The notes under the pieces: generated by a model
Told to the model about the DNA's origin: nothing
The model's input: only the letters and a program-made list of their open reading frames with translations
Database searches by the model: none
Origin: a virus
DNA: 64,000 bases
Reading direction: 5' to 3' (one strand)
IMG/VR virus record: IMGVR_UViG_3300026512_000010
Span: 1-64,000 of that record
Position numbers and translations under genes: made by a program
In this document: positions 1 through 64,000 of the stretch, piece by piece
How the letters are laid out: the number at the start of each line of letters is the position of its first letter
How positions within the stretch are numbered: the stretch's first letter is position 1

Positions 1-514
1 AATAAATAATAAAGGATATTTACAACCACATTATAAAGATATACATACTTATATTACTTATCATATAGAAAATTATAAAAATTCATTTGATTCAATTAAA
101 TATTCACCAGAAGAATATTTTGAAAATCATAAAATTTTAAAAAATTTAATTGATAAAAATGAATTTATCAATAGAACCAAAAAATTTCATAAAAAAGACA
201 TAAATTATAAAAAGACACTTAAAGGAACATTAATTTTTTATGATAATTATACCTTTAGAAGTTATTTTGAATTTTATTTTTATTTGAAATTAAAAGAAAA
301 TATTATAGATTTTATTTATGAAAAAAATTATCCAAACTCAAAGTTAAAATTTGATTTTTATCTTCCAAAATATGATATTTATATAGAAATTGCAGGTTTA
401 ATGAATGAAAAAGAATATAGAGAAAAAATGAAATACAAAAAAGAAAAATTTGGTTCTATAATATTAGAAAATAGAGAAGATGTTGATAATTTTTTCGTTA
501 ATCTTCAACTATAA
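1..514 (+). CDS. Partial ORF (5' end outside window) with C-terminal Vsr/DUF559-like PD-(D/E)xK endonuclease core; possible free-standing homing endonuclease
   Basis: Frame 2 is open from nt 2 to the stop at 512-514 (ORF track lists only the TTG-initiated tail 284..514). C-terminal FDFYLPKYDIYIEIAG...REKMKYKKEKFGSIILENREDV fits the DFY..-IEvDG-..R..-G..vlR pattern of Vsr-like nucleases. Only convincing plus-strand gene in the window; converges on the truncated uvsW. Confidence 0.4.
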   Translation, partial: INNKGYLQPHYKDIHTYITYHIENYKNSFDSIKYSPEEYFENHKILKNLIDKNEFINRTKKFHKKDINYKKTLKGTLIFYDNYTFRSYFEFYFYLKLKENIIDFIYEKNYPNSKLKFDFYLPKYDIYIEIAGLMNEKEYREKMKYKKEKFGSIILENREDVDNFFVNLQL

Positions 515-953
515 CTCTTATTTTTTCATTTTTATCTAAACATCCAGTAGCAGAGACAAGGATGCAATTTTTATTGTTAATGCCTTCAACAATAGCCTTT
601 ATTTGATAATCACGAGGCTTAAAAGGAACATTTAAAAAATTAATGAATTCTCTGATTTCTTCTTCAGTTACTTTTTCATTGTTTGAATCAATGTTTTCAT
701 ATTCAAATTCTGGAAATTTATCTAAAATAAGTTTTACAAGACCTCTCGGTATAATCATTCCTGATGGTGTTTGGGAATAAAATTTTTTCTTTCCGTCCCA
801 CATGCCTGCTCTAAAAGAAGGCGTAAATCTATAACCATCAACATATACTGAAAGAATATTCATTAATTTTAATCTTAAATCAAGTCCTTCATCAGTATCA
901 GGAATTTCAATAATAGAATAAGAATAATTTATATCTCTAATTTTCACTTTCAA
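498..953 (-). CDS. uvsW: UvsW-like SF2 DNA helicase, N-terminal fragment ending inside the Walker A motif (split gene or pseudogene)
   Basis: DGYRFTPSFRAGMWDGKKKFY and IPRGLVKLILDKF match the T4 UvsW N-domain (DGYRFNPRFRYGNWDGRIRLL / LPFGLVGQIKKF); PRDYQIKAIVEGINNKNCILVSATG matches UvsW HWYQKDAVFEGLVNRRRILNLPTSAG. The ORF stops 14 codons after ATG-C with no GK[ST] in any frame. Confidence 0.7.
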   Translation of the reverse strand: MKVKIRDINYSYSIIEIPDTDEGLDLRLKLMNILSVYVDGYRFTPSFRAGMWDGKKKFYSQTPSGMIIPRGLVKLILDKFPEFEYENIDSNNEKVTEEEIREFINFLNVPFKPRDYQIKAIVEGINNKNCILVSATGCLDKNEKIRVIVED

Positions 954-1455
954 CCTTTATAATTTCAAGTTCATAATCTTTTAATTCATCAAAATAGCAT
1001 AATGGAAGTCCTGAAATATTATAAGCTTGTTCAACATTTGAAAAAACAGTATAAATCAATAAATTTTCATTATTTTCTATCTCTTCAAATATTCCATAAG
1101 CTGATGGATGAATTTGATTTTTATACCATCTCTTAAATCCATCACTATATTGTTTAAGAATATATGAAACATCAGAATTTTTATAATTTACTAAAATAAA
1201 ATTACAACCAACATATTCTAATTGAATTTTCTTTATTTTTCTTCCTAATCTAAGATCAATCGGGTATCCACATTGTTTACATCTGCCATAAGCCAAATCA
1301 CTCTTAAATCCACCACGTTTGTCAAAATTCACAAAATCTGAAGGATACCCCTGTCTCAAACAATTTGGGCAATATGTTGAATTATCATCTGTTTTTTCAT
1401 AGAATACTTTAATTTTCATTTTTTGCAATTCTTCTTTGTTAAAAGATAAAATCAT
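937..1455 (-). CDS. Hypothetical protein with CxxC...CxxC zinc-ribbon
   Basis: Minus-strand ORF tiling with neighbours; CPNC...CKQC pair. Confidence 0.4.
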   Translation of the reverse strand: MILSFNKEELQKMKIKVFYEKTDDNSTYCPNCLRQGYPSDFVNFDKRGGFKSDLAYGRCKQCGYPIDLRLGRKIKKIQLEYVGCNFILVNYKNSDVSYILKQYSDGFKRWYKNQIHPSAYGIFEEIENNENLLIYTVFSNVEQAYNISGLPLCYFDELKDYELEIIKVESEN

Positions 1456-1863
1456 TTAATTCTCCTTTTTACACATATATCCATGAGCTGGACATTCACA
1501 ATTTATTATTCTTTTAAATCCATAATATTCCTCGTTGTCCAATTTTGGACACTCGCACACTGGAAGCATATTCCAATATGTATAAAAATTCTCGTCTTCT
1601 TCAAAATTCCAAAGTTTTTGTAATTTTCCTTCTATATATTCAACTTCTTTGCCAAGTCTTTCTGCTTCTTTTTCATAATCTTCTTTGGAAAATTTAATAC
1701 TATTTGTATATAAAAGTTGTGATTCTTCTAAAGCATCTTTTAATTTTTTATAAAAATATTCCAATTGAAATATATTTTCTTCAGGAACATTATTTTTAAT
1801 TAAAAGTTCCTTATTTAATTTTAATTTTTGTATTTTTTCTAAAACAATTTCATCATATTTCAT
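1456..1863 (-). CDS. Hypothetical protein, Cys-rich C-terminus
   Basis: ORF directly downstream of the conserved promoter at 1885-1920; CECP...CECP motif. Confidence 0.4.
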   Translation of the reverse strand: MKYDEIVLEKIQKLKLNKELLIKNNVPEENIFQLEYFYKKLKDALEESQLLYTNSIKFSKEDYEKEAERLGKEVEYIEGKLQKLWNFEEDENFYTYWNMLPVCECPKLDNEEYYGFKRIINCECPAHGYMCKKEN

Positions 1864-1884
1864 TTTTTCTCCTTAATTTTTCTT

Positions 1885-1920
1885 ATATATAATTATATAT
1901 TAATTTTTAAAAAAGTAAAG
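1885..1920 (-). promoter_or_regulatory. Conserved phage promoter cassette (TTTACT-N16-TATAAT-like, fixed spacing to GGAG RBS) for the 1863-start operon
   Basis: Plus strand reads tatataattatatattaatttttaaaaaagtaaag, the reverse complement of the repeated consensus. Confidence 0.5.
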
Positions 1921-1921
1921 G

Positions 1922-2128
1922 TTATTTTGAATTTATCGTTTTTTCTTTTATATTTTCATCGTTTTTAATCTTTATAGATGGATGAGGTATAATTAAAGCA
2001 AATACAATCAATAAAACAACCATTTCTGTAAAAGAAATTTTATCTTTTGAAAATAAATACATAACCCCACATAATATAATTGTTATCATTATATAGAACG
2101 CTACATTTATAATTGTTGCTTCTTGCAT
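1922..2128 (-). CDS. Small hydrophobic membrane protein
   Basis: Two hydrophobic segments; ATGA-type junction with the ligase gene. Confidence 0.35.
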   Translation of the reverse strand: MQEATIINVAFYIMITIILCGVMYLFSKDKISFTEMVVLLIVFALIIPHPSIKIKNDENIKEKTINSK

Positions 2129-3525
2129 TATTTTACTCCTAAAATAGATTTCTCAATTTCAATACATTTTTCATATGAATCAGCTTCATCTTTATCTTCT
2201 CTTACACAAATAAAGCTCGGGTGTAAAAGAGCTTCAACTTCTCCATTTTTCCAGGAAAGTCCTCTACAGTTAATTGTAACAATTTTACCAATCAACTCGT
2301 CTTTATGTTTTGTAATATAGTCCATATCATCTTCTGTTAGCCCTCCAGCTTGAACTTTAATTTTACCATCGGAACTTTCGGCTAAAACTCTATTAATAAA
2401 ATTTTCATATTTTGTTCCAGGTGTTCCATATTCAAACCCTGTAATTCTGAAATCTACGTCAAAATTTATTTTAACTTTTATTTGATGATTAGGTTTTTTA
2501 TTTTCAAATTTTCCACGTTTGCTTTTTACAACAGTTCCTTCACCACCTTTTTGAAAAATTTCTTTAAAATGCTCTAGAACTTCCTCTTTTGTTTTAACTG
2601 GTCTGGTAGAAATTTCTAAAACATTATCTGCTTGCCACAAACATTCTTTCAAGTTAGAATATCTTTTATGATATGGAATTTCACAATAACCTTTACTCCA
2701 ATCTTCAAAAGGAATTAAATCCCAAGCTACAATATAAATATCTTTTAAAAATTCAGAAGGCTTTTTACCATATCTTTCTATAAAAGCTTCAATATCTTTT
2801 TCTTTTAATTTTCCCTCTTTCTTTTTAGACATAATTGTTTTAATAGAATTTATTAATCCATTAGCTTTGTATCTGTCAAAATTTTTAACAAGTATTTCAC
2901 CTGTTATAACAAATTCATCATGGACAGGAGAAAAATAATTGTGTTTAAAGGCACTTTCTAAATGTAAATCTTTACCATTTCTGGCAAAGGTTCTCATTTC
3001 CCCTGTTTCACAATTATAATAGAGGTTACAAAACATTCCATCAAGCTTTTCCTGTGACCAGACTTCTCCCTCTTCAAGAAGTTTTTCAAGTTTTTTCATA
3101 TTATAAGGAATAGCTCCCATGTAAGGAGTGATAGGAATTAAATTTTCAAAAACTTTATTTATTAATTTAGTATTAATACCTATTTTAAAATCTTTTTGAA
3201 GAATTCCGTCAAATACCCAAGCATCCTGTTCATCAAGTTTTTGATAAATATATTCTACCTCATCTCTTGCAGCATTTCCTGTAATTTTTCTAAGCCTTAA
3301 ATTATCAAGAGTATCAAATATTATGTGACTTGAATGTTCTAAAGTAATTTCGCCTTTGTTTGAAAGTTTATCATATTTTTTAACATAATATTGATAAAAT
3401 GGATTATAAGCATAAAATAAAACTTTTTTAAGAAGTTCATTATCTTTATGCTGTTTAAGTATTTCTTGTTTTTTATTTGTTGAAGATGTTTCTTTGATTT
3501 GTTGAAGTATTTTGTAGATTTTCAT
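2128..3525 (-). CDS. ATP-dependent DNA ligase (T4 gp30-like)
   Basis: N-terminus MKIYKILQQIKETSSTNKKQEILKQHKDNELLKKV parallels T4 ligase MILKILNEIASIGSTKQKQAILEKNKDNELLKRV; KxDG motif EKLDGMFC. Confidence 0.85.
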   Translation of the reverse strand: MKIYKILQQIKETSSTNKKQEILKQHKDNELLKKVLFYAYNPFYQYYVKKYDKLSNKGEITLEHSSHIIFDTLDNLRLRKITGNAARDEVEYIYQKLDEQDAWVFDGILQKDFKIGINTKLINKVFENLIPITPYMGAIPYNMKKLEKLLEEGEVWSQEKLDGMFCNLYYNCETGEMRTFARNGKDLHLESAFKHNYFSPVHDEFVITGEILVKNFDRYKANGLINSIKTIMSKKKEGKLKEKDIEAFIERYGKKPSEFLKDIYIVAWDLIPFEDWSKGYCEIPYHKRYSNLKECLWQADNVLEISTRPVKTKEEVLEHFKEIFQKGGEGTVVKSKRGKFENKKPNHQIKVKINFDVDFRITGFEYGTPGTKYENFINRVLAESSDGKIKVQAGGLTEDDMDYITKHKDELIGKIVTINCRGLSWKNGEVEALLHPSFICVREDKDEADSYEKCIEIEKSILGVK

Positions 3526-3534
3526 TTTAACTCC

Positions 3535-4083
3535 TTAAAATTTTTTACCTCTTAGCATTTCAGAAATTTTTATAAATTCTTCTTTTGCTTCATCTATTTT
3601 ATTAAGATCTTCCACTTTTATATTTTTCCAAGTAGAAAATTTTAAATAAGTTTCAATACCTTTGTCACTCCAATATTTTACATCAATTTGAAAAATTTTG
3701 TCATAATCTTTAGGTTTCAAAGTAAACCCGTTAACATTAGAATAAAAATCATAATTTTCAGTAATATAAAGAATATTTTTAATCATTTTTAACAATTTTT
3801 CATTGTTTAATTTAGTTTCAATTTCCTCAAGATTTACACTAACATTATCATCAACAAGTTCTTTTATTTTATTAAAAGATTTTACCCATTTATGTCTTCC
3901 ACCATTATATGGATCGCGAATTTCTATTTTATCATCTTTATTCCAAGTGTGGCCATAACATACAGTTTGACCGTTATAAAAAATTTTGAAGCCACTTTCA
4001 TTAAATTCTAAAGACAAATTATCAAATTTTTTAGATACCTCTTCGAAAGCTTTTTCGATATTTCTTTTAAGTGTTTCATTCAT
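3535..4083 (-). CDS. Hypothetical protein
   Basis: ORF immediately downstream of a consensus promoter; no recognised motif. Confidence 0.4.
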   Translation of the reverse strand: MNETLKRNIEKAFEEVSKKFDNLSLEFNESGFKIFYNGQTVCYGHTWNKDDKIEIRDPYNGGRHKWVKSFNKIKELVDDNVSVNLEEIETKLNNEKLLKMIKNILYITENYDFYSNVNGFTLKPKDYDKIFQIDVKYWSDKGIETYLKFSTWKNIKVEDLNKIDEAKEEFIKISEMLRGKKF

Positions 4084-4103
4084 TTTAACTCCTTAACTTT
4101 TTT

Positions 4104-4143
4104 CTTATAAATAATTATATAATAATTTTTGAAAAAAGTAAAG
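4104..4143 (-). promoter_or_regulatory. Conserved phage promoter cassette with upstream aaatttaagctaaatttaag element
   Basis: cttataaataattatataataatttttgaaaaaagtaaag followed by gggtttaagctaaatttaagg. Confidence 0.5.
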
Positions 4144-4192
4144 GGTTTAAGCTAAATTTAAGGAAAATTTAAGAATAAAAGAAAGAAGAGAG

Positions 4193-5086
4193 TTATTTTT
4201 TAGAAGGAATTTGAAGAAGAGTATTAGAATTATTCATCATAGAATATGGCATATAAACAACGTTTGGATTTCCTTTTAGATTATCCATCATTTTTTCATA
4301 AATTTCCATTTTTCTCCATTCAATTAGTTTAGGAGATATTGATTTTGCAAGTAATATGTTGGCATCATGTTGACGGCGAATTTTCTGCATTTCAATATTA
4401 TACTGTGCCTTTGCTATTGTTTCTTGAGCTTTAATTTTTTTAAGTTTAATTATATTCTCAGCTTCTATTTTCTTAATTTCAAGTTCTTTTTGTTTAGCTA
4501 AAAGAATAGCATCATTATATGTTTTTGGAAAATTAAATCTTCCTGGATTAAACTGAACAACTTCCAATGGAGTTGATTTGAAATCCTCTTGAATTTTATT
4601 AAAAATCTCCCCAGCAATTTTTTTATAATTTAATCTTACCTCATCTAATGTATATTGACTTAATACCTCTCTAACATCTCTTATGACAATGGCTTTGCCA
4701 TATGTTCCATAGATTTTATAAAGAGAAATAGAATTATTTTTATCAGGCTTAATATCATTAAATAAAGCATTTAAAATTTTAGGGTTATTTTTAACCCTTA
4801 CAACTACTCTTACGTAATCAGCTTTTAAATCCATATTATCTTTCATTCTAACAGTGACGGTTTCTTGAAACTGTCCTGTAGTTGTATCTAAAAGATAAAT
4901 ATTATTATAGCATCTTTCAAATGCATTACAAGTAGTATACCATCCTGGCTGAAGTATTTCTGGTTTAAATCCTGATTTTGTCATCATCTTTCCAACAGTC
5001 CCTGATGAAACTTTCTCTTTATGGGTGCAGCCACTAAACATAAAAATGCTTAAAAATATCATCATCCCTAAAATTATTCTTTTCAT
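4193..5086 (-). CDS. SPFH/band-7 (prohibitin/HflK-C-like) domain lipoprotein
   Basis: Signal peptide plus lipobox (LSIFMFSGC); long Ala/Lys/Glu-rich coiled segment QKELEIKKIEAENIIKLKKIKAQETIAKAQYNIEMQKIRRQ typical of band-7 proteins. Confidence 0.5.
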   Translation of the reverse strand: MKRIILGMMIFLSIFMFSGCTHKEKVSSGTVGKMMTKSGFKPEILQPGWYTTCNAFERCYNNIYLLDTTTGQFQETVTVRMKDNMDLKADYVRVVVRVKNNPKILNALFNDIKPDKNNSISLYKIYGTYGKAIVIRDVREVLSQYTLDEVRLNYKKIAGEIFNKIQEDFKSTPLEVVQFNPGRFNFPKTYNDAILLAKQKELEIKKIEAENIIKLKKIKAQETIAKAQYNIEMQKIRRQHDANILLAKSISPKLIEWRKMEIYEKMMDNLKGNPNVVYMPYSMMNNSNTLLQIPSKK

Positions 5087-5490
5087 TTACTCTCCTTTAT
5101 ATTAATATGAATATCATTTTGTTCTTTTGTAATAGACTCATCTAAATTTTTGTATTCTTTTTTATAGTTGAATACTTCAACTTTTTTAGGCAATTCTTGT
5201 TTTCTTTCTTGATAAGAAATATTTGATTGATAATTTTGCGAATTTCTATACTCTTTTGTGTCAGCAAAATTAATATTGAGCCCACTAATTAAAATGCTAA
5301 TAAACATAACAGCATAAACAATTTTTATACTCTTTACAAGTAAAAGCTTTATTTCATCATTAAATTCTAAATTTAAAAATTTACTTAGAAAATCCTTTTT
5401 TATGCAAATTAATGATATCCAGCAAAAAGCTGATAAGAATAAAATATCATATATTGCTCTTGTCCACACATATGTGAATTCAAAATTCAT
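5083..5490 (-). CDS. Membrane protein (N-terminal TM helices)
   Basis: ORF with ATGA overlap to the downstream gene; hydrophobic N-terminus. Confidence 0.4.
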   Translation of the reverse strand: MNFEFTYVWTRAIYDILFLSAFCWISLICIKKDFLSKFLNLEFNDEIKLLLVKSIKIVYAVMFISILISGLNINFADTKEYRNSQNYQSNISYQERKQELPKKVEVFNYKKEYKNLDESITKEQNDIHINIKESK

Positions 5491-5501
5491 CTATAATTCC
5501 T

Positions 5502-5834
5502 TTAAAGCGGACATGAATTTATAATAGTTCTAACAATAACATTGTTTTTATAAATATAGGTAATAATTACTTTCCAACCATTAGTAACATTGTTTTTAAG
5601 TTTTGGATTTTCACATATAACTGATGTTATTTTTCTTTTAGCACTTTTTAAAATTTCATCATTTATCGAAGCATCATCATTATAGATATAATCAAGAAAA
5701 ATTATTCTATCTTCTTTACTAACACTCACAGTTTGGCGAGCATTTTTAGTAATACTAAAATTATTTACACTGATACTGTTAGCATATAAACCTGTAACTA
5801 CACATAAAAGTAATGCAAAAATAAATTTTTTCAT
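5502..5834 (-). CDS. Secreted small protein (signal peptide)
   Basis: MKKFIFALLLCVVTGLYANS signal-like N-terminus. Confidence 0.4.
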   Translation of the reverse strand: MKKFIFALLLCVVTGLYANSISVNNFSITKNARQTVSVSKEDRIIFLDYIYNDDASINDEILKSAKRKITSVICENPKLKNNVTNGWKVIITYIYKNNVIVRTIINSCPL

Positions 5835-6028
5835 TTGTTTTTTCCTTTTTTAATAAGATATATTGAAACAGCTATGCCATAAAGAACTGAAACTATGCTT
5901 GCACTCTCTAAAAACTGAACAATATTAAGTTTCAGCCAATAATTTAACCAATGTAAAATACCGCTAACAAAAATAAACACAAACACAAACGAAAATAAAT
6001 CAAACCAAAACAAATCTTTTTTACTCAT
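5831..6028 (-). CDS. Small membrane protein
   Basis: Two hydrophobic helices; overlapping stop/start with neighbours. Confidence 0.35.
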   Translation of the reverse strand: MSKKDLFWFDLFSFVFVFIFVSGILHWLNYWLKLNIVQFLESASIVSVLYGIAVSIYLIKKGKNK

Positions 6029-6288
6029 TATAATACCTTTATAGAATTAATATTTATAAATGTTTTTGAAAGAGGATACAATTTATCCGCTTCTAAAATT
6101 TCACACTCAACTTTATAAGTTACAACATCGTTATAAATGTAAATTTCAGCAGAATAAGGTAATCCAAATAATCTGTTAATTTTACTCCAAAAATGAAGTT
6201 CTATTCTTACATTTAAGTTATATTTAGTTAAAAGTCTTTGAATGTCTTCCATTGTTTTACATTTTTGAACTTCTTTGAAAAAATCCAT
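6028..6288 (-). CDS. Hypothetical protein
   Basis: First ORF after the promoter at 6309-6346. Confidence 0.4.
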   Translation of the reverse strand: MDFFKEVQKCKTMEDIQRLLTKYNLNVRIELHFWSKINRLFGLPYSAEIYIYNDVVTYKVECEILEADKLYPLSKTFININSIKVL

Positions 6289-6308
6289 TTTTTACTCCTT
6301 TAACTTTT

Positions 6309-6346
6309 CTTATAAATAATTATAATATATTTTTGAAAAAAGTAAA
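6309..6346 (-). promoter_or_regulatory. Conserved phage promoter cassette
   Basis: cttataaataattataatatatttttgaaaaaagtaaa. Confidence 0.5.
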
Positions 6347-6931
6347 CTATTTTAAAAAATTTTTATAAATTTCTTCTAATGAAATAGGCGTAAAATTTAT
6401 ATTTTCTACTGAAACATTAAAATGAGGTATTTCACATTCTTGACAAGGATTTGCACTATGTGTATGGCCATGAATTAATAAATCAATATTACCAAGCTTT
6501 TTCTTAAATTCTCTTAAAGAAGTATTTGTGTCTAAATACACTTCACAAAGTGGATAATGACAAATGCCTATTTTCTTTCTATTTACATTTAAAATAAAAT
6601 AAGCGTTAGTGCTTTGAAACCCTATATCTTTATACCATTTATCTGTTTTATGGTCATGGTTTCCATAAATTAAAATTTTATTTCCATTCATATTATCTAA
6701 AATTCTTTTGGCTAAAAATTTTTCTGAAAGCATAGATTCACATTTTCTTTTATATTGATTAAATCCTACAAAAATGTCTCCAACAAAAAACACCGTGTCT
6801 TTTGGTTTAACGACACTATTGTATCTTTTTATCATTTCTTCAATGTATTTTTCTTGAAATTGCTTTCTAACTGGTTCATATTCAAATATATTTTGATGAA
6901 AGAAATGATAATCACTCACAAACCAAATCAT
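6347..6931 (-). CDS. Calcineurin-like metallophosphoesterase
   Basis: VSDYHF..., FFVGDIF, IYGNHDHK, LIHGHTHS metallophosphatase motifs. Confidence 0.7.
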   Translation of the reverse strand: MIWFVSDYHFFHQNIFEYEPVRKQFQEKYIEEMIKRYNSVVKPKDTVFFVGDIFVGFNQYKRKCESMLSEKFLAKRILDNMNGNKILIYGNHDHKTDKWYKDIGFQSTNAYFILNVNRKKIGICHYPLCEVYLDTNTSLREFKKKLGNIDLLIHGHTHSANPCQECEIPHFNVSVENINFTPISLEEIYKNFLK

Positions 6932-7191
6932 CTTTCTTCCATTAGCGTAATAAATGCTCCTGTTAAAATATAGTTCACAACAGCACTTATCATTCCACCA
7001 ATTACCATATAAATAGGTGTCATAACTACACTAAAATGAGTAAAACTAAACCATTCAATACCTTGAACATCAAAAATTTTAGCACATAATAAAATTAAAA
7101 AGACAGCTCCTGATACATACACAGCAAAAGATGATACAATTGCTAAAAGAAATGTAATAGCACTTAAAGTGCCTAAAATATATTTTTTCAT
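6928..7191 (-). CDS. Small membrane protein
   Basis: Three hydrophobic segments. Confidence 0.35.
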   Translation of the reverse strand: MKKYILGTLSAITFLLAIVSSFAVYVSGAVFLILLCAKIFDVQGIEWFSFTHFSVVMTPIYMVIGGMISAVVNYILTGAFITLMEER

Positions 7192-7200
7192 ATTTTCTCC

Positions 7201-7431
7201 TTATAAATAATTTACATAAATATTTGGAATCTCATCAAGTTTTTCTACAATTTTTAATGGAACTTGATTGATTTCAGCCACCCTTTCAGGTGTATTAAAT
7301 TTTAATTCTGATTTCATCTTTTTAATCCAATTTATTACACTTAATGTATAATCACCCTCCTTATTTTTAATTTTAGCCAACTTACAGTAAATCTTTTGTA
7401 TCTCTTTAACCATTCGTGGATTTATTTTCAT
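7201..7431 (-). CDS. Hypothetical protein
   Basis: ORF in operon. Confidence 0.35.
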   Translation of the reverse strand: MKINPRMVKEIQKIYCKLAKIKNKEGDYTLSVINWIKKMKSELKFNTPERVAEINQVPLKIVEKLDEIPNIYVNYL

Positions 7432-7940
7432 TTTATTTCCTTAATTTGTCTCACATTAATACCACATTCTCTTAGAAAATCAATACCATCTAAATTTTTA
7501 TATTTCTCTTTATAAAATACTCTTTTTATACCCGATTGAGCTATTAATTTTGAACAGTCTGGACAAGGACTTAATGTAACATATAAATCACAGCCATCTG
7601 TAGAAATTCCAGCCTTTGCAGCAAAAGCTATTGCATTCATCTCTGCATGAACAGTGAATGGTGATGTAACCAACACTTTTTTAAGTTTTGGATGTATTTT
7701 TCCACAAGTATTACAATAAAAATTTACATCATCGCATTTTCCTACATCTTTTGAGTTACAATATGGACAAACTTCTATTTCATCTTCACAAACATTTTTA
7801 TGTCCTGAAACTGTCCCGTTATATCCACAGGAAATAATCCTATTATCCTTAACGAGAACTGCCCCCACCTGTCTTCTTTTGCAATAAGATAAGTTTGCAG
7901 TTTCTTGAGCTACATTCATAAAATAATATTCTTTTATCAT
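7428..7940 (-). CDS. cd: dCMP deaminase (T4 Cd-like) with inserted Cys4 zinc-ribbon
   Basis: HAEMNAI...LSPCPDCSKLI zinc-binding deaminase motifs. Start moved to the MIKEYYF Met (ATG 7938-7940), which has GGAG 6 nt upstream and removes the 47-nt overlap with the upstream ORF. Confidence 0.8.
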   Translation of the reverse strand: MIKEYYFMNVAQETANLSYCKRRQVGAVLVKDNRIISCGYNGTVSGHKNVCEDEIEVCPYCNSKDVGKCDDVNFYCNTCGKIHPKLKKVLVTSPFTVHAEMNAIAFAAKAGISTDGCDLYVTLSPCPDCSKLIAQSGIKRVFYKEKYKNLDGIDFLRECGINVRQIKEIK

Positions 7941-7941
7941 T

Positions 7942-8169
7942 TTAAACTCCATATCTATTTGCAAATTTAGCAAGTTTTTTAAGAGCACTTTGTTCTAATG
8001 CTCTTATACCTTGTTTTGTTATCCCCATAAGATATCCTATCTCTTCAAGTGTATATTCTCTACTTTCTAAAACACCAGCATCAATTAGTTCATTTAATGC
8101 ATGCCATTTATCTTTTCTGTTTTCAAATTCATCCAAGATAATTTTCGCTTCTTTTAATGTCATTGTCAT
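7942..8169 (-). CDS. Small sigma-70 region 4.2-like HTH protein (75 aa)
   Basis: YTLEEIGYLMGITKQGIRALEQSALKKL parallels E. coli sigma70 [28 protein letters not shown]; preceded by a consensus promoter plus upstream element. Confidence 0.55.
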   Translation of the reverse strand: MTMTLKEAKIILDEFENRKDKWHALNELIDAGVLESREYTLEEIGYLMGITKQGIRALEQSALKKLAKFANRYGV

Positions 8170-8192
8170 TTTAACTCCTTAACTTTTCTTTT

Positions 8193-8227
8193 AAGTAATT
8201 ATAATATAATTTTTTGTAAAAGTAAAG
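8193..8227 (-). promoter_or_regulatory. Conserved phage promoter cassette with upstream aaatttaagctaaatttaag element
   Basis: aagtaattataatataattttttgtaaaagtaaag then ggtttaagctaaatttaagg. Confidence 0.5.
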
Positions 8228-8247
8228 GGTTTAAGCTAAATTTAAGG

Positions 8248-8976
8248 TTAAAAATCCCAATCTGATAATTTTGTTCCCTGGAATTTCTTAAAATGCTTAT
8301 TATTTTTAGAATATTCTAAAAACTCTTCAGCAAGTTCATTTAATTCTAAAAATTTTAAATAATCATACCCCAAAGAAGTAATATCCGCATTAAAAGGAAG
8401 TTTCTTTGCATATCCTTCAAATTCTTCAAGTTCTCTTTTTATTTTATCATAAAATCCTAAAATTGCTCCTTCTTTTTCAAAAGCAGTTGTTCCCTTAGGA
8501 GGCTTACCACTTCTTTCAACAATTCTATCGATATATTTGTCAAAATTTTCTTTCCCATAATAATATATTTGATAGAAAAATTTTTTACATCCATTTGAAG
8601 ACATATGTTTAGGACGGACTCTAAATGTATCCATATTTGAATACCCTTCCCCTATTACATTTTTAATTTTAAGATGTTTTATATAATCTACTGTTGGCTC
8701 TGTCCCTCCAAATTTACTCCATAATGAGTCAAAACTTGCCCATGATACATATCCTGCTTTTTTATTATTTGTATATTTTCCTAAAAACAATAAATCTAAA
8801 TCTTTGAAATAAATTCCTAAGTCAAAAATTTTATCGTTATATGTGGTTTTATACACTTCAGAACGATATTTAGTTTCTAAAAATTTTATTAATTGATTCA
8901 TTCTTGTCCCTTTACCGGAACCAGAGGATCCCAATACTAATCCAAAAGTTTCCACTACCACTCCTTTAGAGAACAA
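8248..8976 (-). CDS. P-loop kinase-like protein (paralog of the C-domain of 11796..13415); candidate nucleotide/DNA-base kinase
   Basis: Walker A VLGSSGSGKGTRMNQLIKFLETKY resembles VLGSNATGKSTRITRLIEYLDKEY in the 539-aa protein. Confidence 0.45.
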   Translation of the reverse strand: MFSKGVVVETFGLVLGSSGSGKGTRMNQLIKFLETKYRSEVYKTTYNDKIFDLGIYFKDLDLLFLGKYTNNKKAGYVSWASFDSLWSKFGGTEPTVDYIKHLKIKNVIGEGYSNMDTFRVRPKHMSSNGCKKFFYQIYYYGKENFDKYIDRIVERSGKPPKGTTAFEKEGAILGFYDKIKRELEEFEGYAKKLPFNADITSLGYDYLKFLELNELAEEFLEYSKNNKHFKKFQGTKLSDWDF

Positions 8977-10094
8977 GCATTAATTTTAGAATAGTCATAT
9001 TTTGCACGAGGGCGTCCCATTTCTTTTTTAGCTTTTGTATATTTGCTTAATTCACAAAAGCTATTTTCAAGCATCATAACATTGAGACACCTATCGTATT
9101 CAGGAAGATGGTCAAAAAGTTTATTCAAATCCGTTTCCCATCCTCTTTTCTTCCATTCTTTTTCTATATAATCTCTTACCCAAAATATACACTCTTCATA
9201 TGTCATTCCATCTTTATCTTTAAACATATAATCAATACCCCCTTGACAACCTGGCCCAGCAACAGTAAATTCATTTTCACTAAATTTGAATTCTTCTATA
9301 TAAGTAAAATCTACAAAAACCTGATAAGCAAGAAATTCACTAAATCCGGGTATTAGAAGCAGTTTTTCATATGCGTCTTTTTGAGAAGAAGCTTCATTAA
9401 CAAGATTAGCAATATTTAAATCATCTCTTGCAAATTTGACAAGCCACAGCATTCTTACAACCATATTTGGCTCAAACTCTGAAATTTTTTCGGAGTCTTT
9501 AATCTTATCAAATGCTTCTCTTACAGTCATTTCTTTTCCATTGTGTTTAACTAAATTTTTAACAGTCTTACCATCCTTATATTCATATATTTTTGGAAAT
9601 CTCCAAGTATGTTTTATGCCACCCATGTTAAATGCTGAAGTATACCAAACATATTTAGGATTAGCTTTGGAAAACTCTTCAACTACATTTCTAATTTTGT
9701 CTATATCTTTTTCATTAAAAGTTAAAATATTAAACTCTTCAGGAAAATTTAAAATTCTAAATGTCTCTGATTTGTTCCAAGCTCTAAATAAAATACTCCA
9801 AAGGATTTTTTCTTCAAAAGAAAGATTTTCGTTTTTGCTAATGTTTCTTATAAGCCACTTGCTTTCTCTATCAAGTTCTCTTCTAACATTTGTGAATTTA
9901 TATTTTTGAAAAATTTCATCTTCCGTCCAAGATGGCGGAAGTTTTTCTATTTCTTTTTTCTTATATATTTTGTGCCTTTCAAAAATATAATTGTGATGAT
10001 ATTTTAAAATATCTTCATTAAAAGTAGGACTTGCTTTTTTTATAACCTCTTTTCTAACTCCACAATATGGGACATCAGCTGGTTTTGTTTTCAT
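8955..10094 (-). CDS. Hypothetical 379-aa protein (modification-cluster member)
   Basis: Large ORF between the P-loop kinase and the dNMP kinase; no motif recognised. Confidence 0.4.
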   Translation of the reverse strand: MKTKPADVPYCGVRKEVIKKASPTFNEDILKYHHNYIFERHKIYKKKEIEKLPPSWTEDEIFQKYKFTNVRRELDRESKWLIRNISKNENLSFEEKILWSILFRAWNKSETFRILNFPEEFNILTFNEKDIDKIRNVVEEFSKANPKYVWYTSAFNMGGIKHTWRFPKIYEYKDGKTVKNLVKHNGKEMTVREAFDKIKDSEKISEFEPNMVVRMLWLVKFARDDLNIANLVNEASSQKDAYEKLLLIPGFSEFLAYQVFVDFTYIEEFKFSENEFTVAGPGCQGGIDYMFKDKDGMTYEECIFWVRDYIEKEWKKRGWETDLNKLFDHLPEYDRCLNVMMLENSFCELSKYTKAKKEMGRPRAKYDYSKINACSLKEW

Positions 10095-10656
10095 CTAAAA
10101 TTCCCTTTATAAACTTTCTTATTTTTTCCTTTCCAGAAAAATCATTATGAAATATATAATCAACATCAAAGGTATCTATCGTATCTTCAAAGGAATGTTT
10201 TTTATGAATAGATTTATCAGAAATAATTTTTATAATTTTAAATCCATTGTTTTTAACATATTCATATTCAATAGGCGTTCTTAAATCAGAAATAAAAATT
10301 TCTTTTTTATTAGGAAGGGAACCAAATTCAAATTCTTTTTGAATTTCTTTTTGATATTTTTCTATTTCATCATTTAACATTCTAACAAAAATTCCATCTT
10401 CTATATCTCTTAAAAAATTTAATTTTAACCAGACTTCTCTTGGAACAATTTCTATTTTTTCTCCTATAGAAGTTTCATAAGTAAATTTTTGTTCTTTTTC
10501 TTCAGGTAAATAATCTTTTTTCATCCATGGATAAATGCAGTTAGCAAGTTTTTTAAGCTGGTCACTAAAAGAGAAACGCTTATAATTGAACTCTTTTAGA
10601 ACTTCTCCAAAATAATCTTTACCGCTTCCTGCTCTACCAGTTAATGCTATTTTCAT
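10075..10656 (-). CDS. Deoxynucleoside monophosphate kinase (T4 gp1-like)
   Basis: MKIALTGRAGSGKDYFGEVLKEF parallels T4 gp1 MKLIFLSGVKRSGKDTTADFIMSNY. Confidence 0.7.
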   Translation of the reverse strand: MKIALTGRAGSGKDYFGEVLKEFNYKRFSFSDQLKKLANCIYPWMKKDYLPEEKEQKFTYETSIGEKIEIVPREVWLKLNFLRDIEDGIFVRMLNDEIEKYQKEIQKEFEFGSLPNKKEIFISDLRTPIEYEYVKNNGFKIIKIISDKSIHKKHSFEDTIDTFDVDYIFHNDFSGKEKIRKFIKGILDENKTS

Positions 10657-10658
10657 AT

Positions 10659-11756
10659 TTATACCTTAATTTGAAATTTTCTAAATGGTGAATATTCAAT
10701 ACTCCATTTAACTTCTTCTGGAAGCATACTAATGTCAATCATAATATCTTCAGCAATTTCGCCTTTTTTAAGCCCTCTATTTTTAGTAATAATAAATGCA
10801 GTCACAAGTTCAATATATTTTTGAAGTAATATATCTTTTACATCCCAGTTTTCAATTAAAAAATCATTAATCTCCTGTCCTGCTTTATAATCTGTTTCTT
10901 TATTGACAATTAGTTTACTTTGCATTCTAACGATATTATCATGAAAATCTCTAAATTCTTGAGAACTTTTTACAGGAAATATAATACTGTGTCTATTTTC
11001 CAAATTTAATTTTTGTTTATCTCTATTTTTTAAAACATCATAACCCTGTTGTCCTGTAAAATCATAAAGGTGCATATTAGTGCAAAAATGTGTATATTCA
11101 CCTAATTTTACTTCTGAATCAATATTCTCCCTAAGCCAATGTGTAACAAATTCTTGTAAATAAGTGAATTCGAAAATATTAATAGAACCAAGCCCCCAAA
11201 TTATATCTCCACTTCTACTAAACATATTAAGATTTAATCTTTTTTCATTGTCCACAAAAATATTTATAAGTTGGTTGCAAGGTTGATCTTTTGTGCTTTC
11301 TAAGTGATACACATACTCTAAGCTCATGTCAGTATCTAAATCAGGATTACCAATATATAAATTTGCTCTTCTTGTAAATAAACTATCTTTTTTAAATTTG
11401 TTTAACATACTTTCCATCTGGCCAAATCTATAAAATCTTTCGCCATATCCTCCTCTCCATGTTTCCCCATCATCAGAAAAATCTCTTGCACGAGGAAGAA
11501 AATGAATGAGATACGGATCTATTAATATAGAACCACTCATTACCCAAAAGGTTTCAGCTATCATAGCAAATATATTATTTTTTCTACCCTCTAATGCTAA
11601 GTGTCTTGCTCTTGGATTTTTCTGAGAAAGAACAGCATTATAAATGACATTTATATTGCCATTTCTTGATGGTGTTCTTGCCCCCTTATTAATCAAATTA
11701 TCAATTGCATTAAATACTACTTCATTTATTGTTTCACCTTTTATTTCATGAATCAT
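10659..11756 (-). CDS. Thymidylate synthase-family pyrimidine hydroxymethylase (365 aa; dUMP or dCMP hydroxymethylase-like)
   Basis: ThyA-family core DQPCNQLINIFVDNEKRLNLNMFSRSGDIIWGLGSINIFEFTYLQEFV (catalytic Cys, RS.D..LG.P.NI); about 100 aa longer than ThyA or T4 gp42. Confidence 0.65.
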   Translation of the reverse strand: MIHEIKGETINEVVFNAIDNLINKGARTPSRNGNINVIYNAVLSQKNPRARHLALEGRKNNIFAMIAETFWVMSGSILIDPYLIHFLPRARDFSDDGETWRGGYGERFYRFGQMESMLNKFKKDSLFTRRANLYIGNPDLDTDMSLEYVYHLESTKDQPCNQLINIFVDNEKRLNLNMFSRSGDIIWGLGSINIFEFTYLQEFVTHWLRENIDSEVKLGEYTHFCTNMHLYDFTGQQGYDVLKNRDKQKLNLENRHSIIFPVKSSQEFRDFHDNIVRMQSKLIVNKETDYKAGQEINDFLIENWDVKDILLQKYIELVTAFIITKNRGLKKGEIAEDIMIDISMLPEEVKWSIEYSPFRKFQIKV

Positions 11757-11795
11757 CTGAACTCCTATTTTTATTATAATTATAACTTATTTTTA

Positions 11796-13415
11796 TTACA
11801 AAGTAAATTGCCATTCTGACAAAATATCTACTGTTTTGTTGTTATCTTCTTTCTTTTCCACACAATCACCAAATAAAAAATTTACAAAAAAATCTTCTCT
11901 CTCAAACGGCGAAACATCATATAACTCTGTTTCTGTTTCTCCATTACATTTCATCAATTTCAATTCTTCAAGATGTTTTCTCTGCCCTAAATTATCTCTC
12001 CATCCTTGTGACTTTTCAGCCCAGTCAAGTCTCCTATTTTTCCCTGTTCTTCCATTTGTTCTCAAAAGATAGTGCTCTATATCATCATATAGAAAAAATA
12101 CTTCTATCGCTTTATCAACATTAATGTTTCTCTTTTTTAATGCTTCATATGTAAATACTTTGCCTCTATTATTGAAAAAACCTTCTTGTATAAAATAATT
12201 TATGTCATAATTTTTAAACATATGTTTTATAAAATTAAATCTACTTTCCTGTGTTGTAAAATCAGAAGTATCTAAACTTATCCACTTTTTAGAAGTATTA
12301 AATCGTCCTAAAATAAACATTTTTCCTAAAGAAGTATTATAAATTCGTCCAATTTCTACTTCTTTTTTAGCTTTCATAGAATAGTATATCACAAATGTAG
12401 GATCACCATATTCTTTGTCCAGATATTCTATTAATCGAGTTATTCTTGTTGATTTGCCTGTTGCATTAGAACCTAAAACATTTATAAATGTATGATTAAC
12501 TTCTTTTTCTACTTCTGGCTCTATAAGTTTTCTATTTTTAAATTTACCCAAAGATGTAGATCTATTTTTGTTTTTTTCTTTACTTTCATACCAGGCTTCT
12601 ATTTGTCCCTTATCATAAATAGTCTGAGGAAGTAAATAATTTGACGAATCAAACCATTCTCTAAATGGTCTAGGATTATCCTTTAAAGCTTCTAAAATGA
12701 TGTCTCTCACAAGTCTTAAAGCATCCCTTACTTCATTTATTTTATTTGTTGATCTAATGAATCTAAATTCTATAGTTCCTACATCAATTAAACTCATGGG
12801 ATTTATAAATGGCCTAGCTATTAAAGATAGTTTTTTGCCATCTTTATTTATTTTTAGTGTATCTTTTAATTCCTGAAAATTTTTAGCTCTATTTATATTT
12901 TCAATGAAAATTTCAGAAATTCTTCTTCCACCATCATTTCTCAAATAATTTTTGGCCTTTTTATAAGTCTTTTCATCAAGATTTAATTTTTTGAGTTCAT
13001 TTTCATCAAAGGGATAACAGGCTTCAATTATATCTCTATGATTTTCATTAACATAATTAATTATCCTTTTAATTATTTCTATATCTTTATCCCATTCAGC
13101 AATTCTTGTATGTATGTGAAAATGAGACATACAAGATACGCCAAAATCATATTTATAATGGCAGAATATTTTTTCAACAAGTTTTACTGTATCACATATT
13201 CCATATTTAGGAGCTGTGTTAATTTCAGCACCAACAGGAGGATTAATTCCTGCAGGATCAACAGGAACATTTTTATATGGCTCTTTTGTATTTACAATAT
13301 CAAACTCAGAATGTTCAAATTCCCCCAAATATGATGGAAGTGTTCTTTCAATATCAGGCAATTCTAATTCCAATCCAAAACTTATATCACTATCACAAAT
13401 GTCCCATTTATTCAT
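11796..13415 (-). CDS. Two-domain protein: unknown N-domain plus C-terminal P-loop kinase-like domain
   Basis: C-terminal LGSNATGKSTRITRLIEYL Walker A, paralogous to 8248..8976; N-domain of about 300 aa unassigned. Confidence 0.45.
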   Translation of the reverse strand: MNKWDICDSDISFGLELELPDIERTLPSYLGEFEHSEFDIVNTKEPYKNVPVDPAGINPPVGAEINTAPKYGICDTVKLVEKIFCHYKYDFGVSCMSHFHIHTRIAEWDKDIEIIKRIINYVNENHRDIIEACYPFDENELKKLNLDEKTYKKAKNYLRNDGGRRISEIFIENINRAKNFQELKDTLKINKDGKKLSLIARPFINPMSLIDVGTIEFRFIRSTNKINEVRDALRLVRDIILEALKDNPRPFREWFDSSNYLLPQTIYDKGQIEAWYESKEKNKNRSTSLGKFKNRKLIEPEVEKEVNHTFINVLGSNATGKSTRITRLIEYLDKEYGDPTFVIYYSMKAKKEVEIGRIYNTSLGKMFILGRFNTSKKWISLDTSDFTTQESRFNFIKHMFKNYDINYFIQEGFFNNRGKVFTYEALKKRNINVDKAIEVFFLYDDIEHYLLRTNGRTGKNRRLDWAEKSQGWRDNLGQRKHLEELKLMKCNGETETELYDVSPFEREDFFVNFLFGDCVEKKEDNNKTVDILSEWQFTL

Positions 13416-13879
13416 TATATCTCCTTATAGCATCCGCCACGCTTAGCTTGCATTTTCTTTTTTATAAAGTCATCAATTTCATCTTTATCTCCATCTTTTT
13501 TAAAAATGGCCAAATAGGTTCCTGACTTTTGTTGACATCTAAATTTTATACCAAGTTTTTCATAAAACTTTCTTGCAGTTTTTTCAGAAGAGATTCTAAT
13601 ATAGGGTGTATCAACATTTTGTAAAAAATGTTTTACTAATTTTTCTCCTATATGTTTTCCTCTGTATCTTTCATCAACAAATAATAAATCAAGAGTTGTC
13701 TGTTTTTTATCTTTTGTGGCCTTCTTTGCATAAAACCCTAAAATGTCACCATCTTTATATACAAAGAATTCATCAGGAGGTCTTGCATTTATTTTTGAAT
13801 AAAAAGTTCCAGCATACTTTTGACCATCACAGTTTTTCAAAAAATTCTGAATTTCTTCCTTTGAAACTTGTATTATCAT
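13415..13879 (-). CDS. GNAT-family N-acetyltransferase
   Basis: ERYRGKHIGEKLVKHF (motif A R-x-x-G-x-G/A) and C-terminal FYEKLGIKF. Confidence 0.55.
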   Translation of the reverse strand: MIIQVSKEEIQNFLKNCDGQKYAGTFYSKINARPPDEFFVYKDGDILGFYAKKATKDKKQTTLDLLFVDERYRGKHIGEKLVKHFLQNVDTPYIRISSEKTARKFYEKLGIKFRCQQKSGTYLAIFKKDGDKDEIDDFIKKKMQAKRGGCYKEI

Positions 13880-13892
13880 ATAATTCCTTTAA

Positions 13893-13923
13893 TAATTATA
13901 ATATGTTTTACAACAAAAGTAAA
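13893..13923 (-). promoter_or_regulatory. Conserved phage promoter cassette (variant)
   Basis: taattataatatgttttacaacaaaagtaaa. Confidence 0.4.
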
Positions 13924-14922
13924 TTAAATCTTTTCTATCTTTTCTTCATATGTAAGTTTAAATTTACTTTTATCAATACCAATTCTAAAATATTCTTTTG
14001 GAGTAGTTTCCCTGATGCCATCCCATAATAAACTCCAATCCACACCATTCCATTCAGGATGTTTTGAAACATTTTCTATGTCCTCGGCAAGTCTGTGAAT
14101 ATAATATCCAACGTATCTACTATCTCTTTCTCTAAAAGTCTTTTTATATGCACAGGCTACTGTTTCAATAGTAAAATTATCCACAGGAATATTTTCTTCT
14201 TGAAGTTTTTCAAAAATTTCTTTTTTAGTTACATCTTCAAGCCATATTTTTTCATCTTTTGTAAAATTATGAACAATTTTCTTTCTTTTTCCGTTTTCAA
14301 TTATTCTTTCTTTTTTGGACCACTCATCCTTTCCAAACGCAAAACAAAGCCCATGTGTATGACTTTCTGCATTCTTTTCTCCAAGAAATAAGGTAGTTGG
14401 CTCTATATTATATACTGCTACCTGTTTTAAAGCTTGTGCCCAGTTCCATACAGAAAACCTTCCAAAATGTTTTATAGGTTTATAGATAGTGTTCCAAAGT
14501 TTATTAAAATTCTCTTCAGGTGAACTATTTAATAAGTCATCAAAATATTCACTCTGAGATTTGCCATTTAGCATATTTTTATAACTCTCTACTGTCTCAA
14601 CAAAAAATTTTCTCTGTTTTAATTTATCTGTCTGAAAGGGAATTTTATACTGAGCCCATTCCCACCATTTTTGAAGTCTTTTTATTCCAGCTATTTCAAG
14701 ATCTGGATATTCATTTATAATAAGATACGCTGAGGGTAAATGATATGTTACAGAAGTTAAAAAGCAGAACCACAGTATCTGCTCTTTATTTAGTTCAAGT
14801 CTATCAACAATATAATTGCTTATTGTAATAAAAGGGTCAATATCATTAGCATATAACATCCTCTTATAATAATGAATAAAATCATCAACTCTACCATTCA
14901 TATTCTTCCTCTTCTGGAACAA
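13924..14922 (-). CDS. Hypothetical 332-aa protein (modification-cluster member)
   Basis: ORF; likely true start at the MNGRVDDF Met, giving a short overlap with the amidotransferase gene. Confidence 0.4.
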   Translation of the reverse strand: MFQKRKNMNGRVDDFIHYYKRMLYANDIDPFITISNYIVDRLELNKEQILWFCFLTSVTYHLPSAYLIINEYPDLEIAGIKRLQKWWEWAQYKIPFQTDKLKQRKFFVETVESYKNMLNGKSQSEYFDDLLNSSPEENFNKLWNTIYKPIKHFGRFSVWNWAQALKQVAVYNIEPTTLFLGEKNAESHTHGLCFAFGKDEWSKKERIIENGKRKKIVHNFTKDEKIWLEDVTKKEIFEKLQEENIPVDNFTIETVACAYKKTFRERDSRYVGYYIHRLAEDIENVSKHPEWNGVDWSLLWDGIRETTPKEYFRIGIDKSKFKLTYEEKIEKI

Positions 14923-15577
14923 AGTCCATTGTTCTATCTATTTTTTCTAAATCGTCAGGAATTACCTTTTCTATATTTTCTATTAAATTTAATTCTTTAT
15001 CTGCTCTTAAAAGAATATTTTTAGTGCTTGCTATGATATAGCCATTTTTCAATGTGGCTTTCCATTGTGGTCTTAAACCATTTCTAAAATTTATTAATTT
15101 ACCATTTGGTGCCAAAAACACAGCAGACGCAGAACATCCTGGAAATTTTTGCAAGTATGATTTGTCTCTTGTATTCTTAAACCAGTGAAACAATAGTTCT
15201 GTATCATTTTTAGTTTCGCATAATATATTATAAGAAGTTTCCCAAAGTTCAGGTGGCTCTTGAGAAATAACACCATTATGAACAATAAATCCTTCTTTTT
15301 CATTTCCAATAGGCTGAGGATAGTGAATGTCAGATGTAGAATATCTTATGTGAAAAATGGCTCTTATTGAATTATTATATATTATTTCCGATAAATCAAA
15401 TTTTTTAAGAAAAGTTCTTGGAGGAATATTTTCTTTATAAGCATTTAATTTTCCATTATAAAATGCAACTCCAGTAGCATGACGCCCTCTAATTTCCGAC
15501 TCTTCAATAACTCTTTTTATGAGTTCCAGCTCCTTAAAAGAAATAACATCTAATTTTACTCCTACAACAGCACACAT
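14891..15577 (-). CDS. Stand-alone class-II (Ntn) glutamine amidotransferase domain protein
   Basis: Starts MCAVVGV (Cys2 nucleophile); ...RGRHATGVAF...HIRYSTS...PQP...VHNGVI pattern of GATase type 2; no fused synthase domain. Confidence 0.7.
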   Translation of the reverse strand: MCAVVGVKLDVISFKELELIKRVIEESEIRGRHATGVAFYNGKLNAYKENIPPRTFLKKFDLSEIIYNNSIRAIFHIRYSTSDIHYPQPIGNEKEGFIVHNGVISQEPPELWETSYNILCETKNDTELLFHWFKNTRDKSYLQKFPGCSASAVFLAPNGKLINFRNGLRPQWKATLKNGYIIASTKNILLRADKELNLIENIEKVIPDDLEKIDRTMDFVPEEEEYEW

Positions 15578-16092
15578 TTATTCACCTCTATGCTTTTATA
15601 AATTTCTTCCCAACTTAATCCAAAAAAATTGTTTATAATTGTTGGGTAATAAAATCCATATACTTTTCTTCTATCTTTATTCTTTTCATAAAATTCATCT
15701 ATAATCTCCAATTTATCATCAATTAAAATGTCAACATCCACAAGCCACTTTGAATCAGTCGCTATAAAATGAGCATAAGGAAAAAATCTTTTTATAAACT
15801 TCTTTTTTGAGTCATAGTGCTTCCCAAACACAGATGATATAAAAGCAATTTCATGATTTTCGCTTAATTTTTCAATAAACTCTTTAGCATCTTTGTATGG
15901 CTCAACATCATCATATAAATCTTCCTTTTCCCAGAATTCAAAAGGATTTTCGTGCTCAGAAAGATATTTTTTAACATTATATCCAATACCAGCAGGAAGT
16001 TCTACTTTATGTCCTGTTTCCTGTTCATACCATTCTAACCATTTTTCTAAAGTTGGAGCCACCGTTAAATCTACATCAATTCCTATCCTCAT
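15562..16092 (-). CDS. HAD-superfamily 5'(3')-deoxyribonucleotidase-like phosphatase (dNMPase candidate)
   Basis: MRIGIDVDLTVA (DxDxT/V motif I) at the internal Met. Start trimmed to ATG 16090-16092 to clear the upstream stop. Confidence 0.5.
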   Translation of the reverse strand: MRIGIDVDLTVAPTLEKWLEWYEQETGHKVELPAGIGYNVKKYLSEHENPFEFWEKEDLYDDVEPYKDAKEFIEKLSENHEIAFISSVFGKHYDSKKKFIKRFFPYAHFIATDSKWLVDVDILIDDKLEIIDEFYEKNKDRRKVYGFYYPTIINNFFGLSWEEIYKSIEVNKCVLL

Positions 16093-16102
16093 AATAAAGC
16101 CT

Positions 16103-16660
16103 TTACACGTTAAGCTGACGGTTGTCTTCGTTTCCTTTTTCATCTACTTTCTTATATTTTCCTTCTTTATAACCACCCTCTACTCTTTTATGATTCAATG
16201 CATTTTTCTTGAAATACCCATTCCATATTCTATCCTGATCAACACCTAATTCATAGCACATAGAAAGCATAAGTTCTTGAAAATAATCTGGTATAGATGC
16301 AAGTATAAATTTTGCAAGTGCCAATGTTTCATCAATAATAGAATCATTTATTTCATAATTTTCATCAAATAACTCTACAAGCTCATCTATTGAATTTTGC
16401 ATTAAAAGCAATGATAATGCAAAATGTAAAACATCAATTATTTCAATGACAGCATTTTGTTCATCAAGTTCTGATTTTTTCCACCAAGCCCAATTTGGTT
16501 CAACGCTTTGAAGCAATTCGCCATATTCGCATAAAGCAGCTTTTCTAAATTTCTTTTCTGGTATTTTTTCAGCCCAGTCTTCTCCTGAGTATTTTTTATT
16601 AAGTTCTAACTGTGCTTCAAGCAATTTTCTAAAATCTTGTTTTGAAAGTGTATTCTTCAT
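16103..16660 (-). CDS. All-alpha NTP pyrophosphohydrolase (dimeric dUTPase / T4 gp56 dCTPase-like)
   Basis: ELNKKYSGEDWAEKIPE...LCEYGELL...WWKK...EIIDVLHFALSLL resembles the dimeric dUTPase/MazG-like family. Confidence 0.5.
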   Translation of the reverse strand: MKNTLSKQDFRKLLEAQLELNKKYSGEDWAEKIPEKKFRKAALCEYGELLQSVEPNWAWWKKSELDEQNAVIEIIDVLHFALSLLLMQNSIDELVELFDENYEINDSIIDETLALAKFILASIPDYFQELMLSMCYELGVDQDRIWNGYFKKNALNHKRVEGGYKEGKYKKVDEKGNEDNRQLNV

Positions 16661-16667
16661 TTCTTCT

Positions 16668-16698
16668 TCCTTTTTTTATAATTATAATATGTTTTTAA
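16668..16698 (-). promoter_or_regulatory. Conserved phage promoter cassette (variant)
   Basis: ataattataatatgtttttaataaaagtaaa. Confidence 0.4.
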
Positions 16699-16720
16699 TA
16701 AAAGTAAACTAATTTCTAAA

Positions 16721-16951
16721 TCAATACTTGTATTCTTTATCAAAATATACGAGATTGTAATTTGCATATTTTTTATCTAAATATTCCTTTAAACCTTTAA
16801 TTATATTTTCATTATCTATTATGCAAGAATTAATAATGAACTTATCATCTTTTAATATGCTATAATATACAATCAATCCCCATTTTCCAAAAATCAAAAA
16901 ATTTTTTAATTTATATAAAAATTTCTTAATTTTCAACATTAGTTTTTTCAT
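16721..16951 (-). CDS. Hypothetical protein
   Basis: ORF. Confidence 0.35.
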   Translation of the reverse strand: MKKLMLKIKKFLYKLKNFLIFGKWGLIVYYSILKDDKFIINSCIIDNENIIKGLKEYLDKKYANYNLVYFDKEYKY

Positions 16952-17174
16952 TCCAAAAATCTCCTTTGAGATGATAATTTAAATCTACACCCATTTCTTT
17001 CATTTTGTATCTTATATCTCCTAATTTTTCAATAACATCCTTTCTTGACTCTTTTACATAATTTTCAAGAAGAATGTCCTTATTCATTTCAATTTGCTCT
17101 GCATATTTCATTATATCGGCAAGTTCTAAATAAAGCTCCCCAAGTTTCCTATAATATTCATAAGGATAATGCAT
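16926..17174 (-). CDS. Hypothetical protein
   Basis: ORF. Confidence 0.35.
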   Translation of the reverse strand: MHYPYEYYRKLGELYLELADIMKYAEQIEMNKDILLENYVKESRKDVIEKLGDIRYKMKEMGVDLNYHLKGDFWNEKTNVEN

Positions 17175-17195
17175 TTTTACCTCCTTAAATAAATT

Positions 17196-18221
17196 TTATA
17201 TAATTTTAGTATATTCATAATTAATTTTCATAAATCCTTCAGTATATAAAGGAAGCTCAAATCTTTTGGCAAAATCAATTAAAACATTTTCTGGAATAAA
17301 TTTTCCATCAATTTTAGCTCTTTCTTTGTTTCTTTTTAAAATTTCATCTAAAGAAGTCATCATAACAATGGCTATTGCATTATGATTTTTAAGTTGAGAT
17401 AGCCATTTCTTTCTTGATTTCCAGCTAACATTTGTCATATCAATTACAAAATCTTTGTCTGAATTTTTAAGTCTATTAAATTTTTGTTGAAGAATTTTAT
17501 CAACTTCTTTTTGATCTTCAAAGGTTAAATTTTTCCAAATTTCAGAATATGTTTCACCATATCCTTTTTCTTTTCCGTATTCCAAAAGAATACCATCTCT
17601 ACTTAGAACTTCCAAATCTTTAAAATTTTCTTTTATATATGTTGATTTCCCAGAATTTGGAAGCCCTATCATAATATAACAATTATTATCTAATTCTGTG
17701 TTGCAAATTTTATTATGTCCATATTTTTCTTTTTCTTTATGAGTAAATCCTTTAAAAGAAATATTACCTTTAGCATCATATTCTGAGAATTCATAAAGCT
17801 TTTCATATAAATCATAATGTCCATTAATGAAATATTTTTTAATTTGTTTATCTGATTTTTGCCAGAATATCCCATGGTAGTTAATCACATAAAAAATTTC
17901 AAACGCATCAGACCAAGAAATAACATTTTCATATACTAAATTCATTAAAAAATCGATAGCCATTAAAGTAGAAATTCCTTCATGACCTCTAAATACAATT
18001 TTTCCATTTTCAAGCTCTTGTCTTGCGAGAGGTTTTCCAATATCATGAAGAAGTGCAGCAATTTGAATATTTTTTGAAGCATTGTTTAATCTTGCTTGAT
18101 TAAACACAAGCATAGTATGAGTCCAAACATCCCCTTCAAGATGATACGTTCCGTTTGGATGAGTAGCAAATTTTAATCCTTTTTCATAATTTTCTTTAAA
18201 AAGTTTAAATATTTTTTCCAT
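17196..18221 (-). CDS. Bifunctional HD-domain phosphohydrolase / polynucleotide 5'-kinase (RNA end-healing enzyme)
   Basis: N-terminal HD motifs (HLEGDVWTHTM, AALLHDIGKP, RGHEGIS); C-terminal P-loop MIGLPNSGKSTYIKE resembles the T4 Pnk kinase GCPGSGKST; sits next to Rnl1. Confidence 0.7.
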   Translation of the reverse strand: MEKIFKLFKENYEKGLKFATHPNGTYHLEGDVWTHTMLVFNQARLNNASKNIQIAALLHDIGKPLARQELENGKIVFRGHEGISTLMAIDFLMNLVYENVISWSDAFEIFYVINYHGIFWQKSDKQIKKYFINGHYDLYEKLYEFSEYDAKGNISFKGFTHKEKEKYGHNKICNTELDNNCYIMIGLPNSGKSTYIKENFKDLEVLSRDGILLEYGKEKGYGETYSEIWKNLTFEDQKEVDKILQQKFNRLKNSDKDFVIDMTNVSWKSRKKWLSQLKNHNAIAIVMMTSLDEILKRNKERAKIDGKFIPENVLIDFAKRFELPLYTEGFMKINYEYTKII

Positions 18222-18247
18222 TCTAACTCCTTTTAATTCACTTATCT

Positions 18248-18322
18248 GAGCCTCTCTAAGGAATAATCTTTTATTTTTAATATATAATTATTAAAATCAC
18301 TTAAAAGCTCTTAGAGAGGCTC
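18248..18322 (-). promoter_or_regulatory. Leader hairpin/operator element A (13-bp perfect inverted repeat GAGCCTCTCTAAG / CTTAGAGAGGCTC around a -10-like box)
   Basis: Arms at 18248-18260 and 18310-18322; the loop contains tatataattatt. Lies between promoter 18339-18387 and the HD-Pnk start. Homologous elements at 46787-46861 and 58970-59056. Confidence 0.5.
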
Positions 18323-18338
18323 TAATAAATAAACTATT

Positions 18339-18387
18339 TATAATATAATTATAATATAATTATAATATAATTTTTTGAAAAAGTAAA
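18339..18387 (-). promoter_or_regulatory. Conserved phage promoter with triple tandem 11-bp -10 repeat (tataatataat x3)
   Basis: Three perfect copies at 18339-18371 followed by tttttgaaaaagtaaa. Confidence 0.5.
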
Positions 18388-18490
18388 TAGTTTAAGAGAT
18401 ATTTTCCAAAAATTCTCTTGTTTTAAAAATTTTCATGCAATTTTAATAATGCTTATTTTGTAGTTTCAATCCCTTTTTATAATTGCTCTT

Positions 18491-18916
18491 CTATGTGTTG
18501 TATTTTAAATCATTTTCTACAAAATCATAAACTTCTTTAATGACTTCTTTAAGATAATTTTCCAATTCTTTTATTGGTTCGTTCTTAAAGAAAAAGATTT
18601 CATTATCAGTTGCACAAGCTCTTTCTATCAATTCTTTAAATTTGCCATCTTCTTTCAAAACCTTAAAAATTAATTCTCTCATTCTGTGGGAATATTTATC
18701 ATTTTTAGTATGTATTCTTGGACCTTTTATTGATATTAAAAATACAGAATCTTTTTGATTTATTTCTTTATCCCAAATATCTATCTCTTTACCAACAATT
18801 TTAAAATGAAATTCTATGTCGTCAAGTTCAAATATAACAGACTGATCAATACTATATTCAAAAGTTAATCTTGTTTCTTTAATTTCTTTTCCTGTTCTTG
18901 GTAAAATAATATTCAT
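18491..18916 (-). CDS. Hypothetical protein
   Basis: ORF. Confidence 0.4.
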   Translation of the reverse strand: MNIILPRTGKEIKETRLTFEYSIDQSVIFELDDIEFHFKIVGKEIDIWDKEINQKDSVFLISIKGPRIHTKNDKYSHRMRELIFKVLKEDGKFKELIERACATDNEIFFFKNEPIKELENYLKEVIKEVYDFVENDLKYNT

Positions 18917-19274
18917 TTCTACTCCTTAATTTTTTTTTATAGATATATCTAACATCCTCCCAATCGGCTCCAAATTCACTATAAGTTTTTACCTTCTTTT
19001 CACATTTCCAATTTTCATCATCTTCAAGTTTTTGACATTTAAAAATTGATTCAAATTCAAATTTGATAGGTGCATATTTTTGTAAAAATTCCTCCTTTCC
19101 TATATGAATTTCATTTTTAAATTTTGTATTATTACAATCAATTTCAAAAATATGAATACAATTATCAATATCGTTAATATTATCTAAAATGTATTTTTTA
19201 ATTTCTTCAAACGTGCTAAATAATTTTAAAGAATTATATCCTTCATAACAGTTTGAATCTGTAAATAAAAACAT
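18879..19274 (-). CDS. Hypothetical protein
   Basis: ORF (likely start shifts to remove the 38-nt overlap). Confidence 0.4.
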   Translation of the reverse strand: MFLFTDSNCYEGYNSLKLFSTFEEIKKYILDNINDIDNCIHIFEIDCNNTKFKNEIHIGKEEFLQKYAPIKFEFESIFKCQKLEDDENWKCEKKVKTYSEFGADWEDVRYIYKKKLRSRNEYYFTKNRKRN

Positions 19275-19283
19275 TTGTTCTCC

Positions 19284-20405
19284 TTATAGATTTTTTAAAA
19301 ATTCTCTTGCTTTTGACAATTTAAAAGTATCTTTTATAATTTTTTCTTTTAATAGTTTCTCTAAATCCTCTTTTTTATTTGCTTTCATTAAAACACTAAA
19401 ATAAGGATGCTCTTTATGTTTTAAAGCAAACTCTTTTCTTTCTGTTTGAAATTTTACTTTTAATAATTCATTCAATTCATTATACATTTTATCAAAATAG
19501 TGAGAAACTTTATTCCTTATTTCCTCAATTTTATTTCTTTTTTCTCCCTGCGGTAATTGTGATATTACATCATCTATTGTTTCATTTATAATATGTTCTA
19601 TTAATTTATTTTCAACCAAATTATCAGGACTAATTAAATGATGAAGTGTAAAATACCATTTAGTTTTCACCTTTCTAAATTGTCTTTCAAAATTTTCGAA
19701 TGGATTCATTACCACCCACCCTTCAATATCTGTAAATGTTTCTTGTCTTTCTCTTAATTCAGTTAAAGTTAAATATTCAACCTGTGTAATTGGTAGATCA
19801 TACACAAATGCTATATTTTTCACTTTATCATATTCTAAATATTCACCTGTAATAATTCTTCTTGCTTGAATTAATTTTAATTCTGTTTTTTCATATGGAA
19901 CAACAATTTGATTAAATGGGGATATTAATTCAAAAAATAAAAGTATTCCTTCTTTATAACAATTTCTAATTGCGTTTTGGTATTTTTCATTTTTATTAAT
20001 TATTTCTTGTGCCAATTTTGCTTGCTCAGAAAAAAATGTTCCTTTTGTTTTAGCAAGGAAGATTTCATTACCTTTTAGGTTTTCAATATAAATGGTTTGA
20101 ATTAAACTCCCATCTAATTTTTCTCTTGCTTCAAGTCTAGCATTTTCCCATTTTTCATCATTCATTGTAAATGGATTTTCATTATCATTAAAGAATTTGT
20201 GTAATCCTAAATAATAATCTTTTGTTTCTAAATTAATTGTTAAACCTCTTAATTCTAATGCAAAAGAATCTTTAGCAAAATCAGAATAAGAAGCCAACCT
20301 ATAATTAAAAATTCTAAATGGTGTTCCATCTACTACTTCATCTTTATAATAGAAAGCATCATTTTCTTTAACTATGTTCATTGCTCTTTCAAATAAATGA
20401 TTCAT
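19284..20405 (-). CDS. rnlA: RNA ligase 1 (T4 Rnl1/RnlA-like)
   Basis: [26 protein letters not shown] and NENPFTMN match T4 Rnl1 ([35 protein letters not shown] identical); KxDG motif [10 protein letters not shown]. Confidence 0.85.
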   Translation of the reverse strand: [373 protein letters not shown]

Positions 20406-20407
20406 TT

Positions 20408-20571
20408 TAAGCTCCTTGACACAATATATGTGTGCATATTAAAATTTCTATAAAAGCACAAAATGCTATTACACTTGATGTAAACCTAATAAATTCATCA
20501 TTATTATCTTTTAAAATTAATAATTGTAATATAAAAGTTAATATCCAAATTATTAAAAGAAATGTTGTCAT
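20408..20571 (-). CDS. Small (54 aa) membrane protein ORF not in the ORF track
   Basis: ATG at 20569-20571 downstream of a promoter-like cassette; hydrophobic MTTFLLIIWILTFILQLLIL...; its stop lies just before the rnlA RBS. Confidence 0.3.
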
Positions 20572-20592
20572 TTTAACTCCTTAACTTTTTTC

Positions 20593-20615
20593 TTATATAA
20601 TTATAACATAAAACA
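20593..20615 (-). promoter_or_regulatory. Promoter-like cassette (degenerate -35)
   Basis: cttatataattataacataaaac with the conserved downstream ctccttaac RBS context. Confidence 0.3.
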
Positions 20616-20617
20616 GG

Positions 20618-21163
20618 TTATTTATCAAGAGACTTTGTTAATTTTTCATACAACTCACAATCTTTTTTAAATTTTTCTAAATAATAATTTTCATAAATTT
20701 CAATTAATTTTAAAGACTCATTTCGCTGTTCAGGTGTAAGATCCAACATTTCCAACCTTGTAAAAAATGTATCTAACCAATTATAAAATTGCACACGCTG
20801 TTCTATATCTTCAAATGTTAAATTTTCATTTTTAATACAATATTCACCTGTTTTAGTTTTAATTTCATTTAAAAGATCAGTAATAATAAACCAAAAGAAA
20901 GAAATATTTATTCTTAAATCCTTAATTTCATCATAAAGCTCTTGAAAGATTCTACTGAATATCGTTTTAAATTGTTTTCTTTTTACATATTCTTTTGTCA
21001 ATTCTTGTATAAATTGTTTATATTCATTTGAATTTTTTAAATCAAAATAATCAGAAATATTTTTTAATTGAAAAACTTTCCCATTTAGAAGAATTTGTCC
21101 AATAGATGATTCATATTTAGTATTATCTACGGTGTTACTTATTTTTAATACTTCAAATTTCAT
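20618..21163 (-). CDS. Hypothetical protein
   Basis: ORF after promoter 21185-21220. Confidence 0.4.
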   Translation of the reverse strand: MKFEVLKISNTVDNTKYESSIGQILLNGKVFQLKNISDYFDLKNSNEYKQFIQELTKEYVKRKQFKTIFSRIFQELYDEIKDLRINISFFWFIITDLLNEIKTKTGEYCIKNENLTFEDIEQRVQFYNWLDTFFTRLEMLDLTPEQRNESLKLIEIYENYYLEKFKKDCELYEKLTKSLDK

Positions 21164-21184
21164 TGTAGCTCCTTAAATTTTCTT

Positions 21185-21220
21185 TTATATAATTATAATA
21201 TATTTTTAAGAAAAGTAAAG
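21185..21220 (-). promoter_or_regulatory. Conserved phage promoter cassette
   Basis: ttatataattataatatatttttaagaaaagtaaag. Confidence 0.5.
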
Positions 21221-21335
21221 AGCTTTCAAATAATTTTTTGAAAAAATTAAAGAATTTTTATATTATAAATATTTAGATATAATTTTATTAATACGTTTTT
21301 TATAAAAATTTTTATTACGTTTTTCCTATATGTTT

Positions 21336-21881
21336 TTAATAAAATTTATTCCTAAATTCTTCTAATTCTCTTACAAATTTTTTATCTGAGTTTATTTTTT
21401 GATAAATTACCGCATCTTTCCATTCATCATTGATTTGAATTTGGCAAAAGTCTAAAACAAAATATTCATTATTTTTATAATAGTGTTTGTAAATTTTTCC
21501 AATTTCAACATTTTTAAGAATAGGAAAAATAGTGTAATATTCTACATCTATTAAAATGGAATCACAATCTGTGTTCTTTTTATTAATAATTTTAATATCT
21601 AATACTTCTTGTTTTTTTAATTCAATAAATTTTTTTAAAAAATTTTTTACCTGAATATCAGGTGACTTTGTTGTAATTTTCAGTTGATAGAATTCTCTTA
21701 AATCATCATTTTTTGATAAAATATTAACAATATAATTTTTAAAAGTTCCATAGGTAACATTTAATAAAGGTTTTAATTCTTCCCAATCTTCAGATAAAGG
21801 TAATTCTGTTTCATCTTCTATAACCTCTAATAAAGCCTCTATTTCTTCTTGTGTTAAAATTTCTGGCATTACATTCTCCAT
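21336..21881 (-). CDS. Hypothetical acidic protein
   Basis: ORF. Confidence 0.4.
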   Translation of the reverse strand: MENVMPEILTQEEIEALLEVIEDETELPLSEDWEELKPLLNVTYGTFKNYIVNILSKNDDLREFYQLKITTKSPDIQVKNFLKKFIELKKQEVLDIKIINKKNTDCDSILIDVEYYTIFPILKNVEIGKIYKHYYKNNEYFVLDFCQIQINDEWKDAVIYQKINSDKKFVRELEEFRNKFY

Positions 21882-21952
21882 TTTATTTTATTATATGATA
21901 TAAAATCATTTTTCCATTTTTATCTTTAATTTTTGTCATTTAATATTTTTAG

Positions 21953-21984
21953 ATAATTATAATATATTTTTTAAGAAAGTAAAT
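21953..21984 (-). promoter_or_regulatory. Conserved phage promoter cassette
   Basis: ataattataatatattttttaagaaagtaaa. Confidence 0.45.
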
Positions 21985-22003
21985 AAAATAATTTTTATAG
22001 AAA

Positions 22004-22489
22004 TTAAAGAATTTTTATATTGCAGGTATTTTTAGCTACAATTCCATTAATATAGTTTATCATACAGAAATTTTTACTCCATTCAAAATGAGCACTTAAA
22101 TCTAAATCATCAATACAAACTATTTCATTATCATTTTCTAAAAGAATTTCCATAGCTAAAATCCTATCATTAAAGGGATCTTTACCTATAATGTTCATTT
22201 GTTGGATTACATCAAACCATTCTTTCATTAATCTATCATATGTATCTTTTTTAAGTGTTAAATCATCATTTATAATACAGCTCCAGCTACTTATAATAAA
22301 AACTTTATATCCATTTTCAGCACAAAATTTATCTATTTTGTTGCAATTTTCTACTAATTTTTTAAAAATTTCTCCCGGAGAGTTATTCGCCCATTTTCCA
22401 TCCACTTTCTTAGCATATTCTATAATACAATCATCAAAATCAAGACAGATAAGCTTTTCATTTTTTATGTTTTGAATTTCTTTTACCAT
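22004..22489 (-). CDS. Hypothetical protein, possible HAD-like (DFDDC)
   Basis: ICLDFDDCII near the N-terminus weakly resembles HAD motif I. Confidence 0.3.
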   Translation of the reverse strand: MVKEIQNIKNEKLICLDFDDCIIEYAKKVDGKWANNSPGEIFKKLVENCNKIDKFCAENGYKVFIISSWSCIINDDLTLKKDTYDRLMKEWFDVIQQMNIIGKDPFNDRILAMEILLENDNEIVCIDDLDLSAHFEWSKNFCMINYINGIVAKNTCNIKIL

Positions 22490-22518
22490 TACAAGCCTTT
22501 ATAAATTTTTTAATTATC

Positions 22519-23274
22519 TCATGTTTTTCTTTTTGTTATTTTATTCCATCTACAATTACTGCCTATTTCACCATTACTAAAAAGATATATAACATTCAGA
22601 TTTGGATTTGTTTTATTATAATCCCAAAACCAAATATAAGGAAATTTTTTAAGTGCCAAAGCATTATTTTTTAATGTTTCAACATACATAGGATATTTAT
22701 TTTCTACTTCATAAAATTCTATGCTTTCATCTATTAGAATAAAATATTGCAAAAATTTATAAAACCATTTTTTATTTTGTGTTTCATAAACTTCTGGGCG
22801 TATAGTTACTTCAAAATCAAACAATTCTGGTAATTCGTTTTTCCATTTATCAATAACCCAAAAATTATTTGACGTCATCACAAATGACAACCTTACTTTG
22901 TTTTTATAATTATATAATTTATCAATAGTTTCTTTATCTATATTTTCATCAATACTAAAAACAAATTTATCATATCCACTTTTAAAAGCTTTTTCTAATA
23001 CTTTTATATTTCTTGTATGCAATGTGATTTTAATATTTGGATTAAATTGTTTTGCGAGTTTTGATATTTCCCAAGTTTCTTTTATAAATGAAGGATCTGA
23101 AGTATCACCACTTATTGAAAGTAAATTTGTCATATCTGCAAAACATTCAATAAAAGCTTTCCATTTTGTTGAAAAATGTGGGTTTTTATTTTCTCTAATT
23201 TTATTCCCAACACAAAAATCACATTTAAAAGGACAATCCCCACCCGCAAGTATTGAAATATAATCAAATTTCAT
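22519..23274 (-). CDS. Radical SAM protein (Cx3Cx2C)
   Basis: GGDCPFKCDFCVGN cluster 12 residues from the N-terminus; NrdG is encoded separately at 30529..31020. Confidence 0.65.
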   Translation of the reverse strand: MKFDYISILAGGDCPFKCDFCVGNKIRENKNPHFSTKWKAFIECFADMTNLLSISGDTSDPSFIKETWEISKLAKQFNPNIKITLHTRNIKVLEKAFKSGYDKFVFSIDENIDKETIDKLYNYKNKVRLSFVMTSNNFWVIDKWKNELPELFDFEVTIRPEVYETQNKKWFYKFLQYFILIDESIEFYEVENKYPMYVETLKNNALALKKFPYIWFWDYNKTNPNLNVIYLFSNGEIGSNCRWNKITKRKT

Positions 23275-23294
23275 TTTAACTCCTTAACTTTTCT

Positions 23295-23329
23295 TTTATA
23301 ATTTTATAATAATTTTTGAAAAAAGTAAA
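23295..23329 (-). promoter_or_regulatory. Conserved phage promoter cassette
   Basis: tttataattttataataatttttgaaaaaagtaaa. Confidence 0.5.
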
Positions 23330-23346
23330 TTATAAAAGCTTTAATT

Positions 23347-23742
23347 TTAATTTCCCTTTAAAGCCTTTATAAATTTTTTAATTATCTCATATTTTTCTTT
23401 TTGTAATTCATTACAAATTAAACAAAAAAGTTTCCGTTGGTTTTTAACAAATTTTTCTTTATTACTGATATTACATTCAATCCAAACATATTCATAAATA
23501 TCTTCTATATTTTTAGAATTTTCATTTTCTAAGGCGTCATTTAAGTTGTGTTGATTTACCAAATAAAGTCCAATTAATTTGTTCTTTGTTTTTGTTTCAA
23601 AATACTTTTCTAAATAAAATTTATCAACTTTATATCCTGTTTCTTCAAAAAATTCTCTGATAGCTGTTTGTTCTTTTATTTCATTAATCTCTTGTTTGCC
23701 TTTAAAAAAATAAGCACTTTCCTTCTTTATTTTTATAAACAT
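23347..23742 (-). CDS. Nudix hydrolase, C-terminal portion (box at residues 14-36; N-terminal strands missing)
   Basis: Perfect Nudix box GKQEINEIKEQTAIREFFEETGY (G-x5-E-x7-REUxEExGU); stops immediately upstream of the ATG. Confidence 0.6.
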   Translation of the reverse strand: MFIKIKKESAYFFKGKQEINEIKEQTAIREFFEETGYKVDKFYLEKYFETKTKNKLIGLYLVNQHNLNDALENENSKNIEDIYEYVWIECNISNKEKFVKNQRKLFCLICNELQKEKYEIIKKFIKALKGN

Positions 23743-23793
23743 ATATTAAGATTTTATTTTTATAAAATTTATAAGGAACTATACCACACGCTT

Positions 23794-24099
23794 TTACCAT
23801 CTTGGTTTCATTCCTTTAAAGAAATTATCATTATCATATTCTAACATAATAATTGGATTATCATCTAATATCACTGTGTCATAGATCTCATTAATTCTTG
23901 CTCTTGTTTCTTTTGTATTTTGCACTATCAAGCAAGTCCTTGCATTTTCTTGAAGTTTAAATCCCAAAATTATTTCTAACGCTTTTTTATCTATTTCATA
24001 TGCTTCTATTCTATAATCATTAAAATTATACAAATGATATTTAGGAGGATAATCATCAGTATTTATTTCAACAACATTGAAAGTTCTTGATATTTTCAT
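23794..24099 (-). CDS. Possible N-terminal portion of the split Nudix gene
   Basis: Ends ...YDNDNFFKGMKPRW*, repeating the FFKG that precedes the Nudix box in the next ORF. Confidence 0.35.
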   Translation of the reverse strand: MKISRTFNVVEINTDDYPPKYHLYNFNDYRIEAYEIDKKALEIILGFKLQENARTCLIVQNTKETRARINEIYDTVILDDNPIIMLEYDNDNFFKGMKPRW

Positions 24100-24101
24100 T
24101 T

Positions 24102-24863
24102 TTAACTCCTATATTTAGATACAATTAAATCATATGTTACATAATCTTTTAGTGGCATAATAATATTTCTACTCCTAATGACTTCTCTCATATCCTCACC
24201 AACATAAATAGGAACTTGTTCTTTTTTAATATAAACACCAAATTTAAAAAAGTCTGAAATATCATTCCAATCTTTATTATATTTTTCTTTCACGTATTCG
24301 ATTTGCTCATTTGCTGTTTTAAACATAAGTTCTTTATGAGAAGCATATGCTCTTGCAAACATACTTTTACTATTTCTAATAGCATCTCTTTTTCTTTCTG
24401 CAATTACATCCACTAATTTTTCATCAGGAACAGAAAAAACTCGTGCATCAAACCAAGCACCATCAATTGGCTTCATAAAACTTTGACCAAATTGTAATGT
24501 AGCTAAACTTGCACTCAAAGAAGCAAGTTTCTGAACCCTTCCATTATAAGGGTGAGTATATCCTTTTTTATCTGGCTGAGCTGGAATTATAATTGTGATT
24601 TCATCACTTTGTGTATAACCAAACGTTGCTTGAAATTCATCGAAAATTTTTTCCATCGCTTTTACCATAGCAAATGAAAAATCATGATCGAAAGGTTTTT
24701 TGCAATATTTTTTCGACAATTTACTAAATTTGTGGCCATCAACTCTGATTACAATATGTTGATCTTTTGGAATATTGATTTCATATTGCTTTTCATATTG
24801 TTTAATTTTGTAAAGATGTTCTTTGTTCATGATTTGACCTTTTTCTATTTTGCATAAACACAA
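24102..24863 (-). CDS. Thg1-like protein (tRNA-His guanylyltransferase family, 3'-5' nucleotide polymerase)
   Basis: IVIRVDGHKFSKL, KKPFDHDF and FGYTQSDEITIIIP match the Thg1 signatures VVVRLDGRNFHRF, KPND and YGQSDEYSFVF. Confidence 0.75.
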   Translation of the reverse strand: MCLCKIEKGQIMNKEHLYKIKQYEKQYEINIPKDQHIVIRVDGHKFSKLSKKYCKKPFDHDFSFAMVKAMEKIFDEFQATFGYTQSDEITIIIPAQPDKKGYTHPYNGRVQKLASLSASLATLQFGQSFMKPIDGAWFDARVFSVPDEKLVDVIAERKRDAIRNSKSMFARAYASHKELMFKTANEQIEYVKEKYNKDWNDISDFFKFGVYIKKEQVPIYVGEDMREVIRSRNIIMPLKDYVTYDLIVSKYRS

Positions 24864-25165
24864 AATTCTTTAGATTCAACTATATCTTCAAGTTTAGAAA
24901 TAAAATCTAAATATTTTTCTGTTTCTATTTCTTCTATACTAATATGTTCCATTTCTTTTATACAAATTTCTGCGGAAGCAACAGTTGATATAAGCTCCTC
25001 ACCATTAATTATAATATTGAAATAAATTGTGTCTTTTTCTTTAAAAACACTTTCAATATATCCCATATTTTTATCATATTTGAAAATTAAATTTTTATAG
25101 ATATTTTCTAATTCTTTAAAACTAAAATCTTTAAAAGTTTTCATATTAACTCCTTTAACTTTCAT
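24845..25165 (-). CDS. Hypothetical protein
   Basis: ORF after promoter 25164-25201. Confidence 0.4.
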   Translation of the reverse strand: MKVKGVNMKTFKDFSFKELENIYKNLIFKYDKNMGYIESVFKEKDTIYFNIIINGEELISTVASAEICIKEMEHISIEEIETEKYLDFISKLEDIVESKEFCVYAK

Positions 25166-25201
25166 ATAAATAATTATATAATAATTTTTGAAAAAAGTAA
25201 A
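25164..25201 (-). promoter_or_regulatory. Conserved phage promoter cassette
   Basis: catataaataattatataataatttttgaaaaaagtaaa. Confidence 0.5.
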
Positions 25202-25270
25202 TGGCTCAAATTAAGTTTTTAAAAAATTTAATTAAAATAATAAATGATGTATAAACGCAGTATAATTTAT

Positions 25271-25294
25271 AGATTAATTTGTAGATTAATTTGT
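25271..25294. repeat. Tandem 12-bp direct repeat (agattaatttgt x2)
   Basis: Perfect copies at 25271-25282 and 25283-25294. Confidence 0.6.
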
Positions 25295-25308
25295 AAGTGA
25301 AGAAAGTT

Positions 25309-25346
25309 GAAGACTAAAAGATGGTTAAAGCACCTTTTAAAGAAAG
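25309..25346. terminator. Hairpin GAAGACT...AAGTCTT followed by T6 (terminator-like, reads as plus-strand intrinsic terminator; also A-run on the other side)
   Basis: gaagactaaaagatggttaaagcaccttttaaagaaagtctttttt. Confidence 0.3.
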
Positions 25347-25350
25347 TCTT

Positions 25351-25441
25351 TTTTAACTCTTATAAGATGGACGAAGACAAGCCAAAATATTTCCAATATA
25401 TAAATAAGGATGCCTTTTAGTCCATCTTATAAGAGTTAAAA
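25351..25441. terminator. Large hairpin: 22-bp perfect inverted repeat with 47-nt loop, downstream of gene 25509..27329
   Basis: ttttaactcttataagatggac (25351-25372) and gtccatcttataagagttaaaa (25420-25441). The loop GAAGAC...AAATAAGGATGCCTTTT is homologous to the loop of the 27659-27747 hairpin. Confidence 0.35.
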
Positions 25442-25508
25442 GAGGCGGAAGCAAAAACTGTAAATTAAATCATTGTATATATTAAGGATGCCTCTTTGCC
25501 TCTGAAAA

Positions 25509-27329
25509 TTAAGAGAAAAGTTTAAGTTGAATATCTTTTGTATACTCAACTTTTTCAAACTCTTCTGAATTAGAAAAATCTCCTAAGATTTTTAAGATAT
25601 CATCTGTTAAAATATCTTCCAATCTTAATCTTGCTTCATTGTAAGCTCTTATTACTTCCATAAAAAGAGTTTCATTTTCTGAAGCAATAGATCTTGGTGG
25701 CATTACAAAATTGTTGATATAAAATGTATCTTCAATTAATATACCTAATGTTTTATAAATATTGTTTTCATCTATAAAATCATTACATTTAAAAATAATT
25801 TCATCAGCCATTGTATTTTTTGGCAATTTATCATTTATTTCTTTATTACCAAACCAAAGAGTATAAGGAACTTTTATATTTTGTGGCGAATAATAATTAT
25901 TATTCAAAGCATAAATTGAATTTTTTGTATTTATAATTAAAAAGCTTTCTGCTGCACCATCTTTAGCATCAGTCATATCACCACTAAAAATTACACTAGC
26001 ATTTGACCAGTTTGAATTCCAGCCAATTTTTCTAAATTGATTTGTTAATGATAAATCTAAATCTATACTTCTTCTATCAACATTTTCCCAGTAAATACCT
26101 AAAAGATTAAATCCTGTTACTTTTGTTCCAAATGGAACATCATTGAGAAATTGTTTTCCAGATGTTGGTAAAGCATAATTAGAATATTTTTCAGCATCAA
26201 AAATAATTCTTTCTTCAGCAATTTTTCCAAGAAATTTCATTCTAATAAAATTTATTGTCATTTCTAAGAATGATTTATAATCGCCATTAAAATAAACTTC
26301 CTCATACCAAACTTTACCATTTCTTATAACATACATAGCACCATTGGTATTATTTTCCTGACAATAAGCCCTATATTTTAAAGCATTACCAAGTTTTACA
26401 ACATAAGATAAATCCATATGTGTGATTAATTTCATAAAATCATCATATGTCATGCTTCCGTTTTCTATCATTTCAGTGACTCTTAGGTATTTTGGAAACC
26501 CTTTAGGCTTATGATATTTTTTAGAAAGTTTAGAAATTCTATTTATAGTCCATCTTAATTTTCTATCAGATGTAGATGATTTAATTCCCATAAATACTTT
26601 TTTGTATCTATTAAACCCTTCAGCAAGTGGTATAAATCCATATTCTTCTATAAATTTTTTCAAATAATCTAAAAATTTATTTGAATTATATGCTAATCTT
26701 TGAATAGTTTCTTTATTTTTAATAAATAAAGAGTTATCTGTAATTTTATAATTAACATATCCAAAGAATTCATCAATATTGTTTGGTGTTTTTTCAAACT
26801 CATCAAAAAGCATATATCTTAACTCTTTAGAAGGAATTTCATTAAAATTAATTTTTAGATCATATTCTCTTATAAAATCTATGATAAAATTAATTTCATC
26901 AAGTGTCCACTGCCTTGTATTATAAATATCTTCCATAAATCTTTCAACAAATTCATCAAAAGACAAAGAATCAATTACAATTAATTCTTTTATAGCCTGA
27001 TTAAACTCAGGATTATCTAAAAATACATCTTCTCCTTGAAGTCCATACCCATAAGTTGTCATATAATGTAACACTTGTTTCAAGAAAATCTCAAATCTTG
27101 TAGAATTTGCTACTCTTTCAAATGTGCTAAATGTTTTAGCTGTTTTTGATCTTGTAATTTCTGTTCTTAAAACTTCTTTTGCTTCCATTAAATCTTTTAA
27201 AGTAAAGTGTTGGAAATTGCCTATCACAAAAGGTAAAAGTTCTTTTAATACACTAACATCAACTTTTTCATCTTTTCCTGTATAAACAAATTTATTATAT
27301 CTATTATAAGCAAATCTTTGTAAATTCAT
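25509..27329 (-). CDS. Large hypothetical protein (606 aa)
   Basis: Long ORF; no catalytic motif recognised. Confidence 0.45.
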   Translation of the reverse strand: MNLQRFAYNRYNKFVYTGKDEKVDVSVLKELLPFVIGNFQHFTLKDLMEAKEVLRTEITRSKTAKTFSTFERVANSTRFEIFLKQVLHYMTTYGYGLQGEDVFLDNPEFNQAIKELIVIDSLSFDEFVERFMEDIYNTRQWTLDEINFIIDFIREYDLKINFNEIPSKELRYMLFDEFEKTPNNIDEFFGYVNYKITDNSLFIKNKETIQRLAYNSNKFLDYLKKFIEEYGFIPLAEGFNRYKKVFMGIKSSTSDRKLRWTINRISKLSKKYHKPKGFPKYLRVTEMIENGSMTYDDFMKLITHMDLSYVVKLGNALKYRAYCQENNTNGAMYVIRNGKVWYEEVYFNGDYKSFLEMTINFIRMKFLGKIAEERIIFDAEKYSNYALPTSGKQFLNDVPFGTKVTGFNLLGIYWENVDRRSIDLDLSLTNQFRKIGWNSNWSNASVIFSGDMTDAKDGAAESFLIINTKNSIYALNNNYYSPQNIKVPYTLWFGNKEINDKLPKNTMADEIIFKCNDFIDENNIYKTLGILIEDTFYINNFVMPPRSIASENETLFMEVIRAYNEARLRLEDILTDDILKILGDFSNSEEFEKVEYTKDIQLKLFS

Positions 27330-27339
27330 TTTAACTCCT

Positions 27340-27579
27340 TTAAATTAATTCAATCAATTCGTCAATTACACCTAATATACCATCACGATCGTCTTCATAA
27401 ACTTCATGAATTTTTCCATCAACATAAATCACATAAACATAAGAAGTTTCAAAATCTTCAGGAATTTCAAGTTCAATTTTACTTTTTTCACAAAATTCAG
27501 CTCTTACATTTTTCCCTTTTTCTATTAATTTTCTTTCAAAATTTTTAATTGTTCCATGAGCATCACCTAACCAACTCAT
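27340..27579 (-). CDS. Hypothetical acidic small protein
   Basis: ORF after promoter 27599-27638. Confidence 0.4.
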   Translation of the reverse strand: MSWLGDAHGTIKNFERKLIEKGKNVRAEFCEKSKIELEIPEDFETSYVYVIYVDGKIHEVYEDDRDGILGVIDELIELI

Positions 27580-27598
27580 TTTAACTCCTTTAACTTTT

Positions 27599-27638
27599 CT
27601 TATAAGTAATTATAATATATTTTTTGAAAAAAGTAAAG
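27599..27638 (-). promoter_or_regulatory. Conserved phage promoter cassette
   Basis: cttataagtaattataatatattttttgaaaaaagtaaag. Confidence 0.5.
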
Positions 27639-27658
27639 TAATTTTTTCATATTTTTAG

Positions 27659-27747
27659 TGAAATTTTATAAAAATAGATGAAGACTAAAAAAATACCCTA
27701 ATTTTATAAAATAAGGAAGTCTTTTTATCTATTTTTATAAAATTTCA
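27659..27747 (-). terminator. Long hairpin (21-bp perfect AT-rich stem, 47-nt loop with inner GAAGACT/AAGTCTT stem and T-run) immediately 3' of tRNA-Ser; putative terminator of tRNA cluster 1
   Basis: tgaaattttataaaaatagat (27659-27679) pairs with atctatttttataaaatttca (27727-27747). Confidence 0.35.
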
Positions 27748-27748
27748 A

Positions 27749-27833
27749 TGGCGGAGGGTGCAGGACTCGAACCTGCAAGTCTTTTCAGACCACGGATTAG
27801 CAATCCGCTCCCTTACCATTCGGACAACCCTCC
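27749..27833 (-). tRNA. tRNA-Ser (GCT), CCA encoded, long variable arm
   Basis: Reverse complement GGAGGGTTGTCCGAATGGTAAGGGAGCGGATTGCTAATCCGTGG...GGTTCGAGTCCTGCACCCTCCGCCA; anticodon loop TTGCTAA. Confidence 0.8.
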
Positions 27834-28006
27834 AAATTTAGAACACTATCCCGGGATAGTGTTCTGGGATATTTCACTTAAAATAATGAAGTGGCCAATT
27901 TCATTTATTTTTTAGTTACTATACCTCAGTGTCTATTTTGCTTCGCCAAACGACACCACCAAAAGCTCTTTAAATTTTTCTTAAAAAACTTAGAGAGTTT
28001 TTGTTT

Positions 28007-28093
28007 TGGTGCACAAGGTGGGACTCGAACCCACACGTCCTTGCAGACACTGAATTTTAAGTCCAGAGCGTCTACCAGTTCCGCCACTCGTGC
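28007..28093 (-). tRNA. tRNA-Leu (TAA)
   Basis: GCACGAGTGGCGGAACTGGTAGACGCTCTGGACTTAAAATTCAG...GGTTCGAGTCCCACCTTGTGCACCA; long variable arm. Confidence 0.8.
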
Positions 28094-28155
28094 AATGATC
28101 TACAGATAATCCTATAGAAGATACCTCTTTCTACACAATGGTAGATGAGCAATTT

Positions 28156-28230
28156 TGGCAAGGGATGATGGGATCGAACCACCAACATCGGTTTTGGAGA
28201 CCGACATTTTACCAATTAAACTAATCCCCT
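28156..28230 (-). tRNA. tRNA-Trp (CCA)
   Basis: anticodon loop CTCCAAA; T-arm GGTTCGATCC; 3' CCA. Confidence 0.75.
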
Positions 28231-28232
28231 AT

Positions 28233-28308
28233 GGTGATCAGGGTGGGGATCGAACCCACGACCACATGATTAAAAGTCATGTGCTCTACCGACTGAGCTA
28301 CCTGATCA
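28233..28308 (-). tRNA. tRNA-Lys (TTT)
   Basis: TGATCAGGTAGCTCAGTCGGTAGAGCACATGACTTTTAATCATG...GGGTTCGATCCCCACCCTGATCACCA. Confidence 0.8.
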
Positions 28309-28310
28309 TT

Positions 28311-28384
28311 TGGTTGCGGGGGCAGGACTCGAACCTGCGACCTTCGGGGTATGAGCCCGACAAACTACCACTGTTCCACCCCGC
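28311..28384 (-). tRNA. tRNA-Met (CAT)
   Basis: GCGGGGTGGAACAGTGGTAGTTTGTCGGGCTCATACCCCGAAG...GGTTCGAGTCCTGCCCCCGCAACCA. Confidence 0.75.
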
Positions 28385-28388
28385 ATTT

Positions 28389-28462
28389 TGGTATCCCCAA
28401 CGGGATTCGAACCCGTGTCAACTGATCGAAAATCAGTTATCCTAACCTCTAGACGATGGGGA
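28389..28462 (-). tRNA. tRNA-Glu (TTC)
   Basis: GTCCCCATCGTCTAGAGGTTAGGATAACTGATTTTCGATCAGT...GGGTTCGAATCCCGTTGGGGATACCA. Confidence 0.8.
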
Positions 28463-28463
28463 C

Positions 28464-28541
28464 ATGGTCTGGGTGGCAGGGCTCGAACCTGCGACCTCCT
28501 GGTCCCAAACCAGGCACTCTACCAAACTGAGCTACACCCAG
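28464..28541 (-). tRNA. tRNA-Pro (TGG)
   Basis: CTGGGTGTAGCTCAGTTTGGTAGAGTGCCTGGTTTGGGACCAGG...GGTTCGAGCCCTGCCACCCAGACCA. Confidence 0.8.
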
Positions 28542-28545
28542 ATGA

Positions 28546-28616
28546 TGCCGAGGGTAGGAATCGAACTACGACCATTAGATTTTCAATCTAACACTCTACC
28601 TCTGAGTTACCTCGGC
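28546..28616 (-). tRNA. tRNA-Phe (GAA), 3' CCA not encoded
   Basis: GCCGAGGTAACTCAGAGGTAGAGTGTTAGATTGAAAATCTAAT...AGTTCGATTCCTACCCTCGGCA followed by TCA rather than CCA. Confidence 0.7.
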
Positions 28617-28754
28617 AAGATCCAATTTTAAGGGAAATTGAAGCCCCTAACAAAATTCTTAAAAAGAACTTTATTAGAAGTTTTTATTAAAGGTGAAAAG
28701 TAAATAATATTAGATTAAAAGTCTAGTCATTTAGGAACTTTATTTACCTTTAAT

Positions 28755-28791
28755 ATTTATAATTATATTATAATTTCAATAAAAAGTAAAG
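28755..28791 (-). promoter_or_regulatory. Conserved phage promoter cassette driving tRNA sub-cluster 1 (Phe to Ser)
   Basis: atttataattatattataatttcaataaaaagtaaag. Confidence 0.5.
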
Positions 28792-28813
28792 TTTTTATTT
28801 AAAAATTTATTTT

Positions 28814-28888
28814 TGGCTCCCCCACCTGGATTCGAACCAGGGACATTCGGATTAACAGTCCGACGTTCTGCCACTGAACTATGAGGGA
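28814..28888 (-). tRNA. tRNA-Asn (GTT)
   Basis: TCCCTCATAGTTCAGTGGCAGAACGTCGGACTGTTAATCCGAA...CTGGTTCGAATCCAGGTGGGGGAGCCA. Confidence 0.8.
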
Positions 28889-28889
28889 T

Positions 28890-28964
28890 TGGTAGTCCCG
28901 AGAGGATTTGAACCTCTATTACCCGATTATCAGTCGAGCGTTCTAACCTATTGAACTACGGGAC
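28890..28964 (-). tRNA. tRNA-Ile (GAT)
   Basis: AGTCCCGTAGTTCAATAGGTTAGAACGCTCGACTGATAATCGGG...GGTTCAAATCCTCTCGGGACTACCA. Confidence 0.75.
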
Positions 28965-28965
28965 T

Positions 28966-29043
28966 ATGGAGCCAGGAGAGGGACTCGAACCCTCAACGAC
29001 CTGATTACAAGTCAGACATTCTAGCCAATTGAATTATCCTGGC
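28966..29043 (-). tRNA. tRNA-Thr (TGT)
   Basis: GCCAGGATAATTCAATTGGCTAGAATGTCTGACTTGTAATCAGG...GGGTTCGAGTCCCTCTCCTGGCTCCA. Confidence 0.8.
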
Positions 29044-29044
29044 A

Positions 29045-29121
29045 TGGCGGTGCGAACGGGACTCGAACCCGCAGCCTCTGGTGTGACAAACCAGCGTTCT
29101 AACCATTAGAACTACCGCACC
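29045..29121 (-). tRNA. tRNA-Asp (GTC)
   Basis: GGTGCGGTAGTTCTAATGGTTAGAACGCTGGTTTGTCACACCAG...GGGTTCGAGTCCCGTTCGCACCGCCA. Confidence 0.8.
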
Positions 29122-29143
29122 TTTATAAAATTATAATTATTAA

Positions 29144-29219
29144 TGGCTAGGGAGGTAGGACTCGAACCTACGGCCACCTGAGTCAAAGTCAGGTGTTCTA
29201 CCAACTGAACTACTCCCTA
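29144..29219 (-). tRNA. tRNA-Gln (TTG)
   Basis: TAGGGAGTAGTTCAGTTGGTAGAACACCTGACTTTGACTCAGG...AGGTTCGAGTCCTACCTCCCTAGCCA. Confidence 0.75.
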
Positions 29220-29220
29220 A

Positions 29221-29308
29221 TGGCAGAGGAGGTGGGATTCGAACCCACGGAAGTTTTACCTCCACTGGTTTTCAAGACCAGCACCTTAAACCACTCGGAC
29301 ACTCCTCT
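29221..29308 (-). tRNA. tRNA-Ser (TGA), long variable arm
   Basis: AGAGGAGTGTCCGAGTGGTTTAAGGTGCTGGTCTTGAAAACCAG...GGGTTCGAATCCCACCTCCTCTGCCA. Confidence 0.75.
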
Positions 29309-29316
29309 AAATTAAT

Positions 29317-29401
29317 GGTGGAGGCGGGTGGACTTGAACCACCAGTCCCAACGGGAACGGATTTACAGTCCGCACGGCTACCAATTACCGGTTACACCTC
29401 C
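29317..29401 (-). tRNA. tRNA-Tyr (GTA), long variable arm
   Basis: GGAGGTGTAACCGGTAATTGGTAGCCGTGCGGACTGTAAATCCGT...GGTTCAAGTCCACCCGCCTCCACCA. Confidence 0.8.
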
Positions 29402-29465
29402 ATAAAGGTGAGAGCTAATTTTTAAAAATCCAAACAATTTTTAACTTTAAGGAAGCTCTTTAACC

Positions 29466-29500
29466 TTATAATTATATTATAATTTTTAACAAAAGTAAAG
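29466..29500 (-). promoter_or_regulatory. Conserved phage promoter cassette driving tRNA sub-cluster 2 (Tyr to Asn)
   Basis: ttataattatattataatttttaacaaaagtaaag. Confidence 0.5.
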
Positions 29501-29526
29501 CATTTTATCTAAAATACTTAATAAAA

Positions 29527-29637
29527 TGGGAATGGAGATTTGAACTCCGGTCTCGCCCTCCATATTTTTATTGAGGTTTGGCTTCCTCTGGACTAACCAC
29601 CAATTTTTAAATTCTCCATTTTATTCAGGGTAATAAC
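29527..29637 (-). ncRNA. Aberrant tRNA-like / structured RNA element with its own promoter (T-arm-like GGAGTTCAAATCTCC, ends complementary, ends ...CCCA; no canonical cloverleaf found)
   Basis: Minus strand GGGTTATTACCCTGAATAAAATGGAGAATTTAAAAATTGGTGGTTAGTCCAGAGGAAGCCAAACCTCAATAAAAATATGGAGGGCGAGACCGGAGTTCAAATCTCCATTCCCA. 5' AATGGAGA(A)TTT pairs with 3' AAATCTCCATT. Confidence 0.25.
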
Positions 29638-29684
29638 CCTTATAAAAAATCTCATATTAAAATCTTTTATAAGTTTTATTATCT

Positions 29685-29719
29685 TTATAATTATATTATA
29701 ATTTTTAACAAAAGTAAAG
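29685..29719 (-). promoter_or_regulatory. Conserved phage promoter cassette upstream of the tRNA-like element
   Basis: tttataattatattataatttttaacaaaagtaaag. Confidence 0.5.
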
Positions 29720-29746
29720 TAATTTTTTTAAAAAAATTATAAATAG

Positions 29747-29823
29747 TGGAGCAGGAGACGAGACTCGAACTCGCGACCCTCAGCTTGGAAGGCTGACGCT
29801 CTAGCCAACTGAGCTACTCCTGC
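29747..29823 (-). tRNA. tRNA-Gly (TCC)
   Basis: GCAGGAGTAGCTCAGTTGGCTAGAGCGTCAGCCTTCCAAGCTGA...GAGTTCGAGTCTCGTCTCCTGCTCCA. Confidence 0.8.
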
Positions 29824-29825
29824 AA

Positions 29826-29901
29826 TGGTGGAGGCGACGGGAATCAAACCCGTGACCTTCTGCGTGCAAAACAGATGCTCTATCTACTGAGCTACGCCCC
29901 C
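29826..29901 (-). tRNA. tRNA-Ala (TGC), G3:U70
   Basis: GGGGGCGTAGCTCAGTAGATAGAGCATCTGTTTTGCACGCAGA...GGGTTTGATTCCCGTCGCCTCCACCA. Confidence 0.8.
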
Positions 29902-29978
29902 TGGTATGCCGTCCAGGATTTGAACCTGGAACTACAGGATTAGAAATCCTGTTCTCTATCCAGTTGAGCTAACGGCAT
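29902..29978 (-). tRNA. tRNA-Arg (TCT)
   Basis: ATGCCGTTAGCTCAACTGGATAGAGAACAGGATTTCTAATCCTG...AGGTTCAAATCCTGGACGGCATACCA. Confidence 0.75.
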
Positions 29979-29979
29979 G

Positions 29980-30065
29980 TGGTGCAGGAAGAGAGACTCG
30001 AACTCTCACGTCTTGCGACACCAGATCCTAAGTCTGGCGTGTCTACCAATTCCACCATTCCTGCA
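29980..30065 (-). tRNA. tRNA-Leu (TAG), long variable arm
   Basis: TGCAGGAATGGTGGAATTGGTAGACACGCCAGACTTAGGATCTGG...GAGTTCGAGTCTCTCTTCCTGCACCA. Confidence 0.75.
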
Positions 30066-30143
30066 AATTTATATTTATTATTTAATAAACAAATTTTCAA
30101 AAATCACCAAATTTAAGCTAAATTTAAGAAAAATTTTAAAAAT

Positions 30144-30193
30144 TGGGAAGACCAGAGGGAATCGAACCCTCGCCCACAGGGTCACGACCTGTG
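30144..30193 (-). pseudogene. tRNA-His (GTG) 3' fragment: anticodon arm, short variable loop, T-arm, acceptor 3' strand, C73 and CCA present; 5' acceptor strand and D-arm absent
   Basis: Minus strand ACAGGTCGTGACCCTGT GGGC GAGGGTTCGATTCCCTC TGGTCTT C CCA. Upstream sequence has no complementary acceptor strand; the stop of ORF 30227..30457 lies 34 nt upstream. Confidence 0.45.
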
Positions 30194-30226
30194 TTTCTAA
30201 CATTTAAATTATGGACTCCATAAATA

Positions 30227-30457
30227 TTAAAAAGCCATTAACATATTGTCAAATTGCTCTCCAGTAATTTTATTTTTTCTATAAAGTTTTTTAATAAAAG
30301 ATTTTATTAAAAAATTAGATTCTTTAAACATAATATGAATATCTAAAACTGTTTCTTTTATTTCTTTTTTGAGTTCTTCATCTCTAATTTTACCAGCTAA
30401 AATAATATTATCAACAATATATTCTGCTTCTTTAATTTTTAATTCTTTAGCCTTCAT
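30227..30457 (-). CDS. Hypothetical protein
   Basis: ORF after promoter 30478-30514. Confidence 0.4.
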   Translation of the reverse strand: MKAKELKIKEAEYIVDNIILAGKIRDEELKKEIKETVLDIHIMFKESNFLIKSFIKKLYRKNKITGEQFDNMLMAF

Positions 30458-30477
30458 TTTAACTCCTTAACATTTTT

Positions 30478-30514
30478 CTTATATAATTATATAATATTTT
30501 TTGCAAAAGTAAAG
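30478..30514 (-). promoter_or_regulatory. Conserved phage promoter cassette with upstream aaatttaagttaaatttaag element
   Basis: tcttatataattatataatattttttgcaaaagtaaag then tatttaagttaaatttaag. Confidence 0.5.
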
Positions 30515-30528
30515 TATTTAAGTTAAAT

Positions 30529-31020
30529 TTAAGAATTAAATCTGTCAGAATAAAACCATGAAGTTTTGTCTTCATCAATTTCACCATCTTTTAGAACATA
30601 AAATCTCTGATTTGTCGTTGGTGATGATAATGCTCCTAATTCTTCTTTGTATGCACCAACTTTTATATAATCAAGCTTTTTCAAAAATTCTTTAGTAAAT
30701 TTTGGAAAGTTTAATTCTCTCCCCGTGTATAAAGCTATTTTCAGATTTGGGTAATTATTTCTTATATAATCAATAATTCTATTAAGATCTTCAAAATCCC
30801 ATTCTCCACCATACAAAAGAACACAAGAAATATGCTTGTGTCTTTTCAATAATTTATCAATAACTTCATTTGTTAAAGGACCTTTACCACCTTTTGGATT
30901 CCAAGTATCTTTCGAGTGACATCCTTTACAGTGTAAATCACACCCAAAAAGCGAAATAGAAAGAGATATCTCGTCCGGAACCTCTTGAAATTGAATTTGC
31001 TCATAATCATAGTGTAACAT
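30529..31020 (-). CDS. nrdG: Anaerobic ribonucleotide reductase activating protein (NrdG)
   Basis: GCDLHCKGCHSKDTWN (Cx3Cx2C-x-N), typical NrdG; adjacent to nrdD. Confidence 0.8.
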   Translation of the reverse strand: MLHYDYEQIQFQEVPDEISLSISLFGCDLHCKGCHSKDTWNPKGGKGPLTNEVIDKLLKRHKHISCVLLYGGEWDFEDLNRIIDYIRNNYPNLKIALYTGRELNFPKFTKEFLKKLDYIKVGAYKEELGALSSPTTNQRFYVLKDGEIDEDKTSWFYSDRFNS

Positions 31021-31029
31021 TTTAAATCC

Positions 31030-32874
31030 TTATTTCACTCTTTCATAGAATCTTAATTTTTCTTCTTGCTGGCGGACTTTACTAAATGCTGTTACTCTTT
31101 TCAAATATCCTATAACTCTTGTTGCATGGTCAATATTTTTACTTCTACATTTAGGACATTCATATAATGTTCTTTTATCTATATGTCCACAATCGTTGCA
31201 TATAGTAATTTTGACGTTTGTTGTCCAATAATTACATCCCATTTTACCAGCTACATTTAGAAGTTTTCTGTAAGATTCTTTTGACGGATAATCAGCTAAA
31301 TTCAAATGAACTGCTTGCCCTCCATCTAAATATTGTGATGTTTCTTTACCGTGTAATTCCAATCTGTCTAATGCTGATAATGATTCATCTTCTGGTGCAT
31401 AAATATAACTTGAATATATGTTTCTATGTTCTGGAACCCAGTATCCATCTTTTTTATCCCAATTATAGTTTTTATTTGCTAAATTTTCTGCAGGGACGAA
31501 CTCGGTATTGAATTTTACACCATATTTTTTCTTACCTTTTTTATTTTCATCAGAAAATGTTTTAAGAACATCAGACACCCATTTCATATAATCTTCGTTA
31601 GGGCTAATTTCGTAACCAATAAATTCTGAAGCTTCCACTAATCCATTAATACCAATAGTGCTAAATTGTTTATCAATAGAAATAAATCCAGCTTCATAAA
31701 CAGGTAGCATATGATTTCCATAATACCATTCAACTATTTTTCTATACGCTACTTGATACTTATGAACTTTTCTGATATGCTCTTTAAGGTATTCAAGTAT
31801 TTTATCATAATTTTCTTTTGGATTTTCTATATTATATTTTTTAATAGCATCCTGAATTAATCTATTGAGATTCAAAGTCATAACTCCTACAGATCCCGTC
31901 TGAACACCACCAGCTCCTAAACTATAACTAAATTCATTTATCTGATCTTCTATATCATTTTTTAGACGACAACATGAACTCAATGCAGATGCATTCTTAT
32001 CCATAAAGATAAAGAATGAATTACCTTTAGACATTTCTTCAGAAAGAAAATCTTCATACTCTTTGTCTTTTAAACTTCCATCTTCATCCAATAAAATTGC
32101 AGCGGTTACAACAGGATAAGTTAAAATTGATTTAGTTCTTTCTTTGTTGAACCACTGCATAAAATATCTTTGCAGTTTATCAAGTGTTTCCCATTTAGGT
32201 TTTGACATATCTGGAAATACAAAATTTCCAAACATAGCATCGAAGTAATATTTATCATATATTGAGGTATTCCAGAATACTGACTGATATCCTCTTGCTG
32301 CAGCAGGTTGATTTAATGAATACACCACATGCTGTAGAGATTCCTTTATTTCTTCTTTATGCGTCTCTAAATATTTATCTCCATAATCTTTTCTTGCAAA
32401 ATAATCAAAATACATTAGCCATTCAACTGTTGCAACAGCTCCCGCAAATTGTGCAGCAGTAGCAAAAACAAAATTTATAAACACTCCATTAAAAGAATAT
32501 AGATGTTTGGGTGCCTTGGACTCCCCTCCCATCTTTGTCATACCATCTATAAGTAATGGATACATTGAAACTGAAGTGCAATAAGGTTTGATACTCGTTT
32601 CATCATGGCGATACAGTTCATGTGTTTCCAACTGTCTTATATAATCATCAGAAGTTTCTTTATCAAATAATTCAGTTATTTTATCAGTTAGAATTTTTCT
32701 ATTTAACTGTATATTAAAATCTTTCCAAATCTCTGTTTCTAATGTTGCAATATTTTTACTATCTACATTGGCATTAGCATCAAATTTAGATCCTTCTGCA
32801 GCATTTTCTGCTTCTATATAATGTCGAATAAAATCGATTTTTTCTTGTAATTGCTTATCACTTAATCTTGTCAT
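31030..32874 (-). CDS. nrdD: Anaerobic ribonucleoside-triphosphate reductase (NrdD)
   Basis: C-terminal Zn ribbon CNDCGH...CPKC and glycyl-radical motif TRVIGYL. Confidence 0.85.
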   Translation of the reverse strand: MTRLSDKQLQEKIDFIRHYIEAENAAEGSKFDANANVDSKNIATLETEIWKDFNIQLNRKILTDKITELFDKETSDDYIRQLETHELYRHDETSIKPYCTSVSMYPLLIDGMTKMGGESKAPKHLYSFNGVFINFVFATAAQFAGAVATVEWLMYFDYFARKDYGDKYLETHKEEIKESLQHVVYSLNQPAAARGYQSVFWNTSIYDKYYFDAMFGNFVFPDMSKPKWETLDKLQRYFMQWFNKERTKSILTYPVVTAAILLDEDGSLKDKEYEDFLSEEMSKGNSFFIFMDKNASALSSCCRLKNDIEDQINEFSYSLGAGGVQTGSVGVMTLNLNRLIQDAIKKYNIENPKENYDKILEYLKEHIRKVHKYQVAYRKIVEWYYGNHMLPVYEAGFISIDKQFSTIGINGLVEASEFIGYEISPNEDYMKWVSDVLKTFSDENKKGKKKYGVKFNTEFVPAENLANKNYNWDKKDGYWVPEHRNIYSSYIYAPEDESLSALDRLELHGKETSQYLDGGQAVHLNLADYPSKESYRKLLNVAGKMGCNYWTTNVKITICNDCGHIDKRTLYECPKCRSKNIDHATRVIGYLKRVTAFSKVRQQEEKLRFYERVK

Positions 32875-33311
32875 TTTATTTCCTCCAAAATTTCTTTAAC
32901 CTTATCAACAGTTACATATTTACCTGTTCTATCACTATAAACTATTCCGTCAACCACATAAAATCCACAATCATAATCATACTGTAAATATCTGTCAATT
33001 TTTTTACCATTTTCTTCTATATATTTATCTAATTTTTCTATAGGATCTTCATAATCTTCAATTTCTAAATTTTTTTTAAAAATTGCATACTTTTTATGAG
33101 GATTTAGTATAAATGGATTTATTTCAAAATTCATAGAAACTTCCTTAGGAGTATATCCATTTTCAAACTCATATACTTCATAATAAGAAGGATTTAGAAA
33201 CCTTTCCCACGGTTCAAGTTTCTTATTTTTATAGAATTCTTTTATTTCTTCAATAGATTTAGCTTTGTAATAATTATCATCATTTTTATATAAATACAAA
33301 AGAGGTTTCAT
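32871..33311 (-). CDS. Hypothetical protein
   Basis: ORF overlapping the nrdD start by 4 nt. Confidence 0.4.
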   Translation of the reverse strand: MKPLLYLYKNDDNYYKAKSIEEIKEFYKNKKLEPWERFLNPSYYEVYEFENGYTPKEVSMNFEINPFILNPHKKYAIFKKNLEIEDYEDPIEKLDKYIEENGKKIDRYLQYDYDCGFYVVDGIVYSDRTGKYVTVDKVKEILEEIK

Positions 33312-33320
33312 TTTTATCCT

Positions 33321-36032
33321 TTACCATTCGTTTATGTCAATTTTATTTGTTTTTTCTAATTCCCATCCAATAGCCTTTGTAATTGTTTCTAAGGGCGTTA
33401 TGATATTTTTATTCCAGCTATAATCATAATCAATATAGTTCATTAGTCCTGTATCCTCTAAAAAAGAATCATTTAAAAAAGCAACAACGTCAAATTCTGT
33501 AGGATTTGGTGTTTTTAATTTAGCAATAAATGATTTCATTCCCTCTTCTATTTCCTGATGATATTCTTCAAGATTCATTTCTTTTCTTAACTGATTATAA
33601 CATATACCGCCTTTACTATTCATAGGTGCGCCAATTCTTAATCCGTTTTCATTTATTCTATAATATCCTCTTCCATCTTTACTATAATTAAGCTTGTTAA
33701 TTTTTACCACTTCACATATTAAAGAAGGCTTTTTCTCAAAAAATCCGACTTTTGAATTTTCTATAAACTCTTGAAGCTCTTTCTGATTTCCATTTAGAAT
33801 AATATATAATGCTTTGTTTAAAATTTCAATAGCATAATCTGGTGTTTGAGATTTTGCTACTTCTAATCCTGTTGTTTTAATTTTTGGTTTTTCTACAAAA
33901 TAACTTCCTTCATCATAAAGTGTTAAAAGAGCATACCTTTTCTTAGCAGTCCAAAATCCTTTAAGAGCAATTTTTTCAACTTTTGCTCCCATAAATCCTT
34001 TTTTATAAGAATTAAATTTTTTTCTAATAAATTCTATTGTATTATCAATTATAGGTTGTATTTCTCCATTTATAAAATCAAGTATTTTATCAATAAAAGC
34101 TCTTTTGTCTTCATCTGACAAAGAAGTAAAATCATCAGTATTAAAATCTTCTTTCAACCATTTTTTTATAATAGGTGCAAGAGATAAATAACCACTATCG
34201 GTATCCGCATAAATCCAGCTATTTTGTATATTATAATTTTCTTTTAAATACTTTTCTATGTTTCGACCTGTCATTCTATTTAAAAATCTTCCCATGAAAG
34301 TTATACTTCCAGAAATATTTCTATTACTCACAACAGAATGATTATTGTCTAAAAACCCAAATTCAGAATTGATATTAACTTTCATAGCTTGTTGAATGAC
34401 ATTTTTTAATACTGCATATTCTTCAAGTGTTTTCATAAATCTTTCTTCAACGGAATATGCATATACATCATCCCAGCTTAAATCTTCTTCAATTAAATTT
34501 GAAATTTCAACAGCAGATAATTTTTTACCATTTTTATTATTTAAAATAGCTTCTGCTTTAAGCATCTTTTGTTTTTCGGTTTTTCTACCATAATAAAACT
34601 CTTCTAATATTTCAGGTAAAATTCCTTGTTCATCAATCCTAAAAAATCCCAACCCTGCAAATTCTATATTGTATTTTTTACAAACTTTTTCTATTTTATC
34701 TAAGTAATCTAAATTATTAAGAAGTTTTTCTTCATTTTCGTCATTCGCATAATCAATTATTTCTTTTGCCTCTTGAGGAAGTTTATGATAAGGTATGTAT
34801 GTATCAGGGCTTAAATTAAATGCAACTTGAATAGATGGATATAGTGAGTTGTAATCATATGAGAATAACCATTCTATTAAACCAAAAATAGGATCTTTTA
34901 CATAACCTCCAACTATTGGTCTGTGATCTGAAGATTCTGGCTCTGATGGTAAGACCTTTTTCTTCTCTATAGCAAGATGTGTTAATAAATCTGTCCATGG
35001 AGCAACAGTTCCGAAAACATTGTCATAATTTGTTCCCATCATTTCAGCTACTGTCTGAATAAGTTTTAAAAGACCAACTGTCTTGTCAATATCTCTCAAT
35101 AAGACAATATCCATTACAGCATAATCTGTAAACTTTTCATAATTATTGACAAAAAACATTCTAATTGATTTATCCTCACCATAATCAACTTTACCCTTAT
35201 CCTCTCCTAAAAATACCTTAGCTATATGATCCAATGAATATGATTTCTGATCTTTAAAAGTAAACTTTTTGAATGCAAGCATTAAATCTATAAGATAAAT
35301 GCCTTTCCAAGTTACTTTTCTTCTTTTCTTTCCAAATTCTTCAAAATCTTTATATTTTGTTTCTCCAAGAGGTGAAAATTCATTTTTATCAATTCCTAAT
35401 ACTTCTGCTCTAATGGTTAAATATGGGAAGTCAAATGATTCAGCATTCCATCCAGTTATTATTGTAGGATTTCTCTTTTTCAATAATTTTATAAACTTTT
35501 CAAACATTTCTTCTTCTGAATTAGCAACAATGAATTTCAAATCTTTAAGATCATTTTTGTATTTTTCTTTAAGTTCTTGTTTTTTCTTTTCTGAAATATC
35601 TTTCCACATAAAAATTATTCCAGCATTTATTTTATTATCAAGTATCTGAATATGAGTAACAGGTATCTGCCCAGAAAATGTATCAGGAAACTCAGATTTA
35701 TTTGGATCAATAGCTTCTATATCAAGATACCATACATTTATATCCGAATGAGCACTCTGCTTCCAGGCTTCATGCCAAAGTATAATTTGAGGTTTTAAAG
35801 TATTAAAATTCTTTTTAGATAGTTCGCAGTATTGTTTTTCTTCTTTTATTAGAGTAGAATTTCCTGTAAGCATTTTATATTTTATATCAGGATTTGTAAG
35901 ATGTTCCCAGCCACCGTTTTCATCTTGAACAAATAAAACTTTTTTCATATTTTGTTTATCAAAAATCGATACTCCGTTCACATTTTTTCTAAGATATGTG
36001 TCCCATTTTTTAGTAAAAACTCCTTCAACCAT
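33321..36032 (-). CDS. Family B DNA polymerase (T4 gp43-like)
   Basis: Exo I YLDIEA; pol motifs DYNSLYPS, KVNINSEFG, IYADTDSGY. Confidence 0.9.
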   Translation of the reverse strand: MVEGVFTKKWDTYLRKNVNGVSIFDKQNMKKVLFVQDENGGWEHLTNPDIKYKMLTGNSTLIKEEKQYCELSKKNFNTLKPQIILWHEAWKQSAHSDINVWYLDIEAIDPNKSEFPDTFSGQIPVTHIQILDNKINAGIIFMWKDISEKKKQELKEKYKNDLKDLKFIVANSEEEMFEKFIKLLKKRNPTIITGWNAESFDFPYLTIRAEVLGIDKNEFSPLGETKYKDFEEFGKKRRKVTWKGIYLIDLMLAFKKFTFKDQKSYSLDHIAKVFLGEDKGKVDYGEDKSIRMFFVNNYEKFTDYAVMDIVLLRDIDKTVGLLKLIQTVAEMMGTNYDNVFGTVAPWTDLLTHLAIEKKKVLPSEPESSDHRPIVGGYVKDPIFGLIEWLFSYDYNSLYPSIQVAFNLSPDTYIPYHKLPQEAKEIIDYANDENEEKLLNNLDYLDKIEKVCKKYNIEFAGLGFFRIDEQGILPEILEEFYYGRKTEKQKMLKAEAILNNKNGKKLSAVEISNLIEEDLSWDDVYAYSVEERFMKTLEEYAVLKNVIQQAMKVNINSEFGFLDNNHSVVSNRNISGSITFMGRFLNRMTGRNIEKYLKENYNIQNSWIYADTDSGYLSLAPIIKKWLKEDFNTDDFTSLSDEDKRAFIDKILDFINGEIQPIIDNTIEFIRKKFNSYKKGFMGAKVEKIALKGFWTAKKRYALLTLYDEGSYFVEKPKIKTTGLEVAKSQTPDYAIEILNKALYIILNGNQKELQEFIENSKVGFFEKKPSLICEVVKINKLNYSKDGRGYYRINENGLRIGAPMNSKGGICYNQLRKEMNLEEYHQEIEEGMKSFIAKLKTPNPTEFDVVAFLNDSFLEDTGLMNYIDYDYSWNKNIITPLETITKAIGWELEKTNKIDINEW

Positions 36033-36044
36033 TAAGACCCTTTT

Positions 36045-36079
36045 TTATAATTATATATTAATCTGAAGAAGAAGTAAAG
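36045..36079 (-). promoter_or_regulatory. Promoter cassette (variant) for the DNA polymerase gene
   Basis: tttataattatatattaatctgaagaagaagtaaag. Confidence 0.4.
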
Positions 36080-36349
36080 CTATTCTTCCTCAAAGGCTAA
36101 AACACTTGCTTCATTCACCACAGAATAAATTTTTCCTCTAACAATTATATCATAAGATGCTTGCTCTTCAAAAAACACTTTCATATCTTTTTTTACAAAT
36201 TTAACATTTGGACCAATCTCCTTTACAATACCTTCTGAAAGATCCTTATTAGCTCTTTGTTTAGTTAGTATAATACCACTATCTGTTTTAACTTCTTTTT
36301 CACTTTCAATTTTTTCTATAAATAATTTTTCTCCAGTTGGTTTAATCAT
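36080..36349 (-). CDS. GroES/T4 gp31-like co-chaperonin
   Basis: MIKPTGEKLFIEK...DSGIILTKQ...SEGIVKEIGPNV...ASVLAFEEE follows the GroES/gp31 pattern (IKP.gd...sGIil...G.V..vGp...vLa.e). Confidence 0.55.
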   Translation of the reverse strand: MIKPTGEKLFIEKIESEKEVKTDSGIILTKQRANKDLSEGIVKEIGPNVKFVKKDMKVFFEEQASYDIIVRGKIYSVVNEASVLAFEEE

Positions 36350-36633
36350 TTCTTTTTCCTTTTAAATAATTTTTTTAATAATTGAGGATAATTATCCGCC
36401 TTTTTTTCAAAGCACCAAGAATTGCAAATTCTTCTTAAAACTCCAAAATCTATATCCTTTTTTCCAAATAAAAATTCATAAAACTCTTTTTCATACCCAT
36501 AACAAAAAACTAAATCAACAAAAGATTTATATGTTTTCCAATATTTAATTATTCTATATTTTTTCATAAATTTTCCTGGAAAATAAATATAGAATTTTAA
36601 AAAATATTTTAATTTTTTAAATTCTTCTTTCAT
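36346..36633 (-). CDS. Hypothetical basic protein
   Basis: ORF. Confidence 0.35.
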   Translation of the reverse strand: MKEEFKKLKYFLKFYIYFPGKFMKKYRIIKYWKTYKSFVDLVFCYGYEKEFYEFLFGKKDIDFGVLRRICNSWCFEKKADNYPQLLKKLFKRKKK

Positions 36634-36641
36634 AATATTCC

Positions 36642-37985
36642 TTATATTTTAAAAATAGATTGATTTATTATATCATCTGTAGTTTCCTCCATAATTTTAG
36701 ATTCTGTATAATCAGGTGTATCTTCAAGATCCACAAATCTACTATACTCTGGCTCAAATTTTACTAAATGAGAAGAAAGATAACCTCCAATTCTATTTTT
36801 TAAAAATTTTAGCATTACAGTTTTTTCCTGCCTCATTTTTTCATTAGAAAGAATGGCAATTATTGAATCAGCAGTTTGAACAATACCTATTGAATCAGAT
36901 ATTGTCTCCATTCCTGCTTCTGTATTATTATATGCACTTCTATTTAACTGAAATGCTGTTAAAATAGGAATTCCAAGTTCTTTGGCTAATGCGTGAACTT
37001 CTTCGGCAATTGATTTATAGTATTGATAGCTCCCAGCTTTGGCTATTGAAACCCTTGAACTGCTCATTAATCCTAAATAATCTATTACTAAAACATCAGG
37101 CGTAAAACCATCCTTATTTTTTAATTTTTGTAAATAAGATTTAATCCTAGTAACATTTAAAACCCCAGCAGGATACTCTTTGATTCTCAAATGACCTAAA
37201 TTTCCTAATGCTTCAAATTTTCTTTGATATTCTTCAAAAGATAAATTTTTTAAATCATTAATAGTAATATTTATTAAATTTGCATCTATTCTTTTAGCAA
37301 TTTCTTCTTCTGTCATTTCAAGAGTAAAATATATCACATTCTTTTGCCTTAAAAGAAAATTAGCCGTTGAATTAATACACATCATCGATTTTCCTGAGTG
37401 CGATGCTCCAACAATTATATTCAATGTTTTCTTTGGAATTCCATTAGCCAATGCTTTATCTATTGATGGAATTCCCAGAGGAATTCCAAGAACTTTTTTA
37501 GTATAATAGTCATATCTTTGTTTTAATCCATCTATGTCATCATATTTTAGCCCTAATTCTGTATCAAAATTAATTGCTAATGACTGCTCAATCAATCCTA
37601 AAATCACATTAAATTCTTTATCTTTCTCAATTAATTCAGCAGATTTTAAAATTGAGTCAGTTAGACTTTGTTTCTGTATATATTTCTCAGACTCTTTATA
37701 TAAGAATTCTTCATCATCAGGGATATCTGTTTTAACAACCAATTTTATAACTTCTGAAAGTTCTTTTTTAAGATTTTCAGGAATTTTTTGATTTTTAAAA
37801 TAAAGAATGAAATCTTTTAATGAAGGCTTTTTTCCATATTCATCAACATATGTTTTTAATAATTTAAAAATTTCTTGAAGTTTAACATTACCAAAAATAT
37901 TTTCTTTTAAAAAAGGATAAACTACACCAAAATATTTTTCATCTTCAAGTAACGCTTTTAAAATTACAACTTCTATATCGTTCAT
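36642..37985 (-). CDS. DnaB-family replicative DNA helicase (T4 gp41-like)
   Basis: Walker A IIVGASHSGKSMMCIN, Walker B LVIDYLGLM, RecA-like C-domain. Confidence 0.7.
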   Translation of the reverse strand: MNDIEVVILKALLEDEKYFGVVYPFLKENIFGNVKLQEIFKLLKTYVDEYGKKPSLKDFILYFKNQKIPENLKKELSEVIKLVVKTDIPDDEEFLYKESEKYIQKQSLTDSILKSAELIEKDKEFNVILGLIEQSLAINFDTELGLKYDDIDGLKQRYDYYTKKVLGIPLGIPSIDKALANGIPKKTLNIIVGASHSGKSMMCINSTANFLLRQKNVIYFTLEMTEEEIAKRIDANLINITINDLKNLSFEEYQRKFEALGNLGHLRIKEYPAGVLNVTRIKSYLQKLKNKDGFTPDVLVIDYLGLMSSSRVSIAKAGSYQYYKSIAEEVHALAKELGIPILTAFQLNRSAYNNTEAGMETISDSIGIVQTADSIIAILSNEKMRQEKTVMLKFLKNRIGGYLSSHLVKFEPEYSRFVDLEDTPDYTESKIMEETTDDIINQSIFKI

Positions 37986-38276
37986 TTATCCTCCAAAATG
38001 ATGTTTTACCAATTCTTTTAATTGTTCTTCAAATTCATGAAAAATAATTCCTTCTTTTATATAATTATAATATAAATCTTTTAATAGTAAAGTTAAATAT
38101 TTTTCAAATAATCCAGGTTCTTTTCTGTATCTAAAATCTACTGAAATTCTATTTTCCCAAGCACCATCTAAAAAATAAATGGTTATTAATTGTTTTCCAA
38201 CAGCATGTATTTCAATAGGAAGTCCAAAAAATACTATTTCATAAAAATCTTCATTTCTCTTTTTCATAAAAAACAT
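37986..38276 (-). CDS. Hypothetical protein
   Basis: ORF. Confidence 0.35.
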   Translation of the reverse strand: MFFMKKRNEDFYEIVFFGLPIEIHAVGKQLITIYFLDGAWENRISVDFRYRKEPGLFEKYLTLLLKDLYYNYIKEGIIFHEFEEQLKELVKHHFGG

Positions 38277-38534
38277 TTAATTCTCCTCAATTATACAATT
38301 TTTAGCAGAACCATTTTCAAAAATAATTATTCCTGTTTCATCATCAAAATCAACAATTTTTGAAGAATCTATAACAGTCCAACCTTTTCCTTTAATATTA
38401 CAGGTTATAGTGGAATGTTGAAGTTTTTCCATGTAAGATTTATGCTCAGCATTAATAGCATAAAATATACTTATTAATATTATAATTATAGCTAAATATT
38501 TATAACCAGGTTTAGTTCTAATTCTTTCTAACAT
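38277..38534 (-). CDS. Small protein with N-terminal TM helix
   Basis: ORF after promoter 38546-38584. Confidence 0.35.
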   Translation of the reverse strand: MLERIRTKPGYKYLAIIIILISIFYAINAEHKSYMEKLQHSTITCNIKGKGWTVIDSSKIVDFDDETGIIIFENGSAKNCIIEEN

Positions 38535-38545
38535 CTTAACTCCTT

Positions 38546-38584
38546 AACTTTTCTTATAAATAATTATAATATATATTTTTGAAA
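38546..38584 (-). promoter_or_regulatory. Conserved phage promoter cassette with upstream element
   Basis: cttataaataattataatatatatttttgaaaaagtaaa then tagtttaaggaaaatttaagg. Confidence 0.5.
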
Positions 38585-38616
38585 AAGTAAATAGTTTAAG
38601 GAAAATTTAAGGAAAG

Positions 38617-38835
38617 TTAAAAAGAAGTTTTAAGAAGTTTTTTACCTTTCTTAGTAATAAAGCAGTCCAATCCGTTATAGACCAGCACAAAATCATTATA
38701 ATATGCGTCAATTCTTTTTATACAATCTACGCAAATACATTTAATTTTCTTATCAGCAAATTCAAAGGGTTCTTTACAGCTCTTTACGCCTACTTTAGAA
38801 CCACAAAGATCACAAATTTTACATTCACGTTTCAT
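38617..38835 (-). CDS. Zinc-ribbon small protein
   Basis: CKICDLC...CKEP...CICVDC. Confidence 0.4.
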   Translation of the reverse strand: MKRECKICDLCGSKVGVKSCKEPFEFADKKIKCICVDCIKRIDAYYNDFVLVYNGLDCFITKKGKKLLKTSF

Positions 38836-38836
38836 T

Positions 38837-39073
38837 TTATTGTCCTGTCAAATAATTATAAATTCCGATAATATTTATAAGTGCAAAAACAATATTCATA
38901 TATAAAATATTTTTATTTTTTACTTCAATTGAATATTCAATCCAAAACAAATTACTAATTAAGAAAAACACAAATCCAAAATAATTTACGTTTAAATTCA
39001 ATGCTATTATTAAAGCTCCTAAAATAGCTGTTACACTTCCTAAAAAATCACATTTCATATAATACTTCTCCAA
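38837..39073 (-). CDS. Small membrane protein
   Basis: Two TM helices. Confidence 0.35.
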   Translation of the reverse strand: MEKYYMKCDFLGSVTAILGALIIALNLNVNYFGFVFFLISNLFWIEYSIEVKNKNILYMNIVFALINIIGIYNYLTGQ

Positions 39074-39977
39074 TTAATTCAATAACTTCTTGAACATCTT
39101 GAGGTGTGGCTTCTCTGTGAAGTGTCACACCTTGTGCATGTAAATGTCCGCCAAGACTTTTTATTGAAGGATGGGTAATATTCATCAATTTTTGAAATTT
39201 TTCTTCCATTTCTTCATCATCTATATCTTTGTGTCTTAGAGATAGTCTTTTTGCGAAAGGATAGGCGATAATATAATGTGTATAATTTGGATAATCAAAT
39301 TGAACAAAAGAACTAAATTCATAACTATCCATAATAAATAAAGCCACTTTATCAGCTATCGTTATTCTTCCTTCTTTTTCCATTCTTTTAAAATATTCAT
39401 CTTTTCTTTTCAAATATTCTTTGTAGTCTTTTTTAAATTCTTCAGGAATTTTATAATCATTTTCTTTAACTTTTTTATAAAAATTATTTTCCCCTACATT
39501 ATAAAAAATATTGTTTACAGCAAAAGCTTTTTTCCATAAAGGGCTATCTAATCTCCACATATCATAAGTATCTATTATTTCGATTAATTCCTGAAGATTC
39601 TTATTTTGAGGCTTGAAAATATTGTCTAAAATTTTTGTAGCACAAATTGTCGTATCTATAACATATTTAAAATCATATTTTTCTTTTAATTTTTCAAATA
39701 CTTGAAGTTCTTTTTCTTCATATTTGTGGTGATCAAAATATCTTATTTTCCACCCATCTTTTAAAAGCTCTATCATAGCCTTTAAATCATCTTTTTTAAA
39801 ATTTAAGTCAGTAATAAAAAGTGTTTTTTCATCTGTCTTTGTTTCTTTTAATGCTTTTAAATTATCAAAGCAATCATCATAACTTGTATGAATTACTGAT
39901 TCAAATTTATATTTATCCTCTAAAGCAAATCTACATCCATATCCATCTAAATCATTATGTGTAAGTAATTTCATCAA
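39048..39977 (-). CDS. DHH-family phosphoesterase (NrnA/RecJ-like)
   Basis: THNDLDGYGC (D-x-DG), FDHH, GGHLHAQG motifs. Confidence 0.6.
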   Translation of the reverse strand: MMKLLTHNDLDGYGCRFALEDKYKFESVIHTSYDDCFDNLKALKETKTDEKTLFITDLNFKKDDLKAMIELLKDGWKIRYFDHHKYEEKELQVFEKLKEKYDFKYVIDTTICATKILDNIFKPQNKNLQELIEIIDTYDMWRLDSPLWKKAFAVNNIFYNVGENNFYKKVKENDYKIPEEFKKDYKEYLKRKDEYFKRMEKEGRITIADKVALFIMDSYEFSSFVQFDYPNYTHYIIAYPFAKRLSLRHKDIDDEEMEEKFQKLMNITHPSIKSLGGHLHAQGVTLHREATPQDVQEVIELIGEVLYEM

Positions 39978-39987
39978 TTTCCTTTAA

Positions 39988-40617
39988 TTAAAATTCTGAT
40001 TTTTCAAATTTAATACATCTATAAAAGTTACAATCTAACCAATCTTCTATTGGATAACAACTCCCACTTTCATCATAACTTTCTAGAATATATCCATTTT
40101 CTGATTTTTTAACAATATAAGCATCTATAAAATTTACTAAAAAATCATTAATAACAATATCGCCTTCAAAAATAACATTCCCATCAATATCTTTATATGG
40201 AGTTGCTTTAAAAATATAATCAACGTTTTCAGCAACTAAAATTTCTTCATAACTATTTCCATTGTCATAAAATTCTTGTGTTTCATAATATGCAATTTCT
40301 TTTGTTTTTAAATTAACAAATCCATTCCAAAATTGTGTTTCACTTTTATTTACATTAACTATAAAAAATGAATTTTCATCTTTTGTTTGTATATCTAAAA
40401 TATAAAAAACAGGATTTTTAATATTTGGGAAAGAATGATATAAACTTTTTTTATCAATTAAAAATTTTTTTGAAATTATATTAAGATTTTTATGATATGT
40501 AAATTTTGTCTCACCATCTTTTAAATATGTAACTTGATATGATTTGCACCAATCACTATAATTATCTTTAATATTTGTATTATAAATCATACCTCTTTTA
40601 TTAAATAAAACTTTCAT
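39988..40617 (-). CDS. YopX-like protein
   Basis: IDGNVIFEGDIV resembles the YopX kd.nGkeIyEGDiv motif. Confidence 0.4.
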   Translation of the reverse strand: MKVLFNKRGMIYNTNIKDNYSDWCKSYQVTYLKDGETKFTYHKNLNIISKKFLIDKKSLYHSFPNIKNPVFYILDIQTKDENSFFIVNVNKSETQFWNGFVNLKTKEIAYYETQEFYDNGNSYEEILVAENVDYIFKATPYKDIDGNVIFEGDIVINDFLVNFIDAYIVKKSENGYILESYDESGSCYPIEDWLDCNFYRCIKFEKSEF

Positions 40618-40634
40618 ATTAACTCCTTAATTTT

Positions 40635-40674
40635 TTATAATATAATTATATTATATTTTTAAGATAATGTAAAG
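40635..40674 (-). promoter_or_regulatory. Promoter cassette (variant)
   Basis: tataatataattatattatatttttaagataatgtaaagg. Confidence 0.4.
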
Positions 40675-40722
40675 GATTAGGAAATAATATTTTTTATAAA
40701 AATAATTTTTTAAAATTTGACT

Positions 40723-41127
40723 TTATTTGTTATTTCTACCTTTTGTATTTTCATAAATATTGCCAACAATTTCTAGATTTCCATTTATTAGATAATCAAT
40801 CCCAAAATCAGAATCTAACTCAACCGCTTTAAATTGACATTTATCATCAATCCATTTTATAATATATAATGCAGGATCCTGTTTATATTTCACAATATCC
40901 CCCTCAAAAATTTCTTTACCATTTTTGTCTTTGAAACCAGTATATTCAATTAAAAATGCTTCTCTTTTTCCATTTACTGTAAATTGAACAGGATAAGTGT
41001 CTTTTCCATTAAATCTCCAGACAGTGGCAGCTATGAGCTCCCCTGTAACATTGTCAAACTCTAAATTTTGAACATTAACCATTTGTTTTTCGATATCATC
41101 CCATATTTTATATTTAACTTTTTTCAT
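40723..41127 (-). CDS. YopX-like protein (paralog)
   Basis: DKNGKEIFEGDIVKY. Confidence 0.4.
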   Translation of the reverse strand: MKKVKYKIWDDIEKQMVNVQNLEFDNVTGELIAATVWRFNGKDTYPVQFTVNGKREAFLIEYTGFKDKNGKEIFEGDIVKYKQDPALYIIKWIDDKCQFKAVELDSDFGIDYLINGNLEIVGNIYENTKGRNNK

Positions 41128-41343
41128 TTCTTTCTCCTTATCAATTTATCGTTTCCAACCAATAACTTCTTATTATAATTATTATTCTTAAATTGTTATT
41201 TATTTTCCTTTGATATAATAATTAGTTTCAAAGAAATTTATTATATCTTTTTTGAAATTGCTACTCTATTTAATCTAAATCTATTACCAACGTGATTTAC
41301 TTCATATAATGCATTTTTTGCTTATTCCACCCTCCTGCACTTG

Positions 41344-41778
41344 TTAAAAATTCATCTTTTTCATTTCATTTTTTAAGAATTCAATTTCTTCTTTAGACAT
41401 TAATTCTTTGTATTGTTTTGCTATTTGATAACTGCATTTATAATAATCGGAAATAAATTCTATAAAAGCATTTTCATCTTTGTTTTTCTTAGGATATTTT
41501 ATATATGTCTTAGGAAGCATTTTATCAACTAATTTATATTGATAATATATAGGAATATTTTTTACAGTCAAAAGAAAAGCTAAATTAATTGTTTGAGGAT
41601 TATTACTTAAAAGATTATGAAATAAATATTCAGGTATTTTTTCAATATCCTTTTTTGAGGGCTTTCCTTTTTTAGTTATACAAGAATACATAGTCCCAAA
41701 TAAATCAAATTTTTCTTTTTTAATTTCTATTTCTTCAATTTCCTGCTTTTTTATTTCAACGCCCCAGTCTTCAAGCAT
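41344..41778 (-). CDS. Hypothetical protein
   Basis: ORF. Confidence 0.4.
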   Translation of the reverse strand: MLEDWGVEIKKQEIEEIEIKKEKFDLFGTMYSCITKKGKPSKKDIEKIPEYLFHNLLSNNPQTINLAFLLTVKNIPIYYQYKLVDKMLPKTYIKYPKKNKDENAFIEFISDYYKCSYQIAKQYKELMSKEEIEFLKNEMKKMNF

Positions 41779-41786
41779 AATACTCC

Positions 41787-42104
41787 TTAATATTTAAACT
41801 TTTTAATACTTGATAAATCTTTTTTGTTTTTATCATAATGTTTACATTCTAAACAATTTTTTCTACTCAGTTTTTCTTTTAAAACAAGACAGTCAAAACA
41901 GCTTCCGTGTAAATTACAATAATCTTTTACATTATTTACTGTAATACACCCTATTTCATCAAAAATTTCTTTATCCCCAGTGCAAGAATAAATAAAAAAG
42001 TTATGATTATCCATGTTTTCTATATACTTTTTCTTTATTAAATCAATAGCTTCTTCTTCGGTAATTTTTAGTCTTTTTTTAAATACCTTATAAAAATCAA
42101 GCAT
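41787..42104 (-). CDS. Hypothetical Cys-rich protein
   Basis: ORF; several Cys pairs. Confidence 0.4.
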   Translation of the reverse strand: MLDFYKVFKKRLKITEEEAIDLIKKKYIENMDNHNFFIYSCTGDKEIFDEIGCITVNNVKDYCNLHGSCFDCLVLKEKLSRKNCLECKHYDKNKKDLSSIKKFKY

Positions 42105-42492
42105 ATAATAATCCTAATTCATAAATTTTATTTTGTATTCCTAGAAGTTTTTCATAATGCTCTTTTCTTATAAATGTTTTAACAATATTTTTGTTTATAT
42201 TAATATAACTATCATAATATTTTATTTTTATAACTCCTCCTCTATACAAAACTTCGCAATCAGGACATAAATCTTTTAATTTTTTCATAACTTCATTTGA
42301 TACATATTCATTATATTTTTTCAAAAGTGTTCTATAAAGTTTTTCATAACTATCATATCTCCCAAATTTCGTTAAAAATTTATCATTTACAATTAATATG
42401 ACAGCTTCAAATCCACTTCTTTCTATTTTTAATGCATCTTCTGAAATTTCTTCTACCTTGAAAAAATTGATAATTTTATTTAAATAGTCCAT
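42097..42492 (-). CDS. Hypothetical protein
   Basis: ORF. Confidence 0.4.
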   Translation of the reverse strand: MDYLNKIINFFKVEEISEDALKIERSGFEAVILIVNDKFLTKFGRYDSYEKLYRTLLKKYNEYVSNEVMKKLKDLCPDCEVLYRGGVIKIKYYDSYININKNIVKTFIRKEHYEKLLGIQNKIYELGLLYA

Positions 42493-42501
42493 TTTTACTC
42501 C

Positions 42502-42858
42502 TTATACTAAAAAATCAAGTTTTTCTATAAATTCTGTTTTTTCTTCTTCATTTTTTAATCTTTTATATTCTTGTAAAATGTCATTACAAAATTTCTCATA
42601 AAATTCTTTTTTAGCCTTTAACACTTTAATTTCATCTTTCAATGATTGATTTTCTTCTCTAAGTTCTTGTATTTTATCAAAAAATAATTCATCTTTTTTA
42701 AGATCTTCTATTTCTTTAACTAACTGTGAAATTTCATAGGAAAATTTTTCATTCATTTCAGATAAAATTAAATTTCTTTTTCTTAAAGCTTCAAATTCTC
42801 TTTTTAATTCTTCAAACTCTGATTTTTTAATCTTTACATATTTTGGTGTTCCAAACAT
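42502..42858 (-). CDS. Hypothetical coiled-coil protein
   Basis: ORF after promoter 42877-42915. Confidence 0.4.
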   Translation of the reverse strand: MFGTPKYVKIKKSEFEELKREFEALRKRNLILSEMNEKFSYEISQLVKEIEDLKKDELFFDKIQELREENQSLKDEIKVLKAKKEFYEKFCNDILQEYKRLKNEEEKTEFIEKLDFLV

Positions 42859-42876
42859 TTTAACTCCTTAATTTTT

Positions 42877-42915
42877 CTTATAAATAATTATATTATATTT
42901 TTTTGCAAAAGTAAA
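42877..42915 (-). promoter_or_regulatory. Conserved phage promoter cassette with upstream element
   Basis: cttataaataattatattatatttttttgcaaaagtaaa then tagtttaaagaaaatttaag. Confidence 0.5.
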
Positions 42916-42930
42916 TAGTTTAAAGAAAAT

Positions 42931-43155
42931 TTAAGAATTAAATTTTTTAAAATTTATATCAATAAATGGGTTTTTATATGGACTAAATATGACAAGTTCT
43001 CCATTCATATCAATAAATGTAACCTGAGCTTTTATAAATCCATTTTCAAAAATCCATGTTTCGCCTTTAAATGGTCCAAACTGAGCCTTTCCCTGAAAAT
43101 GAGAATTTATTTTAAAATTTGCACATATTTCATCTATATATGTAATAAAATTCAT
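42931..43155 (-). CDS. Hypothetical protein
   Basis: ORF; start overlaps the stop of the small upstream ORF (TAAATG). Confidence 0.4.
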   Translation of the reverse strand: MNFITYIDEICANFKINSHFQGKAQFGPFKGETWIFENGFIKAQVTFIDMNGELVIFSPYKNPFIDINFKKFNS

Positions 43156-43326
43156 TTATACTCCTATTTTTCTAAAATGTAGTTTTTTAAATTGTTTGTT
43201 TACAGGTTTACCCCAAATAGCTTTAATAATCATTCTATCTCTAAATTTTTTATCTTTATAAACTTTTTGTAGGATTTTTATTTCTCTTGTAGGTGATAAT
43301 ATGTGGGAAGGATAGATAAGTCTCAT
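43156..43326 (-). CDS. Small basic 56-aa ORF not in the ORF track (translationally coupled)
   Basis: ATG 43324-43326 overlaps the stop of 43323..43715 as ATGA; MRLIYPSHILSPTREIKILQKVYKDKKF... Confidence 0.3.
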   Translation of the reverse strand: MRLIYPSHILSPTREIKILQKVYKDKKFRDRMIIKAIWGKPVNKQFKKLHFRKIGV

Positions 43327-43715
43327 TGACTTATCTTTTTTGAAGGGTCTTGAATTAAAAGATTATAAAGATTTATAAAATCTATTTTTACATTTACAAG
43401 ATAAAAATAAAGCCTATCTAAATTGCCTTCATTATTTACTTCTCTTTTAATTGTTTCTAAAAGAAGTTCCGGAACCATTAAAAGTCCATCACCTTGTTTT
43501 AATTCTGAATTGATGTATTTCTTTTCTTTTTCCTCAGTGATGTCTAAAAAATTATAAATGCATCTAATTTGATTTAAAATCTTTTCAATCATCTTTGAAA
43601 TTTTTTCAATATCTTGTTCACCAAGATAATACTGTAATTTTTCCAAATTATATACTAAATAGAAAAGCTCACCTCTTCGAATTTCTGTATTACATTCAAT
43701 ATCATAAAATCTCAT
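43323..43715 (-). CDS. Hypothetical protein
   Basis: ORF. Confidence 0.4.
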   Translation of the reverse strand: MRFYDIECNTEIRRGELFYLVYNLEKLQYYLGEQDIEKISKMIEKILNQIRCIYNFLDITEEKEKKYINSELKQGDGLLMVPELLLETIKREVNNEGNLDRLYFYLVNVKIDFINLYNLLIQDPSKKISQ

Positions 43716-43763
43716 TCTTGTCCTTTAATAAATTTTTTTAACTTATCAAAAGACAAGAAGGAA

Positions 43764-44129
43764 TTATCCTTCTTCAGGTGATCTTTCGTCTTTTGTCTCA
43801 TTGGCTTCAATTTGCTTAATAAGCTCTGAAATATTTTCATCAGCTTCTTGTCCAAAAGCATTGTTATAAATAGCAATTACTTTTAGTGTGCTTTCTCTAT
43901 ATACTTTAATCTGTTCTTCAATTTGTTTTATCTGCTCTTGAGCTCTTTTGATTTCTTCTTGAACTTTATCTTTATCTTCGCTATTACTCATTGCTTGAAC
44001 AAGTTGTCTTGTTTGTTGTAAACTCATTAAACTTTCTGTAATAAGTATTTGATTACTAAGTAATCCAAATACCAAATCCATTTTTGTATTTGCTTTGTTA
44101 CAGCATCCATTACAATTTTTATTTTCCAT
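43764..44129 (-). CDS. Hypothetical coiled-coil protein
   Basis: ORF. Confidence 0.4.
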   Translation of the reverse strand: MENKNCNGCCNKANTKMDLVFGLLSNQILITESLMSLQQTRQLVQAMSNSEDKDKVQEEIKRAQEQIKQIEEQIKVYRESTLKVIAIYNNAFGQEADENISELIKQIEANETKDERSPEEG

Positions 44130-44157
44130 ATTAATCCTTTTTATTTTTTTAAATTTT

Positions 44158-45219
44158 TCATTCTTCTAACAAATCAATATTTTCATTTTTATTTTTGTTT
44201 CCAAGACTATATTTCAATTTAATATACTCTTTAAAATCTGTATTTTTAAATACAGACAACCAAAACTCTTTAGCATTTTCCCAAATTTCTTTTTCACGCC
44301 ATTTTTTATCATTTTCTACACAAGGACGGGTATACCACCCATTTGAAGGCTTATCAACATATCCGCCTTCTAAAGCATCATCCAATATTCCAAAATATGG
44401 ATGAATTCCTCCATCAAATCTTATTAGATATTTAAGTTTCGTATGAGGTTTTACATATCTTCCTTTTTCAGAAATTGCTGTTACAACTTTACCTATAACA
44501 TCATTACCATCTTTATCCTTTGCTTGAGATGTAGTTTTTACAATGGCACTTGATACATATTGAATTTTGCTACCGCCAGAAATTTCACCACCAGGTGTTG
44601 GAATAAAGGATCCAATACTTGTATAAGTATGATTAACCACATAAACAGTCATAGGGTGCAGAGTTAAAAGCAAATTTGCTAAACCATTTTTAGCTCTTGT
44701 TGTCTGTAGATCTGCAACATCTTTACCAGACATTGCATCATCAACTTGTTTAGCATTTATTAATCCGCCCCAACTATCAAGTATTAAAAGTGTATTTTCT
44801 CTTTCATCAAATTCAAGTTCATCTTTAAGATTTGCAATAATCTGCTTAACCTGTGTTATATCATTTTCAGGTATAATAATTAATCTATGTTCATCTATAT
44901 CATTTTGTAAATTAAAATTTTCAATCATAACATCATTAATTGCAAACTCTGTATCAATATAAATAACAGTCATATCTTTTTTCAAAGCCTGCTTTACAAG
45001 ATATACTGATTGAAGTGATTTACCTGATTGTGTTTCTCCTGCAATCATTGAAATTTTATGTTTAGGAATACCGCCATCAATTCTTCCAGAATAAAGAATA
45101 TTCAAAGTTGCTATTCCTGTTGATATAAAGTCTTCTTTTAAGGACAAAGATTTTTCCGAGATATCTGTTATATATGTTTTTAAATTTTTATTTTTAGCTA
45201 ATTTTTCGTAAATGCTCAT
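44158..45219 (-). CDS. uvsX: UvsX recombinase (RecA-like)
   Basis: IATLNILYSGRIDGGIPKHKISMIAGETQSGKS, NHTYTS and IRFDGGIHPYFGILDDALEGGYVDKPSNGWYTRP closely parallel T4 UvsX. Confidence 0.9.
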   Translation of the reverse strand: MSIYEKLAKNKNLKTYITDISEKSLSLKEDFISTGIATLNILYSGRIDGGIPKHKISMIAGETQSGKSLQSVYLVKQALKKDMTVIYIDTEFAINDVMIENFNLQNDIDEHRLIIIPENDITQVKQIIANLKDELEFDERENTLLILDSWGGLINAKQVDDAMSGKDVADLQTTRAKNGLANLLLTLHPMTVYVVNHTYTSIGSFIPTPGGEISGGSKIQYVSSAIVKTTSQAKDKDGNDVIGKVVTAISEKGRYVKPHTKLKYLIRFDGGIHPYFGILDDALEGGYVDKPSNGWYTRPCVENDKKWREKEIWENAKEFWLSVFKNTDFKEYIKLKYSLGNKNKNENIDLLEE

Positions 45220-45230
45220 TTAATTCCTTT

Positions 45231-45476
45231 CTATTCTTCTTCACAATATCCTTTTTCTTCGAATATTTCTTTAGCTTCATCATATCCTCTGTTATATCCA
45301 TCATTATAAGATATGTCTACAATATCTTTAAAAATTATATCCAATAAATTTCTAATTTCCATATTATTTTCATATTCTTCGTTCAATTCTTCTAAAATCC
45401 ATTTTAATTCATCAAAGTTTAATTTCATTCCATTTCTAAACTCATAGGTTTCATTTCCTTGATAAATCATAAGCAA
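45231..45476 (-). CDS. Hypothetical acidic protein
   Basis: ORF after promoter 45484-45517. Confidence 0.4.
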   Translation of the reverse strand: MLMIYQGNETYEFRNGMKLNFDELKWILEELNEEYENNMEIRNLLDIIFKDIVDISYNDGYNRGYDEAKEIFEEKGYCEEE

Positions 45477-45483
45477 CCTTTTT

Positions 45484-45517
45484 TATAATTATATATCATT
45501 TCCCTACAAAAGTAAAG
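45484..45517 (-). promoter_or_regulatory. Promoter cassette (variant)
   Basis: tataattatatatcatttccctacaaaagtaaag. Confidence 0.4.
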
Positions 45518-45811
45518 TTATTTTGAATTTTCTTTAAATTCTTTTATTTCTTTTATTAATTGAGTAAAGGAATTTTCTTTCTTTATAAATCCATAATAAA
45601 TTAATATAAAGTTAATATCTTCAAAAAATTCAAGCATTTTATCAATATTATTAAATATAACCATATAAGTTTCGTTTATAACTATCGTTAATGTTGTTTT
45701 ATCACACAATATAAAACATTTTGTTAAATCAATAACTGAATAATTAGTTTTATGTTTATCATAAAATATTATATCCGAATATTTACTTAAATCAAATAAA
45801 AGCGTTTTCAT
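45518..45811 (-). CDS. Hypothetical protein (position compatible with a clamp-loader small subunit; unverified)
   Basis: ORF immediately downstream of the gp44 homologue. Confidence 0.35.
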   Translation of the reverse strand: MKTLLFDLSKYSDIIFYDKHKTNYSVIDLTKCFILCDKTTLTIVINETYMVIFNNIDKMLEFFEDINFILIYYGFIKKENSFTQLIKEIKEFKENSK

Positions 45812-46758
45812 TATTTTATCTTTATATTTTCATTCATTAATCTTGTTAAAAAAGCCATAATAGGAATATATTTATTTTTAGCTCTTGAATTTTGATCGTA
45901 ATAATCTGCAAGAAGAATTATTGTTTTAGCTAAATCTTTTTCTTCTATCAAATCTTCCAAATTCTTCCACACATAAGTATAAAAAATGTCTGGAGCTACA
46001 ATATTATCTACAAGAGATTTAACTTTTGCAAAATCTTTATTTTTAACCTCTTTAAAAATTTCGATAAAATAATTTCCAGCGTTTAATTGCTCTTTTTCTA
46101 CAACAAGCTTTCCATCAAATACATTTTTTTGGATAAAAATTATCATTTCTCTTGTTGATGGATAGTATGTTTTAATAATTTCCAAAAGATCTTTTTTATT
46201 ATATTCAATGTTTTCATTTTCTAAAATAAATGTTAATCTTTCAAGTATCTGTTTTGCCAGCTCTTTTTTGTTGTTTTGATAAATCTCGTCTAAATTATAT
46301 ATCTCAAGTCTCTGAAGAAGAGGTTCAATTAATCTATCAGGATAATTTCCTGTAAATGTAAATCTTGCTGACTCATAAAAAGCCTCTACGTCTCCTCTTA
46401 GAAGTGCCTGAGCATTTGCTGTTAGATAATCTGCCTCATCTACTATAATAAGTCTAAAATTTCCCTGATTTGAAATTTTCCCTGCAAAATTAGATACTTT
46501 AAATCTAAATGTATCAACATTATTTTCTTTTGAACCATTTAGCCAAAGTGTTTCAGTATCTAAATCATTTTTTAAAGCTGTTGCAATAGAAGTTTTTCCG
46601 CTTCCAGGAATTGAGCCAAATAAGCCAATATTTGGTAAAGTTCCTTTTTCAACATACTCTTTAAACTTTTTCTTCATTTTTTCTGGAAAAATTAAATCAT
46701 CTATTGTTTGTGGTCTATATCTTTCAGCCCAAATACTTGAATCACCTATTTTATTCAA
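45811..46758 (-). CDS. Clamp-loader large subunit (T4 gp44 / RFC-like AAA+)
   Basis: WAERYRPQTIDDLIFP...LFGSIPGSGKTSIATAL...LIIVDEADYL parallels T4 gp44 LEQKYRPSTIDECILP...SPSPGTGKTTVAKAL. Confidence 0.85.
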   Translation of the reverse strand: MNKIGDSSIWAERYRPQTIDDLIFPEKMKKKFKEYVEKGTLPNIGLFGSIPGSGKTSIATALKNDLDTETLWLNGSKENNVDTFRFKVSNFAGKISNQGNFRLIIVDEADYLTANAQALLRGDVEAFYESARFTFTGNYPDRLIEPLLQRLEIYNLDEIYQNNKKELAKQILERLTFILENENIEYNKKDLLEIIKTYYPSTREMIIFIQKNVFDGKLVVEKEQLNAGNYFIEIFKEVKNKDFAKVKSLVDNIVAPDIFYTYVWKNLEDLIEEKDLAKTIILLADYYDQNSRAKNKYIPIMAFLTRLMNENIKIK

Positions 46759-46786
46759 TTTAAACTCCTTTGTAATTCGCTTATCC

Positions 46787-46861
46787 GAGCCTCTTTAAGA
46801 AGCTTTGAATGATTTTAATATAATAACTATTAAAATCCAAAATCTTCTAATAGAGAGGCTC
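46787..46861 (-). promoter_or_regulatory. Leader hairpin/operator element B (GAGCCTCT.. / ..AGAGGCTC inverted repeat around a -10-like box) in the gp44 leader
   Basis: gagcctctttaagaag (46787-46802) and cttctaatagagaggctc (46844-46861); loop contains taatataata. Confidence 0.5.
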
Positions 46862-46868
46862 TAATAAG

Positions 46869-46994
46869 TGAATTAATGTTACAACTTAATTGGCTAATGT
46901 TTTTAATGGGAACATTAATGATACAACTTAATTGGCTAATGTTTTTAATGGGAACATTAATGATACAACTTAATTGGCTAATGTTTTTAAAGGG
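46869..46994. repeat. Three tandem 42-bp direct repeats, each with an internal 7-bp inverted repeat (AACATTA...TAATGTT); a partial fourth copy follows
   Basis: aacattaatgatacaacttaattggctaatgtttttaatggg repeated at about 46869-46910, 46911-46952 and 46953-46994; lies between promoter 47005-47038 and hairpin B. Confidence 0.8.
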
Positions 46995-47004
46995 AACATT
47001 AACA

Positions 47005-47038
47005 ATATAATTATAATATAATTTTTCAAAAAAGTAAA
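47005..47038 (-). promoter_or_regulatory. Conserved phage promoter cassette upstream of the repeat array and gp44 leader
   Basis: atataattataatataatttttcaaaaaagtaaa. Confidence 0.5.
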
Positions 47039-47590
47039 CTATAAAATTTCATTTATTACATTTTTTATTTTTTGAGTCGACTCATCTTTAAATGTTATAA
47101 AAAGCATTATGAATTTCAGCTTTTTATAAATAACTTTATGAACTCTTGTATCTTTAAGTCTTTCAAATTGATCTGTAAATTTCAAATAAAAATACAAAGT
47201 ATAAAACATAATTTCATTCTTTATGAACATATTTATTACATCATTTTTTGTAACAAACCCTTTTTCTTTAAGTGAATTTACATCTTTTTTTATATAACGT
47301 TCATAATCCATTGTCTTTCGTTTGAATTCTACAACTTCATCAAAATCTAAATTTTTCAATTCGTCTACCATTTTATGAAAAGAAGATGGTGTCTTATTAA
47401 AAATTACATAAAGACAGCAAACAATAAATGTTTCTTTTGTTTTTCTCCTAAATTTTTCAACAGGAAAAAAGGCTTCAAATTTATCAATTGTTGATTTTTT
47501 ATGATTAGTATGAAGAAGCCTTTTATCTAAAGAATTTTGGTATGTTAAAAACATACCGTGAGAAATTTGATACAAATCATAATATTTCAT
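47039..47590 (-). CDS. Hypothetical protein
   Basis: ORF after promoter 47607-47635. Confidence 0.4.
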   Translation of the reverse strand: MKYYDLYQISHGMFLTYQNSLDKRLLHTNHKKSTIDKFEAFFPVEKFRRKTKETFIVCCLYVIFNKTPSSFHKMVDELKNLDFDEVVEFKRKTMDYERYIKKDVNSLKEKGFVTKNDVINMFIKNEIMFYTLYFYLKFTDQFERLKDTRVHKVIYKKLKFIMLFITFKDESTQKIKNVINEIL

Positions 47591-47606
47591 TTTAACATCT
47601 TTTTAA

Positions 47607-47635
47607 AAATTATAATATATTTTTAAGAAAAGTAA
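47607..47635 (-). promoter_or_regulatory. Promoter cassette
   Basis: aattataatatatttttaagaaaagtaaa. Confidence 0.4.
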
Positions 47636-47636
47636 A

Positions 47637-47876
47637 CTACCAAACTTCATCTATTTTTTTAGGACGATACATATGCCCGTCCTCAAGAAAATAAATTTCT
47701 CCATTTTTCACAAGATTATTATAAAATATTTCTTTGAAAGTTTTATCATTCTTTATTTCTTCTGCTAATTCCAATATGTCTAAATCATATTTATCAGCAT
47801 ATTCCATAATTATATCCAACATAGAATAATCATAAATATCATTTTTCTTAATAAAATTTAAAATTTCCTGAACCAT
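47637..47876 (-). CDS. Hypothetical protein
   Basis: ORF. Confidence 0.4.
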   Translation of the reverse strand: MVQEILNFIKKNDIYDYSMLDIIMEYADKYDLDILELAEEIKNDKTFKEIFYNNLVKNGEIYFLEDGHMYRPKKIDEVW

Positions 47877-47877
47877 C

Positions 47878-49581
47878 TTATTCCTTTATTAATTTACTAA
47901 AACCAAATTCTTGCTCTATTTTAAAAATTCTATTAGCACTTATTTTGTTTATTATTGTTGGATTATGTGTAATTATTATTATATCTTTTTTATCAACAAA
48001 TTCTGTCATTAAAATATTAATAATAATTTCTATACCCTCTTCGTCAAGAGAACTATCTAAAAATTCATCAAGAACAAGAACATTTATTTTGTATCCGTTG
48101 TATTCCATTATTCTTAAAAATGCAAATAAAAGACTTAAAACAATCCTTTGTTTCTGTCCATTACTTAAAGCGTTAAATTCTTGCTCTTCATTTCTCTTTA
48201 TAATTTTTTCTTTAAGATTACTTTCTATTACAAAATTATATTCAACATTAAATTTTTCAAGATATTCATTAATATATTTGTTGAGAATAGGTAATTGTTG
48301 AGAAAGTATCTGCTCTTTCAATTTTCCTTCAACAATCAATGAAATTATCTTTTCATAATTCATTTTTTCTTTTTCTTTTTCTTTCAATTCATCTTTCAAT
48401 TCTTCAAGATCTTTTTCTTTTTCTTTCAGATAATCGTAATTAATTTCAGTTAATTGAGTTTCTTCATAAATTTTCTTTTTATACTCTAATTGATTTATAG
48501 TTATCTCTATATTTGTAAGCTTATTCATTAATTTATTGATTTTATTTTGTTTTTCTAAAATTTCATTTTCTTCTTCTAAAACAGGCTCAAGTTTACTTTT
48601 ATATTCTGTTTGTTTTTCTTCTAATAGTTTCAATTTAGATTTTATGTCATTTATATCTAAAATTTCTTGCTTAAATTTATGCTTGCAGTTAGGACATGTT
48701 ATTTCTTCAGATTTTTCATATAAATCAATTTTTGTATTTAAAACATTTTTTGCATTTAAAATTTTATTTATCTTTTCTTGTATCTCTTCTTTTTTTGCAA
48801 ATATTTCAAGCATTTTTGTATTAAGTTCATTTTTTATAGAAATTTTTTCTTTTATTTTAGATTTTGTTTCTAAAAGAGTTTTAATCTCTTCATCAATCTC
48901 TTTCAATTTTTGGTTTTTATTTTTTACTATTTCTTCATTTTGTTTTTCTATTTTTTCATACTCTAACTTCAAATTTTCAATATTTTCACTCAAAGAGTTT
49001 ATTTTGTATGAAATATTCGTTATATCTGTTTGAAGTAAATTTCTTTTTTCTTTTGCCAGCTTCACTATTATATTAAAAATAAATGTGTTAGTCAAATTCT
49101 GAAATATTTCTTCTTTTTCCTTAGAGCTTAAATCCATAAAATTTTTCATATTAGAAATATTTGCTCCAAGAACAACAATCTGTTTAAAAAGAACTTCATT
49201 GAACCCTAAAATATCTTCAAGCTTTTCCTGATAATCTCTTGAATGCCCATCTTGTGGAATTAATTTCCATTCATTACTTTCTTTATGATATATTTCAAAA
49301 ATAGAGGGCTTTAACCCTCTGATAATTTTATAATGTTTATCTGTCTTAAATTCAACTTCAACAAGAAGTTCTTTTTTATTTTTATCATTAATAAGAGAAC
49401 CTAATTTAACCTTTCTAAATGGCTTTCCAAAAAAAGCAAACATTAATGTATCAAGAAATGCAGAAGATTTACCTCTGCCGTTTTTTGCCACAACAATATC
49501 AAGTCCATTTTTAAAAGTTATCTCAGTAAAATTATTCCCATAAGAAAGAAAATTTTTAAATTTTACCTTTTTTAATATCAT
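47878..49581 (-). CDS. SbcC/Rad50-like recombination ATPase (T4 gp46-like)
   Basis: Walker A AKNGRGKSS; zinc hook CPNCKH; ABC signature LSNGQKQR; Walker B LVLDEF; long coiled coil. Confidence 0.85.
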   Translation of the reverse strand: MILKKVKFKNFLSYGNNFTEITFKNGLDIVVAKNGRGKSSAFLDTLMFAFFGKPFRKVKLGSLINDKNKKELLVEVEFKTDKHYKIIRGLKPSIFEIYHKESNEWKLIPQDGHSRDYQEKLEDILGFNEVLFKQIVVLGANISNMKNFMDLSSKEKEEIFQNLTNTFIFNIIVKLAKEKRNLLQTDITNISYKINSLSENIENLKLEYEKIEKQNEEIVKNKNQKLKEIDEEIKTLLETKSKIKEKISIKNELNTKMLEIFAKKEEIQEKINKILNAKNVLNTKIDLYEKSEEITCPNCKHKFKQEILDINDIKSKLKLLEEKQTEYKSKLEPVLEEENEILEKQNKINKLMNKLTNIEITINQLEYKKKIYEETQLTEINYDYLKEKEKDLEELKDELKEKEKEKMNYEKIISLIVEGKLKEQILSQQLPILNKYINEYLEKFNVEYNFVIESNLKEKIIKRNEEQEFNALSNGQKQRIVLSLLFAFLRIMEYNGYKINVLVLDEFLDSSLDEEGIEIIINILMTEFVDKKDIIIITHNPTIINKISANRIFKIEQEFGFSKLIKE

Positions 49582-49582
49582 A

Positions 49583-50593
49583 TCACACCTTCATTTGTCT
49601 CTGTGCTTCTTCTATTAATTCTTTAAGCACTTTTTGTAACTCTTTATCCTTAATATTATCTAATAATAATTTTTTAGGAGATTTTATATTTTCTTCATTT
49701 GTTTCAATTTCTATTTTAAAAGTTTTATCAATAAATGCAAAATCAATATTTTCTTCTTTTAAAGAATTTATAAATTGCCAATTCTCTTGTCTATCTTCAA
49801 GAAGATAGACTTTTATTTCATTACCTTTTAAATTTTTAATAGAAATATCTTTTTCTGATCCGTAAATTGTTTTTCCAAGAAATATTTTTATGAATTTTTT
49901 AGAGTATTCATTTTTTATTAATTCAGTTTTATCATTTTTTAAATCAAGTATATAAAATCCTTTTTCATCTCCTGAATCATTCCAGTCTAATTGATACGGC
50001 GTTCCAATATAATGAACAACATCTTTTTCCTGCTTTAAATGAAAATGGCCAGAAAAAATCTTTTTTCCTCTAAAAGGAAGTTTTTTATAATCAAGTCCAT
50101 AGTGATTTTCTATTCCGTGAACAACTTCAAAATTTATAAACTCAAAATGACCAAATAAATAATCACAATTAAGGAATTCTTCTTTAATTTTTTCCTTTCC
50201 TATACGCCATGGAATTATACCAAGTTTTTTATTTTCTATTTCTATAAATGTTTGCTCTTCAATATAATTTATGTTTAAAATCTGTTCTAATATTTTCAAT
50301 ACAGAATAATCTCTTGTATTTTTATAATAAATGTCATGATTTCCTGTTAGAACAATAAAATTTCCACCCCAATCATCTAAAAGCTCTTTAAAATCTTTTA
50401 TAAAATCTTGAAAAAATTTTATGTCAATTATCTTTCTATTATCAAATAAATCACCTAATTGGATAACAGTATTTATATTATATTTTTTCAAATAAGGGAA
50501 AAATTGTTTTTTTAAAAAAATAATTTTGTTTTTATAAAATTTTTCAGAAAATCCCTTTTTTCCAAAGTGTGTATCACCAAGTAAAGCTATCAT
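49583..50593 (-). CDS. SbcD/Mre11-like nuclease (T4 gp47-like)
   Basis: MIALLGDTHFG, GNHD and GHFH phosphoesterase motifs. Start set at the MIALLGD Met (ATG 50591-50593), avoiding the 35-nt overlap of the longer ORF. Confidence 0.8.
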   Translation of the reverse strand: MIALLGDTHFGKKGFSEKFYKNKIIFLKKQFFPYLKKYNINTVIQLGDLFDNRKIIDIKFFQDFIKDFKELLDDWGGNFIVLTGNHDIYYKNTRDYSVLKILEQILNINYIEEQTFIEIENKKLGIIPWRIGKEKIKEEFLNCDYLFGHFEFINFEVVHGIENHYGLDYKKLPFRGKKIFSGHFHLKQEKDVVHYIGTPYQLDWNDSGDEKGFYILDLKNDKTELIKNEYSKKFIKIFLGKTIYGSEKDISIKNLKGNEIKVYLLEDRQENWQFINSLKEENIDFAFIDKTFKIEIETNEENIKSPKKLLLDNIKDKELQKVLKELIEEAQRQMKV

Positions 50594-50594
50594 A

Positions 50595-50831
50595 TTATCT
50601 CTTTTGTGCGAAGTTTTTACAAGATCCATCTTTTATTAAAATTTTTTTAAGTTTTTCATCGAAGAAAATATCACCATTTAATTTTAATTCATTTGTAATA
50701 AATTCATAAAATTTTTGATTATTTTTATTTCTTATGTCAATTTTATCTTTTAAAAATTCATTCAGAATGTCACAATCAACCATCCCATCATAAATCCCTT
50801 TGTTATAATAACAATTTTTACATTTTTTCAT
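50595..50831 (-). CDS. Hypothetical protein
   Basis: ORF. Confidence 0.4.
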   Translation of the reverse strand: MKKCKNCYYNKGIYDGMVDCDILNEFLKDKIDIRNKNNQKFYEFITNELKLNGDIFFDEKLKKILIKDGSCKNFAQKR

Positions 50832-50840
50832 ATATATCCT

Positions 50841-51089
50841 TTAAAAATATTTTTTATACTGTGTTAAATGTTTTATCAAATTTTTCATTTGAAATATATT
50901 AAATTCACCACAAAACCTTGTAAAAGAATAATCCTTTCTTTCATGATTTTTAAAAAGTTGAAATACAATCTTTCCATCTTTTATTTTTTGATTACAAATA
51001 TAATTATTGTTCTTTTCTATTTCTTTAGATATTTCTTGAGGATGCAAATTTTCTATTTGCATCAAGGCACTTTTATACTCTTTATTCAC
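50841..51089 (-). CDS. Hypothetical protein (GTG start)
   Basis: ORF after promoter 51104-51139. Confidence 0.35.
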   Translation of the reverse strand: MNKEYKSALMQIENLHPQEISKEIEKNNNYICNQKIKDGKIVFQLFKNHERKDYSFTRFCGEFNIFQMKNLIKHLTQYKKYF

Positions 51090-51103
51090 GAATATCCCTT
51101 TTT

Positions 51104-51139
51104 TATATAATTATAATATAACTTAACAACAAAGTAAAG
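51104..51139 (-). promoter_or_regulatory. Promoter cassette
   Basis: tatataattataatataacttaacaacaaagtaaag. Confidence 0.4.
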
Positions 51140-51233
51140 TAAATTTTTGATTTTTTAATTAAATTTTTGAAGTATTTAAAGAGATCCCGGAGGGGGTAGA
51201 AAGGTTATAAGTTTCGTATGAAGTAGAAAAATA

Positions 51234-51596
51234 TTATAAGTGATCTTTATAAACAATATCTTTTATTTCAGCTAAAATCTCTTTTTTAATTGGATCTTTT
51301 ATTTTCTTTTCTGCTTCTTTAAAAGAATCTTGTATATCATCTTTTGGAAATTTTTCAATAGCTTTTCCAAATTTTTTCACAAATGTATTAATCATATTGG
51401 AAAAAATTCCATTTACATCAACGCCAATTTCATCATCTTTTTCATCCATAAGAAGCTTTATGATTTCTTTTTTATTTTTACTTCTATCACTTTTAGTATA
51501 AATTTCTGTTATAATGTCATTATACAATGTATCAACAGATGTTAAAATTTGTCTAACTAAATTTTGTTCTACTTTTTCTATAATTTCTTTTATCAT
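51234..51596 (-). CDS. Hypothetical protein
   Basis: ORF. Confidence 0.4.
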   Translation of the reverse strand: MIKEIIEKVEQNLVRQILTSVDTLYNDIITEIYTKSDRSKNKKEIIKLLMDEKDDEIGVDVNGIFSNMINTFVKKFGKAIEKFPKDDIQDSFKEAEKKIKDPIKKEILAEIKDIVYKDHL

Positions 51597-51605
51597 TTAT
51601 TATCC

Positions 51606-51953
51606 CTATAATTTTTTTAAATCTTTTTCTAAATTTTTTAAAACATTATTAATATCGTCATTAAATTTTTTAGAAAGTTTCTCAAGCTCTTTTCCATATT
51701 TGTTCATTAATTTATAATAATAATTTTTTAATTCACTTTCACTATTTTCCGAATATTCTTTCAAAAGCTCTTTTAAAGATTTTATTTTTGTAAGAGATCT
51801 TTCACCTTCTATAGAAAGTTTCATTAAATCATTGTGTTGATTAGCACCCAAAAACAAACTAAAATTTTCCAGAGTAATATATACTGAATCTTCATAAATG
51901 CTTGCCATTTCATTCTGCTTTAATTTCTCTATAAGTTCTTTTGTCATTTTCAC
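51606..51953 (-). CDS. Hypothetical coiled-coil protein
   Basis: ORF. Confidence 0.4.
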   Translation of the reverse strand: MKMTKELIEKLKQNEMASIYEDSVYITLENFSLFLGANQHNDLMKLSIEGERSLTKIKSLKELLKEYSENSESELKNYYYKLMNKYGKELEKLSKKFNDDINNVLKNLEKDLKKL

Positions 51954-52222
51954 CCTTTATTTAAAATATCCGCAATTTTCATAAAATCTTTCTTTTCAAT
52001 TTTAAATTTATTCCCATTATAATTTAAAATCAATTTATCGCCGATAAAAAGTATACTTCCTACATGCTGATCAAACTCTTGTATTAAAACTTCACACCCA
52101 ATATCTGAAATAGCCAATGTAAATCTTTGTTTAAGTTCCTTGTCTATTTCATCAACCATTTTTTCTATATCTTTTGATTTGCATCCGCCAATAATTCTTT
52201 CAATAATTTCTCTGATCATCAC
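51950..52222 (-). CDS. Hypothetical protein
   Basis: ORF, 4-nt overlaps with neighbours. Confidence 0.4.
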   Translation of the reverse strand: MMIREIIERIIGGCKSKDIEKMVDEIDKELKQRFTLAISDIGCEVLIQEFDQHVGSILFIGDKLILNYNGNKFKIEKKDFMKIADILNKG

Positions 52223-52488
52223 TTTCCCTTACAAATTTTATATAAAATATCTATGATTTCTTTTCTTCTTTTTTCTCCCCAGTCTTTACATTTATCACCG
52301 CATCTATTATAGAAAAAATTAACTCTCTCAACAGCTTGTTTTAAATCTTTTGACGCTTTACAAACTATCTCTGCTGTTTTTTGGGCAGGCATATCTTTAG
52401 CAAAGGTTCCTTCAGGAGGAGTCCATTTAGGTTTAACGTTATTTACCCATTGTTCTTCTTGTATTTTTTGAAGTATTTCTCTAATCAT
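52219..52488 (-). CDS. Hypothetical protein
   Basis: ORF. Confidence 0.4.
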   Translation of the reverse strand: MIREILQKIQEEQWVNNVKPKWTPPEGTFAKDMPAQKTAEIVCKASKDLKQAVERVNFFYNRCGDKCKDWGEKRRKEIIDILYKICKGK

Positions 52489-52489
52489 T

Positions 52490-52957
52490 TTAATCTTTTA
52501 ATTTGCTTAAATCAAAGAAAGAATGTGTGAATATAGGTATTTTTCCTAAACCAGTTTTTTCATCAAGCTGAAAGCCAATAATAGTTCCAGTTTTTCTATC
52601 AAGTAGCACAAAAAATTCTTTTCCATTCTTTTCCATCGTTGACCAAAGGGGATTTTTATCTTTTATATCTTTTACATTTTTAATTAGCTCTTCAACTTCG
52701 CTTCTTGTCACCAAATCAAAAACATTTAAACCTTCATTTTTATTTTCTTTAATTTGTTTTAAAAATTCTTTAATCATATTTTCCTCCACTTTTTCTATAT
52801 CTTTAATTTTAAATTCATATTCTTTACCATCTTTATCTGAAGCCCAAATAGTATCACCGTCAATCTCTTCAACATGATACCACTCTCCATCAACCAAAAT
52901 CATACTTCCAACTTTTATATCATTCTTTTTAATTGATTCAATGAATTCTTTAATCAC
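52490..52957 (-). CDS. Hypothetical protein
   Basis: ORF. Confidence 0.4.
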   Translation of the reverse strand: MIKEFIESIKKNDIKVGSMILVDGEWYHVEEIDGDTIWASDKDGKEYEFKIKDIEKVEENMIKEFLKQIKENKNEGLNVFDLVTRSEVEELIKNVKDIKDKNPLWSTMEKNGKEFFVLLDRKTGTIIGFQLDEKTGLGKIPIFTHSFFDLSKLKD

Positions 52958-53717
52958 AAAATTCCTTTCTTTTCAATTTTATTATAATTTTCATATTTTT
53001 AATTACTCGTTTATAATATTTAATGTTATTATATCCGCCATTATACCTGCTTATAGATTTAAACCATGGATTTTTAAATCCTTTTTTTATAGCGTTTTCA
53101 TAATTATATATAAGATAAAATGTTGTTATTTTAATATTAAATCTCAAATCACTTAAAAGGATTTGAGCTAATTGTAAATCTTTATAATAATATTTTTTAT
53201 AAGGATTAAATTTTATTTTATTATATTTTAACTCTTTATTTACCCATTTTAATACTTTTCTATTTCTACTTTGATTTCCTATATTTTTTAACATTCTATT
53301 TTGATATTTCTTTTTCAAATAAGAAAAATATTGAATATTTTGTAAATATTTGCTATATTTTTTAAAAGCAAATTTATCTTTATGTAAAAAATAGTGATAT
53401 TTCTTAAATTGTTTAGGATACTTTGAAATAATAATTATTGCTGTTTCAAGTTTAACTTGTCCAACACCTAAGGATTTTAATATAAATGGCTTTTCTTTAC
53501 CATTTAGATAATTATCCCCTACAAGTTGCTTTCCTGCTGAACTTTCCGTTAAAATTATTGAACATACAGTATCGTTAAAAACATGTCCATCTATAGCTTT
53601 ATACTTTGATGAAACATTATAAGCTGTTTTTAAAACATTTAATTGAATTTCATCAAGTGCTTTTAAATTACTAAATAAACTTCCCAAAAATACTAAAATA
53701 AAAATTAAATTTTTCAT
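52950..53717 (-). CDS. Secreted lytic transglycosylase-like protein
   Basis: Signal peptide MKNLIFILVFLGSLFSNLKA; ILTESSAGKQLVGDNY...SLGVGQVK resembles the SLT-domain catalytic region. Confidence 0.4.
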   Translation of the reverse strand: MKNLIFILVFLGSLFSNLKALDEIQLNVLKTAYNVSSKYKAIDGHVFNDTVCSIILTESSAGKQLVGDNYLNGKEKPFILKSLGVGQVKLETAIIIISKYPKQFKKYHYFLHKDKFAFKKYSKYLQNIQYFSYLKKKYQNRMLKNIGNQSRNRKVLKWVNKELKYNKIKFNPYKKYYYKDLQLAQILLSDLRFNIKITTFYLIYNYENAIKKGFKNPWFKSISRYNGGYNNIKYYKRVIKNMKIIIKLKRKEFCD

Positions 53718-53736
53718 TTATCTCCTTAACTCATAA

Positions 53737-53943
53737 TTACTTTACGAAACTCAACTTTTTGAACTTTGCAAAATAATCGTGAGTTTTATGTTTTAATTTC
53801 CGTGTATATTTCTTTTTATTTTTAACTTTTCTTGTAGAAAGATTAATTTCTCTACTTATATGTTTTTGTATATTCATATCTCTATGTATATATTTTTGCT
53901 GTTCAAGTTCTTTTTTAATTTGATTAAGAGTTTTCTTTTTCAT
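53737..53943 (-). CDS. Very basic small protein (K/R-rich, possible nucleic-acid binding)
   Basis: 68 aa, about one-third Lys/Arg; follows promoter 53956-53985. Confidence 0.4.
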   Translation of the reverse strand: MKKKTLNQIKKELEQQKYIHRDMNIQKHISREINLSTRKVKNKKKYTRKLKHKTHDYFAKFKKLSFVK

Positions 53944-53955
53944 TTTTACTCCTTA

Positions 53956-53985
53956 ATTATATTATATTTTTTGAAAAAAGTAAAG
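53956..53985 (-). promoter_or_regulatory. Promoter cassette
   Basis: attatattatattttttgaaaaaagtaaag. Confidence 0.4.
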
Positions 53986-53986
53986 G

Positions 53987-54172
53987 TTATTTTGGACCCT
54001 TACCCTTTACCCATCCTGTTCTTACGTCATTAAAAAATTTTTTCATTGTTTCATCATTCATATCTGCAGGAGATGAAGCATTGTATTTTTTCAAAAGACC
54101 ATTAAAATAATCTCTATATTTTTTCTGAAGTTCACTCTCTTCATTTAATTGTTCAATTATTTCTTTTACCAT
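53987..54172 (-). CDS. Hypothetical protein
   Basis: ORF. Confidence 0.35.
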   Translation of the reverse strand: MVKEIIEQLNEESELQKKYRDYFNGLLKKYNASSPADMNDETMKKFFNDVRTGWVKGKGPK

Positions 54173-54185
54173 ATTTTTCCCTTTT

Positions 54186-55724
54186 TTATTTATTAAAAAT
54201 TTTTAAATATTCGTCATAAAATTTCCAAACACATTTAGGTGTATTTTTTTCAAAAAAATCTTCATCAAAAATATTTTCTATAACTTTTGTTGCAGAAATA
54301 GAATTTTCATCTCTTTGAATTTCTATTACGTGTATGTCATGTCCAATCTTAACAATTTGCTCTTTATAAACATCTACTCTATCTGAACCAGCTACAACTC
54401 CGCCTATAACTGTTGGAAGAGCTTTATTTAAAATCGTTGCAATATTACCGCTTCTGGTTTCAACTATTTTTATAATACCATTTTTAATTTCTTTTTTATA
54501 ACATTCTTCTAAAACCTTTCTTCTAAGTTCATTTGAAGAAAAAGTATCCTTGCTTGAAACAAGTGCTATAACAACACCTTTATATTTTTGAAGAGCTTTA
54601 TCAATAATTTTTTTATGTCCATTTGTAAATACTCTAAATTTACCTATAGCTAATGCATATTTATCAGCGAACATTCTTATCAATTTAAGTTTAAGTGTTA
54701 AAAAAATATCATCTTTAATCATTTCCCAAGATTTTTTTGGATGAGTTATAGAATCTTCTGGTAATTTTTTAATTAAATTTGAAGCTTTTAAAATAATACT
54801 CCTAAAATCCACACCATCTTTACTTGTTATTCCTAATTGCTCAATTAATTCATTTGCTTTTTGTCCAACTTCTGCCCAATATATAGACTCTTGAAACGGA
54901 TCTGCTTTAAATTTCTGTTTAACTTTTGCTCTATCTTCTTTCGATAACTGATATTCCTGCTGAATTTTTAAAGGCGGAAATTGACTATTCCAAAATATAA
55001 ACCCCTCAGGCTTTCCTCCAAAAACAGATTTTACAGAAAGAAAAACATTATTTAAAATTTTCCAATATAACTCTATATCATTTTCAGAATTTTGTAAATC
55101 TTCTAATTTCTTTTGAACTGCTTTATCAAGCTCTTTATATTTTATTCCTTTTAATAATTCTTTAGTTGGATATAAAACTCCCTCAAAAACAATAGGAGGA
55201 ACATGAATATGCATCTTTTTAGCTAAATCTGCTCTCTCATCAAAATCAAAGTCAAAATTTGTATTTGATGTTATTAACATACCATTTTTTATTTCATAAG
55301 AACTTTTACCATATGAAAGTAAAATTAGATTATAAAGATTGTTATATTGGCTCATTAATGTTGGCTTTTTTACAAGATATTCGCAAAAAAACTGATATCC
55401 TTTTGGAAGATTATTCACATTTACCTGTTTTAAAGTATCAAATATAAATTTAAACTGAGAGCTACCTATAGATTTTTTGGCCTCTTCATCAGTATTATAT
55501 TCAAATTCTTCTGGATATAATACATTACCTTTATATGCAACAATCCAGTTTTCAGTATATGGTTTTTTAGAACTTGCATCTTTTTTTAGTATTAAATTGA
55601 CTTTCAACCCATCTAATTTCTCTTCAACTATCTGCTGAGTTTCTAAAAAAGAAAGAAGCTTTCTTTTATCTTTTAAGACATTTTTAGCAGATTTAACAGA
55701 TATGTCCATATAATTTTTCATCAT
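54186..55724 (-). CDS. Fusion protein: N-terminal KxDG ligase-type nucleotidyltransferase domain plus C-terminal (H/T)xGH cytidylyltransferase-like (PPAT/NMNAT-type) domain
   Basis: Ligase motif I IVEEKLDGLKV and motif IV-like GGKPEGFIFW; C-terminal GKFRVFTNGHKKII...ISATKV resembles PPAT GsFDPiTnGH...ISST. Confidence 0.5.
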   Translation of the reverse strand: MMKNYMDISVKSAKNVLKDKRKLLSFLETQQIVEEKLDGLKVNLILKKDASSKKPYTENWIVAYKGNVLYPEEFEYNTDEEAKKSIGSSQFKFIFDTLKQVNVNNLPKGYQFFCEYLVKKPTLMSQYNNLYNLILLSYGKSSYEIKNGMLITSNTNFDFDFDERADLAKKMHIHVPPIVFEGVLYPTKELLKGIKYKELDKAVQKKLEDLQNSENDIELYWKILNNVFLSVKSVFGGKPEGFIFWNSQFPPLKIQQEYQLSKEDRAKVKQKFKADPFQESIYWAEVGQKANELIEQLGITSKDGVDFRSIILKASNLIKKLPEDSITHPKKSWEMIKDDIFLTLKLKLIRMFADKYALAIGKFRVFTNGHKKIIDKALQKYKGVVIALVSSKDTFSSNELRRKVLEECYKKEIKNGIIKIVETRSGNIATILNKALPTVIGGVVAGSDRVDVYKEQIVKIGHDIHVIEIQRDENSISATKVIENIFDEDFFEKNTPKCVWKFYDEYLKIFNK

Positions 55725-55729
55725 TTTCC

Positions 55730-56680
55730 TTATTTTATTTTGTCAATAGGTTTATAAATTTTTATTTTTCCCTGAGTTACAGCTTCCACTTCTACAGGAG
55801 CTAAGTTTTCTAAATAATATATTTTTCCAATTTCACTTTTAGTTGATTTTTGACCTACTATCATTATATAAGGCATTTTATCCTTTTTAATTACATCATT
55901 TACTTTTTTTATTATTTTAGAATATGTGATTGTGTCTGTATTTTCAAAATGTTGTTTCAATCTATTAATTGTATCAATGCGTTGTATATTACCTAAAATT
56001 TCTCCATCAATATAAACATTTAAAAGATTATCTATTTCTACATCTAAAAACTTTTTATCTGTTAAAATATTTTTTTCATTATTTTTTGCTAAAGTGAGCC
56101 ATTTTGTTAATTCACCTTTATTTATGGATTTTTTTATTTGATCTGGTGGAAACATTTTAGGATTTAAGGAACTCATCGTTTTTATGTATCTTACAATATC
56201 TTCATAAACGTGATTAAGTGCCTCTTTCATTAAAGTTCCGAATCTAAAATTTTTAAGTTTGTCACCACTTTTAATTACTTCTTTGAGTTCAGCATAATCA
56301 TTACCAAAAGTAATATCATAAGGACTATTTCCACCACCAATAGTGATGTTTTGATGAAGAATAGATAATAAAATTTCGCCTCTTCCTATTCCTTTCCCTA
56401 TTATCCCCATTAAATCGATGATAACACCTTTATATTTGGGATAAATGTTTTTATTATAATAATTAACAAATTGTTTTAAACTTTGTTTTCCTTCTGTAAT
56501 TAAAGGTGGTAAATCATCAACAGAAATTTTTAACTTATTTGCTATAATTTCTCTTAATTTTTGTTTATCTTCTAATAAATCTGACTCTGCAAGCTTTACT
56601 TGTGCAGACGTGAGAGAAATATCTGTTATTACAGAATTTGATTCCTCTATTTTATGCAATGCTTCTCTTATATAACTCAT
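55730..56680 (-). CDS. Hypothetical protein
   Basis: ORF between the ligase fusion and the NTase. Confidence 0.4.
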   Translation of the reverse strand: MSYIREALHKIEESNSVITDISLTSAQVKLAESDLLEDKQKLREIIANKLKISVDDLPPLITEGKQSLKQFVNYYNKNIYPKYKGVIIDLMGIIGKGIGRGEILLSILHQNITIGGGNSPYDITFGNDYAELKEVIKSGDKLKNFRFGTLMKEALNHVYEDIVRYIKTMSSLNPKMFPPDQIKKSINKGELTKWLTLAKNNEKNILTDKKFLDVEIDNLLNVYIDGEILGNIQRIDTINRLKQHFENTDTITYSKIIKKVNDVIKKDKMPYIMIVGQKSTKSEIGKIYYLENLAPVEVEAVTQGKIKIYKPIDKIK

Positions 56681-57906
56681 TTAAAATCCTCCAGTGATTT
56701 TTCTCTAAATTTTATATTATTTAAGATATATTCTAAAAGGGATTCTCTTAAACCATAATTTTTATAATACGCATCTATTTTAGACAACCATTTTTCATAG
56801 TCTGATTTTAAAAATGAAATTTGTTTCAATAAATAATTAACTGCTCCAATTTTTATTTTATAATCAAGTTCAGGATTATCTCTTTCTAATTCCTGAGCAA
56901 TATTTTTTCCATTTTTATTATCCCACAGTAAATCCAAAAATCTTCCAAAAGCCATTTTAATCTGTTTCTTATCTAAATACTTATTTATTAATTCCACAAG
57001 CCCTACAAAAGACCAAAATTTATTTTTTTCATCATTTGTAGGTTTAATACCAAATATCATTTCAAATATTTCATCTATATTTGTATGATAAATGCTTTCA
57101 TCTGTTTTTAATTTTCTAAAAACAAATTTTCCATCTTGTTGAACCTGTTCATCATCACAAATTAATGGTTCATACGCAACCCTTATTCCTCTTGAAACAC
57201 TAAACTTTAATAAATGATTATCAGGATTTTTAGTTTTAGAAATTTTCTTTTCCCAATTTTCACAATTTGCTGAAGATGTGACAAAAATTGCATTATTAAT
57301 ATATGAAGTTGCGTATGCTATGCTTCTTAATAAGTATTTGTGAAAAACTGCTTTGACCCCTGCCTGTAAATCTGTAAATGTTGAACTATGACTGAATTTG
57401 CTCCACTCTGAAGGAATAAATTCATTTTCTTTCTCTTCAAATGGAACAAACTCAAAATCCACTTGAGAGTATACACATTTATCTTTTTCATAACAATATT
57501 TAAACAAAGCATTAATCTGTTCACCTATGCTTGATTCAGTTGGTTTATTATTTCCTATATATGCAAAATTACCTATTTGTTTTCCTTCAATACTTTTAAG
57601 GAAATTCCATAATTTTCCTTTTAATTCTTCAGGAACCATTATATCAATATCTCCAGCAGAAGGCTTTAAATCTAAAACACTTGGAGAAATATCATTTTGC
57701 ATCAAAAAACTTGTTGAACCATTGAAAACATAACTATTATCTATTATCTTTTTAGTTTTCCAAATATGCTCTTTATTTTGCTTAAAAAATGAATTATCTA
57801 ATTCATAAAACAATTTTTTAAAATCGTTTTGAAATTTTTTTATACCTATTTCTTTTACAGGTATCTTTTGTGCTTTGAATCCCTTTACTTGGACATTACC
57901 ACCCAT
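56677..57906 (-). CDS. Pol-beta-superfamily nucleotidyltransferase of unknown specificity
   Basis: FNGSTSFLMQNDISPSVLDLKPSAGDIDIMV matches the hG[GS]-x(9-13)-Dh[DE]h minimal NTase signature. Confidence 0.45.
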   Translation of the reverse strand: MGGNVQVKGFKAQKIPVKEIGIKKFQNDFKKLFYELDNSFFKQNKEHIWKTKKIIDNSYVFNGSTSFLMQNDISPSVLDLKPSAGDIDIMVPEELKGKLWNFLKSIEGKQIGNFAYIGNNKPTESSIGEQINALFKYCYEKDKCVYSQVDFEFVPFEEKENEFIPSEWSKFSHSSTFTDLQAGVKAVFHKYLLRSIAYATSYINNAIFVTSSANCENWEKKISKTKNPDNHLLKFSVSRGIRVAYEPLICDDEQVQQDGKFVFRKLKTDESIYHTNIDEIFEMIFGIKPTNDEKNKFWSFVGLVELINKYLDKKQIKMAFGRFLDLLWDNKNGKNIAQELERDNPELDYKIKIGAVNYLLKQISFLKSDYEKWLSKIDAYYKNYGLRESLLEYILNNIKFREKSLEDFK

Positions 57907-58435
57907 ATTTTTCCTTATATTTCTTTAGTAAAAATTTTATTCTTTGTTTGTTTGGTTGAAATTTAATACTTCTAAATGTTTTCCAATAATCGTCTGACTC
58001 ATATAATTCCAGTAATATTTTTTCATCTTTTCTCAAATCAGTATAATAAATAGGTTTTGAGTGCATCTGAATTGTTGAGATTTCTACAACCTTAGTAACT
58101 GAATTATAAACATTATAATTGTTAGATATTAAAGGATATAATTCTTTCTGATATTTTTCTACGAATCCCAAAACAGCTTTGAAATATTCTTCAGCAATTT
58201 CCAATGGAACTTCTTTAGTATCATGTGTTTTCAAATGCAGTAACACAGCAGGTTTCCAAAAGCCATTAAATTCATCATAATCTTTTTCGTTACTCTTCAC
58301 TCCAATATCAATCATAATATTTTTATACTCTGGTAATCCATATCTTGACGCCTTTATAATAAATGGATTTTCTTTAGGAAAATCCAACTCAATAAACCCT
58401 TTATTATTTAAGACCTCATTTAAAACAATTTCCAC
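57896..58435 (-). CDS. Hypothetical protein
   Basis: ORF. Confidence 0.4.
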   Translation of the reverse strand: MEIVLNEVLNNKGFIELDFPKENPFIIKASRYGLPEYKNIMIDIGVKSNEKDYDEFNGFWKPAVLLHLKTHDTKEVPLEIAEEYFKAVLGFVEKYQKELYPLISNNYNVYNSVTKVVEISTIQMHSKPIYYTDLRKDEKILLELYESDDYWKTFRSIKFQPNKQRIKFLLKKYKEKYGW

Positions 58436-58492
58436 TTTAACTCCTTCATTTTGTTATACAAAATTATATAATATTCTTTGAGAAAAATAAAA

Positions 58493-58945
58493 CTATCCTT
58501 TTTTAAGATTTTTAAACCACTCTTGCTCCCAGAGTTGATTATATGAGATAGCCATATCTTCTCTATTTTGTCTTTCTTTTTTAAATTTTCTTATAATATC
58601 GTGTATAGATGAAATTGCCATAGTAGTAAAAAATCCATGAGCACCACCCCATTCTTTTTCTTCTTTTAAATATTTTTCATTATTTCTTTGAAAATAATTT
58701 TTCTGAGCTCTTTTTGGGTCAAATTTAAACCAGTGCTTTACGAACTTTTCATAAGCCAACCCTCTGAATTCATCTTTCCATTCAGGAGAATAACCCGAAT
58801 ATTTTCTTGAAGTTAATGTATGCTCTAAAACACTTAGATAAGAATTTGTTATTTCATCAGAAGGATTTTTTCTTTTTCCTTCAAGTCTTTCTTTGCTCTC
58901 TTTTATTAGCAATTTAGTAATTTCTAAATCATTAAAATACTCCAT
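58493..58945 (-). CDS. Late sigma factor (T4 gp55-like, sigma region 2 only)
   Basis: KYSGYSPEWKDEF...FDPKRAQKNYFQ...GAHGFFTTMAISSIHDIIRKFKKERQ parallels T4 gp55 FSGYTQSWKQEM...[30 protein letters not shown]. Confidence 0.7.
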   Translation of the reverse strand: MEYFNDLEITKLLIKESKERLEGKRKNPSDEITNSYLSVLEHTLTSRKYSGYSPEWKDEFRGLAYEKFVKHWFKFDPKRAQKNYFQRNNEKYLKEEKEWGGAHGFFTTMAISSIHDIIRKFKKERQNREDMAISYNQLWEQEWFKNLKKG

Positions 58946-58969
58946 ATTTTATCCTTCCCTTTATTCACC

Positions 58970-59056
58970 TATACAAGCCTCTCTAATAAAAGATCTTTTT
59001 ACTTTTATAATTATATATTAAAATAATAAATTAGCTCTTAGAGATGCTCTAATAAA
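58970..59056 (-). promoter_or_regulatory. Leader hairpin/operator element C (AGCCTCTCTAA / TTAGAGATGCT inverted repeat around a TATAAT-containing loop) in the gp55 leader
   Basis: agcctctctaa (58976-58986) and ttagagatgct (59038-59048); flanks ttcacctata / tctaataaatgag as in elements A and B. Confidence 0.45.
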
Positions 59057-59068
59057 TGAGTATACTTT

Positions 59069-59103
59069 TTATAATTATATTATATTTTTTCCAAAAAGTA
59101 AAG
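59069..59103 (-). promoter_or_regulatory. Conserved phage promoter cassette upstream of the gp55 leader element
   Basis: ttataattatattatattttttccaaaaagtaaag. Confidence 0.5.
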
Positions 59104-59106
59104 TAT

Positions 59107-59622
59107 TTAATAATATTCAAACTTAAATTCTATTTTTTCTGAAAGTATTTTAAGCTGTTTTGTCACTTTCCCACTTTTAGGATATTCCACATTTTTATTA
59201 AATTTTTCTTTTACTAATTTCTTAAATTTGTTAAAACTTGATTTTTTAATCTTTTTAGGTTTCCATTCAGATGGATGAACAAGTTGTTCTTTAAAATTAT
59301 TTTTATTTTTATATTTATTTATATATATAGAAATATTTTTTAAAACATTTTCTAAATCAATTTTTTCTTTATATTTTTTAGATGAACGAAGAAATTGATT
59401 TTCTATTTTTCCTAATATAACATTACAATCAGAACAAATTACTCCTCTAATGAGTTTATTTGTTTCAGGATACATTGATTTATGAGAACCATGTATGTGA
59501 TCTACTACTGCTTCAGAAAAATCAATTGTTCTTCCACAAATTTCACACTTAAAATCATTTCCTTGTAATTTTTTCTCTCTAAACTCTTTTAATTGAGAAT
59601 TTTTTAGAAAAATTTTTTCCAT
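59107..59622 (-). CDS. HNH endonuclease (free-standing, homing-endonuclease-like)
   Basis: CEICG...VVDHIHG...N...CSDCN HNH/zinc motifs; no consensus promoter upstream. Confidence 0.6.
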   Translation of the reverse strand: MEKIFLKNSQLKEFREKKLQGNDFKCEICGRTIDFSEAVVDHIHGSHKSMYPETNKLIRGVICSDCNVILGKIENQFLRSSKKYKEKIDLENVLKNISIYINKYKNKNNFKEQLVHPSEWKPKKIKKSSFNKFKKLVKEKFNKNVEYPKSGKVTKQLKILSEKIEFKFEYY

Positions 59623-59706
59623 TTAACATCTTTTTATATTTATTTAATCTTTTTTAGAAAATTGAAGTTTAGAATTTATTTTTGAGAGAATTGAAGAAGA
59701 GAAGCT

Positions 59707-60315
59707 TTAAAAAGCTATAGGAGATCCATCTTTATCTATTCCTATACGTGTTTTTATGTTTATCTCCCATTTTTTTGCTAGGTATGTTCTTGGATGAACA
59801 TTTTGAAGAAACTTGAACAATTTATATAAATGTTTTGTTAATTGAACTTTCCAGTTTGGATTATTCTTTTTTGGAGGAATTGCTATAGCTTTTTTTATCC
59901 ATTTTGAGAAAGTTTCTTCGTCTAATATAACTGCATTGTGTTTATTTAAAACATAAGCAAAATAATACTTGAAAGATGGATCTGATGAAAAAACTTGTAT
60001 TGGAATATTATAAAGTTTTTTAAATGTTTTTATATCTTTATAATAAGGAAATTTTACACTTAGAAGATATGTTTTTCTTTTTCCATCAGTTCCTTTTTCA
60101 CCTTTAACAAAAAAATATAAATTTACAAACAAAATTAATTTATTTGCAGAAGAATCATAGTGAATTGAATATTTAAATCCTTTATATTTTGGATCAGATA
60201 CTCTTTTATATCTTTCTTCAATTCCTCTTGAAAAAAATGGTTTTTTTGTTAATTGTATAAATTCATTAACAGTTAAATCACTTTTTGGATACCCTTTTAT
60301 TTGAAGTTTTTTCAT
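59707..60315 (-). CDS. Hypothetical protein
   Basis: ORF. Confidence 0.4.
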   Translation of the reverse strand: MKKLQIKGYPKSDLTVNEFIQLTKKPFFSRGIEERYKRVSDPKYKGFKYSIHYDSSANKLILFVNLYFFVKGEKGTDGKRKTYLLSVKFPYYKDIKTFKKLYNIPIQVFSSDPSFKYYFAYVLNKHNAVILDEETFSKWIKKAIAIPPKKNNPNWKVQLTKHLYKLFKFLQNVHPRTYLAKKWEINIKTRIGIDKDGSPIAF

Positions 60316-60569
60316 TCAATACCCATCTTTTTTAATTTTGACAATTGAAAAGAATTAAAAATATGAATATCCCCTGTATTCTTTAAAGCACCAATAATCT
60401 TTTTATCAAAATCATAAATAAAATCTTTTGCAGGAAAGGTTAATCCTAACTCTTTTAAAATCTCTTCTGTTCTTGCTTTGTTTTCTTTTATTAAAAAATC
60501 TGTTTTTGTTCTTGTTGTTTGTGTATTATCTTTGTTTCTTGATTTTAAAGGACTATAAATATTTTCCAT
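60312..60569 (-). CDS. Hypothetical protein
   Basis: ORF. Confidence 0.4.
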   Translation of the reverse strand: MENIYSPLKSRNKDNTQTTRTKTDFLIKENKARTEEILKELGLTFPAKDFIYDFDKKIIGALKNTGDIHIFNSFQLSKLKKMGIE

Positions 60570-60700
60570 CTTTTCTCCTAATCATTAAGTGAATTTTTCT
60601 TTTGAAGCTTTTTTCTTTCTTTTTTTGCCTCCTCAAGTTTACCCTGGGATTCTAATTTAATTATTTTTTCATATTGTTTTTTTACATCCATTTTAAATCC

Positions 60701-61258
60701 TTATAATGTAATTCGTTTGTTTATCCAACCTTTAATGAAGTGTTTGTATTTTTTATTTCCATTTGTTTCTTTATGATTATTTAAATCATTCATTACAGTC
60801 TTATTATCTTCTGACAATGCACAATAAAACATTCCTTGAAATACATTCATCATTTTAACTATTAATTTAGGATATTTAAAATTATTTATTTTACTTGCTG
60901 TATTTGGTCCAAGAATTCCATCTTCTTTTATATTATTTTCATTTAATGTGTTATATGCTCTTTGTAAAAATTTTACAGCCAATTTAATATTTCCAGAATT
61001 CACTGAAAATTCAAAAAGTTCAGTTGAAATTCTACTGTCTTTTATTAAACTGAAATTACCCCTATCCCAAAATTCTTTTTTATAAATTTGTATAGCAGTT
61101 TCCTTGGATAAATTTTCCATACTTCCAATATAACCATATTTTCTTGCAAGAGCTTCTGTTATTCCATAATTTGTTGCTCCACCATTATCATATTTATCAT
61201 TTACAAATCCTGCTTCAATTCCTAAAACAGACTTTATTGCTATTTCATAATTTGTCAT
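60701..61258 (-). CDS. GH108-type lysozyme / endolysin-like protein
   Basis: LGIEAGFVNDKYDNGGATNYGIT matches the GH108 EGGyvndp.DpGGaTkyGIT signature. Confidence 0.6.
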   Translation of the reverse strand: MTNYEIAIKSVLGIEAGFVNDKYDNGGATNYGITEALARKYGYIGSMENLSKETAIQIYKKEFWDRGNFSLIKDSRISTELFEFSVNSGNIKLAVKFLQRAYNTLNENNIKEDGILGPNTASKINNFKYPKLIVKMMNVFQGMFYCALSEDNKTVMNDLNNHKETNGNKKYKHFIKGWINKRITL

Positions 61259-61260
61259 AT

Positions 61261-62022
61261 TTACTCCACTTCAACTTGTTTTTTATAACTTGATTTTATA
61301 TATTCAACTAATTTATCAATTATTTCACATTTATCTGAAAGATAATTTTTTATTAATATTTTATCAGTATTTAATGTTTCAAGATAAATATCTAATTTTC
61401 TTTTAAAATAACAAAACTTATTTTGCATAGCACATTCTGAACAAATATTTGTAATATAAAATTTATCAAATTCATCTATACTAATAAATATTTTTTTATT
61501 AAAAATTAAATTGTCTATTTCATAAACTTCATATAAAAGATGTTGCATAGAAAGAATTAAAATGTTCATAATCTTTTCAAAATAATGTTCTCTCGTTGTT
61601 TGTTCAATAATTTTTAAATAATTTTTGAAAAAATCTACAAATTGATTATGTATTAAAAGCCATACTTTTAAAAAATCTTTAGAAAATATATTTTCATTTT
61701 CAAACATTATTTTCTTAATATATGTTTCTCTTTCCCTTGCTAAGTTTTCTATTTCTTTTCCATCTATCTCATCTAAAATAGGTTTTTTTAATAAATACTG
61801 TTCAAGTTCACATAAAAAATCAAACCAAACATCAAATTTAAAAAGTATTATTTCCTTTGAAGTTTTTGAAAAAGAATATATAGTATTAAATTCTATTTCC
61901 TTTAATATAAATGTTTGAGCTGTTTTATATTTTATAAATTCAGATCCTGTTAGAATTCTGAATTTAATATTGTTTTCTATATACTCCCTTGGATGAAAAT
62001 TTTTATTGCATTTTACTCTCAT
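61261..62022 (-). CDS. Hypothetical protein
   Basis: ORF. Confidence 0.4.
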   Translation of the reverse strand: MRVKCNKNFHPREYIENNIKFRILTGSEFIKYKTAQTFILKEIEFNTIYSFSKTSKEIILFKFDVWFDFLCELEQYLLKKPILDEIDGKEIENLARERETYIKKIMFENENIFSKDFLKVWLLIHNQFVDFFKNYLKIIEQTTREHYFEKIMNILILSMQHLLYEVYEIDNLIFNKKIFISIDEFDKFYITNICSECAMQNKFCYFKRKLDIYLETLNTDKILIKNYLSDKCEIIDKLVEYIKSSYKKQVEVE

Positions 62023-62435
62023 TTTATACCCTTTAACGACACCAAAACAGGCTCCAATTGAGTTGTTATTTTAATTAATTTATTTTCTATTTCATAAAAT
62101 CTTCTAATAAAATCTATTTCTATTTTATTTGTTGAATTTGATTGTTTTTCTAATTCTTTTTTTATCTCTACTAAATCTTCAAGTTCTCTTTTTATTATAT
62201 TTAAACAGTTATCTATTTCTTCTAAATTATTTAAAACTTCACTTTTTAAAGAATTATTTGTATTATGTATTGAGTTTAATTTTTCAACTATAAATGGAAT
62301 ATCATTTATATTTGAATTCCAAGGATAAAGTATATATTTGTAAACAAGTATCCCTGAAATACCAAAAAACATAATTTTTAAATCTTCAGGAATATTATGA
62401 ACAAATGTTAAAATAGGCATTATGATAGATTCCAT
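62019..62435 (-). CDS. Hypothetical protein with N-terminal TM helix
   Basis: ORF. Confidence 0.4.
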   Translation of the reverse strand: MESIIMPILTFVHNIPEDLKIMFFGISGILVYKYILYPWNSNINDIPFIVEKLNSIHNTNNSLKSEVLNNLEEIDNCLNIIKRELEDLVEIKKELEKQSNSTNKIEIDFIRRFYEIENKLIKITTQLEPVLVSLKGIK

Positions 62436-62461
62436 TGCTTCACTTTCATTTTTATATTTAT

Positions 62462-62692
62462 TTAATTACTTTCATTGCAATCATCTTCTGCACCAAGTGA
62501 CGGTTTACTAAAAAATGAAGCTCCATTTACACCTGCAAGTGCTGTAAAAAATCCTGTCGCTATTACTCCTAGCCCTTCTACATTTTTATTATAATAGACT
62601 AATAATAATATACCAAACATTGTTAAAATAATGCCCCATAATGCTATCCACATCATAAGACTTCTTTGCTTTTCTTTTTGAGCCTTAGTCAT
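62462..62692 (-). CDS. Small two-TM membrane protein (holin-like topology; function unverified)
   Basis: Two hydrophobic helices, charged termini. Confidence 0.35.
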   Translation of the reverse strand: MTKAQKEKQRSLMMWIALWGIILTMFGILLLVYYNKNVEGLGVIATGFFTALAGVNGASFFSKPSLGAEDDCNESN

Positions 62693-62701
62693 CTTTATTC
62701 C

Positions 62702-63088
62702 TTAATAAATTGTTGTAAATACATTAGGTAATACATTTAACCCATAATGAAATTCTGTTGAAAATTTTATATCTGAATTTGCCACTTGAACAGCTAAAAC
62801 AAGTGGTTTTGTTGGTGAAGTCAATGGGAAATTTATGGTATCTTCTGGAGGAAGGGTAATTGTTATAGTTCCATTGGCTTCATCTGTAATGTCTGCATTT
62901 CCTGAAGAAAGCAAAGCTGTATCATCAGGATCAAAAATTTTATCATATTCTTTTACAATAAATCTACAAATATATCCTGTAAGATCAACAGGTTTCCCAG
63001 TTGTCTTATCTTTGATTTGTAATTCATAAGTTTTTCCATCACCTCTTTTTATATCAAGAGTTTTAATAAATTTTAATTTTATTGCCAT
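62702..63088 (-). CDS. Hypothetical protein
   Basis: ORF. Confidence 0.4.
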   Translation of the reverse strand: MAIKLKFIKTLDIKRGDGKTYELQIKDKTTGKPVDLTGYICRFIVKEYDKIFDPDDTALLSSGNADITDEANGTITITLPPEDTINFPLTSPTKPLVLAVQVANSDIKFSTEFHYGLNVLPNVFTTIY

Positions 63089-63098
63089 AGATTACCTT

Positions 63099-63368
63099 TT
63101 AACACGATAAAGTATTTTTTGAAGAAATTTCTTCTTCAATATTTTCTTTTTCTTCTATATTTGCAGAAATTGTTGAAACTTCTTCAATTTTTGCTTCTAA
63201 TGTCATTTTTTGTTGAACTTCTGCAGATAATAGTTCTTTTTGTTGAATATCTGATGAAAGTTCTTCAGTTTTCTCTAAAATTTGACTATCAAGAGAAAAA
63301 ATCAATTGTTTGATGTATTCAGTTGAAGATTCATCACCCCAAAAGAATGTCATGAAAGTTGATGTCAT
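63099..63368 (-). CDS. Hypothetical acidic coiled-coil protein
   Basis: ORF. Confidence 0.35.
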   Translation of the reverse strand: MTSTFMTFFWGDESSTEYIKQLIFSLDSQILEKTEELSSDIQQKELLSAEVQQKMTLEAKIEEVSTISANIEEKENIEEEISSKNTLSC

Positions 63369-63379
63369 TTTATCTCACT

Positions 63380-64000
63380 TTATTCAATTCTCACCATTTT
63401 TCTAACAGATTTTAATGATGGATTGTTATTTTCATCATAACATTGAAAAACACCTATTTTATTTCCAGTTTTATCATAATATGTGATTTGTTTGTTTTGA
63501 AAATCAGTATCCCACGCCGGAAGTAATTCATTCAATATTTTTTCTAAAGAAAATTGAATATCTGCTAATTTTGTTATTATTTCATCATAAATTGAAGTTC
63601 CAGTATAATTTATCACAGCATAATTAGTATTATCAGTTTCATTACCTGCTTCATCAACAGCTCTCACACCAATATAGTATGTTTTTCCAGGCTGTAATTT
63701 TGTTATTCCGTCATATTCAGTAAATATGACAAGCATGTTTCCATCATAAGATCCAAGCTTCATATCCCAAATAGCAGACTCTAAATCACTTATATAAACA
63801 TTATAATTTACTTCATTTGAAATATTATCAACAGCATGCCCCCATCTTATATGAATCCCATCTCCGTCTTGATAAGCATCAATTATCCCAACAGCTCCAT
63901 TCCAAGTTGGTGCTAAATAATCTTCTATATTATCATTATTTGTTTGTAGGGCTAATGCATTTCCTGTGGTTTCCATAGAAACTACTACTGTCCCATCATC
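63380..64000 (-). CDS. Partial ORF (N-terminus outside window), Ig/FN3-like beta-rich C-terminus; possible structural protein
   Basis: Frame is open upstream of the Met at 63976 to the window end; GKTYYIGVRAVDEAGNETDNTNY is FN3/Ig-like. Confidence 0.35.
   Translation of the reverse strand, partial: DDGTVVVSMETTGNALALQTNNDNIEDYLAPTWNGAVGIIDAYQDGDGIHIRWGHAVDNISNEVNYNVYISDLESAIWDMKLGSYDGNMLVIFTEYDGITKLQPGKTYYIGVRAVDEAGNETDNTNYAVINYTGTSIYDEIITKLADIQFSLEKILNELLPAWDTDFQNKQITYYDKTGNKIGVFQCYDENNNPSLKSVRKMVRIE

Follow-up and report, generated by a model that had tools for sequence, protein, structure and literature searches.

Gene content and transcription units of the region

The window analyzed here, 64,000 nucleotides that make up positions 1 to 64,000 of the IMG/VR virus record IMGVR_UViG_3300026512_000010, comes from a large T4-like phage with a 25% GC genome and a thymidine-hypermodification cluster. 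Within 7.6 kb it contains three genes for RNA repair enzymes, HD-Pnk, T4-type RNA ligase 1 (Rnl1), and a Thg1-like protein (TLP), all with catalytic residues that appear intact by sequence. This region is flanked by the thymidine-hypermodification cluster on one side, and by tRNA genes and ribonucleotide reductase on the other. The features are as follows.

17196..18221, minus strand: HD-Pnk, N-terminal HD phosphoesterase and C-terminal 5'-OH polynucleotide kinase, 341 aa (Pfam HD and AAA_33)
18359-18387: phage promoter copy, HD-Pnk unit
19284..20405, minus strand: Rnl1, 373 aa, KxDG motif (EKLDGS) (PHROG, PDB, TIGR02308)
21192-21219: phage promoter copy, Rnl1 unit
21956-21983: phage promoter copy
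22004..22489, minus strand: 161-aa ORF that ends the TLP unit and contains a DxD motif (LDFDDC)
22519..23274, minus strand: small radical SAM protein, CxxxCxxC at C14/C18/C21, TLP unit (weak Pfam Radical_SAM match)
23347..23800, minus strand: Nudix hydrolase gene, frameshifted (Pfam NUDIX E 4e-6, complete Nudix box)
24102..24830, minus strand: TLP of the bacterial type, predicted 3'-5' nucleotidyl transferase, 242 aa (Pfam, PHROG, PDB relatives)
25173..25201, minus strand: phage promoter heading the unit orf106 - TLP - orf101 - Nudix - radical SAM - 161-aa ORF
27749..30064, minus strand: 19 tRNA genes in an array, CCA being encoded in nearly all of them (ARAGORN and Rfam)
30144..30219, minus strand: tRNA-His(GUG), first gene of the tRNA array (Rfam tRNA model, 41.6 bits, E 5e-8)

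The phage promoter motif, TTTACT-N17-TATAAT, was found 26 times, each time on the coding strand, versus 0.26 expected by chance, and delimits at least four transcription units in the region. This motif precedes each repair-gene unit, and HD-Pnk, Rnl1, and TLP, each in a separate unit, are not one operon. Nine other ORFs, unrelated or of no assigned function, lie between them. Thus, the word "module", used in a preliminary description of this DNA, is too strong for three genes in separate promoter units over 7.6 kb. That description also placed Thg1 downstream, whereas in the direction of transcription it lies upstream of Rnl1 and HD-Pnk.

HD-Pnk and Rnl1

HD-Pnk matches Pfam HD at residues 32-91 (E 1.2e-5) and AAA_33 at residues 183-324 (E 5.7e-15), and PHROG 6931 covers its full length (E 8e-66). 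NCBIfam relates the kinase part to bacterial Pnkp, and the HD part to the HD domain found in CCA-adding enzymes. Across 35 homologs, H27, E29, H35, H59-D60, K63, H80, H116, and D149 are invariant, as are the Walker A motif (GLPNSGKST, G186-K192) and R208-D209; the His/Asp set for metal binding by the HD domain (H35, H59-D60, H80, H116, D149) is therefore complete. By sequence the kinase domain resembles that of C. thermocellum Pnkp, and the Asp of the RD motif (208-209) aligns with the Asp of the SSD motif of CthPnkp. An AF2 model (pLDDT 93) gave mammalian PNKP, CthPnk, T4 Pnk, and Pnkp1 as the best folds for the kinase domain.

The fusion of an HD domain to a Pnk-type kinase, as first noticed, is thus borne out by the Pfam matches, but the architecture is not new, being known from the Runella slithyformis HD-Pnk characterized by Munir and Shuman in 2017 (as described in PMC6097658). 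By that description, the Runella enzyme likewise has an N-terminal HD 2',3'-phosphoesterase and a C-terminal 5'-OH kinase, and its gene is associated with that of an ATP-dependent ligase. The ligase ORF is overlapping in the Runella case described there, whereas here a T4-type Rnl1 lies about 1 kb away in another unit.

Rnl1 matches PHROG 562 (E 1.3e-67) and the T4 Rnl1 structure 2c5u (E 1e-31), with its KLDG lysine aligned to K99 of T4 Rnl1 (KEDG). The match to TIGR02308 (E 7e-45) scores 153.7 bits, under the equivalog cut-off of 242 bits, and that to Pfam T4_Rnl1_C is weak (E 3e-4). Compared with the Pnkp and Rnl1 pair of T4, this phage has an orthologous ligase and a kinase domain that groups with T4 Pnk in the PNK clade, and the presumed purpose, reversal of anticodon-nuclease damage, is the same. 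Unlike T4, it has an HD rather than a HAD domain for the predicted 3'-end healing, and has in addition TLP, Nudix, and a 20-tRNA array. Bacterial and phage Pnkp-Hen1 cassettes likewise cluster healing and sealing enzymes; however, neither a Hen1 methyltransferase nor a Pnkp ligase domain was detected within the window.

The Thg1-like protein

The assignment of the third gene to the Thg1 family, proposed from the motifs VRVDGHKFSKL and KKPFD, which are indeed present, was confirmed by profile searches. The protein matches PF04446 at E 8.9e-29, scoring 100.5 bits where the cut-off is 29.2 and spanning positions 3-130 of the profile's 130, and also matches PHROG 4717, "tRNA-His guanylyltransferase" (E 3e-51). 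Its start, previously put at a TTG at 24863, is the ATG at 24830, which has a ribosome-binding site (AAAGG); the resulting product equals the database protein P0001. Its best solved relative is the B. thuringiensis TLP (BtTLP; 4kgk, E 1.3e-25), alignable over residues 19-215, followed by MaTLP (E 9e-8) and C. albicans Thg1 (E 7e-5). Among 36 homologs, D31, D76, and E77 (numbered on the 242-aa product) do not vary. In alignments with solved Thg1 structures they fall on the catalytic D29, D76, and E77 (human numbering), and on the RVDG and SDE motifs that C. albicans Thg1 and BtTLP carry; these carboxylates bind metal in Thg1 (PMC6471195). Their absence, which the preliminary description would have taken as refuting its claim, is thus not seen. 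The eukaryote-specific HINNLYN motif for anticodon recognition is absent: where C. albicans Thg1 has it, the phage protein reads RDAIRNSKSM and BtTLP reads ASKNSISM. By these sequence features, the protein belongs to the TLP subgroup and not to eukaryotic Thg1.

BtTLP (PDB 4KGK/4KGM), which shares the catalytic carboxylates and also lacks HINNLYN, repairs 5'-truncated tRNAs, its preferred substrates, by templated addition (PMC3061083, PMC6471195). By analogy, templated 3'-5' addition to 5'-truncated tRNA would be expected for the phage protein too. Unlike BtTLP, it is phage-encoded and cotranscribed with a Nudix gene. It is at most about 35% identical to any GenBank phage copy, and belongs to a distinct clade with members from vent-type and other metagenomes, which are 39-85% identical among themselves.

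The tRNA array and tRNA-His

The phage tRNA set comprises 20 genes, the 19 called by ARAGORN and that of tRNA-His(GUG), which ARAGORN did not call. The set shares its strand with the repair genes and lies 3 kb upstream of them. The tRNA-His gene encodes G-1 (30219), C73 (30147), CCA (30146-30144), and C33, and its acceptor stem contains a G1-U72 wobble and a U4-U69 mismatch.

HisRS charging requires G-1. TLP may be dedicated to the maturation or quality control of tRNA-His, restoring G-1 opposite C73 after host RNase P has cut phage or host pre-tRNA-His at +1, an explanation that we regard as a minority possibility of some weight. It fits the C73 of the phage's own tRNA-His, the template which TLP would require, and the weakened acceptor stem of this tRNA. 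Among four other phage tRNA-His near Thg1, with pairings read by hand, C73 is present in all and U-U acceptor mismatches in three. Moreover, archaeal and bacterial TLPs, as well as DdiTLP2, add G-1 opposite C73 (PMC6471195). However, the five phage tRNA-His genes examined all contain G-1 in their DNA sequence, and thus its post-transcriptional addition is not obligatory. The lack of the anticodon-reading HINNLYN, the preference of BtTLP, the closest solved relative, for 5'-truncated tRNAs (PMC3061083), and the lack of tRNA-His within 10 kb of most Thg1 loci also speak against such dedication. Since the acceptor stems of all 19 ARAGORN tRNAs are well paired and G-1 of tRNA-His is encoded, the phage's own tRNAs do not demand 5' rebuilding.

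The Nudix gene of the TLP unit

A Nudix gene nearby had been noted before, and it is indeed present with a complete Nudix box, but a +1 frameshift within a run of seven T (23704-23710) breaks its reading frame, giving an N-terminal ORF (23800-23702) and a C-terminal ORF (23742-23347). The repaired product of 150 aa aligns end to end with its orthologs and is 52% identical to the copy at the Thg1 locus L002. In a family profile comparison, Dcp2 and Ap4A hydrolase came top (E about 1e-15), followed by ADP-ribose pyrophosphatase (1e-12) and RppH (1.7e-8), while the NCBIfam matches are scattered over MutT, RppH, and YtkD. The gene lies in the promoter unit of TLP, and the Nudix-TLP adjacency is repeated in the closest relatives.

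It is tempting, though rather doubtful, to see in TLP and this Dcp2/Ap4A-hydrolase-like Nudix protein a two-enzyme unit of this phage clade for rebuilding and finishing 5' ends. Templated (Watson-Crick) addition by TLP to a tRNA 5' end would leave this end as a 5'-triphosphate or as App-RNA. Removal of 5'-pyrophosphate by yeast Thg1 is inefficient when the end is base-paired (PMC6471195), and if, as we assume by analogy, the same applies to TLP, Nudix could restore the 5'-monophosphate needed for function, e.g., for recognition of pG-1 by HisRS. If true, the Nudix protein would be a previously undescribed partner protein of 3'-5' polymerases.

The same Dcp2-like neighbor would also suit cap-like chemistry, and TLP might act on a substrate other than tRNA, either extending or capping other RNA 5' ends or making a nucleotide signal, the latter being conceivable because GGDEF and Cas10 cyclases have a related palm domain. 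DdiTLP4 is described as having non-tRNA substrates (PMC5041481). We nevertheless consider such a role very unlikely for the phage protein, given its near full-length resemblance to BtTLP, the invariance in its family of the Thg1-specific residues R29, S75, K101, R130, and N153, and a neighborhood rich in tRNA and tRNA-repair genes.

Thg1 and RNA repair genes in other phages

The suggestion that such a countermeasure had not been documented in phages is contradicted by the literature. In 2010, Anantharaman et al. described a Thg1 from phage 201phi2-1, suggested that it serves RNA repair in countering host defenses, and published Thg1 neighborhoods with polynucleotide kinase and RNA ligase, including those of bacteria (PMC2904730). 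Iyer et al. (2021) listed Thg1 among the RNA-repair enzymes of jumbo phages and mentioned HD-type phosphatases (PMC7824862). Together with a report from 2013, these make phage Thg1 a matter of record in 2010, 2013, and 2021, and gp143 of Bacillus phage Bc431v3 has been catalogued (PMC2904730, PMC3601020, PMC7824862), although a 2019 review of Thg1 leaves phages unmentioned (PMC6471195). The gene combination is therefore already on record for phages through comparative genomics, and the claim of novelty fails. What is new here is the tRNA-His(GUG) missed by ARAGORN, the Nudix-TLP unit with its recurrent adjacency, and the Nudix frameshift. The catalogued phage homologs share with the present TLP the family and the proposed RNA-repair role, and differ from it in that the latter belongs to its own clade, in a T4-like 25% GC genome with a thymidine-hypermodification cluster.

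Thg1 has its own PHROGs family (PHROG 4717), and we found homologs in at least 588 contigs of IMG/VR, while GenBank has 145 phage records that carry one. Of 61 non-redundant loci, 5 have a fused HD-Pnk within 10 kb of Thg1, and 14 have Pnk-like kinases. At L002, Thg1 lies near a standalone kinase, Nudix, and Rnl1, and in a related phage contig (L088), Hen1-Pnkp is directly beside the Thg1 homolog and Rnl1. Thg1 is also near RtcB in Bacillus phage Goe8 and near polynucleotide kinase in Mycobacterium phage Klein.

HD-Pnk, Rnl1, and TLP could also be independent genes, merely co-located in an early/middle region of nucleotide and RNA metabolism. Their separate promoter-defined units, the nine ORFs in between with no known link to RNA repair, and the continuation of the region into the thymidine-hypermodification cluster and into the tRNAs and ribonucleotide reductase all agree with this. 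Furthermore, AAA_33 kinases are not enriched near Thg1 (3/150 at ±2 genes versus 3/150 at ±8-9 genes), and many Thg1 loci lack any repair gene at distances up to 10 kb. However, in unrelated phages, and likewise in bacteria (PMC2904730), the healing and sealing enzymes near Thg1 differ and are not orthologous to one another. Since such partners are hard to account for by a gene order inherited from a common ancestor, we consider independence of the three genes unlikely.

A probable role in tRNA supply and repair

The stretch is probably a toolkit for tRNA supply and repair, made up of known enzyme families under one phage promoter class. This reading draws on the domain and residue evidence for HD-Pnk, Rnl1, and TLP, the closeness of TLP to BtTLP as a repairer of 5'-truncated tRNAs, and the recurrence of Thg1 beside non-orthologous RNA-repair genes in other phages. 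The 20-gene tRNA array upstream, which includes a C73 tRNA-His, and the common promoter motif are further reasons, and published neighborhood analysis infers likewise (PMC2904730, PMC7824862). The functional logic first suggested for these genes, in which RNA ends are healed and sealed and tRNA 5' ends are rebuilt by templated 3'-5' addition, seems right.

The analysis shows which domains are present, that catalytic residues are conserved, how the promoters are arranged, and that the gene neighborhoods recur; all enzymatic activities and substrates, the part played by Nudix, and the purpose of countering host defense are inferred. In the proposed course of events, a host ribonuclease would cut or trim tRNA. 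HD-Pnk would then use its HD domain to clear 3'-phosphates or 2',3'-cyclic phosphates and its kinase domain to phosphorylate 5'-OH ends, so that nicked anticodon loops could be sealed by Rnl1 as in T4. The substrates of TLP would be tRNAs lacking 5'-terminal nucleotides, including tRNA-His without G-1, for which C73 would serve as template. TLP would activate the 5'-phosphate with ATP or GTP and then extend the end 3'-5', taking the acceptor stem's 3' strand as template for the missing nucleotides, and the adjacent Nudix protein may trim the 5'-triphosphate or 5'-adenylylate from the rebuilt end.

Several observations count against the toolkit: the separate transcription units, the nine intervening ORFs, the frameshifted Nudix gene, the equal AAA_33 kinase counts near and far from Thg1, and the clean stems of the phage's own tRNAs. 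In addition, we found no assay of a phage TLP in the literature, and truncation of tRNA 5' ends is not known to us from any host nuclease. With phage 3'-5' polymerases as widespread as the above counts indicate, rebuilding of tRNA 5' ends in infection would mean either that hosts damage them by an undiscovered route or that maturation of phage tRNA-His needs help. This locus, with a promoter-defined TLP, a linked Nudix gene, HD-Pnk, Rnl1, and a C73 tRNA-His, is a well-defined example that leaves existing predictions unchanged.

Other genes

A putative DHH phosphoesterase at 39048-39977, also pointed out earlier, matches PHROG 4771 (E 1.7e-9), and Pfam gives no match there. The small radical SAM protein probably stands outside the repair function. 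It belongs to a family of 24 members whose contexts are varied (e.g., NAD salvage and SIR2), and its AF2 model (pLDDT 89) has a generic radical-SAM fold like those of MoaA, SkfB, and QueE. The 161-aa ORF at the end of the TLP unit has no profile match in Pfam, PHROGs, NCBIfam, or PDB; from its DxD motif it is possibly a HAD-like phosphatase, and a homolog lies four genes away from Thg1 in L002.

Identification of the three RNA-processing enzymes

The preliminary description proposed an RNA-repair module in this region, and the three ORFs it named are real, as judged from Pfam, PHROG, structure, and TIGR02308 matches:

17196-18221 (-), HD-Pnk, an HD phosphoesterase fused to a 5'-OH polynucleotide kinase
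19284-20405 (-), Rnl1, RNA ligase 1
24102-24830 (-), Thg1-like protein (TLP), 242 aa

Profile search bears out the identity of the Thg1 homologue (PF04446, E 8.9e-29; PHROG 4717, 'tRNA-His guanylyltransferase', E 3e-51), and it begins at the ATG at 24830, with AAAGG ahead of it; the resulting 242-aa product is that of the protein-database entry. The catalytic carboxylates, singled out in the preliminary description as a point on which this assignment depends, are in place. Across 36 aligned homologues, D31, D76, and E77 never vary, nor do R29, S75, K101, R130, R146, D149, N153, and S154, and the three carboxylates line up with RVDG and SDE in solved Thg1 and TLP structures, the motifs in which the three metal-binding carboxylates reside (PMC6471195). 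Among solved structures, the Thg1-like protein of Bacillus thuringiensis, BtTLP, comes closest (E 1.3e-25, as compared to 9e-8 for an archaeal TLP and 7e-5 for Candida Thg1). Because BtTLP scores best, and because both BtTLP and the window protein lack the eukaryote-specific anticodon-reading HINNLYN, the latter having AIRNSKSM at this position as in BtTLP, the window protein is, on sequence grounds, a bacterial-type TLP. Bacterial-type TLPs perform Watson-Crick templated repair of 5'-truncated tRNAs independently of the GUG anticodon (PMC3061083, PMC6471195). In the related phage L005/L009, the Thg1 homologue (locus 10001-11236) is 411 aa with an extra region absent from the window protein, and SmpB, Cpn60, and a PolyA_pol/CCA-type nucleotidyltransferase are encoded upstream of it.

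In HD-Pnk, Pfam recognises an HD domain (E 1.2e-5) and, C-terminal to it, an AAA_33 kinase domain (E 5.7e-15); the protein aligns over its full length with PHROG 6931, a phage family without annotation (E 8e-66). Its 35 full-length homologues keep H27, E29, H35, H59-D60, K63, H80, H116, and D149 in the HD half, and the Walker A motif, R208-D209, R270, and R297 in the kinase half. The HD half shows similarity to the HD domain found in CCA-adding enzymes, and the kinase half to bacterial Pnkp; in a confident AF2 model (pLDDT 93), the kinase half groups with mammalian PNKP, C. thermocellum Pnk, T4 Pnk, and Pnkp1. Although the fusion had been presented as a different architecture, it is shared with the enzyme of Runella slithyformis, already characterised and encoded next to a ligase gene according to work cited in PMC6097658. 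Homologues with HD plus AAA_33 number in the hundreds, and a genome-collection scan with a 9-sequence HD-Pnk alignment returned only 18 loci, Runella not among them. Rnl1 matches PHROG 562 (E 1.3e-67), T4 Rnl1 structures (E 1e-31), and TIGR02308 (E 7e-45).

Transcription units

The motif TTTACT-N16/17-TATAAT occurs 26 times in the window, always on the coding strand, as compared to 0.26 expected copies, and marks intergenic gaps; this promoter motif defines the transcription units of the region. Its form is TTTACTTTT..AAAAA..TATAAT, as at 25173-25201, 18359-18387, and 47010-47038 (-). The HD-Pnk-to-TLP region is split into four units, named here by promoter head:

P25201 (-), orf106, TLP, orf101, Nudix, radical SAM, and a 161-aa ORF
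P21983 (-), one ORF
P21219 (-), orf181, orf54, Rnl1, and two small ORFs
P18387 (-), HD-Pnk and genes downstream

Since promoter copies place TLP, Rnl1, and HD-Pnk in separate units, the three genes have a promoter class in common but not an operon.

Two further ORFs lie within or next to the TLP unit:

22519-23274 (-), radical SAM enzyme, 251 aa, CxxxCxxC motif
25509-27329 (-), 606-aa ORF between the tRNA array and TLP

The radical SAM enzyme (AF2 pLDDT 89) was considered and rejected as a TLP partner: it resembles MoaA, SkfB, and QueE only generically, and its 24-member family occurs in varied, unrelated gene contexts. The 161-aa ORF has no profile match in Pfam, PHROG, NCBIfam, or PDB, and a DxD motif is the sole pointer to a HAD fold; the remaining small ORFs of the interval gave no matches either. 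The 606-aa ORF has no Pfam, PHROG, or NCBIfam match, and homologues of ~610 aa lie upstream of Thg1 in two other contigs (L013 and L014). The 344-bp gap that separates this ORF from the TLP-unit promoter (folding z-score -5.5) contains a long, near-perfect hairpin at 25342-25450 with a stem of ~21 bp, which could be a terminator or processing site. An Rfam scan of 16500-27800 found nothing real, only this hairpin scoring weakly as plant miRNA precursors.

Association of Thg1 with RNA-repair genes

Despite the separate units, part of the module proposal stands. The healing and sealing enzymes encoded near Thg1 differ from phage to phage, and this comparative evidence supports a functional link; HD-Pnk, Rnl1, and TLP form a module only loosely. 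On contig L002, whose Thg1 homologue is 57% identical, a standalone AAA_33 kinase and a Nudix gene lie just upstream and Rnl1 4 kb downstream; on contig L088, Hen1 and an 884-aa Pnkp are two genes upstream of Thg1 and Rnl1 is downstream. RtcB is 2.8 kb from Thg1 in Bacillus phage Goe8, and a polynucleotide kinase is three genes away in Mycobacterium phage Klein. Of 61 non-redundant loci, 14 encode a Pnk-like kinase and 5 the fused HD-Pnk within 10 kb of Thg1; many Thg1 loci have no repair-type genes nearby. AAA_33 shows no enrichment near Thg1 (3/150 ORFs at ±2 genes vs 3/150 at ±8-9 genes).

The commonest Pfam family at ±2 genes is NUDIX (5/150 ORFs in 38 non-redundant loci), found at most once in the control set at ±8-9 genes. 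A small orthologous Nudix gene lies no more than two genes from Thg1 in the window and in L002, L005/L009, L007, and L013, and within 10 kb in L010, L012, and L014. These loci hold the closest TLP relatives (37-57% identity), and their remaining neighbours vary. The Thg1-Nudix adjacency is suggestive, albeit clade-limited and statistically not strong. The Nudix family profile best matches Dcp2 decapping enzymes and Ap4A hydrolases (E ~1e-15), with MutT at 1e-8 and RppH at 1.7e-8. Since 5'-pyrophosphate removal by yeast Thg1 is inefficient at Watson-Crick paired ends (PMC6471195), it is reasonable to hypothesise, by analogy, that a separate enzyme, the Nudix, would trim ppp- or App- ends after templated repair.

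A +1 frameshift disrupts the window copy of the Nudix gene at the T7 run 23704-23710 (-). The conserved N-terminal 32 residues (MVKACGIVPYKF...) are in the other frame, from the ATG at 23800 to the stop at 23702, and skipping one T restores a 150-aa Nudix that aligns end to end with its orthologues. This ATG overlaps the stop of the preceding ORF (ATGGTAA). Although the site UUU UAA A could permit a +1 slip, the T7 run is not kept in orthologues, and thus a homopolymer indel or assembly error is more likely than a programmed frameshift, which we rejected.

tRNA array and tRNA-His

ARAGORN detected 19 tRNA genes at 27749-30064, on the TLP strand and 3 kb upstream of TLP, with no His, Val, or Cys tRNA among them. 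The gaps of this array hold three promoter copies, two of which (29471-29499 and 29690-29718) are identical. Rfam revealed a twentieth tRNA, missed by ARAGORN, at 30147-30218 (41.6 bits, E 5e-8); the anticodon read from its loop, UCGUGAC, is GUG, which identifies it as tRNA-His. Neither program detected tRNA-Val or tRNA-Cys genes in the array.

30144-30219 (-), tRNA-His(GUG), with encoded G-1 (30219), discriminator C73, and encoded CCA

This tRNA has a G1-U72 wobble, a U4-U69 mismatch, a weak D stem, and a C at position 33, where U is near-universal in tRNAs. An encoded G-1 and C73 are likewise present in four further phage tRNA-His genes that lie within 10 kb of Thg1 homologues. By hand-read pairing, three of the four (those of L018, L035, and L065) have U-U acceptor-stem mismatches, two adjacent ones lying mid-stem at positions 4-6.

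These features bear on an alternative to general repair, in which TLP would be dedicated to tRNA-His maturation or quality control. Since C73 is exactly the template used by a TLP, and the weakened acceptor stem might lead to imprecise RNase P cleavage, this alternative stands as a less likely rival. However, G-1 is already encoded, and therefore the phage does not strictly need Thg1 to make it; the idea that phage tRNA-His lacks G-1 and so depends on Thg1 was rejected, G-1 being encoded here and in the four others. We favour the reading of the locus as a tRNA supply-and-repair toolkit.

Two other ideas were rejected. Mitochondrial-style 5'-editing of the amoebozoan type, where mismatches at positions 1-3 are corrected, is ruled out, as the acceptor stems of all 19 ARAGORN tRNAs are well paired. 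A leaderless tRNA-His was suggested by TTGACA-N17-TAATAT ending 5 nt before G-1, but this match lies within the preceding ORF, nothing comparable is found upstream of tRNA-His in other loci, and it was treated as chance.

Relation to earlier reports

The interpretation in the preliminary description is right in substance, but its novelty is not upheld: a repair-toolkit locus is not new, its kind having been predicted computationally. The countermeasure of 5'-end tRNA repair was described there as one not recognised as documented in phages. Phage Thg1 was highlighted in 2013 as gp143 of Bacillus phage Bc431v3 (PMC3601020), and Iyer et al. (2021) listed it among jumbo-phage RNA-repair nucleotidyltransferases and noted that a few jumbo phages have phosphatases of the HD type (PMC7824862). 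Anantharaman et al. (2010) had found Thg1 in phage 201phi2-1, had proposed for it a part in RNA repair that counters host defences, and had reported conserved bacterial neighbourhoods in which Thg1 is accompanied by polynucleotide kinase, Macro domains, and RNA ligase (PMC2904730). By tblastn, Thg1 homologues are present in 145 GenBank phage records, all with <60% identity (Bacillus, Prevotella Lak phages, Mycobacterium, Caulobacter, Erwinia, and others), and an IMG/VR pattern scan found at least 588 contigs with homologues. The sole additions of this locus are the Thg1-Nudix pairing and the cryptic tRNA-His. Our literature search found no assay of a phage TLP, and the words 'phage' and 'virus' are both absent from a 2019 specialist Thg1 review.

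Genome setting and host

The window has a GC content of 25%, and its minus strand carries every plausible gene. It encodes T4-like replication proteins (family-B DNA polymerase, class III ribonucleotide reductase and its activase, and ATP-dependent DNA ligase), and a nucleotide-level search of GenBank phages gave no match.

Another cluster, at 54186-57906 (-), is possibly a second RNA-end-processing cluster. In its 512-aa protein, an RNA-ligase-like domain (EEKLDG; PF09414, E 1e-5) forms the N-terminal part, and the part fused to it at the C terminus is an NMNAT/cytidylyltransferase-like domain (PHROG 27149, of unknown function). It is adjoined by a 316-aa ORF without matches and a 409-aa ORF whose sole match is PHROG 19290 (unknown function).

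Sulfurimonas-binned MAG contigs (L091, L093, and L094) encode full-length HD-Pnk homologues with 26-31% identity, and L002, with its close Thg1 relative, originates from a hydrothermal-vent metagenome; together these hint weakly at a host among Campylobacterota.

A thymidine hypermodification cluster occupies 7428-16660 (-). It comprises dCMP deaminase, two 5-hmdU DNA kinase genes (HMUD2; HMUDK_hel, E 8e-65), dNMP kinase, a thymidylate-synthase-like gene, a further HMUD2-domain protein, an amino-acid:DNA transferase/aGPT-pyrophosphorylase, glutamine amidotransferase, NT5C, and dUTPase_2. Judging from this cluster, the phage DNA probably contains hypermodified thymine.

Follow-up and report, generated by a model that had tools for sequence, protein, structure and literature searches.

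Three genes in the 64-kb window analysed here (64,000 nucleotides, positions 1 to 64,000 of virus record IMGVR_UViG_3300026512_000010) carry copies of one long inverted repeat in their leaders, which raises the question of whether the repeat acts as DNA, on transcription, or as RNA, within the messages that contain it. A sequence-only reading of the window had described an architecture common to the three loci between the standard promoter and the start codon, and the sequence is as described. That reading proposed that paired operators or an activator box enclose a second, internal promoter, giving a circuit for the early-to-late switch, and kept a structured RNA leader as its fallback; it is the fallback that the evidence favours. 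The element fits best among the repeated leader hairpins of virulent phages that act in cis. It probably acts as RNA in cis, and by this analysis there is about an even chance that it is a double-stranded RNA (dsRNA) leader element serving as an RNase III-type processing site, a determinant of mRNA stability, or both.

Every ORF of any length and all 19 tRNAs in the window are encoded on the minus strand, so the three loci have to be read as the reverse complement. In the direction of the genes each consists of a standard promoter, a spacer, a long hairpin, a gap of 2-4 nt, a Shine-Dalgarno (SD) sequence and a start codon. The parts of the three loci, with covariance model (CM) scores for the hairpins, are as follows.

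18359..18387, minus strand: promoter driving copy A, standard sigma-70-type, TTTACT-N17-TATAAT
18234..18336, minus strand: copy A, complete hairpin in the HD-Pnk leader (MFE -35.7 kcal/mol, z -5.4; CM 108.9 bits)
17196..18221, minus strand: gene behind copy A, HD domain plus polynucleotide kinase (HD-Pnk; phrog_6931, E 8e-66), with SD GGAG at 18227-18230 and ATG at 18219-18221
47010..47038, minus strand: promoter driving copy B, standard sigma-70-type
46872..47002, minus strand: tandem repeat of 42 bp x3.1 (97% matches) between promoter and hairpin B
46773..46875, minus strand: copy B, whole hairpin of the gp44 (clamp loader) leader (MFE -39.7 kcal/mol, z -6.9; CM 109.9 bits)
45811..46758, minus strand: gene behind copy B, gp44-type clamp loader (phrog_168, E 5e-73), TTG start
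59074..59102, minus strand: promoter driving copy C, standard sigma-70-type
58965..59059, minus strand: copy C, whole hairpin of the leader before the gp55-like gene, the most degenerate (MFE -24.6 kcal/mol, z -2.9; CM 95.1 bits)
58493..58945, minus strand: gene behind copy C, gp55-like late sigma factor (weak match to phrog_234, E 1.8e-7; R, the related phage, has an ortholog at 83% identity)

The assignments to HD-Pnk, gp44 and gp55 made in the sequence-only reading hold up against these phrog matches, that of gp55 weakly. Its account of the arms was also correct in extent and position: the 13-nt core arms of copy A, GAGCCTCTCTAAG / CTTAGAGAGGCTC (18248-18260 / 18310-18322), match at 13 of 13 positions, and those of copies B (46787-46799 / 46849-46861) and C (58975-58987 / 59037-59049) are degenerate. 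The shared flanks ttcacYtatc and tctaataaRtg are present as reported, but they are not mere flanking sequence, since they form an inverted repeat whose mutual pairing lengthens the stem to ~27 bp (on the transcript, yUCAyUUAU pairs with AUAAGUGAA). The complete stem is made up of an outer helix of 9-12 bp, a U.G pair with a 1x1 purine mismatch (or a tandem G.U), and a G/C-containing core of 12-13 bp. Folding gives helices of 24-29 bp across all copies, closed by a top of 57-68 nt that is variable, rich in AT and folds into a weak apical hairpin. The whole element, with its imperfect terminal inverted arms of ~27 bp, measures about 105-125 bp.

A covariance model made from four copies and run over all 64 kb with filters off matches exactly copies A, B and C (95-110 bits, E 1e-16 to 1e-19), scores that put the three-copy family far beyond chance and confine the motif within the window to the loci first noticed; one further weak match, at 25346-25446, is an unrelated hairpin. 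The long lower helix recurs in the folds of all ten distinct copies that were aligned (z -2.9 to -8.6). In searches against Rfam only tRNAs pass the gathering threshold and the element has no family match, the best matches in E-value mode being plant and animal miRNA precursors (24 bits against a threshold of 56), which reflects generic hairpin similarity.

Further copies were sought by pattern scans of IMG/VR and then with the covariance model. At least 10 more were found in contigs of the window phage (3300026512) and of a related phage, here called R (3300026382_000009, 109 kb, with near-identical contigs), whose gp44 and gp55 are 72% and 83% identical to those of the window. The 3300026512 contigs apparently belong to the same phage as the window, which matches them at intergenic repeats only. 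The family currently comprises about 11 distinct loci in two phages, and because the element is a repeat, contigs end inside its copies, which accounts for the breaks in the assemblies of these phages at such places. A second viral pattern scan returned the same contigs only. Among 51 loci from an exact-match pattern scan of bacterial genomes none was confirmed by the covariance model, and among the 80 metagenome loci listed by an exact-match pattern the confirmed copies lie only in contigs of the same three samples. The source samples are IMG 3300026382, 3300026484 and 3300026512 and ENA ERZ27262656. The window phage, which is uncultivated, branches deeply among T4-like phages; its DNA polymerase shares ~28% identity with the polymerases of Campylobacter phages and no more than about that with those of any cultured phage. 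A search for viral loci related to Pnk found none, and the Pnk gene has a DNA-level match of one 150-nt stretch only. Among cultured Campylobacter phages, the Pnk intergenic region of F352 is only ~60 nt long and conservation was not seen there, and gp55 has no tblastn match in the cultured phage collection.

In all copies except three the helix ends 2-4 nt upstream of the SD and lies directly behind a standard promoter. The exceptions are an orphan copy in R, the R gp55 copy (~65 nt from its ribosome-binding site, RBS) and a helicase copy of the window phage (L011), whose start codon lies further downstream. Sequestration of the SD was rejected as a candidate function: SD and AUG lie outside the helix, at the 2-4 nt spacing for the SD, and their predicted accessibility (unpaired probability) does not rise consistently when the 5' arm is left out. 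An intrinsic terminator or attenuator was likewise rejected, as the element has no U-tract and a terminator-like hairpin occurs in the R gp55 copy only; no intrinsic-terminator-like site was found near the three window loci. In that single R copy (L190 2840-2862) the 5' arm and the next bases form the local hairpin GGCCUCUCUGAGAGGCUUUU (-10.2 kcal/mol), followed by UUUU. Four R-type copies (L009 7622-7731, L018 2988-3098, L015 4488-4601 and L008 2120-2229) have a 10-nt internal duplication, CCAGrGACCT before CCAGAGAGG, with which the 5' arm could pair instead, though less strongly (4 + 9 bp); this is possibly a co-transcriptional folding intermediate or a relic of slippage.

Evidence on the choice between RNA and DNA comes from the way the stem has changed. 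Over the 27 pairs modelled on the alignment of the ten distinct copies, pairing holds in 88.9% of cells; in controls in which the partner was slid it holds in 36-48%. Both sides have changed jointly, from AAG/CTT to GG/CC in one place, among UA, CG and UG at columns 10/114, and from A-U to G-C at columns 20/104 in the R gp55 copy. The U.G wobble at the junction is kept in eight of ten copies, and in R the adjacent mismatch becomes a G.U, giving a tandem G.U and a continuous helix of 24-28 bp. On the transcribed strand G.U cells outnumber A.C cells by 32 to 5; these cell counts overstate the excess because the copies are related, and by independent columns the figures are 11 against 5 (p = 0.21), not significant alone. 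Copy B folds slightly better on the opposite strand. The stem is kept G/C-rich in a genome of 23% GC. The compensatory changes, the conserved U.G and the G.U excess suggest, in this comparison of sequences, that pairing is selected in the transcript. A stem that stays paired by way of compensatory and G.U changes is more indicative of RNA than of two DNA operator half-sites.

The loop behaves differently from the stem, being poorly conserved. Alignments of the loops by themselves give two orientation classes, one with copy A and its twin, copy C and the R gp55 copy, the other with copy B, the nrdB and helicase copies and R1-R4; the differences between reverse and forward loop scores are matched by at most five of 500 shuffles. 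The Pnk copies of the two phages fall in opposite classes and their gp55 copies in the same class, while near-identical contigs from different samples have the loop in the same orientation. Flipping of the loop by recombination between the element's own inverted arms is the simplest cause. A directional promoter would not tolerate a loop found in both orientations relative to transcription, and the contents of the loops do not suggest one. The TATAAT-like boxes on which the sequence-only reading built are present but stand on the plus strand, antisense to the genes; such boxes are expected by chance because the loop is 23% GC. Inside the three window loops no promoter match was found in the gene direction, only antisense matches in copies B and C, and the phage consensus TTTACT-N17-TATAAT is absent from the loops. 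The motif TATAAATA does not occur in the three hairpins, though the phage's own late motif may differ and there are no late genes in the window; the single nearby match, at 18335-18342, straddles the outer 5' edge of copy A. A conserved loop motif, TATTARAATMAT, is not enriched elsewhere and forms the 3' strand of the apical stem. With no promoter match, no enrichment of TATTARAATMAT, no TATAAATA and a flipped loop, the internal promoter or operator pair was rejected, and the same findings, with the preserved pairing, leave the proposal of an operator pair or activator box around it unsupported.

The hairpin belongs to a larger pattern of repeated leaders. The window has ~28 standard sigma-70-type promoters (TTTACT-N17-TATAAT), of which three carry the hairpin and about 25 do not; no rule for the selection of these three emerged. 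Their repeated core can be written TTTACTTTT-N-TATAAT, and at the three loci it reads TTTACTTTTT-N-TATAAT. Nearly all are followed by a short conserved leader of roughly 28 nt, TAyTTATAAGAAAAGTTAAGGAGTTAAAATG. The 3' outer arm ATAAGTGAA overlaps ATAAGAAAA of this short leader, so that leaders with the hairpin are variants of the standard cassette and not arbitrary insertions. The recurrent cassette, as seen at 4114-4142, 6319-6346, 25173-25201, 27609-27637, 38563-38591 and 42887-42915, comprises an upstream CTTAAATTTTCCTTAAAC-like motif, TTTACTTTTTTCAAAAA-N-TATAAT and a leader with the palindrome CTTATAAG; it resembles the PeSL cassettes of T4-type phages in behaviour and has no upstream stem-loop. 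Individual cassettes have repeats of their own. The -10 region of the copy A promoter is triplicated (11-bp unit TTATAATATAA x3.2, 18338-18372) and its twin on contig L002 has a single -10, while the 42-bp tandem repeat is found at copy B only among the family copies. The unit of the latter holds a small inverted repeat, TAATGTT...AACATTA, and could be iteron-like or a further structure of the gp44 leader.

The genes behind the element are mixed. On other contigs of the window phage, copies precede a nucleotidyltransferase in an RNA-repair cluster, a helicase and a 161-aa ORFan; in R they precede Pnk, gp55, a 605-aa protein of unknown function and two small ORFans, and the orphan R copy comes right after a stop codon and before the next promoter, with no RBS or gene behind it. 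Copy A and the L002 copy are 100% identical throughout the hairpin and up to the ATG in front of different genes, with a few promoter differences just upstream (window 18213-18404 against L002 5513-5693, HD-Pnk against nucleotidyltransferase), so that two RNA-repair genes share one freshly copied leader. The L002 nucleotidyltransferase cluster also contains an Rnl2-like ligase, a 2H phosphoesterase and a CCA-adding enzyme. Two copies from one genome resemble each other more than copies at orthologous sites of the two phages do.

Comparison of the two phages shows the element coming and going with its surroundings. An orthologous copy lies upstream of gp55 in R, while R gp44 has neither element nor promoter upstream; the standard leader at window 42858-42915 is empty and its R counterpart is filled; and the orphan R copy (R3) corresponds to a window-phage copy after nrdB. 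A 2.4-kb module of five ORFs, present there in one phage only, adjoins copy D and is absent at R3. Boundaries of insertions and deletions between the phages coincide with the element, and the gp44 cassette is present in the window phage only. Separately, ~6 kb of genes at window 19285-25509, including a homolog of RNA ligase / tail-fibre attachment protein (19284-20405), are absent at the syntenic position in R, and the segment looks like a hyperplastic region bounded by cassettes. The heterogeneous downstream genes and the synteny indicate that the family is not tied to late-transcription genes and behaves as an optional module of the cassette. Positional conservation of the gp55 and Pnk copies between the two phages speaks for the earlier reading, but its early-to-late circuit does not fit copies that precede unrelated genes, one that precedes none, and an R gp44 lacking both element and promoter. 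Specificity for the late switch was rejected as a candidate in view of the mixed gene list and the R gp44 gene without element.

Long hairpins with AT-rich tops are not limited to this family. Three others, one in an R leader and two at 3' ends in the window, have similar tops and helices of at least 21 bp but are unrelated to it in sequence.

L004 2085-2162 (IMGVR_UViG_3300026382_000009): hairpin in an R leader, helix 21 bp
25348-25444: unrelated long hairpin behind a 606-aa gene, on its 3' side (22+6 bp, -38.4 kcal/mol, z -6.2)
27659-27747: AT-rich hairpin (21+ bp, z -6.6) directly behind the 3' end of the last tRNA, shortly ahead of the next promoter

The R leader belongs to a 130-aa ORF upstream of gp44 and holds, at L004 2023-2162, two hairpins unrelated to the family (helices of 12 and 21 bp; -50.4 kcal/mol in total, z -6.7). 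In this place a module of promoter, hairpins and two ORFs in R replaces the module of promoter, repeats and element in the window. The hairpin at 25348-25444 lies within a non-coding region of ~340 nt (25166-25508), which also has a 12-nt x2.8 repeat at 25263-25295; Rfam gives no match for the region, and none like it was found in R at the syntenic position. The hairpin at 27659-27747, beside the array of 19 tRNAs (27752-30218), is a candidate 3' processing or end structure of the tRNA transcript.

Several other explanations fit parts of this evidence. A MITE-like or recombination-prone DNA inverted repeat with no dedicated RNA function, its hairpin a by-product, would match the size of about 105-125 bp, the conserved inverted arms around a variable AT-rich interior, the multiple copies in both phages that are more alike within a genome than at orthologous sites, the central segment found in both orientations, the orphan copy with no gene downstream, and the filled and empty orthologous sites. 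Even so it is unlikely, because no target-site duplication is definable at the one filled/empty pair, where the whole cassette differs, and because every copy but the orphan lies at one and the same place within the standard leader. The bacterial genomes scanned gave no copies, those among the metagenome loci listed come only from the same three samples, no transposase partner is known, and selection for pairing in the transcript is indicated by the G.U excess, the conserved U.G and the compensatory changes, with the stem held G/C-rich in a 23% GC genome. A different question is put by the 8-10 bp core GCCTCTCT/AGAGAGGC, almost invariant in both phages, which could reflect sequence-specific recognition and not a generic dsRNA function. 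A protein might bind the GCCUCUCU/AGAGAGGC helix with its U.G/mismatch junction and co-regulate the translation or stability of gp55, Pnk, gp44, helicase and other genes, much as T4 has protein-RNA operators for gp32, gp43 and RegA (PMC3014915). The core is near-invariant though gp44 is only 72% identical and the loops have fully diverged, the junction irregularity is conserved, and the helix abuts the SD at a fixed spacing. Such an operator is nevertheless quite unlikely: no protein emerged as a candidate binder, the genes behind the element are a mixed set that is not the same in the two phages, and recent copying or gene conversion, with double mutations being rare, may account for the invariance. 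Hairpins of unrelated sequence but like geometry occupy equivalent positions, which argues that geometry rather than sequence matters. It is improbable, too, that the hairpin is the operator of a phage regulon, in which a dsRNA-binding factor (a dedicated one of the phage, or one hijacked from the host) would read the GCCUCUCU/AGAGAGGC helix and U.G junction and jointly govern when the messages of a movable set appear or how long they last; gp55 and Pnk would then be the conserved members, and new genes would join when recombination swapped in a hairpin-bearing cassette. Still bolder is a variant in which the flippable loop is a miniature inverton.

An internal promoter in the hairpin, giving transcripts without the 5' arm as at T4 e, soc, 49 and I-TevI, or an invertible mini-promoter switch that times the late-transcription genes, has a documented precedent in T4 (PMC3014915). 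The AT-rich loops have -10-like hexamers, the gp55 copies of both phages share one loop orientation class, and both orientations exist, as in invertons. Against these points stand an SD and AUG outside the helix with accessibility that does not consistently rise without the 5' arm, three window loops in which promoter matches are antisense only and neither the phage consensus nor TATAAATA occurs, a conserved loop motif that is not enriched and is explained by the apical stem, Pnk copies with opposite loops in the two phages, and R gp44 without the element; a promoter of this sort is very unlikely. A hairpin that binds the elongating RNA polymerase in cis and allows read-through of downstream terminators would suit the slot immediately behind the promoter, which resembles that of HK022 put, and the long same-strand gene arrays with many internal promoters. 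The family has a single long helix with a variable top, however, and not the two-stem architecture of put; it has no Rfam match, one copy is not behind a promoter, and no intrinsic-terminator-like sites were found near the three loci, so that a put-like antitermination RNA is most improbable.

Among known systems, the closest to a processed or stabilised leader are the repeated, mutually similar RNase III hairpins in the early mRNAs of T7/T3 and SP82. For the Bacillus phage SP82, RNase III processing hairpins in early mRNAs were reportedly described by Panganiban and Whiteley (1983), a reference cited in PMC4838370. As with the T7 and SP82 sites, several similar long hairpins lie in transcribed leader or intergenic regions of early genes of a virulent phage, with a helix of about two turns or more, an internal irregularity, no terminator character, and positions both 5' and 3' of genes. 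Unlike the T7 sites, the element has a longer and more regular helix and a large variable AT-rich top, and its cleavage is predicted; it shares no sequence similarity with the T7 and SP82 sites and no Rfam family. In T4-type phages, PeSL cassettes consist of a short G/C-rich terminator stem-loop upstream of an early promoter (PMC2839356, PMC4122927). They have in common with the present family a highly repeated sigma-70-type early promoter accompanied by a stem-loop, borders that coincide with insertions and deletions of modules, and homogenisation within a genome. The hairpin described here differs in being ~100 nt long, in lying downstream of the promoter within the leader and in having no U-tract, and the standard cassettes have no upstream stem-loop; the element is therefore not a PeSL in the strict sense, and cassette-like recombination is what the two share. 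The leaders of T4 e, soc, 49 and I-TevI contain hairpins with an internal late promoter (PMC3014915). They resemble the element in being leader hairpins of a T4-type phage, but in the element SD and AUG lie outside the helix, there is no internal late or standard promoter, and the loop orientation is not fixed. With SD and AUG outside the helix and a predicted accessibility that does not vary consistently with the 5' arm, the T4 e/soc/49-type arrangement is ruled out as far as computation can do so.

Outside phages, the Correia/NEMIS MITEs of Neisseria are intergenic elements of ~100-150 bp with ~26-bp inverted arms that are co-transcribed with genes and form long RNA hairpins cut by RNase III. 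Size, inverted arms and a predicted long RNA hairpin are common to both, but no TA target duplication or transposase link was found for the phage element, which has one slot in the leader cassette and no copies in the bacterial genomes scanned. Stem-loops at the 5' terminus act as stabilisers in the E. coli ompA leader and as B. subtilis/SP82 5' stabilisers. In R the helix similarly lies ahead of the SD and starts only a few nt from where transcription is predicted to begin. In the window phage, by contrast, promoter and hairpin are about 7 to about 150 nt apart, a poor fit to a strictly 5'-terminal stabiliser, and the helix is far longer than 5' protection needs.

The reading preferred here remains a cis-acting dsRNA leader. 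The sequences show the structure and its conservation, where the copies lie, their setting in the cassette and the flipping of the loop, and from these features we infer the RNA action, especially the RNase III or stability mechanism. Transcription from the standard early (sigma-70-type) promoter would yield a near-continuous double-stranded helix of ~24-29 bp in the 5' leader. Most likely the helix and not the loop is the functional part, and its action is post-transcriptional. The sequence-unrelated hairpins of similar build, and a loop that is poorly conserved and found both ways round, speak for the helix. A host RNase III-type nuclease may cut the helix, parting the message from upstream RNA and leaving a new, short 5' end, or the helix may serve as a terminal stem that controls the lifetime of the mRNA; in both cases the helix would determine how strongly the downstream gene is expressed. 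Long dsRNA hairpins at 5' and 3' positions in early transcripts, as in T7 and SP82, favour an RNase III-type site. Host RNase III is assumed in this scheme, and in the phage sequence examined the RNase III signature E[FYW][LVI]GD occurs in no ORF of at least 80 aa. The element itself would travel in the repeated promoter-leader cassette, being spread and homogenised among leaders by homologous recombination, and recombination between its inverted arms would flip the loop.

If this reading is true, a deep-branching T4-like lineage tunes a subset of its early genes, the late sigma factor included, by long dsRNA leader hairpins, in a manner closer to the use of RNase III sites by T7 and SP82 than to the classic T4 strategy. 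A post-transcriptional signal would then move as an optional module of a recombining promoter-leader cassette, which would extend the PeSL idea from promoters and terminators to elements of the 5' UTR. The family is a well-defined candidate for a new cis-regulatory RNA family.

What the first reader, a model, noticed from the sequence alone, without database searches (positions are those of the whole stretch)
54186..57906. Unusual nucleotidyltransferase trio: KxDG-ligase/PPAT-like fusion protein, unknown protein, Pol-beta-type NTase
The 512-aa protein joins a ligase-type adenylyltransferase domain (motif I EEKLDGLKV, motif IV EGFIFW) to a C-terminal (T)NGH cytidylyltransferase-fold domain resembling PPAT/NMNAT. 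I do not recognise this domain pairing. Two genes downstream is a minimal Pol-beta-superfamily NTase (GS-x11-DIDIM). The genome already has a DNA ligase and Rnl1, so this is a third ligase-like enzyme. It could be an RNA-repair or NAD/ADP-ribose-linked system or an anti-defence module, for example one that modifies or ligates nucleic-acid ends with a non-canonical nucleotide.
Basis: partly seen in the sequence, partly recalled or inferred. Interest (0 to 1): 0.6.

Follow-up and report, generated by a model that had tools for sequence, protein, structure and literature searches.

The report
Phage ligase–adenylyltransferase fusion repair module
A T4-like phage carries a conserved, so far unannotated gene set (a polymerase-beta-type nucleotide adder, a probable nuclease, and an RNA-ligase-like enzyme fused to an NAD-synthase-like adenylyltransferase) that most likely repairs broken RNA, and the ligase part appears to have handed its own activation step to the fused enzyme.

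Summary
Three tightly packed minus-strand genes encode a 409-aa Pol-beta-superfamily nucleotidyltransferase, a 316-aa protein, and a 512-aa fusion. The fusion joins a T4-Rnl2-like ligase module (fold match plus motifs I, III, IV, V) to a PPAT/NMNAT-like HIGH nucleotidyltransferase.

Neither the fusion nor the NTase is a one-off. Each belongs to a family of about 300 protein clusters, nearly all from T4-like phages and annotated "hypothetical". The NTase gene lies 0-3.3 kb upstream of the fusion gene in 27 of the 38 fetched loci that have enough flank. In Xanthomonas and Stenotrophomonas phages an unfused operon (NTase-X-Y-stand-alone NMNAT-like enzyme) preserves the linkage.

The middle protein's only invariant residues (GxGE...D...ExK) suggest a PD-(D/E)xK nuclease. 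It recurs in four or five clades, in two gene orders.

The best reading is an add-and-seal RNA-break repair module, analogous to RlaP plus RNA ligase, in a phage that also has Rnl1, a PNK-like enzyme, Thg1 and about 20 tRNAs.

The second motif-V lysine (T4 Rnl2 K227) is Gln in 38 of 40 members. The engineered K227Q mutant seals pre-adenylylated ends but self-adenylylates poorly, so the fused adenylyltransferase may supply that step. No biochemistry exists. I rate it a new variant of a known kind.

The parts
56677..57906 (-). 409-aa Pol-beta-superfamily nucleotidyltransferase from a new family (phrog_19290, function unknown). Predicted to add nucleotides to a 3'-OH end.
57715..57720 (-). G63-S64 of the NTase (the hG[GS] motif).
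   Evidence: Both residues are invariant in the 40-sequence alignment A2. Coordinates verified.
57643..57651 (-). D86-I-D88, the catalytic metal-binding carboxylate pair of the NTase.
   Evidence: Both aspartates are invariant in A2. Verified. They lie 21 residues after GS.
57451..57459 (-). D150-F-E152, the candidate third catalytic carboxylate of the NTase.
   Evidence: D150 is invariant and E152 is at least 90% conserved. Verified. Which of the two binds the metal is inferred, not shown.
55730..56680 (-). 316-aa fast-evolving protein, a putative PD-(D/E)xK-type nuclease. It is an accessory component of the module.
   Evidence: It has no Pfam, PHROG, NCBIfam or PADLOC hit. The word-indexed search found only one homologue. 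The exhaustive HMMER search found 27. The only invariant residues in the 23-sequence alignment are G99, E102, D122, E131 and K133. It is homologous to the gene that overlaps the end of the fusion gene in Vibrio phage phiKT1024 (hhalign prob 97.3%, E 2e-11) and to the equivalent gene in L009/L042.
56282..56386 (-). Putative nuclease core: G99-R-G-E102 (56375-56386), D122 (56315-56317) and E131-L-K133 (56282-56290).
54186..55724 (-). 512-aa fusion protein (phrog_27149, function unknown): an Rnl2-like ligase module plus a HIGH-type adenylyltransferase.
   Evidence: PHROG 27149 matches at E 4e-89. There are at least 319 full-length homologous clusters. The AF2 model has pLDDT 91.6 and pTM 0.84. 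Foldseek matches both halves.
54945..55724 (-). Residues 1-260: the covalent nucleotidyltransferase (ligase) domain.
   Evidence: Pfam RNA_ligase PF09414 covers residues 32-210 at E 1.2e-5, and 10 of 40 family members match it at E<0.01, best 2.5e-8. T4 Rnl2 structures 2hvr/2hvq/1s68 are the best fold matches. Conserved motifs: I (K36xDG), III (E115), IV (E240-G241) and V (K253).
55608..55619 (-). Ligase motif I, K36-L-D38-G39 (the presumed AMP-accepting lysine).
   Evidence: K36, D38 and G39 are each present in 39 of 40 members. Inteins in relatives P0014, P0025 and P0026 are inserted immediately after the G of this motif.
54960..54968 (-). Ligase motif V, K253-I-Q255. The second lysine of the classical K-x-K is replaced by Gln.
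   Evidence: K253 is present in 40 of 40 members. Position 255 is Q in 38, N in 1 and L in 1, and is never K. T4 Rnl2 has AIK225-C-K227. The equivalence rests on collinear motif order and the model's beta strands at 241-245 and 252-255, not on a superposition.
54669..54944 (-). Residues 261-352: a four-helix region that plausibly corresponds to the all-helical C-terminal domain of Rnl2.
   Evidence: DSSP places helices at 262-270, 276-296, 307-319 and 333-352. The Foldseek alignment to full-length T4 Rnl2 spans about 370 columns. H328, K330, K331 and D339 are conserved.
54189..54668 (-). Residues 353-512: the HIGH-superfamily (PPAT/NMNAT-like) nucleotidyltransferase domain.
   Evidence: Pfam CTP_transf_like scores 23.2 bits, above its cutoff, and 29 of 40 members match it. 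The family profile hits PPAT at E 8.6e-7 and an NMNAT at 1.2e-4 among PDB sequences. Foldseek gives PPAT TM 0.70-0.76 and NadM E 3e-6. Motifs: G361-K-F-R, T367-x-x-H370 (54615-54626), G446-S-D-R and I476-S-A-T-K480 (54285-54299).
57896..58435 (-). 179-aa ORF that overlaps the NTase start by 11 nt. It may be co-transcribed but is not a conserved part of the module.
   Evidence: It is absent from the closest relative L003, where the gp55-like gene directly precedes the NTase gene. BLAST finds no similarity to the 199-aa ORF in the same position in L005.

Best explanation
This is a conserved, phage-restricted 'add-and-seal' module for repairing broken nucleic-acid ends, most likely RNA such as tRNA or rRNA cut by host defence nucleases.

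Proposed steps:
1. The 409-aa Pol-beta-superfamily NTase extends or restores the 3'-OH end.
2. Where it is present, the PD-(D/E)xK-like protein trims or opens the lesion.
3. The Rnl2-like module of the 512-aa protein seals the 3'-OH to the 5'-phosphate.
4. The fused PPAT/NMNAT-like HIGH adenylyltransferase takes part in the adenylylation chemistry. My favoured detail is that it makes the A(5')pp(5')N end from ATP and the 5'-phosphate. This is the same reaction type as NMN + ATP -> NAD. The ligase domain naturally carries the equivalent of the T4 Rnl2 K227Q change, so it is predicted to be poor at self-adenylylation and good at sealing pre-adenylylated ends.

What is shown: the folds, the conserved catalytic motifs, and the gene linkage. 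What is inferred: every activity, the RNA substrate, and the division of labour.
For: Folds and motifs:
- The ligase module is closest to T4 Rnl2 and the C-terminal domain to PPAT/NMNAT, from a high-confidence model.
- Ligase motifs I, III, IV and V and the HIGH/ISxTK motifs are conserved in 40 diverse members.
- Inteins target motif I.
- The NTase has an invariant GS, DxD and third acidic residue and a Pol-beta-superfamily fold.

Linkage:
- Both families occur in the same phage groups.
- The NTase gene lies 0-3.3 kb upstream on the same strand, often overlapping the fusion gene, in 27 of the 38 loci with adequate flank.
- In Xanthomonas phage BUDD and Stenotrophomonas phage Mendera, an NTase homologue (E 1e-56 / 9e-15) heads an operon of overlapping genes. 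That operon ends in a stand-alone homologue of the fusion's C-terminal domain (E 2.5e-15 / 9e-13). The gene just upstream of that homologue carries KxDG, EGV(V/I)I and K-x-(Q/V) motifs.
- The nuclease-like gene recurs next to the pair in four or five clades, in two gene orders.

Analogy: RlaP Pol-beta NTases sit beside RNA ligases and add 1-2 NMPs to the 3'-OH of damaged RNA before ligation (PMC12776372; PMC7824862).

Context: the same window encodes Rnl1, an HD+kinase PNK-like protein, a Thg1-like enzyme and 19-20 tRNAs, plus a separate DNA ligase. No T4-type Rnl2 or NrdC.11 homologue is detectable in it.

Split-ligase detail: motif V is K253-x-Q255 in 38 of 40 members. T4 Rnl2 K227Q keeps step 3 but is deficient in enzyme adenylylation and in reverse step 2 (PMC3149579).
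Against: - No activity has been measured for any member.
- The N-terminal domain has no statistically significant sequence match to T4 Rnl2 or to any solved ligase, and the window protein is just under Pfam's RNA_ligase cutoff.
- PD-(D/E)xK enzymes mostly cut DNA, and the fold of the middle protein was not tested.
- In CP220-like Campylobacter phages the two core genes are about 66 kb apart.
- The motif I lysine is still nearly invariant, as expected for a self-adenylylating ligase.
- The K227-Q255 equivalence is by motif register only.
- The acceptor substrate of the HIGH domain cannot be read from sequence. PPAT and NMNAT score about equally.
Confidence: 0.45

Rival explanations
1. A DNA nick/gap repair ('ribo-patch') module. 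The PD-(D/E)xK nuclease incises, the Pol-X-like NTase fills in (possibly with ribonucleotides), and the Rnl2-like ligase seals a nick whose 3' side is ribo. This would protect the phage's hypermodified genome from host nicking or glycosylase attack.
For: The NTase's best structural matches by two methods are family-X DNA polymerases, including the minimal ASFV Pol X. The middle protein has a restriction-endonuclease-like signature. The module sits among replication and recombination genes, between the gp55-like and gp46/47-like genes. T4 has its alpha-glucosyltransferase in the same interval. The phage has a thymidine-hypermodification cassette. From established knowledge, T4 Rnl2 needs RNA only on the 3'-OH side of the nick.
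Against: The phage already has a canonical ATP-dependent DNA ligase. The ligase module lacks any sign of a DNA-ligase OB domain and resembles Rnl2. The Pol X resemblance is weak and barely separated from RNA-specific TUTases and cGAS/OAS. The module also occurs in phages with other DNA modifications or none known, so it does not track the thymidine cassette.
Confidence: 0.2
2. An NAD+/nucleotide-metabolism or anti-defence function. The C-terminal domain is a true NMN (or related) adenylyltransferase that rebuilds NAD+ or a related dinucleotide. The ligase-like and Pol-beta-like enzymes act on small molecules or on NAD-linked nucleic-acid ends, not in break repair.
For: The unfused homologues carry GRFQPxHxGH and SxS/TxVR motifs. 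These are typical of archaeal/NadM-type NMNATs (my own knowledge of the family). Some GenBank records annotate them as nicotinamide-nucleotide adenylyltransferase. NCBIfam's weak best hits include NMNAT families. Phage NAD+ reconstitution pathways are a known counter-defence theme.
Against: None of the described NARP1-3 pathways contains a ligase-like or Pol-beta-like enzyme. No Nampt-sized unexplained ORF is present in the window. In the fusion family the HIGH motif has drifted (first His to Thr, Pro to Val, final Arg lost), which argues against a housekeeping NMNAT. This reading does not explain conserved ligase motifs I-V or a Pol-beta NTase with polymerase-like folds.
Confidence: 0.12
3. 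The 409-aa NTase is a signalling or antagonist enzyme of the cGAS/OAS/CD-NTase type. It would make or mimic an oligonucleotide messenger, and the neighbouring genes would be functionally unrelated or would process that product.
Against: There is no PADLOC or Pfam match to CD-NTase or Mab-21 families in any of 40 members. Foldseek ranks only Pol lambda/beta at the top. Strong, repeated linkage to a ligase-like gene is what is expected for an end-processing enzyme.
Confidence: 0.05

Closest known systems
RlaP (PF10127; e.g. T4 NrdC.11, Pseudomonas RtcB-RlaP-RtcA) plus RNA ligase repair modules
   Same: A Pol-beta-superfamily NTase is genetically coupled to an RNA-ligase-type enzyme in phages. 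RlaP adds one or two NMPs to the 3'-OH of damaged RNA so that ligation restores function (PMC12776372; PMC7824862). The gene logic is the same: add, then seal.
   Different: The 409-aa family does not match PF10127 in any of 40 members, and hhalign against T4 NrdC.11 gives prob 0.14%. It is larger (about 400 aa) and structurally nearest to family-X polymerases. Its ligase partner is a novel fusion, not Rnl1, Rnl2 or RtcB.
T4 RNA ligase 2 (Rnl2, gene rnlB/24.1) and the Rnl2 family
   Same: It is the best structural match for residues 1 to about 350, including a helical domain after the NTase domain. The motifs are collinear: I (EK-x-[HD]G), III (E), IV (EG-x-x-x-K) and the first lysine of V. 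Pfam RNA_ligase matches 10 of 40 members.
   Different: There is no significant sequence similarity. The second motif-V lysine (K227) is Gln across the family. An extra HIGH nucleotidyltransferase domain is fused at the C terminus.
HIGH-superfamily adenylyltransferases: PPAT (CoaD) and NMNAT (archaeal/NadM/NadR type)
   Same: The Rossmann-like fold matches with TM 0.70-0.76 to PPAT and E 3e-6 to NadM. There is a profile match to PPAT at E 8.6e-7. (H/T)xxH and ISxT motifs are present. The unfused relatives have canonical GRFQPxHxGH.
   Different: In the fusion family the motif reads GKFRV(L/F)TxxH (first His replaced by Thr, Pro by Val), and the terminal Arg of ISxTxxR is replaced, with K480 conserved instead. 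All NCBIfam equivalog scores are far below cutoff. It is covalently joined to a ligase, so its acceptor may be a polynucleotide 5'-phosphate and not NMN or phosphopantetheine (inference).
Family-X polymerase plus ligase short-patch repair (e.g. ASFV Pol X with its ligase; Pol beta/lambda)
   Same: The NTase's top fold hits are Pol beta, Pol lambda, TdT, Pol mu and ASFV Pol X. The combination of nuclease, gap-filler and ligase mirrors excision-repair logic (established knowledge).
Trypanosome RNA-editing core (endonuclease + RET2 TUTase + REL1/REL2 Rnl2-type ligases). This comparison rests on my own knowledge and was not tested here.
   Different: It is a eukaryotic multiprotein complex guided by RNAs, with RNase-III-type and not PD-(D/E)xK nucleases. 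It has no HIGH adenylyltransferase.
Engineered step-3-only ligases (T4 Rnl2 K227Q, MthRnl mutants) and AppN formation by a non-ligase enzyme (RtcA)
   Same: K227Q seals pre-adenylylated 5' ends but is deficient in enzyme adenylylation (PMC3149579). The natural family has Gln at the corresponding motif position. RtcA shows that a separate enzyme can adenylylate 5'-phosphate ends (paper title in the reference list of PMC7824862).
   Different: Those are laboratory mutants or an unrelated fold. A natural ligase that outsources adenylylation to a fused HIGH-family enzyme has not, to my knowledge, been described, and it is not shown here.

Membership tests
Covalent nucleotidyltransferase superfamily (ATP-dependent ligases / capping enzymes) | Motif I KxDG with a conserved lysine nucleophile | tested here: met
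   K36, D38 and G39 are each present in 39 of 40 members. Inteins are inserted right after the G in three relatives.
Covalent nucleotidyltransferase superfamily (ATP-dependent ligases / capping enzymes) | Collinear motifs III, IV and V (E; EG; K-x-K) | tested here: inconclusive
   E115, E240-G241 and K253 are invariant. However, the second motif-V lysine is Gln in 38 of 40 members. The motif register is assigned by order, spacing and model strands, not by superposition.
Rnl2 family of RNA ligases (Pfam PF09414) | Profile match above the curated threshold | tested here: not met
   The window protein scores 25.9 bits against a 27-bit cutoff. Ten of 40 members match at E<0.01, best 2.5e-8. hhalign against T4 Rnl2 gives prob 0.08%. 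There is no PDB sequence hit at E<=10.
Rnl2 family of RNA ligases (Pfam PF09414) | NTase domain followed by an all-helical C-terminal domain, with the Rnl2 fold | tested here: met
   Foldseek top hits are 2hvr, 2hvq and 1s68 (E 1e-7 to 2e-5, prob 1.0) over about 370 columns. There are four helices at residues 262-352. The rmsd is high because the domain orientation differs.
Rnl2 family of RNA ligases (Pfam PF09414) | ATP-dependent sealing of 3'-OH/5'-PO4 nicks in duplex RNA | not testable with these tools
   This needs a biochemical assay.
HIGH / cytidylyltransferase-like nucleotidyltransferases (PF01467; PPAT, NMNAT) | Profile match above the curated threshold and a Rossmann-like fold | tested here: met
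   PF01467 scores 23.2 bits against a 21-bit cutoff, and 29 of 40 members match. The profile hits PPAT at E 8.6e-7. Foldseek TM to PPAT is 0.70-0.76.
HIGH / cytidylyltransferase-like nucleotidyltransferases (PF01467; PPAT, NMNAT) | (H/T)xGH and ISxTxxR signature motifs | tested here: met
   T367 is present in 37 of 40 members (S in 3) and H370 in 40 of 40. Position 369 is G in 14, A in 20 and K in 6. I476-S477-A478-T/S479-K480 is conserved, but the final Arg is absent. The unfused homologues have canonical HxGH and Arg.
NMNAT or PPAT proper (NCBIfam equivalogs) | Equivalog-level score | tested here: not met
   The best scores are 22 bits against a 198-bit cutoff (PRK13793) and 19 bits against 103 (CoaD). 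It should not be filed as either enzyme.
Pol-beta nucleotidyltransferase superfamily | hG[GS] ... [DE]h[DE]h ... third carboxylate on the palm-like sheet, with the Pol-beta fold | tested here: met
RlaP (PF10127) | Match to the PF10127 profile, or to T4 NrdC.11 | tested here: not met
   None of 40 members hit PF10127 at E<=1. hhalign of A2 against NrdC.11 gives prob 0.14%.
RlaP (PF10127) | Conserved gene neighbourhood with an RNA-ligase-type gene | tested here: met
   The NTase lies 0-3.3 kb upstream of the ligase-like fusion in 27 of 38 informative loci. An unfused operon exists in BUDD and Mendera.
RlaP (PF10127) | Addition of 1-2 NMP to RNA 3'-OH | not testable with these tools
   This needs a biochemical assay (reference behaviour in PMC12776372).
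Family X DNA polymerases | Palm plus thumb/fingers arrangement with HhH DNA-binding elements; templated gap filling | tested here: inconclusive
PD-(D/E)xK nuclease superfamily (middle protein) | Catalytic E ... D ... (D/E)xK signature | tested here: met
   The only invariant residues among 23 divergent homologues are G99, E102, D122, E131 and K133. The same pattern occurs in the Vibrio-phage homologue.
PD-(D/E)xK nuclease superfamily (middle protein) | Alpha-beta-beta-beta-alpha-beta restriction-endonuclease-like fold, or a profile match to a known member | tested here: inconclusive
   No Pfam hit in any of 23 members, and no PDB sequence hit.

The most novel reading that the evidence does not exclude
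A natural 'split-chemistry' polynucleotide ligase. The Rnl2-like domain carries the equivalent of K227Q and acts mainly as a sealing (step 3) enzyme. A fused NMNAT/PPAT-like HIGH-superfamily adenylyltransferase performs the 5'-end activation by making A(5')pp(5')N-RNA directly from ATP and a 5'-phosphate, in the way NMNAT makes NAD from NMN. It works together with a new Pol-X-like nucleotide-adding enzyme and an optional nuclease as a phage counter-defence repair machine.
Probability: 0.2. Interest if true: 0.85.

Novelty: new variant of a known kind. Interest (0 to 1): 0.62.

Why it matters
Phage RNA repair (T4 Pnkp/Rnl1 against PrrC) is the classic example of counter-defence. RlaP-type nucleotide adders were characterised biochemically only in 2025.

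This module would add three things:
- A second, sequence-unrelated family of ligase-associated Pol-beta enzymes.
- A previously undescribed ligase architecture that is widespread in T4-like phages of Campylobacterota, Vibrio, Xanthomonadaceae and many uncultured hosts, yet annotated everywhere as hypothetical.
- If the fused HIGH-type enzyme really adenylylates polynucleotide 5' ends, a new route to the AppN intermediate.

That last point would be of mechanistic interest for the ligase field. It would also be of practical interest, because pre-adenylylation and step-3-only ligases are workhorse reagents in RNA sequencing.

It also gives a concrete, testable candidate for how phages might defeat 'repair-defying' nucleases that excise nucleotides.

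Tried and rejected
Searches that found nothing:
- Megablast of the region against 50,697 phage genomes gave no match.
- PADLOC gave no defence-system match for any of the three proteins.
- Single-sequence and N-domain profile searches of PDB sequences found no ligase.
- hhalign and forced hmmalign against T4 Rnl2 failed, so no residue-level sequence alignment to Rnl2 could be obtained.
- No T4-type Rnl2 or NrdC.11 homologue was found in the window by tblastn or phmmer.

Tests that came back negative or uninformative:
- The idea that the 409-aa protein is a divergent RlaP was rejected at the sequence level.
- Sigma-70 promoter and terminator scans were uninformative in 25% GC DNA (48 sites against 41.5 expected). 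No T4-type late promoter TATAAATA lies directly upstream of the module.
- The NARP1-3 NAD+ reconstitution pathways do not include these proteins.
- The 520-aa ORF upstream of the stand-alone HIGH gene in L044 has no match to any of my profiles or to Pfam.

BUDD and Mendera X and Y proteins:
- Neither has a Pfam or PDB hit.
- hhalign aligns Y's KxDG to the family's motif I, but at only 1.3% probability. The 'unfused ligase' call therefore stays at motif level.
- Only close relatives exist in the phage collection, so the profile could not be improved.

- The search for related loci could not use the nuclease alignment because it is too divergent.
- The Burroughs and Aravind 2016 RNA-repair survey is not held in the library, so I cannot exclude that it mentions this architecture.
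- The GTDB scan found one hit, a 7.8-kb contig in a Sulfurovum MAG. It relied on a single peptide pattern, so 'phage-restricted' is provisional.

Full report
**1. What is there.**
The window is about 25% GC, with essentially all genes on the minus strand. It is a T4-like phage: it encodes a gp55-like late sigma factor, endonuclease VII, gp43 polymerase, gp41-like helicase, UvsX, gp44 and gp46. The three ORFs of the finding are real. They are 57906..56677 (409 aa), 56680..55730 (316 aa) and 55724..54186 (512 aa). They form a tight block immediately downstream of the gp55-like gene. The NTase and middle genes overlap by 4 nt (ATGA). The middle and fusion genes are separated by a 5-nt spacer with an AAGGA ribosome-binding site. 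In T4 the corresponding gp47-gp55 interval holds alpha-glucosyltransferase and small ORFs, so this is a variable region.

**2. The 512-aa fusion protein.**
- Pfam gives RNA_ligase (PF09414) for residues 32-210 at E 1.2e-5, or 25.9 bits, just below the 27-bit cutoff. It gives CTP_transf_like (PF01467) for residues 358-483 at 23.2 bits, above the 21-bit cutoff.
- The whole protein matches PHROG 27149 (function unknown) end to end at E 4e-89.
- It has at least 319 homologous clusters in the large protein collection, nearly all 490-540 aa and covering the full length.
- tblastn finds full-length homologues at about 37% identity in CP220-like Campylobacter phages and in a group of 191-196-kb Vibrio phages. 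All are annotated hypothetical.
- In a 40-sequence alignment the following are invariant or nearly so: K36-x-D38-G39-x-K41, Y64-K65, E115, K120-P-T, G236-G-x-x-E240-G241, K253-x-Q255-Q256, R265, then G361-K-F-R, T367, H370, G446-S-D448-R449, E468, R471 and I476-S-A-T-K480.
- An AlphaFold2 model built on this alignment is confident (pLDDT 91.6, pTM 0.84).
- Foldseek against the PDB returns T4 RNA ligase 2 (2hvr, 2hvq, 1s68; E 1e-7 to 2e-5) for the N-terminal ~350 residues. It returns PPAT (TM 0.70-0.76) and the NMNAT domain of NadM (E 3e-6) for the C-terminal domain.
- The region between the two catalytic domains is four helices, consistent with the all-helical C-terminal domain of Rnl2.
- The family profile finds PPAT (E 8.6e-7) and an NMNAT (1.2e-4) among PDB sequences. 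It finds no ligase, even when only the N-terminal part is used at E<=10.
- hhalign and forced alignment to T4 Rnl2 fail.
- So the ligase assignment rests on fold, conserved collinear motifs and sub-threshold or partial Pfam hits (10 of 40 members). It does not rest on significant pairwise sequence similarity.
- Three relatives carry an intein inserted exactly after the G of KxDG. This fits that motif being a strongly constrained active site.

**3. A peculiarity of the ligase module.**
T4 Rnl2 reads EK35IHG (motif I), E204-G-Y-V-L-K209 (motif IV) and A-I-K225-C-K227 (motif V). The family reads EK36xDG, E240-G-x-x-x-(K245 in 21 of 40) and h-L-K253-h-Q255. Position 255 is Gln in 38 of 40 members and is never Lys. 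According to PMC3149579, which summarises earlier mutagenesis and adds its own data, K227Q and K225R retain step 3, the joining of a 3'-OH to a pre-adenylylated 5' end. [quoted passage not shown] I infer the equivalence of Q255 and K227 from motif order, spacing and the model's strands at 241-245 and 252-255. I could not confirm it by superposition.

**4. The 409-aa protein.**
- It has no Pfam, NCBIfam or PADLOC hit, and no Pfam NTase family is hit by any of 40 members.
- It matches PHROG 19290 (function unknown) and has at least 279 homologous clusters.
- Invariant residues include an N-terminal GGN, F61-N-G63-S64-T-S, K81, G85-D86-x-D88, Q130, Q148-x-D150 (with E152 at least 90% conserved), H173, K185, K190 and K234. 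This is the Pol-beta-superfamily signature, with 21 residues and not 11 between GS and DxD.
- The model is confident (pLDDT 92.3).
- Foldseek's top 30 hits are all Pol lambda or Pol beta, but weak (E about 2e-3, TM 0.29-0.44, about 285 columns).
- It is therefore a new family of the superfamily, nearest to family X but not demonstrably a member.
- It is not RlaP by sequence (hhalign against T4 NrdC.11 gives prob 0.14%).

**5. The 316-aa middle protein.**
- It evolves fast. The word-indexed search found one homologue, and the exhaustive HMMER search found 27.
- In a 23-sequence alignment with 20-30% identity to the window protein, the only invariant positions are G99, E102, D122, E131 and K133. 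This is the E...D...ExK pattern of PD-(D/E)xK nucleases.
The nuclease call is therefore motif-based.
- The family includes the gene that overlaps the stop codon of the fusion gene in Vibrio phage phiKT1024 (hhalign prob 97.3%, E 2e-11) and in L009/L042.
- L049 has the NTase followed by two tandem paralogues.
- The 369-aa middle gene of L005 carries the motif but is only weakly detected.
- Elsewhere other small genes fill these slots. Two members on short contigs show no NTase or fusion gene in their roughly 1-kb flanks. It is a recurrent accessory, not part of the core.

**6. Linkage.**
- Both core families occur in the same phage groups.
- Across the first 44 loci fetched (L001-L044), 38 have enough upstream flank to judge. 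The NTase gene lies upstream on the same strand in 27 of them, from overlapping up to about 2.9 kb between the genes (the earlier, looser figure of 0-3.3 kb is an upper bound). It lies downstream on the opposite strand in one. It is absent within about 10 kb in 10, which form a Campylobacter-phage-like clade. In CP220 itself the two genes are about 66 kb apart.
- The trio in the window's order is conserved in relatives at 78% identity (L003/L004) and, with a divergent middle gene, at 54% identity (L005/L006).
- A scan of 185,579 species genomes found only one hit, a 7.8-kb contig in a Sulfurovum MAG that also carries the NTase. The module therefore appears phage-restricted, with the caveat that the scan used a single peptide pattern.

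**7. The unfused form.**
Distant NTase homologues in Xanthomonas phage BUDD (E 1e-56) and Stenotrophomonas phage Mendera (E 9e-15) head an operon of overlapping genes with four members:
- The NTase homologue.
- X (333 or 314 aa), with an 'ADVVL...PISVKK'-like D...SxK pattern.
- Y (286 or 268 aa), with KLDG or KMDG, EGVVI or EGVII, and YKIV or AKVQ.
- A stand-alone HIGH NTase of 162 or 166 aa.

The last protein is a significant homologue of the fusion's C-terminal domain (E 2.5e-15 and 8.9e-13). It has canonical GRFQP(V/I)H(N/K)GH and SAS/TxVR motifs. Some GenBank records name it nicotinamide-nucleotide adenylyltransferase. Y has no Pfam or PDB hit, and hhalign aligns its KxDG to motif I at only 1.3% probability. 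'Y is an unfused ligase-like domain' is therefore suggestive, not shown. Even so, the association of NTase and HIGH NTase is independently conserved outside the fusion family. The candidate Y also lacks the second motif-V lysine. A further variant, L044, has the HIGH domain alone with an acidic tail.

**8. Context and mechanism.**
- The same window encodes Rnl1 (19284-20405), an HD-phosphatase/P-loop-kinase protein (17196-18221), a Thg1-like enzyme (24102-24863), 19-20 tRNAs (27749-30218) and a canonical DNA ligase (2128-3525).
- No T4-type Rnl2 or NrdC.11 homologue is detectable in it.
- The literature describes exactly this logic for RlaP. It is a Pol-beta NTase next to RNA ligases, predicted and now shown to add 1-2 NMPs to the 3'-OH of damaged RNA so that ligation restores function. 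One example is repair after nucleases such as RloC remove a nucleotide (PMC7824862; PMC12776372).
- I therefore favour an add-and-seal RNA repair module (confidence 0.45).
- Within that, the K-to-Q change in motif V and the obligatory association with a HIGH adenylyltransferase suggest that the HIGH domain forms the AppN intermediate and the ligase domain seals it. HIGH adenylyltransferases transfer AMP from ATP to a phosphate monoester, giving a 5'-5' pyrophosphate, which is the chemistry required. I give this detail a probability of about 0.2.
- The main rival is a DNA nick/gap repair role (0.2). It is suggested by the Pol-X-like fold, the nuclease signature and the genomic setting.
- An NAD-metabolic or anti-defence role (0.12) and a signalling-NTase role (0.05) are less consistent with the evidence.

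**9. Novelty.**
In every library I could search the families are 'hypothetical' or 'unknown function'. No paper in the searchable corpus describes the fusion. One key survey (Burroughs and Aravind 2016) was not available. The concept of a ligase plus a Pol-beta NTase for repair is known. The components are new: a new NTase family, a ligase fused or linked to an NMNAT-like enzyme, a natural K227Q-type motif V, and an optional nuclease. I rate it a new variant of a known kind, with a minority chance of a mechanistically new ligation strategy.

Noticed in passing
window 27749-30218 (-): A cluster of 19 tRNA genes by ARAGORN, plus a 20th weak Rfam tRNA hit at 30147-30218. This explains the 42.6% GC island in an otherwise ~25% GC window.
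   Followed up: partly
window 8955-14922 (-): A thymidine-hypermodification cassette: 5-hmdU DNA kinase (HMUDK_hel, E 8e-65), a thymidylate-synthase-like protein, HMUD2, and an amino acid:DNA transferase / aGPT-pyrophosphorylase-like protein. The phage DNA is probably hypermodified at T. The relative L005 also has an HMUDK gene.
   Followed up: no
window 24102-24863 (-): A Thg1-like 3'-5' nucleotidyltransferase (PF04446, E 9e-29). This is another tRNA-end repair enzyme in the same phage.
   Followed up: no
window 17196-18221 (-) and 19284-20405 (-): An HD-domain plus P-loop kinase (AAA_33) protein, likely a polynucleotide kinase/phosphatase analogue, lies about 1 kb from an Rnl1-type ligase that has a weak match to the T4_Rnl1_C domain.
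   Followed up: no
relatives P0014, P0025, P0026 (and the truncated call P0013): A mini-intein of about 100 aa (C...HN|T) is inserted exactly within ligase motif I, after the G of KxDG.
   Followed up: yes
L049 1138-2875: Two tandem paralogues of the nuclease-like gene follow the NTase gene on a short metagenomic contig.
   Followed up: partly
L044 9947-10864 and 8289-9911: A stand-alone homologue of the fusion's HIGH domain carries a long acidic C-terminal tail. It lies downstream of a 520-aa ORF with a 'PADIWL...LPVSLKK' pattern and no database match.
   Followed up: partly
L009 6164-6586: A second, canonical stand-alone cytidylyltransferase-like gene (140 aa, motif FDLLHAGH) lies two genes downstream of the NTase-fusion-nuclease trio. 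It does not match the fusion family profile.
   Followed up: partly
L001 (CP220) and L008/L015: In the Campylobacter-phage-like clade the fusion gene sits near radical-SAM, UDP-glucose-dehydrogenase and epimerase genes. It is followed by a conserved 387-395-aa protein annotated as virion structural, and not by the NTase.
   Followed up: no
window 57896-58435 (-): A 179-aa ORF overlaps the NTase start by 11 nt. It has no database match, and no BLAST match among the neighbouring ORFs compared in related loci (L003, L005, L002, L007, L008, CP220). A terminator-like hairpin lies inside it at 58386-58364.
   Followed up: no
window 4193-5086 (-) and 22519-23274 (-): An SPFH/Band-7 protein (E 1e-16) and a weak radical-SAM protein are encoded elsewhere in the window.
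   Followed up: no
L005 15016-15552: The 54%-identity relative carries an Acb1-family (anti-CBASS phosphodiesterase) gene and a dUTPase_2 gene a few kb downstream of the module.
   Followed up: no
L002 1-81 (Vibrio phage phiKT1024): A gene annotated as a multifunctional tRNA nucleotidyltransferase (CCA-adding enzyme) lies about 3.4 kb upstream of the NTase homologue in the Vibrio phage.
   Followed up: no
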